Source of the DNA: Microthyrium microscopicum
Taxonomy: Eukaryota
Assembly (NCBI GenBank): GCA_010405405.1
Contig: MU004234.1
Coordinates: 66,671 to 105,152, forward strand
Length of the DNA stretch: 38,482 bases
Direction of reading: 5' to 3'
Part shown: piece after piece, positions 1-38,482 of the stretch
Position numbering within the stretch: the stretch's first letter is position 1
How the letters are laid out: every line of letters starts with the position of its first letter
The notes under the pieces: generated by a model
Told to the model about the DNA's origin: nothing
The model's database searches: none
The model's input: the letters and a program-made list of their open reading frames with translations, nothing else
Made by a program: the position numbers and the translations under genes

Positions 1-1581
1 CAACAAAAAGGCCTGGAAAGCTGGAAAATGCATCGTGGTGTATGTAGCAGGCTCTGCGCCAACCGGACGCTCTCGAGACTTTTGACAGTACTTTTCAAAC
101 ATACCGGTCCACCAGTCGAGGTGCTTATCAACATCGATTCCTTGGGTATCTCGGAGAAACCTAAAGCATGTGTCTTGATCTAGTTCCTTCTTCCCTGATG
201 AAGAATCTTCCCGGGAGAGTATGGATTGAAATATCTGTTTGATGTCATGTCGCTTCCTAAGGCGCTTGATAAACATGCGAAACTGTTGGAAGTTCAAGCC
301 GGAAGTATGGTCCTGATCAGCTCGCAGGAATTGCTCTCTGAGTTTTGCATCTGAGCAATTAATGCCGAGCTTTTTGCGGCAAAGGATTTTGATGTTATCA
401 AAATCAAGTTCCACGGATCCATCGAATTCAGCTCCTGGGACCTTGGCGTGTACTTCGGATTTCCAGATGTCTTTCAGGCTCTTTGCTCCACCTTTTCGAA
501 TATTTGTCATGGTCTCAATGCGCGTCCGTTGAATTTGATTGATTGTTTCGATCCAATGTCTGCAGGTTGACTCGTCTTCTGCTATCAGATGCATAGTCTT
601 TTGAGCTCCAATCGTTCTGGACACATCTCTGTACACAATGGTGAACCATCGTTTTCCAATTTCGGGGTCAAGATATCCAAGGGCATTTCGGTATTCTTTT
701 GCTTCAAGCCCATCTTGAATGCTTTGGACGTCATCAATGTAGACCTGTTTGGAGAGGCCAGTATCCCAAGAAAATTTGGCGGCCTCAAAATCAAGGCGCA
801 GACGAATTTCCTTGGGTTTTTTGCCCTTCTTTGCCACCTTTGTAACTGTTGTTCCAGCTCTCAGAATCGCAGGTACAAGAGGACCAATACCATCAGAAGC
901 TGTCGATGATGCCATGCTAGGGCGAGACTGCGCAGCTGAAGGAATTTTGGTAGAAGATCTATCTTCAAGATCATTGACAGCCTCGTCATCTTCGCTGTCA
1001 AGGTCCAGGTCAGAGATTTCGGGATTATTGTCAATGGTGGCACGGCTGCCGTCGAATGGGACGCGAACGCTTCCGCTTAAACGCCGCATGACCATCGGGC
1101 CTGCGCTCAGGTCTCTGCTGGTGTTAACATTGGATCCACGCCGGTGGCCAAGTCGACTATGAGCACCCTTAGACAGTCGACGAACGATATCTCCGGGACT
1201 ACGGGACATTATCATCGCTTCTGCCATGGCAGAAGCCAAAGCTGGTGGAGAAGCCATGGAGGTGATACTGGCATTGTCAGGTTGCGTTCCTGCCATTGAA
1301 GTAGGTACGGTGGTAGTAGTAAGCGGAGACATGAAACCTTCTGGACTGGTAGAAATAGAAGTATTGGTAGGTGGTATTGATGTCGTAGATATTAGACTAC
1401 CTCTGGATGAGTTGTTGGATATGGCGGATGCAAGGTTGCTGGCAGGAGGAATATTGGTGGAGACATTTTGTCTGAACCTGGACTTTGAAATTGAAAATGT
1501 TTGGGAGGATTTCTTTGAAGGAGGGTGAGTATCTCCTTTGAACTCGGGGGACGGAGGAGTAGAGGAGGATTTTGACTCCAT
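1..1581 (-). CDS. PLC1: Phosphoinositide-specific phospholipase C, 5' part (low-complexity N-terminus, PH domain, EF-hand region); truncated by the window edge
   Basis: Minus-strand frame open from ATG at 1581 to base 1 (MESKSSSTPPSPEF...). PH-like segment LRAGTTVTKVAKKGKKPKEIRLRLDFEAAKFSWD...YIDDVQSIQDG...RWFTIVY...KTMHLIA...HWIETI and EF-hand-like segment LGINCSDAKLREQFLRADQDHTSGLNFQQFRMFIKRLRKRHDIKQIF resemble fungal Plc1. The catalytic X/Y domains would lie beyond the window. An acceptor-like site near 1612 means an upstream exon is possible. Confidence 0.88.
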   Translation of the reverse strand, partial: MESKSSSTPPSPEFKGDTHPPSKKSSQTFSISKSRFRQNVSTNIPPASNLASAISNNSSRGSLISTTSIPPTNTSISTSPEGFMSPLTTTTVPTSMAGTQPDNASITSMASPPALASAMAEAMIMSRSPGDIVRRLSKGAHSRLGHRRGSNVNTSRDLSAGPMVMRRLSGSVRVPFDGSRATIDNNPEISDLDLDSEDDEAVNDLEDRSSTKIPSAAQSRPSMASSTASDGIGPLVPAILRAGTTVTKVAKKGKKPKEIRLRLDFEAAKFSWDTGLSKQVYIDDVQSIQDGLEAKEYRNALGYLDPEIGKRWFTIVYRDVSRTIGAQKTMHLIAEDESTCRHWIETINQIQRTRIETMTNIRKGGAKSLKDIWKSEVHAKVPGAEFDGSVELDFDNIKILCRKKLGINCSDAKLREQFLRADQDHTSGLNFQQFRMFIKRLRKRHDIKQIFQSILSREDSSSGKKELDQDTCFRFLRDTQGIDVDKHLDWWTGMFEKYCQKSRERPVGAEPATYTTMHFPAFQAFLL

Positions 1582-4500
1582 GTTGAAATTGTTGAAATGC
1601 AAGGCGGATAGCCTAAAATTGATGACAAGGTCTCATTTTGTTGAGCAAACGACTAAAGAGACAGTGAAAAGTCGAAGCAGTGGACTGGCAAATTTAGCCA
1701 CAAATTCTTTGGACGATCAAAAGTCGAGAGGCCGATCGTAGTAAGGTGAAACTGAATTTGAGGTGGACGGGTTGGAAATAGAACTCTTGGAGAAATATCG
1801 TCAGATCAAGAGGCTCCAGAGGTGCATAAGAATGCCAGAGCCAACAGCACTCTGACAAGTGTGGGCTATGAATAAATTCAAAGGTAACGTGTAAGCCAGT
1901 AGATTTGGAGCCCAACAGAATGTCGAGGGGGCCGAGCGGCAGTGCAGTCAGTGCAGACCTGAAAATAATGGGAAGCAAACAGAAGCAGTCGGATCACTAG
2001 AGTGAGTACGACGATGGAAAAGTTGACAGGGATGCAGTGATGAGCCAAAAAGGTGGTGAGGCCGATATGCACTGATGCAACCTGCGAAGGCGCAGTATAT
2101 GCAGTATTTTATGTGCGGATGCTTACTCTCTTGGGTGCCAGACTGCCAGACTGGCAGTGTGGAGATGCAGGTATATCCGTGGTGCTCAAACCAGGCAAAT
2201 GCAGAGGCAATTGGCGGAGGGCAGGCAAGGCAGGCCAAGGACCTAGCTTGCTACAGTACAGTAGTAGAGAGTAAGTTACTGTAAGTGGTTGGATGAAGGA
2301 TGCGTGGGATTTGATGCGACGGAAATTCAATTGAGGGCCAGCCGCGCTTGAGGATTTGCTGGGTCTATTCGTGCTGCAGACAGGACCAGATGTGGAAAGG
2401 CGCTGAAGCTTCAGGCACGCGCACGAGAGCAAAGCAATTGCTCGATGACCGCAGATTACGAGGGCGCCGTGGAGAATGCAGCCTGCAGCAAATAATGCGA
2501 GTGCGACGCGCAGCAAGCGCAGAAAATGATTTAGGTAGGTGAGGCACCGGAAGACACACGAGTACTGAAGGTGTGGAGGTTGTAGACTCTAGAGGTACTT
2601 GGTGATAGATTGCAGAATAATCGAGTGATCAATAAATATCCAAGACCAGGCGGGACGAAGGGTGATCTGAGACTGAAGAAAGGCGCAAAGGGGGTCGTAG
2701 GAGATATTGATCCAAAAGGCTTGGCCGTTTGATTTCTGAGCGGGAGTTGAAAGATCCTGTCGGAAGCAGTGGATGAGTTAGGTAGTGATGTGACAGCAAG
2801 ATAGGAAGCATTCAAAGAAGAAAGGGGAGCGGATGTTATTTGTTGAAGTTAGAGTAGTAGAGTTGGAGCTGGAGCTGGAGACGAGTCTGACGAGACAAGA
2901 ATAATAAGATGGAAATGGCGATGGGCGACAGCGCTGAAAGAAGGTTAGGAGTGTTTGAGTATTTGAGACTGGACCGCCTACTACCCTTAGGCTACGGGCA
3001 GAAAACCACGAGAGAAGAATGGGCGGTAAAGAAAAAAAAACTTGCTAGACCAGGAACAGCGCAAAGCCAGGAATCAGGAGTAGCGAATTTGCGGAGACTA
3101 CCAACTTGTTCTCCGTAATTATGACCAGCTCACAAGCTCAACGGTTCTAAGCTCGCGCGTCCTAGGGGGCCATATTATACGGGGTAGGATTAGTATGCTA
3201 CTAGTAATTATGAATGACTGGATCCATCAAGGGGTAATTGACGTGACTGGCCAAGTATCTTTCTTGGTACCTACGCGGTCTACGGGGTAAAAAGGTACTC
3301 CACCCACTACAAAGTACTGCCACCATCTCCGTGCCATGGCTTCAAAACATCACAAATTGCCAGTTAGAATCATGTCTTTTACCCTTGATTTGTCTTGATC
3401 CTTACTACTGCCTCTCTCCTCTCTTGCCACGCCCACAAATTGCCGCATAACCTTACTGCTGTTGTCCAAGCAGTTACCAAGCAGTACCAACCTTGAAAGT
3501 CATGACATGACAGTACCAGGCAGGCGGAGCCTTGTTGCGGTTGACTAGCTGTTACGCCAGTGCCCGGTTCCTCTGCCAGATCGTTATTCTTCCTTTCGCA
3601 TTTTCCTAATTTACACATCATATCCTTGTTTACCTGTATCTATTCTGGGTTGACAAAGCCCACTATACCTGGAAGCCTTGTATGGGAAGTGTTGCCCATA
3701 CAATTTCGCGCATCCCCCGCCGTAACATCTACAAACTTGCATGTTACAACCAATAGCCGTGACTCAGCTATACCGGATGCCTATTTCTTGGACCGGCAAG
3801 TCGTATCGATTGTGGTAGGTACTGCAACTGCCTCACTTGCGGTAAAACGACCGTCTGCAACTTCTGCATTTGAATTGACCATCAACCAATTAGCCTTTCT
3901 ACACACTTTCTTTGATGATTCCAGACATGGCTGATTCAATAATTTCCAGGCTGAATTAGCATTCTACCGGCACATGTCTCGAACCTGAAAGCCCCTTGAG
4001 AATTCATCATCTTAGTTACTAGCTCAGCTAAGGTTCATACCAGTAAGTAAAACTTTACAAGTGTAACTTTATTTAGTGGATTGGAAATCCAAGAATCTCG
4101 AAATCCAATAATCTCTAGCTGAACATTAGTCTCCGTCTCCGGCTGACGGGAGGCGTGGACGGACAATACTGGTCAGTATCATAATATCAACCAACGGCCG
4201 ATCAATTACGGCAGCGCCCGTCTGGGAAACCAGCACCATCAAGCTCACGCGGCTATAATACAGGTGCTATGGCTGCACATATATCTGCCTCGAGCAGTCG
4301 TGCGATGGCAGCTCGAGGCAATTCGATCACGCAGACACCCGAGCGCTACAACAGTACAAAGTACGGCAGAAATGCTCTCACTGGCGGAACAAATCAGCCA
4401 TTGTTTGACATTCTTGTGTGCTGTTGCGTGATGTCGTTTCGTCAAGTCATAGGCAGTAAAGATATTCAGATTTAGAGTCAGAAATTAGATTCCACAGAGT

Positions 4501-7500
4501 CCATCATTCCAAGAAGTACATCGGCTCTTTGGGAGAAGGATCCTAGTCACATCCCTGTTTGCTTTGCCAGTGTCTCAAACCTTGTTGCAAAGACACTTCA
4601 GTTCCCACGCCAATCGTCAGGTTGGGGGCGATGTACTTCAACCAAAATGCTTTGGCTGATGATTTCGTAGACTGGTACTGGGTCGTGATACTGTCATCCT
4701 GCCGTGGCAGAGCCCAATCTTACTACCTACAACTTTTTAAATGTCTGTACGTTGAAAAAACACCCTTGCCAGCACAGCCGCCGCCAACCGACGTGCAAAA
4801 CCAGGTAACTAATCTTTTTTATCATACGATCCTAAGCTAATGAATGTTGGACTGCCTTCACAGTGCCTTGTGTCCTTTTATTAGCGAGGGCCACGAATAT
4901 CACGATGATCCTACTGCTGGCTGTGCATTCATTTACCCAATCAAAACATAAGTTCCTCACAGTCCCTTTCAAATCGCCAATAGAACCTAGCAGCGACCAC
5001 AATGTATCTGTTTTGCCAATACTGAATAATGCGATCAACAGTCACATATTCGCAATGAACCCTTCCCGCGCCGAAATGGCGTTGACACTGACACGTTAAA
5101 AAGTGGCTTGAGCGCCGGAGATTTTCTTTTACATTCATGATGAAGAAAGAATGTCGCAATCTCCCCTTTCGACATTTAAAACACCAACTCATTTACATCG
5201 CACTCATCAACAACCATCGCCGTCGCGTCACGGTCGTCAGTGGTCACCCAAATCTGATACCCCTATCCTAGCAGTGTCCAAGCCTTACCAACTACGGTTA
5301 GGCGCCGCCAACAGTGTCCTGCCAACTTTAACAGGGGGATAGGCTTGGTCTAAACGTGCCACGTCCCTTTAGTTGCCCAAAACTGACGATACACTACTTT
5401 GAATTTTGAAAAGCCTGAACCATACCATAGCGTTCTTGTTCCCTATACTCTGAAACATGTCATTCAAGCCGTTGCCGCATGTTCTTTTGATTGGCTATTT
5501 CCACTTTGACGTCATGGAGGATTTTCTTCAACGACTTCTCGAACGATTTGTGCTTCGGCTAAGTGCTCCTACTTCGGCCAATTTCTAACTTTTTATATGT
5601 CTTCTTTGCTTCGTGTTGTGACATGCTGATCCTATTGATCCAGGGCCTTCAGGGCCCCAAAACCCCACTCCTCTATCTCGTTTGCTTCTGATAGCTCAGC
5701 AAGGCGGATGCGCCTGTAGCGGAAATCCTTTTCAGGCGATTGTTGAAGTTCACTGATCAACTTCCATGGGACTTTACCTCAAGCTTCCGGACGGACCGGA
5801 TGTAATAAGCTTCGTCATAGGTACCTGTTATGTTGCGTTTGAACTTTGAAGTGAGGGTTTGTTCGGATTCCGGCATCCTCGGAAATCAGCTACAACCACG
5901 ACCAAATTGTTGCCAATCTCGTGAGTCTCTTACAGCTTGGCGGCTAATGGGGTAACGATGTTCAATTCGGGTTCGGAACAGCTTCGCTTTCAGAGGCATG
6001 GAGGTTCGTAAATTACTCCTTGAGACCAAACTGTCCAATCTCGATCTATTCCTTGCTGTTATGAATCACCTCGGCTGAGCTTGGAATGTGCCTGATCTGT
6101 TTCACGATTGGCTCCATCTTGTGGCTATGACTTGCTCGTCTCGCCACTTTCTCCTGTTCCTGTTCCCTGTACGGCCAACATCCAACACCAACAGAGCTTT
6201 GCGCTGGGCAGCCTAGCAATTCCACTCACCTTCTCTAGCACGTCTAGGCCATTTGCGCAACGTGGCCAACAAAGCTTATTCCGTCTACGCCGCTACTTTA
6301 ACGGCGGTCTAAGCACTTTACGGACTCGTCATCCAATATTTCTCCTATGATATAACAACTGGGGCCGCGTAGACGAAGCTTTAGATGTGACAAACGACGA
6401 CTCCACAACCCCCTTAACCAATCAATGCATTCTGCAGCCTCGTTCCTGGCACTTTCTCATCCCACACGTGGCTGAAGTCTGAAGAACGTGCCCAGTTTCC
6501 AATGGCGATGGAAGATTGCATCGAGGATCCACTGCCTTGGATTTTCAGTCCCATTTTCCACAGGGTCATCCCGGTTTTGGCCGTAGACTCGCCGCATGCA
6601 TCCCACGTACTTGGCTCCTTCCAATCCGTCTCCTCCAGTCAGAAATCAATCCTCCAATTCAATGCTTAGCTTGTTCTGCGAATAGGCACTCGGCATTGGC
6701 GTTGGTAACTGTCAGTCGTCGGCGGAGCAAAAGATACTCTTGTCATTGCTGTCAGCGTGACCTTCTTGCTTCGATGTACACTGTCGCACGCTTATGCTGG
6801 CCTTGAAACTTCCCAATTCGGGCAACTGCTCGCTGGACTTTGTTTATACCCGACCATATAACATCGTCAACCAATATTGCCAACGGTACATGCATATGGT
6901 ACAAATGATGCAAGCGAGGCGAATGTATAGAATGAGGATCACATAAACAGCCACGTCGTAGCACAGCAATGTTTCGTGCCACCTGGATACTATCCGAATC
7001 TCGCGGATATATACCAGGCCAATTCGAGGATTTTACCGTAACCGTCCAAGCAAAGAAAACATGTTCCTCAAGCAAGGATTCCCCACAGTGCAAGGGCCAT
7101 AATCTGGCTCATTGGACGTTTTCAGATCTGCCCACATGACTTGTCTGCGTGGGCCAGTTGCAGACTCGTGCATATCCAGTCAAAGAAAATGCTGTCGCAA
7201 AGCGGTGTGCCTTTCCTTCCGACAATCAGAATGTTTCCCATTCCCCATCGTGACATGTAACCGGCCAATCCGTGAGCGCTTACTCCGAGTACTCCTGTCA
7301 CAAAATTGACAACTGCGTTATCTTATCCCGAGGTACCCGAGCGACCTGAGTGGGTGGTCCAAGTGACTATCTTCATGTCGGCAATCGTCGCGGTTAATAC
7401 GCTGGCCCCGTCGTCGCGCCAACTACGCAACTACCGTAGAGTGCGTATCGTCATATCTTGGCCCCTTGTTGATTTCGTAACTGTGCAACGTCGTTGATAT

Positions 7501-8730
7501 CTTCCGTGGCCAGGCAACTGGTTACGGGTATAGTAGCAAGATTTTTTCTTGTCCAGCATTTCGCTTACTGCCGCGCACAACAGCGTGGGAGAAAAGCCAT
7601 ACATATTCTTCATTTTGCATCAGTTTAATTGGCCGATAAGTCCAACTACACGTCTGGCACAAGGCCAATCAAATGCTGTTCGCTTACCAAAAAAAACCTA
7701 CAGATTTCATTCCCTCCCTGCTGCGTGCCAACCAAATAAAAGTCTAGGCAAAGTCTCGGCCAGCCAGCACAGAGGCCCGTATTCGCCATTGAGGCCGGCC
7801 TAGAAAGGGGTGTAGTGTACAGATTTGTCCAACCTCACCCCGTAAACAGCAACCGCATGCTTTCCCCTTGAACACAGATTCAGTCCCAACGTAGACTTGA
7901 CCGGTCATTACGAATATCGCATGCTGTTGCGGACGTCGGAAGAGCAGCGAAGCACCCTGGAGACAGGGCGAAGATGCCGTTCAAGTGCTGTTAACGAAGC
8001 AAACAACAAATCAATAGCTGCCAACGGGACAAGATTCCCCGCTGTTGGCCTGCATGCTGTAATGCGAACACCTACTTTTTGCATTACCTGCAGGCTGCAA
8101 CCCTCCATGGACTCGGTCTTAATATCGACATGCTATTATTTCTTATCGGCTGTCGCGCGAAATGCGTTAATACGTTTAAAAAGGTAGAAAAGGACCGCGT
8201 GAGCGGAATAGGGTACGTCGGGTAGTGACAGGCTTGGAGAAATCTATGCTGTCAGTGTCAGACAAAGAGATATCTGTAGAGAAAGGAGTGTATCTGCTGC
8301 GTACTACGGCTGGGCTGCAATGTACTCTGTCTCTGCCTCATGCCATCACGAGAAAATGTCAAACAGGGCAGCCAATTATATCTGGTTGATATCCGTGATT
8401 TGCCAACCCGCAGTCTGGGGAGGATTCTTGATATGCTTTAGGGGCATGCATAGGATTGCTATTCTGGTAAAGCGAAAACTTAAAATCTGGTAATCCCTGA
8501 GCTCCGCAGCTCTTCATCTTCCTAATCTAGCGTCTGATGATGGGATAGATTCTAAACATTGGTCCACTACTCTCGTTTGACACCATTCTGGGCATCTGGC
8601 CAAGGGCTGATTATGCACGACACGAACGGCATGAGATAGAAGAAAGGAATGACACACAGCTCTCTCACACCCACTTGCAACACCTGCATCGAAAGGATCA
8701 AAATAACTCTATCAGCTCATCATGCATATT

Positions 8731-11157
8731 TTAGTCCTCAATCTCATCATCATTCTCACTGTCATCAGGCAAGTCGTACACGGATGGGATTGCCCTGTGT
8801 TGCCGCTTATTCATGCGCTTTAGATAAGTCGTAGCCATTTCACCGTCAAATGCTGCCCCTGTTGCATCTTCACCCCATGTGCCAGCCGCCATTTGCGACG
8901 AGCTAGATCCCACAAACGGAGCAGGCCGCTTAAACACGCCTGTAGCACCATTGCTACTTCTATGCAATGTGTTGGTGCCAGAACCTAACGCTATGGGGTC
9001 ATGTACGCCCCGCGCGAGTCTGCTAGCTGACTGTATATGAGTACGCTGCTCTGCCGTGTAACTATCGTGGACATGCACATGTCTTCGTGGATCCACCGTG
9101 GCCGCTTTTGACATTGCATGAGATGGCAATGAGGATGAGGCCCCTCTGGAGGCCATCATGCTGCTGGCCATTGTCCGCCATGGCGCATTTGCGGTATTTG
9201 CTGTCTTTGGTAAGGGCCATCTGTGCGTGTGCAGGCCTAGATCTGGGTCTTTTGGCCTGGAAGACCGGTCGCTAGCATGTGTATTGTTGTCCCTATCGCG
9301 GCTCGGACGGCTTGGGCCATTCTGAGCCGTTCCTGTCGCTAATGCTCCCGTCTGTGGCGAAGAGGCCAGACTGGCGGCCTTGGAAGTGTTTGCTGGGTCT
9401 TTTGCCGAAGTGGTCCAACGACTTTCGCTAGCATCTTCATCGTCAACGGACGAGGCTTGCGCATGCATCGAGGCCGCTAGATGTTTTTCGGACGAACGGA
9501 AGGGAGATCGATGGGGACTTGATGAAAGAAAGACAAACTTCTGCCAGGAAGCTTCTTCTGGGGGTGTGGCACGGGTGGGAGCGTTTGATATCCCCGATCC
9601 GGTTACGTTTCTCGCACTGTCAAGATTTTGAGAGGTGCGCATGGAACTGTCGTCAGATATTAGTGCCGTGAACTGCGGACTAGGAGATCGCAGGTCTGAT
9701 TGCAAGGCAATTAGTTGATCCACAGGCGGGTCCCGCGTAGTGTATTCTGTTTGGAGTTGATTGATACTATTATCTAGATCAGCGTGCAAGTTCTGGTTAT
9801 CAATTGCAATTGCGTGAACAATTTCTGCATCCTTTGCATTTCGCAGAGGATTGTCATTAAAGATCAGGCGTATTCCATCTTCGCTATCGCTTCTGGAATG
9901 ACGGCGTCTCATGATGGCCATTGCCTCTTCATAGTCTTCATCGACTGACTGCTCGCGTGCTTGAGTGTCATATACGAAACAATTTGCTGAATCGGATGTA
10001 TTGGATCCTGGGTCCCCCATTGACTCCATAATGTGAGGATCTCGTTCATTGTTCTGCGATTGGCCGTCTGACTCTTCGCTGTATGTCTCCATGTCATCTA
10101 CTTCCATCACACGGGAGTCTAGGATCTTCTTGAATGGATGTCTTACGAAGCTATCTTCGTGGTCAAGCAGCATCGAATCGCTGGCGGGAAACTGAGCTTC
10201 ATCCCTTGTTACCTCAGGCAGTGACTCCATGTTTGATTGTTGCTTCGGTGCCGCCATCGAATCCGGTATAATTGAAGATAGCAGAACTCGATCCAGTAGC
10301 ATGGAATCGGTAGACTCTCGTGAAGCCTGGCTTCTTGAAACCGGCCAGTAAGTCGTCTGCGCCTGAGAGCTATACAAAGCATTGTTTCCGATTTTAACTT
10401 GAATGTCCTGGCTTACGTCTCTTGCAGGAAGTGCACCGCTCATGTAATATCCATTCTCTGACACATCATCGGGGGCGGAATGTTCTCGATGGCCGGCGCC
10501 CAGGTCATACTGAGGAACCTCTTCTGTGATCCTCGGAACCCTCTCCACCCTCCTCCTTTTGACAACGCTCGTCTTTCGTAAGGGTTTGACCTTGGATTTG
10601 AAATGAGTGGGACGACAATGCTTCAAACCTGCCCAGTCATCCATCATCAATAACCGACGTCTTTTGGCTTCAAAGTCCTGGGGAACAGACAACTTCCGTG
10701 GATCCTCTGCCTCACCAGTCCCTTCCATGTCGTTAACATCCTGCTCCTGCTGAAGTACGTGTTCGGGTTCGAGCCTGGTAAATAGGACTGGAGCGGGGAT
10801 GTCGATACTTTCATGGAGAGGTGCAGGATTATGTTGTCTCTTTTCTCCACGAGCTGAGACTGAAGATGGTTTGTTGCCAGTACTGAGTGCGCCTAGTCGA
10901 TGTACCAAAGGAGCCATTGCATCGAACTCTTCAAGCTTACGCTGTCGTCTTTCTCCGTGCTGCTTGGCTGGCTGAGTCGTCGATACATTGTTTTCACTGT
11001 CTTCCTCCCGAAGGAAGTTTGGTTGAAAATGGGTTACCGATTGACTTGTAGGATTATGCGCCATCGCCCTGAGCTTTGCAAAATGTTGCCGCTGTTTGCT
11101 CGCCGAGGCATTCGCTGTCTTCGAATGCCTGTTGAGGCTGCCGCCCATCCAGTTCAT
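8731..11157 (-). CDS. 808-aa mostly disordered protein with N-terminal MNWxGGS...KQxQHF motif; putative HEIP1/REDIC1 (C12orf40)-like meiotic protein
   Basis: Single long ORF. N-terminus MNWMGGSLNRHSK...SKQRQHFAKLR resembles the short conserved N-terminal motif of vertebrate REDIC1/C12orf40 and plant HEIP1; the rest is S/D/E/P-rich low complexity. The CDS is secure; the family assignment rests on a recalled motif only. Confidence 0.8.
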   Translation of the reverse strand: MNWMGGSLNRHSKTANASASKQRQHFAKLRAMAHNPTSQSVTHFQPNFLREEDSENNVSTTQPAKQHGERRQRKLEEFDAMAPLVHRLGALSTGNKPSSVSARGEKRQHNPAPLHESIDIPAPVLFTRLEPEHVLQQEQDVNDMEGTGEAEDPRKLSVPQDFEAKRRRLLMMDDWAGLKHCRPTHFKSKVKPLRKTSVVKRRRVERVPRITEEVPQYDLGAGHREHSAPDDVSENGYYMSGALPARDVSQDIQVKIGNNALYSSQAQTTYWPVSRSQASRESTDSMLLDRVLLSSIIPDSMAAPKQQSNMESLPEVTRDEAQFPASDSMLLDHEDSFVRHPFKKILDSRVMEVDDMETYSEESDGQSQNNERDPHIMESMGDPGSNTSDSANCFVYDTQAREQSVDEDYEEAMAIMRRRHSRSDSEDGIRLIFNDNPLRNAKDAEIVHAIAIDNQNLHADLDNSINQLQTEYTTRDPPVDQLIALQSDLRSPSPQFTALISDDSSMRTSQNLDSARNVTGSGISNAPTRATPPEEASWQKFVFLSSSPHRSPFRSSEKHLAASMHAQASSVDDEDASESRWTTSAKDPANTSKAASLASSPQTGALATGTAQNGPSRPSRDRDNNTHASDRSSRPKDPDLGLHTHRWPLPKTANTANAPWRTMASSMMASRGASSSLPSHAMSKAATVDPRRHVHVHDSYTAEQRTHIQSASRLARGVHDPIALGSGTNTLHRSSNGATGVFKRPAPFVGSSSSQMAAGTWGEDATGAAFDGEMATTYLKRMNKRQHRAIPSVYDLPDDSENDDEIED

Positions 11158-11848
11158 ATTTTCGTAGTGCTCCAGCCTCTAGTGTTGTAGGTAATGCTTG
11201 GTTTCTGATCTTTTCCCGGACCAGCGTAGATAACAACGGAAGTGGATGTCTCGGAGCAGCCAGAAGCGGGAGTGCATTTCTAGAGTTACAGAATGTTGTT
11301 GAAATAAAGTTCGAGGCTAATGAGTCAAGGTTGGAAGGCACGACCTGGGAGACACTGCGACTGCTCCATCGCTCCTTCCCCATAAGTCATTTTACACAAT
11401 CGAAAGCTGTAGGAGAACTTCTTCTCCACAGTTCTATCACTATAAACTGTATGCCTAGATTGGCACCTTGGGGTGTAACACTATCTGAAATTCCATCGGT
11501 TACAAAAAGCGGACAACTGCCAGTCCTCGTAAAATGGGTCTCTATGGTCAGAAGACGCAGAATCCTAAAATTTCAATACGACAGATATGCAATGATTTAA
11601 TTAGGGAATCGCAAGCATGCCCAACTGACATTGTTGCTGCCTGGCCTCACCTGCTTATCTTGGGGCGTCAGCCTTGTAACTTCTAATGGCAGGATTCTGA
11701 GGGATTCAACTATCTCGCAACACCGTGCCGCAATATTTGAGCCAGAGGATAGTATAAAAGCACTATACGAACTAATTCGCATGCTATCAAATACTAAACC
11801 CCTTTTGTTTCTTGAAACCCTGCTCTACAAGTTTGAATATTTGACCAT

Positions 11849-12400
11849 ATGCCACGAACTTATCCATCTCCTCTCAAAGGCTACTCAGAGCAACTCGCTC
11901 TACCAACAACCACCCACCGCGATGGCAAAGGCTGGGCCATGGACAAGCTTGATGCAACCAAGGACACAAAAAGAACAGGCACCGCCTATAAGTCCTTTCC
12001 CGAGCCAATAACCACCTACTACACCACCGGCGGTTTTGATGCCCATATTCTCTTCTCACTCTCATCTCTGGAGGAGCGCAACTACGCCAAAGAACTACAT
12101 ACACGCGTCCGCTATGAGTTTCCAGAGCTGCGAATATACACCCTATTCGAGGAACCAGCTGGCCCATTCCCCATGGGCTCTTTTGAAGTGAGTTTGCGAA
12201 CCCCAGAGGAGCTGGGAGTTTTTGTTGCGTGGTTGGTGGTTCATCGAGGGCCGCTTTCTGTTTTGGTACATCCGAATACGGACGGAGAGGAAGAAGAGGG
12301 ACTGAACTCGGCGGTGGAGGATCATACAACAAGGGCGGTTTGGATGGGTGATAAGGCGGAGTTGAATTTGGATTTCTTCACTAAACAGAGAGAAAAGTAG
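11849..12400 (+). CDS. DOPA 4,5-dioxygenase family protein
   Basis: 183-aa ORF with family motifs GGFDAHI, YAKELH.RVR.EFPELRIY, GPxP, FEV, WLVVHRGPLSVLVHPNT and DHT.RAVWMG. Confidence 0.88.
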   Translation: MPRTYPSPLKGYSEQLALPTTTHRDGKGWAMDKLDATKDTKRTGTAYKSFPEPITTYYTTGGFDAHILFSLSSLEERNYAKELHTRVRYEFPELRIYTLFEEPAGPFPMGSFEVSLRTPEELGVFVAWLVVHRGPLSVLVHPNTDGEEEEGLNSAVEDHTTRAVWMGDKAELNLDFFTKQREK

Positions 12401-12554
12401 AGCAGAGAGTAGGTTGTGGAATAGTAAAGTAGTGGATTAAGTATTATTGTTATACAGTATTAGTTTTACATCTATCATGCCATATCATGCCTCCAAGCGC
12501 CTTGCAGAAAACAAAAAGGTCATTACATTATTCGTTCGACCGCCAGCTTGCAAG

Positions 12555-13760
12555 TTATAGTCGCTCGGGGCCGGGTACAGCTGGCTTTGGTTGTGGCAAA
12601 GAGTGTTCGCCGGAAGGTAGCGGGTGAATTGGCAACGTGGATTCGCTCTGACCTTTCTCTTCATCCTGCAACTTATGCTCGGCATACTCGTCCTCATCAA
12701 ACGTCTCCTCCTCGGAAAAGATATGAGACACACGAGGTAGCGAGAAAGATCGTCCATGCTCTGGAGTCGGTGCCATTGCAGTAGTAGCGCGCGACTCCTC
12801 CTCAAGCTGCTTGCCAGGAAGGTGTGCGCTACCATAACTACCGTAGCCGCGAGCACCATCCGGGATATGGAAGCGTAGATCGACACGTAGGAAGGCGTAG
12901 AGGAAGAGCACAATGATCTCGACGCCAAAGTCGGCGATGTAAAAAGCGCCTTTGTTGAGGTAGGCTGGCATTGGTTGAGTGCGTGGTACTGGTGTCTTCC
13001 AGGAGGTGGCAGCGCGGTAGGACGCACCAAAACAGACGAGGACTGCGGAGAGAAGTAGGACCCGAACCTTTGTACGCCAGCGGCCGGCGCCGAATTTGTC
13101 GAGATTGTGGCGGCGGGGGATTACGAGACCCAGGAGAACGATTGGAATTGGGATGAAAGAGACGATGGCAAAGTACGTGACGCCGAATAGCTGTATGCCT
13201 CGATCAATGTTCCGGATGCGCGGATTCAATGTGTAGAATGTTTGGACAACCACTGTAATGACCATGATTATGGCGATGAGAACAACGGCGTAGAGGACTT
13301 TGAATGCCAGGCTGAAGAATTTGTGCCAACCAAGGTCTGGATGAGACGCTCGCATAAGTCGCTGCGTGAAGATCAGGTTGATGATAAATATGATCAGAAC
13401 ACCAGCTGCCGTAAAGATCTGAGCAGCGATGGCGAGGGATATGTCGTGTGGAAGAGCAATTGATGAGATGCGCATTATGCTCGTTACAATCCGTGCCATG
13501 GAAAATCCGAAGAGCAATTGAGACATTAGAAACTTATGTCCTTTTCTCCTATTCAGCTGATAAATTGTCATGTGGGTGATAGCCGATAGAATGTATAGAA
13601 AGAGAAACACAGATTGAACTGGTATGTCCACAGTCGGCTTTGGAATCCCTCCCAAAGGCCTAAGAATTATTAGCTTCTTGACAATGACATTGAAAATTAT
13701 GTTCACTTACCATGTTGTAGGAGCATAAGGCGGGCCCGGTATTTTAGTTTGTTGAGACAT
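12555..13760 (-). CDS. Multi-pass membrane protein, DUF3112 / RTA1-like; two exons, 384 aa
   Basis: Exon 1 13760-13711 (MSQQTKIPGPPYAPTT), 51-nt intron 13710-13660 (GTAAGT...GCTAAT...TAG), exon 2 13659-12555 in frame (W-PLGGIPKPTVDIP...). About seven hydrophobic helices; motifs HKFLMS.LLFGFSMARI and NLIFTQRLMRA.HP..GWH. Confidence 0.85.
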
Positions 13761-16069
13761 TTGTGAGGAAAACAATTCTTGGAAGGTGAACTCAGCAGCT
13801 CTGGAAATGAAATTGAAGTGTTCTTTGAGCGATATAAATGGCAAGCCGAGAAGTGATGTTATTGGGGCTTGCAAAGGATTTGAATAACCTCACTGGAATT
13901 TATATTGCTATGGTGGAAGTAGTGGTAGTTGTTGTAAGGATGAAACGAAGTATTTGTACATAGCAGGAGCCATTATTCTTATATTTGTCGGCGACCTAGA
14001 TGAAATCCGGTGATCTCCTACCTCTTCTCGTTCTTAACTGCTAACTACGAAGGCAACTGCAATCGTCGGTGCTTGTTACTGGGTTTGTTCAGTCTCGGAA
14101 GCCGTACAGGCACAAGCCCCGGCGCCGAGCGGCAACACCTAAAGACTTATTGACTTTTGCACGCCGCGAAATCGCGAAAATTTGCTCAGTTTGACGCTTA
14201 AAGTTGGCCAAAGGTATTTTTCTATCATTCGTAATCAGTAGTCATATACCTGCATGCTAAATAATTCTGATAAGTGTGCCCATCAATGCATTTTGGCGAT
14301 TAGAAATGCTAGATGGAAGTGGTTCGCAAAGATCTTCACGTCTCCAGGGCTTGACGATGGTAACTGTCACTCGTACCTTACCTTTGTAGGGCATGATGAT
14401 TCCAGTTGGTAGATGTAAAATGATATTCAGCTCCTAGGGTACATTGCAATGGACTGATATTGCGAGTATATCTGGAATCTGAACGGATTGCGCGTTGTGG
14501 CACTGCGAGTCTAAGCATCATCGCACGAGTCCTTAGAGTTGCAAGATCCGAGCCGTTGTTGGCCCGTCATGCTAGCATTCTGATAAGAAGAATAGAATAT
14601 CCATCGTGATACCAAAAACATGGTATCTTCGAACAGTGAGAGGATGTATCGTGATGGTTGCTGGGATGCGGTTGAATTGGCGAGGTGACGTCAAAATTGT
14701 CTCCGAGCGTACGCCGTCGCTGCCAGTCATCACCGCAGGTCGGAGCCGAGCGACCACTGGTCAGAACGTTGCATCATGACCAAGCAATTACTCAACAGTT
14801 ACCAACCCTAGAAAAAGCTGTGCCAGTTTCTTTGGTCTTCTGCAAACATCTTGTTGATTATGAGGCAGGGTAGGTTCATCTATTGGACGGTCTCGGGATG
14901 GCTCTGATTCCTGGACGGCGATGGTACGTCGGATGCTTTTGAACGGCGATGGTACTGTATGTTCGATGCTCCATAAATTTGTATAGACCAGGATATGTCT
15001 GATCTTTCGTTTGAGAGCTTTCCTATTGCAGTCCTCCAAACAATTGTCGAGTCTCAAAAATCATCGACTTTGCGTCGAGCTTCTCCAGACTATGTCGCGG
15101 CGAAGGGGTCAGAATTATGCGACGAAAATGCTAAAAGCGCACCAAGTACGAGCTTGTGAGCTTATAAATGATGCTCTGAGAGGATCTTATCCTAAAATGT
15201 CCATTTCAAAGCAGGCTCAATACTAATAATAAGGTCTCCGATCAAATCCTGGGCAAAGTCTAAAGACCATTCTTCAGGAACCCGAAATCTGGAGGAATGC
15301 TATGAGAGATTCTAGATCGTCACCCTAGCAGCCTTATTGACGGTGGACACTACATCCAAAAGCCACCCTATTTGCTCATTCCATAGTGGCGTCTAGATCG
15401 ATTGTTTATTCGCCTGAAATAGGCGCAATGCAGGTACCGTCCCAATAATGCTTGTTTTTGCCATGTTTTCGTCATTTGGTTGGTCGTGGAGCATCAAGCC
15501 ACCATCTTTTACAACCCCTTTATGGAATTTACAAGTCTCGCAGCTCTTGAATTACATCTTGTATCCCATTGTTATATAGCGAAGAAGCGTACGCACATTA
15601 CAGCTTCAATCGCTTTATAACCTTGAATATTTTTTCTCAAAGTAACCTTGCAGTCTTGAGGCTTAGTGCCTATGCAATTTCAAGGCCAGTTCTATCATCA
15701 ACTTTCAACATACGCTATTGATGATTCAAGAAGCTTCGGCTTCCTCTCGGCTCCAACCGTTGTTCTTGATCATTAGATTCATTACAGGTCATTTGATCAT
15801 ACGGTACTTGCGAATATCTCGAATATTGACTGTATTATTTCATCATGGCAATTACAATTGGCATCACAACTGATGGGGCGCTGAGATAGACTTGGGGTCA
15901 CCATTGCTTTTCAAGCCACTTCTCAATCGCGTCGACTTAGTGCCAAACCCTTTGAGTCCGTCTCTTGATCGGTCGTTTATCGATCTCAACTGACCAATGA
16001 ACAAGGATTGTGACAGCCTTTCATTGCTGTTCTGGGCCTCCACGATGTCTTCCTTTCGCGGTCGCCGAC

Positions 16070-16270
16070 CAGTGTTGGAACTCGAGTTAGTATAGTCGAG
16101 TACTAGTACTAGTACGGCTAGTATAGGATTATTTTAATACTAACTCAACTAGACTAGTCTAATCAAGATCTAGGACTAGTACTAGTACTATACTAGTCTA
16201 GAATTATATAATAAATACTCTACTAATACTTAAGTACTAGTACTAGTATTACTAGTATACTAATACTAGT
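16070..16270. repeat. hAT-A terminal sequence (putative TIR) and subterminal short-repeat array
   Basis: CAGTGTT terminus then many ACTAGT/CTCGAG/GTCGAG-like units. The partner TIR is not in the window; the predicted 8-bp TSD is TCGCCGAC (16062-16069). Confidence 0.7.
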
Positions 16271-17974
16271 TTTATATATAGATTAGGGTTAATATTATAG
16301 GGTTATTTTTATATTATTCAATTTGGAATTTTACGTAGATTACAATAGTGTTATTAGTTTTTTAATAGCTAGTCTTATTCTATAGTTATTATACTTTAAA
16401 CATAAAGTTATTTAATTATATTATATTTTTAAAGGTTATTTAGTTATATAGTACTTAATATTATGAATTACTTAATAATATTTTAGATTTAGGGTTCTAG
16501 ATTTATAATATATACGAAACTATAAAAATTAGAGCTAAATACACTAATAATTAGTTTAAATACTAATAATTAGAAGTTAAGAGTATAAAATAATTAAGAA
16601 AAAGAGATAAATCTTAAAAGTTTGTATAAATAACTTAATAGTAGTAGATTTTAAGATAAATATATAAATTATTATATATTTAGATTCGTTAAAGTATAAG
16701 GAAGATAGCCCTAGAGTTAGTTTTTTAATAAGTCGCTTATATACTAATATATAGTAGTATTTAAGAGTTTTTAATAAATATATTAATAAAAGTTTAAGGT
16801 TTATATTTTAATACTAGATAAATAAGGAGTATTATAGGTTATTAAAGATCTTATATATATATTAGTATTATATATATACTATAATCTAGATTTAAGATCT
16901 TATCTAAGCTTAATAAATATAAAAAATAATAATAAAGATAATAATTAATAATAATAATATTCTAAAAAGAAATTATATTTAAGACTTTAAATCTATATTA
17001 TAGTAAAGACCTTAGTAGTAGGTATATATTAGTCTAAATTATATTATATAAACATACTAAAATAGCTATATAATCTTAAATCTAAGATTATATTTAAGAT
17101 TTATAAAATAAGAATTTAAAATATATATCTTTTAAATAATTATTTTATAACTTAAATATAAGTAGCTACATAGTAGTAATATATATAAATATATATACTA
17201 AAATATTCTAGATTTTATGATCTATCTAATGCTATAGGTCTCAAAGCTTATTTAAGTCTAGTTTTAATACTATTACTAATAATACTATTTTATTTTTAAT
17301 AATTATAATTTACTTAATAAGCTAGAATAAGGGTTTTGCTATAGTATACCTAGAGTAAAAGATATAACTATTATAATTATCTATATTTTAATTTATTTTA
17401 TAGTATACTAAATACTAATACCTATATTTAAGTAATAAAATTATATATATTCTTAAAATCTTTATTTATTTATATTATATTTAATTCTTTTATTCTACTC
17501 TTTATAATATACTATTAACGTCTAATTTCTATATAAATTCTAATGCTACTAACCTTATATCCTATAAACTACTATCTAACTCTTTATTCTAATTTAAATA
17601 GTCTACTTTCGTTTAATATAAATACTTATTTTAAGTTAAAACAATATTTTTTTATTTCTTTTATTTAAATACAATTCTAACTCTACTAACGCCTAAATAA
17701 CAAATATAAACAATTTAACTCCTCTAATAATTACTTTCCTCCTCACTATTACTATTGCTATTACTACTATCCTCTTCTAGTAAATATAATAAAGACTTTT
17801 ATAGCTCTTTAATACTAGGCATTTGCTAGTTTTTTAACTAAATAATCCGTTTAGAAGTTTTAGCTAAAAGCTTATTTCTATTATTAGAAATAATATCACT
17901 ACCAATACTAAATGTACTTTTAGCACTAGCTAAAGTAGTAGGTATTATTAAGTATTTCTTAGCTAAGTAAAATA

Positions 17975-18300
17975 TGTGAGAACAGGAATACGAGTAGCGC
18001 TATTATAAAGGTATAGAAAGGATGTAATAGGACTAGTGTTAACTAGCATGTTATATTGTATATTGAATAATTGTGTGTAGAATCTCTAAAGCCTCTAGAA
18101 TTAGGGAGAATTCTAGGGCGTTAAATATACCTAAGGGAATAAAAATTATCTTAGCCTTTATTAGTAATCTATAAAGATCTAATAAAGATCTTTAATTAGA
18201 TTATAAAGATCTTTGATTAGATAATAAAGACTATAAAGAACTAATAGCTGAATAGGTTAGTTCTGAAAGAATACTAGTATTAAATCTAGTTATTCTTACA
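17975..18300 (-). repeat. Copia 3' LTR (326 bp)
   Basis: TGTGAGAA...TTCTTACA ends; direct repeat of 22983-23308; internal ATAAAGATCT tandem units at about 18171-18240. Confidence 0.95.
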
Positions 18301-18399
18301 TACTCCCTTAATGTTTATTCTATTAGAATTTAATTTATTTAAGGTGTTTTTTAACTATAGTTAGACTTGCTAACTATATCTTCTTATAATCTAGTATTT

Positions 18400-21300
18400 T
18401 TAGATTATATTATAACTAATAATATAGTTATATTTTAACTTTTCTAATAAGTTAATTTAGTAAGTAGATTTCTTACTTTCTTTATTATTTTTAGCTTTTT
18501 AGCTATTATTTATCTTCTAACTCCTAGATTAGGTGCTAGGTGATTAAATATAATAGAATTTAATCCTTTAGTAAATATATCTGCTAGCTAGTTCTTAGTA
18601 TTAATATAGTTTAATACTACTATTTTATTTTATACGTTTTCTCTTATAAAGTAATATTATATATTTATATATTTAGATCTAGCGTGGTGTTCTAGATTAT
18701 TAGCTAGTTCTATAGTAGATTTACTATCTATAAATATATTAATAGATTTATATTTAATTATGTTAATTTTATTAAGTAATTCTTTTAGAAACATTAGTTC
18801 TTTAACTATTTCTTTTAAAGTAATATATTCTGCTTCGTAGCTAGATAATACTATGGATTTCTATAGTTTACTAGACTAACTAATTACGTTATTTCCTAAT
18901 TTAAATACGTAACTAGTAGTAGATCGTCTAGAATCTAAATTACCCCTCTAATCTAAGTCTGAGAATTCTATTAGTTCTATGTTAGATTAAGTTATTTTAT
19001 ACTAGTTACTAGCTATATAAATTAGTTTATAGTTTTTAGTGTAATTTAGATATTTCTATACTTTATTTAATAATTTAAAGTGTTCTTCTAAGGGATTAGC
19101 TATAAATCTAGTATAGAAACTAATAGAATATACTATATCTAGCCTTATTTTAGTAGTTAAATAAATTAGCGCTTCTACCTATTACTAATATAGTTTTAAA
19201 TTAATTAAATTAATATTTTTATTGCTATTTTTTCTACTTTTAACACTTAGTTCTGTAAGTATAGAACAGGGCTTTAAATCCTCTTTATTAAACTATTTAA
19301 TAATATTATTTAAATATTTTTCTTGGCTTAGTTCTAGTATTCTTCTAGATCTATCTTTTTTAATTTAAATTCCTAGGAATGTATTTACTTTGCCTAAATT
19401 AGTTACTTTTAGGTCTGAACGTAATTTAGTATAAAGATTATTAATATCTTTTAAACTTAGGCTAAATAGTAATATATTGTCTATATAAATAAGAATTATA
19501 ATATTAGACTTTATATTCTTATATAAGTATAGTAAGATTATTTTAAATTTGTACTTATTTAATACCGTAGTTAGATAATTAAGCTATAGTCTAGGAGACT
19601 ATTTTAAGCTATATAGTGCTTTATTTAGCTTATATACTTTATTTTTAGTATTTTTTGTTATAAATCTAATTAGTTATTCTAGATAAATATCTTTATCTAT
19701 TTTAGTGTAAATAAATGTGTTTTTAATATCTTATTGCTATATTTCTAGATCTAGTAAATTACTTATAGAAAATAATATTCTATAAGCTTCTGCTCTATAT
19801 ATAGATATATAGGTTTCGTTGTAATCTAAACCTAGTTCTTGTGTAAATCCTTTTACTACCTATCTAGCTTTATATTTAACTAGATTATTAAGGGCGTCTA
19901 TTTTAATTTTATATACCTAGTAGCCTCTAAGAACCTTTAAATCTATAGAATTATCTACTAAATTCTAGGTCTTTTGTAGTTCTAATTTATCTACTTTAGC
20001 TTTCATAGCTTCTAACTATTTATTTTTATCTAAGCTTTTAATAGCTTAATTATATATTTTAGGTTTTTTATTTAGTAGATTACTTTTTATTATAATAAAT
20101 ACGTTATCTTCTTCTAGATTAGCTAAATCTAGGGTTGTATTATTATTAATAGCAAGTTTATTAATTATAATGCTAGCTATTTTAACTTAATTTTCTAAGT
20201 TATCTATTTTAATAACGTTAATTTGATTAATATTATTTTTTGCTACTTTGTTCTTTATAATAAAATCTATTAGCTCCTTCTTTTTATAGTTTTCTATATC
20301 GTAAAGTTCTTATTTATAGTATTTATTTTTAAATATAACTAAATCTCTAACCTATTAAGTAGATTTAGATTTAATATTATAGATTTTAAATATATTAGTG
20401 CCTAGGCTAACTAGAATTCTAAGTTTCGCCTTAGAATCTAGCTTTTTTAAACCTATACTTTTATCTTTATATAAAACTATAGATCTAAAGATTTTTAATT
20501 AATCTAATTTTGGTTTTATATTATATTTATACTTATAGGGTGTCTTATTGTCTAGGCTACTATTTGGCGTTCTATTATAAATATAAATAGCTGTTAGAGT
20601 AGCTTCTCCCTAAAAGGTTTTAGGTAGATTACTCTCTTTTAACATTATGTTTATTTTAGTAATAATTATATAGTTATAAATTTCTATTATACTATTTTGT
20701 TCGTATATATAAGGAGCACTATGTTCTTATCTAACGCCTTCTTTTTTTAGAAAGTTATTAAGCTTTCTATTTTTAAATTCTTAACCTTCGTTAGATTTAA
20801 AAGTAATTAATCTTCTTTTATTATTACTATTATTATAATAGTATTCGTTTTTAACTAAACGTTTAATTTCTACTATATTAGGATATATTTTATCCTTAGT
20901 ACGTAGTAGATATATTTCTAGATATCTAGTAGTAATGTCTATAGCTAGTAGAATATAATAGAAACTATTAAAAGTAGTTAGATTTATAGGGCCGTATAAA
21001 TTAGCTACTATCTTATCTAAGAAGTATTTTAGTTTCTCTATTATATCTTTATTTTTGTAATTAGTTATTTTACTTTTAATATATATATTATATTTACTAG
21101 AATTAAATTTACCTAGATTTGTAATAGCTATTAATTTAGCTTTATATAATAGATATAATTTTCTACTAGAAGCGTGTCTTAGTCTTTTATGCTATACTAA
21201 GGTAGATAGCGTTACTAGCTTTTTAGCTTTCTTTTTATTATTATTACTTGTAATAGAAGTAGCTGTTCTAGAAATAAAATAGTTCTCTATATCTAATTTA

Positions 21301-22760
21301 AGTAGATATAAGTTATTAACTTTAAGAGCTATTATAATAAGCTTTTTATCTTTATAAATTAGAGCTGTATTATCTTTAAATTCTATAGTAAAATTAGAAG
21401 ATAACTTACTTATAGAAATTAAATTGACGCCTAGATTAGGATAATATAAATAGTCTTTTAATTTAAATAATATTCTACTAAGTCTAACTACTATATCTCT
21501 AATTCTAGTAGCTATAATAGTGCCTGCCTTGCCCTAATTAATAGGAATATTATATGGTTTAAAATAATGAAACTATGTCTTATCTACTATTAAATGAGAA
21601 CTAGCCCCTAAATGCTTGTTCCTTAGTGTCTAAGTAATCTATAACATCTTCAACGTAAGCACCTGGTGTCTTAGGCTGAACGGTGTTAGATTCTTCGCTT
21701 TTAGTGCTTTTGTTATCTAGATCTAGATTGAAGTCTAGCTCTATTGGTGAATCTAGGTTAGAACTAGTAGTAACTAGTACCTGATCTTCTGTTCTAGCTT
21801 AAATGGGCTTAGTAGATTTAGATTTCTTACTAGAATCCTTTGAGATCTTGCTATTATTTAGCGTTTTTTAAGTTGTTAATTTAATTCTAGGCTTGCTATA
21901 ATTAATAGCAACATTAGCTTGTTCTTAACGTTTAAATAACTCTCTAGTTCCTAGAGAATATCTAGCCGTATTTAGATTATTGTTAGATCTAGATCTAGAT
22001 TCTTGTTTGTTTGTTTTGTCTTTATGATGGAACTAATAGCTTGCTAAGTAATAGCCTATCTTTTTATAGTAGTGGCACTATTTACTAGAATTAGGTTAAT
22101 TATTACGTCTAGCGCTGTATTAATTATTAGATTTATCGTTAGATCTATAATTACTATAGAGTGCTGTTTCTTTTTCTAGGTGTTCTTATCTTCTAGATTT
22201 GTCTAGTAAATTAGCAAAAAGAACTTCTAGATCTATCTCTAGCGTCTTATTATAGTAAGATTACGTAATAATATTAATAAAAGCGTTATAGCTTAGTATT
22301 AGCCTATTAAGTAACTAGGTAGCTATGACTTGTTTTAGTAATTCTATGTCTTTTGAAACGAGTTGATTAGATAACGATTTAATTTAATTTAGAAACTCTT
22401 CTATAGAGTTAAATTAGGTTAGGCTAGTATTGAAGAACTCCTTATAAATTAGGAATTTACTAGAGAAACCTTTAGAACTATATAAATTACTAAGGGCTAT
22501 CTAGGTCTCTAGAGCTATATTGTATTTACTAACTTGTAGTAAGGGTCCGTTTTCTAGGGCTAGCCTAATATAGGATAGTGTTTTAGCGTCTATCTTAGCC
22601 TGAACGACTATGTTATCTTTAATAGCCTTATCTATTTCTTTATTTACTAGAATGGCATGTATTTATAGCTTCTATATATTGTAGTTATTAGAACTACGTA
22701 ATTTCGTAATTTTGTAGGGATCTATAGCTTTGTATTAGTTAAATCTAATAGTATTAAAAA
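18400..22760 (-). pseudogene. Copia gag-pol remnant (boundaries approximate)
   Basis: Zinc knuckle CHYYKKIGYYLASY* (~22035-22077), GASSHL protease remnant (~21590-21610), LV*HKRLRH (~21175-21200), F*GEATLTA integrase, YKAR*VVKGFTQELGLDYNETY (~19809-19875), IYIDNIL (YVDD, ~19480), SDLD*RGNLDSRRSTTSY and LADIFTKGL RNase H. Confidence 0.9.
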
Positions 22761-22982
22761 TTTAAAGCTAAAATATCTATTTTTGGTAAAGATATTATTA
22801 AGTAAAGTTGGTTAAATTTACTTGTTCTTATGTAGAAGTAATGGAGTATAGTTAGAATATATGTGTAGAGATGTAGCGTTTAAAGTGTCTTATTAGCTAA
22901 ATGCTTACTAGCGTCGTTTCTTTATTCTTAAAAAGATTAGTTTTAATTAGATGCTTTTTGGCTTTGTTTTAGGCTTATAACC

Positions 22983-23308
22983 TATAAGAATAGGAATATG
23001 AGTAGTGCTATTATAAAGGTATAGAAAGGATGTAATAGGACTAGTGTTAACTAGTGTGTTATATTGTATACTAAATAATCGTGTGTAGAATCTCTAAAGC
23101 CTCTAGAATTAGGGGGAATTCTAGGGCGTTAAATATACCTAAGGGAATAAAGATTATCTTAGCCTTTGTTAGTAATCTATAAAGATCTAATAAAGATCTT
23201 TGATTAGATTATAAAGATCTTTGATTAGATAACAAAGACTATAAAGAACTAATAGCTGAATAGGTTAGTTCTGAAAGAATACTAGTATTAAATCTAGTTA
23301 TTCTTATA
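22983..23308 (-). repeat. Copia 5' LTR (326 bp)
   Basis: TATAAGAA...TTCTTATA, the RIP-converted form of TG...CA; same length as the left LTR. Confidence 0.95.
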
Positions 23309-24021
23309 AAATAAAATAGAAAATTCTATTTGTTTTATATTCTAGTATTTTAAAGGAGACATTTTAGGATTAGTAACGCGTACTTCTCTTAAATAATAAA
23401 TAAATTCCTCTTCTATAAGAGTATTATTACTAATTGGAATAAAAAACTCGTTTTGTTATTTGTTTGGAATAATAATAGGAATATTACTATTTTGAGTACC
23501 TAAAGAACTAGGATTTAGCTTTCTAAAAGCTATATAATATTTATCTTTAAATAGTTTAGATACATTACTTAGAATATCGTTGTAGTAATATAATATACTA
23601 TAAGGCGTATTTTTAAAATACTCTATTTTATATCTAAGATCTAGAATTAATACTAGAATAAAAGGTTTTAACTTTTTTACCTATTCTAGATTATAAATCT
23701 TATAAAGATAGTACTCTTCTAGCTTTTTAATACCTGCTTTTATAGCTTTAATAAAGTATTTACGCTTTAGATAATTAGCTAATAAAATAGATCTAATAGA
23801 TATTAAAAATTTAAGTATCTTTTCTTCTAATTTATTAAATAAAGAATAAATATATAAAAGCGTTTAATTTAATGTAGTATAAATTTGCCCTTATAGAGCA
23901 ACTATAGGTACATTAAAAAACTTAAGAATATCTTTTAAATTCTTTAGTGCTAACTAATTAGCTTCGTTAAAAGTAAACTTCTTTTTAAAGTTTTTATCCT
24001 TAGTATTTATAAAGACATATT

Positions 24022-24320
24022 CAGGGTTGCGAATCTAGTATGTTTTATCTAATCTAGTATCTAGTAAATCTAATCTAGTCTAGTATCTAGTTTGAGATTT
24101 TTTGGACTAAATCTAGTATTACTAGTATCTAGTTTTAGTAAAAACTAGTCTAATCTAGTACTAGTATATAATTATATTAATCTAGTAAATACTAGTATTT
24201 AATTAAGTATACTAGTCAAACTAGATAATACTTATTATAATTTAAATATATTTATTTTTAAATAATTTTTATATCATTCGATAGCTCTAGACTAGGAGAT
24301 TTCAGATCTAGTCTTAGTTT
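24022..24320. repeat. hAT-B left terminus (putative TIR) and subterminal repeats
   Basis: CAGGG start followed by a dense array of (A)ATCTAGT/ACTAGT units. Confidence 0.75.
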
Positions 24321-25008
24321 TTATTAAATACTACTAGTTATAGCGTTATAATGAGTTTTCTAAAATAACTTAATAAATTTAAAATCTTAGATTTAATTTT
24401 ATATAATACTAACTATAGTATAATAAGAAATAGTTTAAGATATATTATACTAAACTAAGTATATTCTTTAAGGCTATAGATTAGTTTTAGCTTATAACTT
24501 AATATTTATAATAGTATTTAATACTTTAAGTAAAAGAAATATATTTACTTAGATATTATATTAAATTCTAAGTAATATATAGAATATATATATAGTACTA
24601 AAGTATATATTAGCTTAATATTACTATAGACTTAATTACTAGTATAAATATTAGTTATAACTATTATATATAATAGAAAGATTTATTTATATTTTTAACT
24701 ATTTAGTAATAGTAGTTATTATTAAGTTATTATATCTAATAAAAATACTAACCTATAGTAAAAGCTACGTTCTTTAAGATAGCTTATTTAGATTTTCTTA
24801 TCTATGTCTTATAATATTATATTAAATATTAAATTTAACTTTAAATTTTAATAAATATTATATCTATAACTAAAAGATAAGATATAAAAAGATATGCATT
24901 ATAATTAGAAAAAAATACTATATTTTCTAAGCTATCTTTCCCCTTTGTTTTAGTATAAAAGAAAAACTAAATAAGTATAGACGTAAAAACAAAAACTAAA
25001 AATAAGAA

Positions 25009-26191
25009 CTACCAATCTATAATATCTAAATCTTCCTATTCAAAGTCTACTTTATCTTCTTTATTAACGGTAGTAATAAAACTAGCGCTAAGATAAGAAG
25101 TATTTCCTAATTTGGAAATATAACCGTCTAGAGCCGTTTTAAAAGCTACTGGTTTTGGCTTTGCTAAAGCCTGTTTTTCTGCCTAAAAGAAATTAGCTAA
25201 AGTATTAAAATTAATAATAATTAGTAACTTACAATATAAGCTACATACTTAATAGCGGTAGCTACTTTTTTAGCCTTTTTAATAGCCTAATCGTTTGCTA
25301 CTTTATCTAAGTGCTTTTATTGTAATTTAGCTCTAAAAGCTACTCTTTTAGCTTTTATAGCTTCTTTTTTAGTAGCTTTTTAAGCTAAATGCTTTTTAGT
25401 AAGTATACAAAGAGCTTCTTAAATAGTTAGTTCTTAGGGTCTAAAAATAGGGCTTTTAGGACGACTATTATTTATTAGATATTAATTAATAAAATAATAG
25501 AATATAACTTACCTTAGGATCCTAAATTAAAAAGTACTAGTAGAAGGAGAAGATAGTTTATAACTAGGGCTTAGAGGAGATCTATTTAATAATTAGTTAT
25601 TAATTAATTAATTAATAAAATAAAGAAATATTACTTACTTTATAGCTTCTAGATACCTTTTAAGTTGCTTTTTAAAGGCTATTTTTAGCCCTAACTAATT
25701 TGTACTTAATACTAGTATATTAATTGTTTATTAACAACCTATACTAGTCTAAATTTAGACAGTAGTAGATAGAATAGGTATAGTAGTATCTACTTAATTA
25801 TATAGGAAGGTATAATTTATATTAATCTTACGTACTTCTAAAGCATAATATATAGTAAAAGTATAATTAAGATTAATTTCTTAGTAAAGTAGGTTATTTT
25901 TAATACTAAAATAGGTATATTTAAGTTTCTATTCGTCTATAAAGAAGACTATATAGCCTAAATAAGGGCTATTAATAGCGCTATCCCTTTTTAGGATAAA
26001 GATTTCAAGATTAGATATTCTTTCGTTTAAAATTAAGGTATTTTAGTAGCCTAAAAACTCTGCTTAAAATCTTTAAGCTTTAATAAGCTACTTACGTAAG
26101 AAAGAACGCTCTATTAATATTAGTATTAGTTATATAAAGGGTTTAGTTACTTATTAATAGGTTTTATTGCATAGGGGTCTAGCTAAGGCAT
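25009..26191 (-). pseudogene. RIP-mutated multi-exon accessory gene of unknown function inside hAT-B (~327 aa reconstructed)
   Basis: Introns 25638-25582, 25512-25465 and 25232-25183 have GTAAGT donors, CTAAT-type branch sites and TAG acceptors and preserve one reading frame. Further introns at about 26154-26111 (donor ATAAGT) and 26256-26193 (5' UTR). Reads MP*LDPYAIKPIKRSFLRK...KEAIKAKRVAFRAKLQ...VDFE*EDLDIIDW-stop. Confidence 0.7.
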
Positions 26192-26376
26192 TCTAATTTA
26201 AAAAGTTAATAAAAGTAAAAAATAAAAAAATCTTTATAAAAATTAGAATAACTTACGAACTAGGCTAAGATAGGCTAAATAAAGACTATAGCTAGAAAGA
26301 GGAGGAAAAAAGGATATAAAAATAATATCTTTTAGATGCTAGCCATAGCTAGAAACTAAAAAGATAAAACTTTAAT

Positions 26377-26551
26377 AATTTAAGAAAGAAGAATTAAAAG
26401 AGAGGGAAGGGCAACTTATATAGAGATTTTAGATTAGACTAACTATATTCTAATTAGTTTAACTATATTTTAAGCTAGATTATAGTTAATCCGATCTAAA
26501 ATCTCTATATAAGGTACTCTTCTCTCTCTTTTAATTCTTCTTTCTTAAATT
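26377..26551. promoter_or_regulatory. Long inverted repeat (~79-bp arms, centre 26464), candidate symmetric bidirectional promoter
   Basis: 26377-26455 pairs with 26551-26473, with most mismatches being transitions. TATATAAG on the minus strand at 26415-26422 and on the plus strand at 26506-26513, each followed by a CT-rich tract. The repeat is directly visible; promoter function is inferred. Confidence 0.75.
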
Positions 26552-26559
26552 TTATAAAA

Positions 26560-27300
26560 AAATTACTTTTTAGAAATATATTCTAAAGTACTACTACTCT
26601 TAACTAGTTTATATATTATTATCCTTTTAGGGTATATATTCCTACTTTTTTTATAGATTTTTCTAGTAAGTTTTTTTTTTACTTTTTTTATTTTTTATCT
26701 AACTTTTTTTTTAGTTATTTAGTATATTACTAAGTAGTCTCTACTTTTTATTTCTATTTCTAGAAGTATAGAAAATACTTTTTTAAAGCTTTTTATAGCT
26801 TTTTTTAGTAAGTTTATTTTTTACTTTTTTTTACTTTTTTTTATTTTTTTACTATATTCTAATATTTAATTTAGGCTTCTTTTCTAGTAGTATTTCTACT
26901 TTATACTTTTAGTATTACTATTAGTAGTAAGTTATTTACTTATATTTTAGAAATATTTTACTAACTTTTATAATTTAGTTTATTACTATTTTTATTAGAG
27001 ATTATATTTATATTTTCTTTAATATTTCTTTATTCTATTTAAGATTTATCTTTATAGTATATACTATACGCTATTCTTTATTATTTAGCTAAAATAAAGT
27101 TTAAAAGCTATTATTATTTTATAATATAGTTTTTATTTTTTAATTTCTACTTAAGTTTTCTATAACTTAGTTATTTATTAGCTATTTTATAGACTCTTTA
27201 TTATCTTAATCTATCTTTATAGTATTCTCTAGTTTACTAGAGTTATTATATTATATCTTTCTATATTCTATATAGATTTATATTAAAAAACTAAAAAAAT
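26560..27300 (+). other. Putative spliced plus-strand unit with three introns (T-rich exons; long transposase 5' UTR, ncRNA or small hydrophobic ORF)
   Basis: GTAAGT...CTAAC/CTAAT...TAG introns at 26666-26714, 26808-26874 and 26927-26978. Confidence 0.55.
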
Positions 27301-29300
27301 AAAAAATAATAAAAAAATATTTCTTTTTTGTTTTTATTTACTTCTTACTTAGTTGTACTATTTAAGACTAGTAAAATTTGTACTATCTACTTTCGTATAT
27401 TTCTAATAGATCTATGAATTTAGAATTCCTTATCTAGCTCTAGATTTTAATCTAGAAATAAAAGAAGTACCTAGATTTATATTCTCTATTTATTATATAA
27501 AATAAGTAATATTAATAATTTAGAAATAAATAATAATAATTCTAATCTTAATCTACCTAATACTTAGCCTGCTAGCTAACTATCTAATTTAGATACTAGT
27601 ATAGGTCCTTCTAATAGTACTTCTTAAGTTACTGTTAGATTAAATAAATATAGAGGTAATAAATATAATAAATCTACTTATAGATTAAATGATAGTAGCC
27701 CTAGTGCTACTTATATCTTTAAATATGGTTTATTTACTAGAGAACTATTACCTATTAATTTTAATAAATCTAGAGAGTTTAAAATAACTTATTCTCTTTG
27801 CTTATCTAATTATGAAAGAATTGTTCCTTTTAAGGATTTTTTAACTTCTAATTTTGCTATATATTATAGAAGACATTATCCTACTATAGCTACTAGATAA
27901 GAAGAATATAATACTAAATAGACTATAGAAGACTATAATATAGAATAAGCATTAATTACTAGCTCTATTAATAATCCAAATATTTCTATTATCTCTCTAT
28001 TTACTAGAGTAGCTAGTAGTCTAGATACTAGAAAACGTATAAGATCTAGTACTAATTATGAGTTTCTATAAGAAGAAGCTCTATATTTAATTCTAGCTTT
28101 TATTATAGATAATAATCTATCTTTTAATATCTTAGATTCTTAATCTTTTAGAGACCTATTAGAATATTATAATTATAATACGCCTAAAGCTAACTATAAT
28201 AACGTTAAAAAGCTATTAGATACAACGTTTAACGACTCTCTTAAAATATTTAGATTAGAAGTTAAATAAGTAATAAAAAATAGAAATTACTTCTCTATTA
28301 CTTTAAATGCTTAGATAGCTAGTAATTAAACTACCTTTTTAGGTATAATATTAATATATATTAATAATAATACAAAATTACAATATAAGTTAATAAGATT
28401 TAAAGAGTTAACTAAAAGCTATACTAGTATTTATATTTCTTAAGTATTTAATACTTATTTAATTAATTATAGTCTAGATATTTCAAATATTATTAGTATT
28501 ACTAGAGATAATGCTAGTAATAATAATACTCTAGTAGATTAATTAAAACTTAAAGCGTTTTCTAGAGACTCTATAAGTTTTTATAATATTTGTTATACTA
28601 CTTATATTATTAATTTAGTAGCTAAAGAAGTATTAAAACGTTTTCTAGCTTCTTATGATATAGAAGTTAATTTAATAGCTTATATTAATACGCTATTAAA
28701 TTTAGAAGATAATAACGATGAAGAAGATAATATAGAAAGTAAAGATAGTACTAAGCCTTTAGGTTTAATACAAAAAGTAAGAAGAATTATTACTTCTATT
28801 AAATACGTAGGAGTTTATAAAAGATTATTTATTATTAGTCTACGTATTTACCGTCGTAATAGCGAGATTCCTATTACTACTAAGATTAATAAAGTAGCTT
28901 TAGATAATGATACTAGATAGAATTCTACTTATTATACTCTTAATTCTTTTATTCTTCTTAAAAAATGTATTTTATATATTTTTAATAATATAACTAAGCA
29001 AAAGTTTAGAAATTAATTATTATTAACTAATAGCAATTAGCACGTATTAGTTACTTTAAGAGATATATTAAATTACTTTGTTTATCCTTCTACTAAGCTA
29101 TAAGGTCAAATTTATAGTACAATTAATTAGACTTTATTATATATTTACTAATTATTTTAGTAGCTAGAAGAGAAGAAGTATTTAATAGAAAATAATTTAG
29201 ATTCTTTATCTAGTTACGAAGAAAAGAAGTTTTTTATTAAAGCTATAAATCTAGCTATTAATAAGCTAGATAAATATTATAAAAGGAATATAACTACGTC

Positions 29301-29568
29301 TATTAGAAACGGGTCGTTCTAAGTAGGTAAAGACTATAATTATTACGGTTTAAGTAGATATATAAAAATAGAGACGAGAGTAATTGCTAGGAAGTTACTT
29401 AGACCTCTATAATCTTTCTTCTTTATTACCTAGAGCTATAAGGACTCTACTAAGCTATCTATATTTATAATAGGTCGTTATTAGTTAACCTAACTAATAA
29501 TGCTTCATTCTATGTAGACGTATCTTATTAGTAATTATCTTAAACTAAAGGTATCCTAGTTCCTAATA
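29301..29568 (-). repeat. Gypsy 3' LTR (268 bp)
   Basis: TATTAGAA...CCTAATA; direct repeat of 37761-38028. Confidence 0.95.
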
Positions 29569-30399
29569 TTATCCTCCTTCTTAAGGCTATTTATCCTAAA
29601 GAGCATATTTAAAGGTTCTAATAGATATTTCTTATGCTTATTTATAGCTTTTAACTATACTCTATTATACTAAGACTTAGGAGAGGATAAGGCTTAACTA
29701 AACGTATAGAATTAAGTTATTTATATCTTAGAGAGTCTTCTATAGCCTAGTAATATTTTTATTCTTTAGCTTTAGTATATTACTTATTTAAGATAGATAG
29801 CTCTCTATTTTTTATCTACTCTAGATAAATAGCTCTCTATTTTCTACTAGTCTTAGGCTATAATTAACTATATTAACTTAAACTTAAAGAAGTCTAGTTA
29901 TTAAGGTCTAATATATTAGTAGGATATTTAATAAGTAGTTAATAGCTCTATTAGGGTCTTAATTAGTTAATACTAGCTTTATTAGAGCTAAATTAACCTA
30001 TTTATAAATATAGCGTAGTACTACTATTTATATTTAATTAGATCTTATTAAAATACTACTAGATAATTATTCTATATATAGTATAGGTTATCTAGTTATT
30101 AAAATATATATAGTTTAACTTAATTAGTTATACTATATTAAATATACTAAGTTTATATTAGTTTAGTATAATTAGCTTTATAATAGGTTAAGTAGTTATA
30201 ACTTATATATAAAACTACTTTATAAGCCTTATTTAGCTCTAGATTAAAAGCATATTTTAACCCTATTTTATGTTAAAAAGGGTTCTTAAAAGGGTACTCC
30301 TTATATACGTATTTTAACGCTTCTTACGTCTAATTAAGAATTATTTTACGTTATTTATAATAAGGTATTTAAATCCTTACTTAAAAGTTTAGAAACTCT

Positions 30400-32190
30400 A
30401 AGGCTAAGATTATACTTTCCTATTTAGGAAGTTATAACCTCTTTAAGTACTTACTATACTATGCGCAACTTTCTTTTATTATAAGAAGCTCTTATAAGTC
30501 TTTACTAAGTACTATTACGTTAATACTTAGCTATTTTAAAAAGATAAAAAGATTTAAGTATAAAATAACCCTTCTTACTCTAAATTCTTTATTTCTTATC
30601 TTTTATACTCTAAATCTTAAGGTAAGTAGAAATTCTATAGTTTTATAAATATACGTAAAGATTACTATTACTAACTTATTTTACGTTATAGGTTCCTTTC
30701 TAGTAACTATAAATTTTCTCTTCTTAGTTATTAAGCTACTTAGCACCTTTTTAAGTCCTCTTAACCTATTTTAGTATACTTTATACCCTTCTAACCTTTA
30801 ATAACTTATCTTAACTAACCTATATACTTTTAAACCTATCTTTATTTAAAGTAAATATTAATATAAATAAGTTACTTAAAGATTCTATTAAAGGCTCTTA
30901 GGTTCTTATTAAGAATAACTTTAACTCTAGTAAGACTATAGTAACTATTCCTACTAGTAATAATATTATTACGTCCTATAATAACTAAATCTTAACTACT
31001 AATATTATAGACTTTACTAAAATAGTCTTTAAGAATAAGATAGAGTAGAAATATGCTAATAAGAATATTATAGCCTTACTTAGCTNNNNNNNNNNATTTC
31101 CTTTCTTCTTTAACTACTAAACTCTATCTTATTTCTAACTTAAAATATTATTATACTTAGTAAGTTAGTTTAAGTAAGTACTTTATTAAATGCCTTAATA
31201 TAAAGTTAACTAAGAATTATTTAGAGATAATATCTTATTCTAGCTTATTTTATATTACATTATACTAATATAGGTAAGTTATTCCTTATTAGAACCTTTA
31301 TAATAAAGCTAAGCTTATCTTAGTCTATATTATAATTAATAAAGTTATTTATACTCTTAAGAATAATTCTTAGAATAAATTATCTTATAAAGATAAGTAT
31401 ATACTTTATAGTAGTATTTAGTACGTTTATAAGTACGTAGTAACTCTTTATAAGTTATAAGTACTTATTTTAACTAATTCTAGTCTAGTTTTATATATTT
31501 AGACGCTAATTAGTTTATAGTTATATATTTAAGTAGCTAGTAACTAATTTCTTCTTATTATACTCTAGTATTACTAAGGGTAGCTTTTACGTAACCTATG
31601 CGCTTATTAACTACTATATAGGTACTAAAGCTACTTAAAAGCTAGCAAATAATAGCCTTTTAGAATTAGAGAAGCATATTATAACTTATCTAGCTCTCTT
31701 AGCTACTAATATCTAATTCTATTCTTCTAAGCGCTTTAAGCGCTATAATATACTATATTCTTAGCATTAGGACTTTTACTATATTATTAGTCCTTAAAGA
31801 CCTAACTTATCTTAGATAAATCTTTTTATATCTATAATAAGTTACTTTATATCTAACTATCCTATAGTAACTTACTAATGCTAAGAATAATCTAAGTAGC
31901 ATCTTTATAAACTCTTAAGCGCTTCTTAAGCACTATAAAGCTTATTTTAGCATTTCTAAACGCTAAAAGGTTAAGGCCTATATTAAAAAGGCTATTAAGG
32001 TCTTCTATAAGAATAATTATACTAATAAAGACTATTCTAAAGTTAAGGCTATAAGTCCTACTATAAAAAAGCGTAAGATAGGCTAGGTAGCTTCTTCTTA
32101 AGTTAAAATAAAGTTAAATAGGTTATCTTAAGTCTTTTAGAATTTAGTATTATCTATACTTAGCCTTAATTAGCTAAGTAAGGCTATTTT
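30400..32190 (+). pseudogene. Putative spliced antisense accessory gene in the Gypsy 3' region (boundaries approximate)
   Basis: Plus-strand intron-like segments 30622-30691, about 31160/31174-31224, 31274-31323 and 31816-31867. Coding-like frames at 31561-31815 and 31868-32190 are joined in phase by the last intron. Confidence 0.45.
31086..31095. other. Assembly gap (10 N)
   Basis: Run of n characters; true length unknown. Confidence 1.
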
Positions 32191-32749
32191 TTATTATATT
32201 AAGTTATTTTGTGTTTCTTAAAAATAGATTAGTTAATAGATACCCTTCTAGAACTTCCTAAAGATAGGTTTATTAATAGATACCTTTATAGAACTATTAT
32301 ATAGCTAATTTAACTTTTAGTTAGAAATTACTTATTCTTTTATATATTTTCTAATATATATTTTAATTCTATTTTATATTATAAAGAGTTCTTAAAGAAA
32401 TACCCTTTATATATATATAGAGACTTATTTTACGTATTATTTTAAGTTATTTTATATATTTATAACTTAGTAGTTTTCCTATATATTTATTATCTAGTAC
32501 TATTTTTAAGTTACTTTAAGTTAATTTATTATAATATACGTATAAGAAGATTAATTTAGATTCTAATTAGTAAAAAAATTATAAAGTAACTATCTTTCTT
32601 TTTTAAAAGCTCGTCTTAAGTCTTTTAAGTCTTCTTTAGTCTTCCTAGCTATCTTTTTAGTCTTATAGGGTTAAGATCTATTAACTTATCTATAATATTA
32701 TCTAGATATATTATTTTATATTTAACTACTCCTTTAATTATACTTATTA

Positions 32750-35700
32750 CTAGTATAATGCCTTTCTTAGCTAACTTTATATAATAGTACTTTAAAGTAG
32801 TTAAAGAAAGGTTAGCTATAAGCTTCTAGGTTAATTTAGACTCTAAGTAATCTTTTTATTTTATAAGATAGTAATATTTACTCTTTTTATCTACTATATA
32901 CTTTATTACTCTCTTTATATTATATATATCTAGGTCTTCTAGGTTTAAAGAATCCTATAGTAATATAGACTTTTATAAAAAGTAAGGGTTTAGCTTATAT
33001 AGCTTTAATAAAGAAATATAGAATATATTATAGACTTATATATTCTTTAGGAGATTAAGCTAGTAAGTATTAGTATTTATAACCTTTATAATCTTAAAAG
33101 GACCTATATACTTAATATTAAGCTTCTTCTTAACGTAAGTAGTCTAAATATTCTTTATATTAAGTAGGACTTAGTTACTAATATTTAAATAAATGTTCTT
33201 TTTTCCTTTATTATACTAGTTAGCTTAGTATAGCTATACTTTAGCTAATTTATTCCTTATTATATATTATAAAGATAGAATATAATTTACTATTCCTTTA
33301 GCGTTAGGTATAATACTTTTTAATAGCGTTTTAGCTAATTTAAAAGTATAGGAGTTTCTTCTAGTATATATAATAAAAAGAGTAACCCTAATTAATAAGT
33401 AAATACTATTATTATAGTTAAACTTAGCTAAACTAAGCTATCTTATTTAATTATTTTATTTCTAATACCTATAAATCTATAAGTAGTACTTAACTTCCTA
33501 GTTTAAGTACTTTATTTAACTATTAGTCTATAAATAGAATACTATTAAGAGCTTTCTAAGAATAGAAAGGTAATAAAGGAACGTTTTCTAGTACTTAGAA
33601 ATAAAGAAAGGTCCTTAATTAAATATAATAGTATAAAGTATACTATATAGGTATATAACCTCTTATAAGAAGATCTTAGTAAAGTCTTTTACGTCTATAT
33701 CCTTTTTTATTAAAATATAGTAAGCTATTTTAGTTAATTTATTAATAACTATTATAATAGAGTTATAGGTTTAACTATTATAAATATTTAGAGGCAAATC
33801 TATAATAAAATCTATAGTAATATCCTCTTATAGTGCTTCTAAGACTAGTAAGGCTATTAGTAACTCTTTCTAGACTTATCTAATAGATTTATTATATTAA
33901 TAGTTAAGGTAAGCCTTATAATAGTTCTTAATATTCTTCTAGATGTAGTTTTAAGTATAGTAGCGCTTAATCTTCTTAAGTATCTTCTTTAACCCTTTAT
34001 AACTATCTTCTATAGTATTATTATAGAACCTTTATAGAATTTTCTTCTTTTATAACTCTTCCTTAATAAAAATAAGATTTCTACTTATCTATTTAGCTTT
34101 ATCTAAGTTATTCTTAGCTAGAAGAAGTTTATTAATAGCTAAAATCTTACTAGAGCTTATTTTTAGATACTTCTAAGTCTTAATAAGCTTATCTTAACTT
34201 CTCTTAAGTTAGTTTATAGTAGGATACTATATATTAATACTAATATATATAATAATAAAGTCTATAAGTTTAATAGTGTTAGTTTTAGCTATAAGAGTAT
34301 TATTAAGCTATAACTTATTATAGAGTAGGTTAAGTAACGCTTCTATAGTCTTTTTCTATTCTCTTTAGCCTTCTTTAATATAGTCTAGACGTCTTAAAGG
34401 TTTATTAGCTAGATTTATTTTATCTAGGTAATGCTTAATATTAAAATTATATTCTAAGAGTAAATCTACTTACCTTATATATATTAATAATATTTTTAGT
34501 ATTATTTTAAGTAATTTAAGGTTTATATAGTCTATTAAGACCTAAAATTAATCTAGTAAGCTTTATAAGTACTTTCTAAATACTTTTAAGGAATTTATAA
34601 TTACTAAGAACTCCTATTATAAAGTCTTATAGTAACTCTCTAGTAGAGATAATTTCTAAGAATAGAATATAATAAGTTTCTATAGGCTATCCTAGCCCTT
34701 ATTACGTTATCTTTAGCTTAATATTCTATAAATTATTCTTCTAAAGGTATTAGTTTCTAACTATATAGAAAGCGTAGAGTTAAAATAAGCTAAAATTAGT
34801 ATATTTATAAAAGAATCTTTTAATTTATTAAAAGAATCTAAGGCGTCTAGTAGTAATTTAATATCTATAGACTTCTCCTATTATAGCTTTAGGCCTTTTA
34901 GGGCCTAACTTAGTTCTTTCTAAGTTAAAGCGTTTAGTAGTATAGTAATATAAAAGAATCTAGCAATAAACTAATAATAGTAATTTATAAAGCTAATAAA
35001 TTCTTTTACTTAGTATATATTACATAGTTTTAGTTAATCTAGGTATATATTAACTTATAACTAATTTATAGTAGTACTATCTAGAGTTATAACGTAACTT
35101 AGATACTTTATACTACTAGTATAAAACTTATACTTAAATAGTTTTATGTATAAATAATACTCTATAAGTTACTATAAAACTTCTTAAACGTTTTTAATAT
35201 ATTACTCCTTAGTTTTAGAGTAAATAAGAATATTATTAAAGTAAATAATATATATTACGTCTACTAAGCTTCTTAATACTTAGTTAATATATACTTAGAA
35301 GGCTATAGAAGTATTTATAAGTCTAAATAAAACTACTATATACTTAAATATCCTATATTTAGTCCTAAATATAGTCTTCTACTTATTACTATCTTTAATA
35401 CGTAAATAGTAGTAAGCTTTATATAAGTTAAGGCTAATAAAGAACTTAATGCCTTAAAGTCTATCTAAAGACTTCTTAATAAGAAGTAATACGTACTAAT
35501 CTTTAATAGTAATATTATTTAGGCCTTAGTAGTCTATATAGAGTTATAATATCCTATCTTTCTTCTTTACGAAAAAGATAAAGGCTTTAGTAAGAGATCT
35601 TAACTTCTAAATCTAACTTCTTATAAAGTAAGTATCTAAGTACTTACGTAGAATAACTAACTTAGCCTCTAAGAGGCTATAAATAAGTCTATATAGTACT

Positions 35701-37700
35701 ATAGTACCTAGCTCTAAGTTAATCTTAAGGTCTTATAAACTATATTAGGCTAGTTTAAGTATATCTTACTTACTAAAAGCTTTAATAAACTATAAATACT
35801 TACTTAGGAGCTTTTTTATAAATAAATTTAGGTCTAGTAACTTAACTAGATAATTAAATAGTTAGAATAAACTATTCTAAGCTAACTTAGAGAACTTATT
35901 AGCGTTTATAGTTCCTATTTTACTATAAAAGCTACTAAAAAGTTACTTCTATGTAAGAGTTTTATTCTTAAAGTTTAAAAAAGAATTCTACTTTTCTAAC
36001 TAGGGTATTCTTATAATAATAGAGTAATATAGAGAGTTTATAATATAAAATAACCTTATCTTAGTCTTAAGGAAGTTATTTAAGTTAACTATTATTACTA
36101 TAGCTTCTATAACTCTATAAATTTATATAGAAGTACTATTTAGGTATATTATAAGTATCTTAAAAAGAAAAGTAATATAGAGCTAAAGTCTTTTAGCTAG
36201 CTTAACGTCTATAACGTTAAAGTATAACCTATAATTAACTATAATATCTAGAGATAAGGCTTTTTAGCTCTTATTATCTCTTAGACTTCCTTATAGACAT
36301 ATTTACTTTAACTTTAGTCTTATAAAGTCTACCTTACTAGGTAAGTTATTATTCTTAGCCCTTAACGTCTTTAGAATGTATATAATAATAGTCTTATAGA
36401 GCTATTTAGCGCTAAGCTAAGCTATTTTATTAATAAGAGAAGCTACTAAGTTCTAGTCTATAACTTTATAGCCTTATCTTTCTTTTATAGCTTAGGGTAT
36501 TCTATTTTAAAGTAGAATCTACTATATTTAAAGTATTTAACTTTTTTTAGATTAGACTCTAATAGAATATCTATATTTTAAGTTATTTTAAGCGTAGCCT
36601 ATTCTACTTTATTATTCTTTAAAGAGTAAAAGGACTTTCTAGGTATTCTTAGTTCTTTTAAGTCCTTCTTATACTTATACTTATTTCCTAAGAAGCGTAA
36701 GTATTATTTTAGAAAAAGTTATTCTAAGTTTACCTTTTTAGGAATAGAATAAGCTTTAGCCTTTATAGAGCTAGAAGTTTAGTATAAGTTAGCTTTTTTA
36801 AGGGCCTTTTTAACTATAGTAGTAGTAAACTTCTTATTAAAGAGAATCTTTTTCTATATATTTTTAGGAAGGCCTTTATAGAACTAAAAGAAATAATCTT
36901 TTTAGTTATTATATCTCTATTCCTTTTATAACTTAAGGAGGTTATTATAAAGCTTTTATAAGTAGTATTAACTTAATTTAACTATCTAGGACTTCTTAAA
37001 AGTAATATATTCTTACTTTATAAAGTAGCTTAAATAGCCTAGTATATAGTCTTAGACTACTTACTATATTTTTTAGAATTCTAAGTCCTAAGACTCTTTA
37101 TAAAAGATAAGATTATCTAATCCTATCTATAATAGCTCTTTCTTAAGCTAATTATATCTATAAATATACTAGTAAAGTTATTAGTTATAAGTATTCTTCT
37201 AATAAAAGAATTTAATAAACTTCTATTTAACGTTATTAACCTAAAATATATATTTTTAAAGACTCTTTCTTTTATAAGGCTCTATCTTAAGCCTATCTTA
37301 GTTTAAAGGTCCTAAAAAGGTAAGAGCTTAGCTTAAAAGACGCTAATTAAGTCTTATTATGTTAACTTAGCTAAAGTTCTTTAACTTTTAGGTAGTTTTA
37401 AGCTTACTAGACTAAATTGTCCTAGCTTTTGCTATTAGCTTTTATATCTTAAGCTTTAGCTTCTTTTTATTAATAAGTATATTAAGTTCCTCCTTATAGC
37501 GCGTTATAAAGTTATTTTAAGTCTCTTTAGGTCTAAGTAAGTTAGAATTAGCTAGTTTAATATTAAATAAGTTTAATAGACCTCTAAATATATTAGTTTA
37601 GAGCATAATAAATACTAGTAACCCTTAGCCTAATAGTTAAGGCTACCTAAGTCTTATCTAGGTGCTAAGGTCTAAATATCTACTATTAGATATAGTTTTT
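32750..37700 (-). pseudogene. Gypsy gag-pol remnant with chromodomain (boundaries approximate)
   Basis: YFKYSRFYFKIEYP (RIP-mutated CCHC knuckle, ~36495-36540), IFFVKKKDRIL*LYIDY*GLN (~35520-35580), IIYFNNILIYS (YLDD, ~35220-35250), ITIDFIIDLP integrase (~33795-33825), YIGPFKI (~33030-33050), YLIK*KDYLESKLT*KLIANL chromodomain (~32810-32870). Confidence 0.92.
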
Positions 37701-37760
37701 AATTAGATAAAAAATAAAAATAATTTCTTTAGGTACTTAAGGATTAAAAAGTAATTACTA

Positions 37761-38028
37761 TATTAGAAATAGGTTATTCTAAGTAGGTAAAGACTATAAT
37801 TATTATAATTTAAGTAGATACGTAAAAATAAGGATAAGAGTAATTACTAGGAAGTTACTTAGACCTTTATAATCTTTTTTCTTTATTACCTAGAGCTATA
37901 AAGACTCTACTAAGCTATCTATGTTTATAATAAGTTATTATTAGTTAACCTAACTAATAACGCTTTATTCTACGTAGACGTATCCTATTAGTAGTTATCT
38001 TAAACTAGAGGTGTCCTAGTTCCTAACA
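37761..38028 (-). repeat. Gypsy 5' LTR (268 bp)
   Basis: TATTAGAA...CCTAACA; followed internally on the minus strand by TAGTAA, consistent with a RIP-mutated TGG-starting PBS. Confidence 0.95.
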
Positions 38029-38482
38029 ACGTCTTCTTAATTAACTAAAATAAAACCTTATATAATAGGAATTCTACTAGATCCTAGATATAAATTAGTA
38101 TACTTTAATACTAATTTAGGTAGTATTCTATGCTTCTATTCTAATATATTAAATAATATTAATAGGATATTTAAAGTAGAGTACGATTTAGCTAAGGAGA
38201 GATTAATTAAATTAAATTTTCTTAACTAAAATACTACTACTTTAGTACTACAACCTAGTTCTACTAATAAACTAGAGAATAATTTAGATAGGAACCTCTT
38301 TTTAGGTAATAGAGCTAGAGCTACTTTACCTAATTAGGAAAGTACTACTAAATATATTTAGTATTTTAAAGAAGAGCTTACTAATCCTAATATATACCCT
38401 CTAGAATTTTAGAAAGAAAATAGACAAAAGTAGCTAATATTATATTACTTAGTAGTAAAATAGCTAGCTATTCCTACTACTT

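Follow-up and report, generated by a model that had tools for sequence, protein, structure and literature searches.

A probable accessory gene head to head with the transposase in hAT transposons of Microthyrium microscopicum

The window, that is, the whole stretch of 38,482 nucleotides analysed here from the genome of Microthyrium microscopicum (G000), contains part of a hAT transposon, hAT-B, in which a second gene precedes the transposase and is read away from it. The element runs from 24022 to an end outside the window, in L021; its near TIR (24022..24042, plus strand), which begins CAGGGTTGCGAA, matches the far end over ~20 nt and follows the 8-bp TSD GACATATT (24014..24021), the same 8-mer lying beyond the far TIR, outside the window (L021). 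The same end is present in L022, L025, and L028, and another TIR is found in L023, L024, and L027. The hAT-B transposase is encoded on the plus strand and is RIP-broken. Its first part (~27517..29300, the start being approximate) is separated from its later part (38045..38482, continuing past the window) by an insertion with 284-nt direct repeats that resembles an LTR retrotransposon (29301..38044). The C-terminal hAT dimerization domain (Dimer_Tnp_hAT, PF05699) was found in five of six transposases scanned (best E 1e-16), the sixth being an N-terminal part only, and for hAT-B the assignment comes from the scanned sibling L026, which is 85-88% identical to the window copy. With its 8-bp TSD, its TIRs, and this Pfam domain, hAT-B belongs to the hAT superfamily.

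hAT-B is inserted in the transposase of another hAT element, hAT-A (16070..24013 in the window, minus strand, and on to ~9356 of L021), a complete element of the L041/L044 family with the TIR CAGTGTTGG and the 8-bp TSD TCGCCGAC. Since hAT-A also carries the second gene, in a copy located outside the window (G000:C5:110737, L021/L046), two two-gene elements are nested here. A further LTR-retrotransposon-like insertion with 300-nt direct repeats lies in a hAT transposase at 17968-23275. The flanking host genes encode a member of the DOPA 4,5-dioxygenase family (PF08883; 11837-12400, plus strand) and a DUF3112 membrane protein (PF11309; 12555-13706, minus strand), and 8731-11178 (minus strand) holds an 815-aa low-complexity frame without a Pfam match. 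In the subterminal DNA behind the transposase of the hAT-B family, a unit of ~140 nt is repeated (L029 ~2760-3520), and the opposite end of hAT-A contains a ~140-nt unit that is ~76% alike to it (L021 ~7790-8400). A third gene in the subterminal DNA was considered and rejected, since stops are numerous in each of the six frames and a codon rhythm is lacking.

The first-pass annotation had proposed a five-exon, non-transposase gene of ~327 aa within hAT-B, and our analysis reproduces this model: exons of 37, 472, 69, 232, and 174 nt on the minus strand sum to 984 nt (327 codons and a TAG), and the hAT element around them is complete, with TIRs and a TSD of 8 bp. The coding introns (44, 57, 48, and 50 nt) have TAG at their 3' ends and CTAAT/TTAAT-type branch motifs inside. 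Exon 1 (26155..26191) carries the start codon, which across eight copies is ATG in four and ATA in four. The donor behind it reads ATAAGT in the window and in L026 and GTAAGT in six of the seven siblings that cover it, bearing out the earlier assumption of a mutated GTAAGT. Ahead of the ATG, a probable 5' UTR intron of 64 nt (26193..26256, minus strand) can be read from the sequence, its last base 1 nt before the start codon; L040 and L051 have an intron at a similar place. Upstream of the ATG there is a T-rich stretch that resembles a signal peptide, but it is out of frame and contains stops and was therefore rejected; by eye the start of the protein has nothing that resembles a signal peptide.

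Exon 2 (25639..26110, minus strand, as are the exons that follow) encodes a conserved alpha/beta domain of ~150 aa, as judged from sequence comparison and predicted models, with no assigned family. Exon 3 (25513..25581) encodes an S/P-rich linker, in which an in-frame 3-nt deletion marks a haplotype of the second gene (four of eight covering copies). Exon 4 (25233..25464) encodes a basic, A/K-rich segment with 20 K/R in 77 aa, whose helical character is judged from composition, and exon 5 (25009..25182) encodes an acidic tail with 10 D/E in 57 aa, followed by the stop codon. In all four families of the gene found in this genome (see below), the protein has a globular N-terminal part, a basic segment, and an acidic tail with LD[IV] near its end, as the first-pass annotation had it for the window copy; the separate 69-nt S/P-rich exon that it also described is a feature of the window's family only. 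Apart from the 3-nt deletion (four copies) and a 1-nt deletion in L027, there are no exonic indels among the siblings.

The window copy contains 20 internal stops (13 TAA and 7 TAG), attributed earlier to RIP. One sibling or more has a sense codon at 10 of these positions (CAA/CAG at nine), and the other 10 are stops in all copies. Taken alone, the argument from stops being TAA or TAG only is weak: throughout the AT-rich block TGA is very rare (1.3 TGA per kb compared to 72 TAA and 46 TAG), the five wrong frames containing only two TGA altogether. Counting the terminal codon, the proposed frame has 21 stops, compared to 37, 43, 27, 28, and 57 in the other five frames. The RIP indices of the second gene (TpA/ApT 1.78; (CpA+TpG)/(ApC+GpT) 0.28) are typical of RIP, the host part of the window giving 0.69 and 1.34, and every copy of the gene that we examined is RIP-broken. 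L041/L044 (G000:C10:1312421-1317400) is much less damaged, with 4 stops in exon 2 and 8 in the transposase, and most differences between it and the other copies are G>A changes.

A DNA search of G000 with the second gene gave 20 matches, which resolve into nine elements with a whole or partial gene, and protein searches with exon 2 gave 21 places; with one extra place that has the 3' exons only, the total is 22, a count that leaves out one exon-2 row at E 0.4. These places form four families: the window's (9 places), L044-L049 (6), L050-L053 (4), and L039/L040/C13 (3). Between distant families, exon 2 is 20-40% identical; relative to L044, identity is 66-76% within its own family, 56-66% to the next, 28-32% to the window's, and 20-21% to the fourth. 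An hhalign comparison of exon 2 from the window's family with the L044/L051 group gave a probability of 98.6 (E 1e-15), and L044, L051, and L040 have introns at similar places. At all 22 places, the gene lies head to head with a hAT transposase, which settles the earlier question of whether homologues sit beside such transposases; 19 are within ~4 kb of it and three at 17-27 kb, gaps that we assume to be due to insertions. Searched from the other side, the transposase gave 32 rows, which merge into at least 25 elements. In 3 of 25 transposase places no second gene was detected (C3, C28, and C55), two being unreadable at the expected place and one being a stretch that starts inside the transposase. 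Our comparison shows that the gene has been inherited head to head with the transposase across four gene families.

Selection on the gene, another check suggested in the first-pass annotation, was assessed by transversions only, because RIP makes transitions only. Between L044 and L051, exon 2 has 13, 4, and 33 transversions at codon positions 1, 2, and 3 (pN/pS 0.23, p 7e-7), and L045 versus L050, a pair that is not independent of the former, gives a pN/pS of 0.20 (p 6e-8). Among the controls, shifted frames gave 1.67 and 3.20 and the transposase 0.47, and subterminal noncoding DNA has no three-base rhythm (e.g., 54/50/42). For L044 versus L023, pN/pS is 0.53 (p 0.001), and for L040 versus L023, from the two most distant families, it is 0.79 (p 0.27), a comparison that is saturated and of uncertain alignment. 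Judged from these substitution patterns, exon 2 was under purifying selection. The rest of the protein differs in this respect: a comparison of the two close haplotypes in the window's family yields 16 exonic transversions, 13 of them in codons of differing amino acid, all but one lying in the linker and later exons, so constraint was weak there.

Between the second gene and the transposase lies an inverted repeat (26377..26551; 76-nt arms, 89% alike). In both the window and L023, each arm, read outward, contains TATATAAG and then a CT-rich tract. A TATA-like element followed by a CT-rich tract is the usual shape of a fungal core promoter, and we infer that the repeat may represent mirror-image core promoters for the second gene and the transposase. 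All four families have an inverted repeat at this place, with arms of 76, 105, 149, and 215 nt. In a scan for TATA-like motifs, clear boxes in both arms were confined to the window's family; L040 had a single motif, and L041 and L043 had none. Beyond the repeat, the transposase leader contains three candidate introns (49, 67, and 52 nt; 26666-26978) in T-rich repeated sequence.

Gene and transposase have not always kept the same partner. The window's family contains two transposase types, with a protein identity of 52-54%, 13 transversions per 100 nt between them, and different TIRs, and two gene haplotypes, which are ~2 transversions per 100 nt apart. All four pairings of haplotype and transposase type exist (window/L022/L028/L029; L023; L025/L026; L024/L027/L030). 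Between the window and L023, which belongs to another hAT family, a common tract (24864..27375) is recognizable by the near-absence of transversions: 13 in 2,450 nt, compared to 203 in 878 nt and 86 in 650 nt in the flanks. This tract spans the gene, the inverted repeat, and the transposase leader, reaching from shortly past the stop codon of the second gene to shortly ahead of the transposase coding region. The distribution of transversions indicates that the gene and the putative shared promoter region moved as one tract of ~2.5 kb between hAT families whose transposases are ~53% identical. A second exchange is likely for L047/L048, where the neighboring transposases are 51-53% identical to that of L041 and exon 2 is only 5-6 transversions per 250 nt from L044. 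Plain gene conversion between neighboring repeats, without selection, could account for this pattern of exchange. Two observations may be added on these loci. The transposase leader has many transversions between the window and L024 and not between the window and L023, and L047 (2000-2700) follows L044 through exon 2 but differs sharply beyond it, by 47-68 transversions per 250 nt, being chimeric or truncated.

Our searches for relatives beyond these elements returned a single record. A profile of seven exon-2 copies from the window's family, the most RIP-damaged one, had no match among 1.84 billion representatives in a single search; exon 2 of L041 matched none of 437 longer candidates; and the 19-row alignment A2 matched 1 of 1,584 candidates of near length (P0002) and none of 8,000 longer proteins. 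P0002, named by NCBI as a hypothetical protein of Microthyrium microscopicum, does not differ from L044 in the half that was matched and is probably a gene call from this very genome, so it is not an independent homologue; it stems from the least damaged copy, was mis-spliced, and lacks half of exon 2 together with most of the basic exon. The 493 metagenome stretches and the plasmids that we searched likewise gave no match, and a PDB sequence search gave nothing at E 10. A single-copy host homologue, which the first-pass annotation had named as evidence against its proposal, did not appear in the protein searches of G000, nor was any host-type homologue found in the protein collections searched, although searches of this kind, relying on exact words or on damaged profiles, do not show absence. 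In agreement with the earlier failure to recognize a domain, there was no accepted Pfam or NCBIfam match: Pfam hits to NPCC in 3 of 19 rows (E 0.002) and to LGT on the mis-called N terminus of P0002 (E 0.067) were rejected as composition noise. Neither library recognized a known DNA-binding domain in the second gene, NCBIfam giving no match at all, and a TET/JBP dioxygenase domain had no match in Pfam or in PDB sequences, with queries that are RIP-damaged and models that are weak. Language-model feature searches with P0002 ranked unnamed Ascomycota clusters first (0.84-0.88), and these may be true relatives. The literature search, with Repbase, subscription journals, and the supplements of PMC12730594 outside its scope, found no report of this gene, and no such gene is described in the accessible parts of 10.1101/2025.11.13.688278, PMC13004909, and PMC8851545.

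Taken together, we consider the second gene to be, with high probability, a dedicated accessory gene of a fungal hAT clade and not a captured host gene, and it is apparently undescribed so far. More tentatively, we suggest that its product could be a nuclear regulator that keeps the element expressed. The second gene and the transposase would then be cotranscribed from the symmetric promoter, the N-terminal domain and the basic segment would bind DNA or chromatin in this shared promoter, and the acidic, hydrophobic-tipped tail would recruit host machinery, the protein thereby acting as an activator or anti-silencing factor in a role like that of VANC in VANDAL elements. A factor with its sites in its own tract would stay functional once this tract joins another transposase and other TIRs, and the swapping of the gene across transposases and TIRs favors a factor that is independent of any given one. 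Against a regulator stands the condition of the copies examined: as all are RIP-broken, the protein gave no final protection from RIP. We also speculate, with more doubt, that the gene encodes a counter-defense protein, belonging to a new family and serving a transposon in an ascomycete with active RIP, one that binds the symmetric promoter and lifts silencing by heterochromatin or methylation (or delays RIP), gene and promoter forming a portable booster module that different hAT transposases picked up via recombination; we regard this fuller version as unlikely.

The leading alternative is that transposition itself needs the protein, which would assist the transposase during assembly, target choice, or integration in the way that MURB assists MURA; its acidic tail or basic segment would then contact the transposase, or a host factor present at the target. 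With strict linkage and a shared symmetric promoter, the two proteins would be made in matched amounts. However, the same gene haplotype occurs with transposases that are only 52-54% identical, related hATs seem to manage without the gene, and some hAT transposases, Hermes and Ac among them, function on their own. Among metagenome loci with related hAT transposases (33-39% identical), none of 26 gave a match to the second gene; 14 had more than 1.2 kb upstream, and many were too short to tell. In L066, L067, L069, and L072, the common end sequence stops within ~1 kb of the transposase. With no match to the gene and short upstream ends in these relatives, the gene is not needed by all of them. 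Immediately ahead of their transposases, the same four metagenome hATs share a short end region containing small repeats, which gives them a one-gene look. The binding of MURA and MURB, reported for MuDR in the accessible text of PMC12973397, speaks for a transposase partner, which on balance we hold to be a minority reading and not a likely one.

A passenger origin, in which an ancestral hAT took up a host gene on a single occasion and the gene persisted for the benefit of the fungus and not of the element, is in our judgment improbable. hATs can carry host-beneficial genes, as ToxhAT does in the accessible accounts of it, the five or more introns look host-like, and there are relatives without the second gene; yet the searches of G000 and the protein collections gave no host-type homologue, the transposase leader has introns of the same type, and the head-to-head position and the shared inverted repeat stayed fixed through deep divergence.

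Similarly improbable is that exon 2 encodes a PD-(D/E)XK restriction-endonuclease-like fold, whether still active or not, with a role in processing or binding DNA where the element is excised. Accessory nucleases are known from other elements, such as TnsA of Tn7 and ISL2EU. Two AlphaFold2 models of exon 2 alone (pLDDT 44.7 and 53.2) share the order helix, three strands, helix, and about four strands, so that the alpha-beta-beta-beta-alpha-beta order of the fold fits both, at low pLDDT. Model 1 weakly matched EcoP15I Res (Z 5.2, rmsd 2.6, 78 aligned), EcoT38I (Z 5.1), and, many at Z 4-5, BspD6I, HamA, the FdxN excision factor, SfsA, NucC, and RPB5-type subunits, and the top Foldseek row was YaeQ (E 0.044), all of which we take to have the restriction-endonuclease-like fold. 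On the other hand, none of the five fold searches gave a match reaching E 0.001 or Z 8; with model 1 (pLDDT 45), the acetyl-CoA carboxylase central domain ranks above the nuclease-like chains (Z 7.1, rmsd 3.6, 132 aligned), itself below the noise level of Z 8, and model 2 (pLDDT 53) does not repeat the pattern, its best match being Rab3GAP (Z 5.5) with EcoT38I at only 3.5. A Glu in helix 1 and a Glu after strand 3 are conserved save for RIP-type changes, but their spacing is noncanonical: the latter is two places off the usual position, and it is followed by Lys in only two of four families.

It is highly improbable that exon 2 is a shortened gasdermin-like, membrane-damaging domain restrained by the C-terminal part, so that the element would act as an addiction or killer system among fungal nuclei or strains: the feature searches with P0002 did give gasdermin clusters below the unnamed Ascomycota ones, namely bacterial-type PF26164 (0.82 and 0.86; 52% and 25% of members carry the family) and chordate PF04598/PF17708 (0.80), and fungal gasdermins are restrained by a C-terminal fragment according to the accessible part of PMC8851545, but all feature scores are below 0.9 and thus in the lead-only range (94-123 of 256 features shared, both searches being one source), there is no Pfam, NCBIfam, or PDB sequence match, no gasdermin is among the listed rows of the five fold searches, PF04598 has no match in G000, none in 5 + 401 + 401 bacterial genomes was convincing, no protease gene was seen in the element, and the exon 2 domain has ~150 aa compared to 238 aa in the active HET-Q1 fragment of that source. 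Our preferred reading, a dedicated accessory gene whose product may regulate the element, draws on one genome and on RIP-broken copies.

hAT elements are mostly treated as one-gene transposons. A survey of fungal cut-and-paste elements lists, in its accessible part, only transposase-linked Pfam domains for hAT (PMC5751038), and the second gene that we found described for fungal hATs in the literature searched is the TET/JBP gene of rust hAT7. Another accessory gene, unrelated to TET/JBP, maintained by selection in four families, and traded among them with its promoter, would extend the hAT superfamily, a source of gene-transfer tools, by a protein family and a two-gene design, and, if it counters silencing, would offer a handle on the persistence of transposons in RIP fungi. 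It also illustrates that accessory genes can hide from databases, the sole record found being mis-spliced.

According to the accessible text of PMC12730594, TET/JBP genes have been passed passively between lineages of fungal DNA transposons, hAT7 of rusts included, and the second gene of hAT7-type transposons is proposed to counter silencing. The likeness to our case is that of a fungal hAT with a second gene that moves between lineages without its own ends. The differences are considerable: hAT7 has a 7-bp TSD, occurs in rust fungi, and in the families described there carries the TET/JBP gene upstream in the same orientation, whereas hAT-B has an 8-bp TSD and a RIP-active ascomycete host, its gene is head to head at 22 of 22 places, and no dioxygenase domain was detected. 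Mutator elements carry mudrB and vanC (PMC6446971 and PMC12973397, in their accessible parts, as for what follows), the role of VANC being anti-silencing and that of MURB being that of a transposase partner. As with vanB/vanC of VANDAL/Hiun and mudrB of MuDR, we see a lineage-specific accessory gene of a DDE transposon, with no homologue found elsewhere in the searches made here. VANDAL and MuDR, however, belong to the plant Mutator superfamily, and a VANC-like role here would follow from anatomy only. With single-gene fungal hATs (the Restless type, and the relatives in L066, L067, L069, and L072), our elements share the transposase family, short TIRs, and the 8-bp TSD; those relatives appear to end within ~1 kb upstream of the transposase, with no match to the second gene. 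Finally, ToxhAT of wheat pathogens resembles the present case, in the accessible accounts, by having hAT ends around non-transposase genes in an ascomycete, but it is one 14-kb element with a secreted gene of benefit to the host, whereas the accessory gene described here is fixed across four diverged families.

Follow-up and report, generated by a model that had tools for sequence, protein, structure and literature searches.

A spliced accessory gene head-to-head with the transposase in hAT elements of Microthyrium microscopicum

Classic hAT elements encode only the transposase. The locus considered here lies in a 38,482-nucleotide stretch of Microthyrium microscopicum DNA (contig MU004234.1; hereafter the window) and holds a hAT in which intron-like segments on both strands surround a long inverted repeat between the left end and the transposase. 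It raises the question of what such an element carries beside its transposase, and whether the additional DNA belongs to the transposon. The original prediction saw here a dedicated module of two divergent accessory units under coupled expression, possibly a toxin/antidote-like pair.

The element and its AT-rich setting

The window element is a hAT by its TSD, its ends and its dimerisation domain, and has been killed by RIP. The same 8-bp TSD, GACATATT, flanks both ends: the left copy occupies 24014..24021, directly before the left end at 24022 (CAGGGTTGCG), and the same 8 bases follow the right end, which lies beyond the window at G000:C5:107573. Matching 8-bp TSDs are present in ten module-bearing elements (that of the window and nine others), and short terminal inverted repeats of the CAGGGTTGCGAA type are found on both sides. 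The PF05699 dimerisation domain is matched by a family D copy (3e-15) and by the subfamily A copy at C8:49411 (1.8e-9). The left terminal repeat and subterminal region (24022..24850, plus strand) starts at the same point in all copies but is subfamily-specific, with 20-30% transversions between subfamilies A and B. The 5′ part of the RIP-broken transposase spans 27502..29300 (plus strand) and the gene resumes at 38045, beyond a later insertion (29301..38044) that is bounded by 284-nt direct repeats and was inferred to be an LTR element; other copies are uninterrupted there. Excluding this insertion, the element measures about 8.1-8.3 kb. All matches to the window transposase (29/29) carry stops and represent dead copies.

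From about 16070 onwards the window is an AT-rich block, with 13-32% GC compared with about 47% before it, and shows the TA excess of RIP. This block is itself a hAT of family D, extending from window position 16072 to G000:C5:113356 with the TSD TCGCCGAC; its transposase is split by the window element, and a separate copy of the accessory gene lies in it at C5:110791. Also nested in it is an element with direct repeats at 17968-18267 and 22976-23275. The two RIP-damaged elements with direct repeats of 300 and 284 nt (17968-23275 and 29301-38044), both nested in hATs, are probably LTR retrotransposons. Left of the repeat block stand ordinary-looking host open frames at 8731-11178, 11837-12400 and 12555-13706 (815, 187 and 383 aa from stop to stop).

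Several further features were recorded in related copies and elsewhere in the genome. The transposase of the C12 copy contains a 1.1-kb GC-rich insertion with little RIP and direct repeats of about 230 nt at both ends (L037:5160-6295), resembling a miniature LTR element of later arrival. In subfamily A, the 3′ region, 2.3 kb long (L032:3290-972, minus strand), includes roughly 20 units of (AAGT)n and some four tandem repeats of 120 bp each. The left subterminal region of this subfamily contains a second inverted repeat at 24492-24660 of the window, weaker at about 74%. A hAT dimerisation-domain match in GC-rich DNA (G000:C9:558218-558415), which does not match the transposase profile of this clade, is possibly an unrelated or domesticated hAT.

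A six-exon accessory gene common to four hAT families

On the minus strand lies a gene with six exons and about 357 codons, running from an ATG at 26346 to a stop at 25011-25009, and the five intron-like segments predicted on this strand hold up as GT-AG introns (phases 0, 1, 2, 2 and 0) that keep a single frame. All five have GT..AG borders and branch-like motifs in the window copy; across the 8-9 covering copies the donors are GT or RIP-changed AT, with branch-like motifs and AG ends. Exon 1 (26257..26346; all exons and introns on the minus strand) comprises the ATG and a hydrophobic stretch with a 19-residue hydropathy of 2.07, a similar stretch being present in family C; the start reads ATG in 2/8 copies and ATA in 6/8. 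Intron 1 (26193..26256, phase 0, 64 nt), exon 2 (26096..26192) and intron 2 (26051..26095, phase 1, 45 nt) come next. Exon 3 (25639..26050) encodes a conserved core domain of no known family. It is followed by intron 3 (25582..25638, phase 2, 57 nt), by exon 4 (25513..25581), a Ser/Pro-rich linker with a 3-nt deletion in 4/8 copies, and by intron 4 (25465..25512, phase 2, 48 nt), which is identical in 9/9 covering copies. Exon 5 (25233..25464), found at 9 loci, encodes a lysine/arginine-rich segment, and intron 5 (25183..25232, phase 0, 50 nt) separates it from exon 6 (25009..25182), which encodes an acidic tail and the stop. The phases of introns 3 and 5 and the end point of the tail are the same in families C, D and E.

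Copies were compared with X placed at stops. The predicted frame has the fewest stops of the window copy in exons 3-6 and is tied in exon 2; in exon 1 it is not the lowest, with 3 stops against 3 and 1 in the other frames. The only indels in the 1073 exon bases are a 3-nt deletion in four copies and a 1-nt deletion private to one copy. A candidate 44-nt intron (26154-26111) was discarded, as its removal would break the frame. In the predicted product a hydrophobic N-terminus is followed by a beta-rich core, and a Ser/Pro linker joins this to a basic segment that precedes the acidic tail. The hydropathy of the start is 1.5-2.2 across the four families, and an ATG stands directly before the hydrophobic stretch in families A/B, C and D. 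From its composition this stretch would be a signal peptide or an anchor, and the product is probably membrane-anchored.

The union of three genome searches places the core exon at 21 loci, which belong to four divergent hAT families (8 in A/B, 3 in C, 6 in D and 4 in E). The cores are 25-40% identical between groups, and the transposase cores of the four families differ by 11-28 transversions per 100 nt. All 21 core loci are arranged head-to-head with a transposase match; conversely, 23 of the 25 transposase loci (29 rows) carry module DNA, the other two lying at contig ends. In 4/4 families the two introns flanking the core are of phase 1 (before it) and phase 2 (after it), and the intron leading to the last exon is of phase 0; the acidic tail is likewise present in all four. 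The module DNA of the window itself occurs at 10 loci, every one adjoining a transposase of the window family, and this, with a gene common to four families, bears out the view of a module dedicated to the hAT lineage. The copy alignments show no termini or TSD of the module's own, as the prediction requires. No host copy of the core, by which transduplication of a host gene would be recognised, was found in the genome, where 21/21 matches are RIP-broken element copies, although a very diverged source could escape such a search. Two weak module matches (C3:2549119 and C3:2559497) lack both core and transposase.

Selection was assessed from transversions, since RIP makes only transitions. Between families D and E, 31/46, 29/40 and 27/39 of the core transversions fall at third codon positions (p ~1e-6; 2.5e-6 for 31/46), and none of 2000 shuffles reaches the period-3 signal of the core. 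The core exon is under purifying selection inside the elements in this comparison. Because the hydrophobic exon (2000/2000 shuffles as high) and the basic exon (1796/2000) give no period-3 signal between D and E, selection is demonstrated for the core only. The signal is weak even for the transposase control (210/2000), so that the silence of the test in the leader described below (468/2000) says little. In the most distant family pairs the third-position excess is slight (p 0.01-0.12), and there the core, at 30 transversions per 100 nt, has outpaced the transposase, at 20-27. The evidence for the accessory gene comes from one genome, in which all copies seen are dead.

Searches for relatives of the product returned almost nothing. 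A profile of the core against 1.84 billion representatives gave one match, P0001, which is an automatic gene model of a hypothetical protein from M. microscopicum itself and is identical to the L064 copy over the shared stretch. A word-index search of longer proteins (0/7999 candidates) and a metagenome scan with P0001 (0/105 stretches) gave no match, searches in Pfam, NCBIfam, PHROGs and PDB sequences gave nothing beyond E 0.02-0.4, and in 80 metagenomic hAT loci, most of them short or distant, no match was better than E 1.2. RIP damage reduces the sensitivity of every one of these searches, the profile search included. No match was obtained in prokaryotic genomes (0/21 stretches) or by Foldseek at E <= 0.001. 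No TET/JBP dioxygenase domain was matched in Pfam by 14 RIP-damaged core exons or the other exons tried, and none of the 12 histone (PF00125) matches in the genome falls in these elements. Two structure models are poor (mean pLDDT 49 and 52). The fold search with model 1 gave many restriction-enzyme-like rows, and a PD-(D/E)XK nuclease reading was considered and dropped, as the best Z of 4.7 (rmsd 2.6, 78 aligned) was not repeated in model 2 (best Z 4.2).

An inverted repeat, a probable leader and exchange of the module

The predicted long inverted repeat is present between the two genes, with a left arm at 26377..26452 (minus strand) and a right arm at 26476..26551 (plus strand). The arms are 89% complementary and rank 1 of 1251 inverted pairs in the window; the repeat scores 52 vs 13-16 in 20 local shuffles, and its folding (z = -12.2) is equalled in stability by 0/200 shuffles. 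Each arm contains an outward-facing TATATAAG (26422-26415 on the left, 26506-26513 on the right) and a pyrimidine tract. All four families (4/4) have a repeat of their own sequence between the two genes, with arms of 76, 105-143, 145-149 and 197-215 nt and only short matches across families; except in family C, the repeats are not tandem arrays. In the window family 2 transversions distinguish the arms over their 76 bases, and the one transversion by which its copies can be told apart is mirrored in both arms, which suggests, from one event only, that the arms are kept alike. Those of family D stand 174 nt apart, differ by 17-19 transversions and end in similar TATA-like runs. The repeat was inferred to be a duplicated core promoter, with the caveat that RIP creates TA steps and the TATA-like boxes may be partly its product. 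The mirrored layout would fit the coupled expression that the original prediction proposed for its module. Coverage by a possible RNA run (X6) was confined to the end of the element.

On the plus strand the DNA at 26552..27501 is a probable transposase 5′ leader. Its three introns are well formed (GTAAG..TAG with CTAAY branch motifs; 26666-26714, 26808-26874 and 26927-26978), and, allowing for RIP changes, their signals are kept where the intron bodies differ by 17% transversions. To this extent the predicted three-intron unit stands, whereas its status as a separate unit is not supported: 9/9 indels in the 683 bases of leader exons are non-multiples of three, the exons are 50-54% T, and those of the window copy hold no ATG. 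In one subfamily, however, paired indels add up to multiples of three, so that a small plus-strand protein keeps a slight probability. The number of introns ahead of the transposase varies by family (3, ~1, ~1 and none clear). DNA blocks are conserved between families (283 nt at 69% between A and D, and 143 nt at 78% between D and E), and no convincing sense-frame protein match across families was found in the leader. The distance of ~3.4 kb originally given between left end and transposase becomes 3.5 kb, as the transposase most likely starts at ~27502, where the C3 copy has an ATG. The plus-strand unit is thus most likely an intron-bearing, non-coding 5′ leader running into the transposase. 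Since it behaves in this way, the divergent pair consists of the accessory gene and the transposase rather than of two accessory units, and with a second protein missing a two-gene toxin/antidote pair is unsupported.

Two observations concern the leader DNA itself. The block at 27186-27454 is 69% alike in A and D though their repeats are unrelated, and is a possible RNA-level or promoter element. The family D leader contains a tandem duplication of about 160 nt (L080:6420-6110, minus strand), the unit of which is 78% alike to the family E leader.

Comparison of copies separates the module from the rest of the element. Between the window copy and the C7a copy, transversions amount to 0-2% over 25022-27271 but reach 20-30% on the left, in the subterminal region, and 9-19% on the other side, in the transposase. 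Expressed per 100 nt for accessory core and transposase, the values are 0 and 11-12 for A vs B, 2 and 15 for D1 vs D2, and 9-11 and 12 for D1 vs E. The near-identity of the accessory gene beside divergent transposases shows two separate exchanges (A/B and D1/D2), by which the gene has been swapped between subfamilies whose transposases stayed different. That gene and repeat were transferred jointly may be due simply to their being neighbours.

Metagenomic loci were reached through the nearest outside transposases (P0002-P0005, 34-37% to family D). All three close relatives with a visible left end (3/3) are without the module, having neither a long repeat nor a core match, and in these single-gene elements the ATG lies 600-670 bp inside the left end; L096 is a whole element of this kind, 3.1 kb long. 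Their existence indicates that the module is probably dispensable for transposition. Trees (n=35 rows, all kept, including any under 120 residues) group the single-gene relatives with family C at 100/97-99, suggesting that they have lost the module, although a topology uniting all module-bearers in one clade passes the AU test (p-AU 0.156).

Possible roles of the module and its place among known systems

The premise that hATs encode only the transposase stands for the classic elements. Two-gene DNA transposons are familiar from maize MuDR, in which mudrA and mudrB are driven from two copies of an inverted repeat; its repeats are terminal and transcription converges, whereas the repeat described here is internal and transcription diverges. 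The premise does not extend to the fungal hATs in print (PMC3538342, PMC6710886, PMC12730594), and multi-gene fungal hATs with histone H3, TET and ToxA cargo are already known. A hAT of Pyrenophora tritici-repentis is described as carrying H3L and a central unknown ORF (PMC3538342), and Mycosphaerellaceae hATs as carrying H3, the P. fijiensis cargo being an intronless retrocopy in contrast to the five introns found here (PMC6710886). The present elements also differ in giving no histone match (0/12) and no host source gene, and the available parts of these two accounts mention neither a head-to-head repeat nor module exchange (PMC3538342, PMC6710886). The hAT7 of rust fungi carries a TET/JBP gene that is proposed to counter silencing and resembles the present gene in being dedicated to the element, in its absence from certain related families and in its transfer from one transposon lineage to another (PMC12730594). 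It differs in its 7-bp TSD, the same orientation as the transposase and a known enzyme domain, compared with an 8-bp TSD, the opposite orientation and no Pfam match here (PMC12730594). ToxhAT is likewise a large Dothideomycete hAT with cargo, but is described as one horizontally moved element with a known effector, and not as a lineage-wide orphan gene (PMC6737239). A parallel of another kind is offered by the Arabidopsis VANDAL elements, whose VANC is a fast-diverging accessory protein associated with family-specific repeats in non-coding DNA (PMC5735166). This is a plant system with tandem-repeat targets in which binding and demethylation were demonstrated, while the present case is a reading of sequence; by hypothesis, the accessory gene would work like VANC (PMC5735166). 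The literature searched, chiefly the main texts of papers outside subscription journals, gave no description of two head-to-head genes separated by a palindrome peculiar to each family and exchanged between subfamilies.

The preferred reading, held tentatively and at somewhat less than an even chance, is that the accessory product is an element-serving, membrane-anchored helper that acts on element DNA or chromatin and is co-expressed with the transposase from the mirrored promoter. An ancestral fungal hAT would have carried a second, spliced gene head-to-head with its transposase. The repeat would be a duplicated core promoter, the outward TATA-like box and pyrimidine tract of each arm switching both genes on together, and transcription from the right arm would pass through the long leader with its three introns into the transposase. 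Anchored in a membrane and binding element DNA or chromatin, the accessory protein would help the element to stay expressed or mobile, and cut-and-paste itself would not depend on it. One cassette, moving between subfamilies by recombination, would consist of the accessory gene, the repeat and the leader, and another of the ends and the transposase. A caveat for this helper is that a signal peptide, if cleavable, would direct the protein away from the nucleus. A bolder extension, in which the two are exchangeable specificity cassettes, is fairly unlikely: an orphan protein with its own palindromic control site would be a new membrane-tethered factor that protects the element against silencing or drives its transmission through spores, with newer cassettes sweeping sister elements by recombination.

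The accessory protein might instead be secreted or membrane-bound and act on the host cell or spores, for example as a single-gene poison/antidote driver, and be kept as favouring carrier cells or benefiting the host. Fission-yeast wtf drivers are multi-exon membrane proteins, and the six exons, the ATG followed by a hydrophobic stretch in A/B, C and D, the exchange between subfamilies and a core that outpaces the transposase between distant families would all suit such a role. A basic segment combined with an acidic tail is met more typically in proteins that bind nucleic acids or chromatin, and this combination, together with only one or two hydrophobic stretches, no family match, no second protein and no sign of two starts, leaves this reading rather unlikely, even with a hAT bearing a secreted effector in print (PMC6737239). 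It is quite unlikely that the gene is an old captured passenger, with a core selection that predates capture or is incidental and with repeats that arose by template switching at a fragile junction and have no regulatory role. Gene capture by fungal hATs is documented (PMC3538342, PMC6710886), the close relatives are hATs with a single gene, about 3.1 kb long in L096, and selection is demonstrated for one exon; yet the genome holds no host copy, frame and intron phases are kept in four families with such distant transposase cores, the D vs E signal arose inside the elements, and the repeat occupies the same position in 4/4 families.

The two remaining alternatives concern the plus strand and the repeat. 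That the plus-strand unit is after all a second accessory unit, a small-protein or non-coding RNA gene (antidote or regulator) ending near 27300, where an A-rich stretch (27283-27315) could be its 3′ end, would agree with the three well-formed introns, the blocks conserved between families (69% A vs D, 78% D vs E) and the compensating indels of one subfamily. It is made improbable by the non-triplet indels, the missing ATG in the window copy, the variable intron number and the failure to find a convincing sense-frame match, and the transposase would then have to find a promoter of its own within 200 bp. The repeat might otherwise act as a hairpin RNA or cruciform that limits the element's own activity, with the second gene secondary, which would account for a very stable fold and for arms kept alike. 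Promoter-like boxes facing outward at the arm ends mean that transcripts would not span both arms, and the family D arms are far apart and strongly diverged (174 nt, 17-19 transversions), so this role is highly improbable.

In fungi, DNA transposons are exposed to RIP and methylation, and the defences suggested for them until now (TET, histone H3 copies) are recognisable proteins. Here a hAT clade has kept an unrecognised gene under selection, together with a different palindrome at the same place, in four families. If the gene is indeed a helper, an anti-silencer or a driver, its product would represent a new protein family, and the repeat would be a compact two-way fungal promoter.
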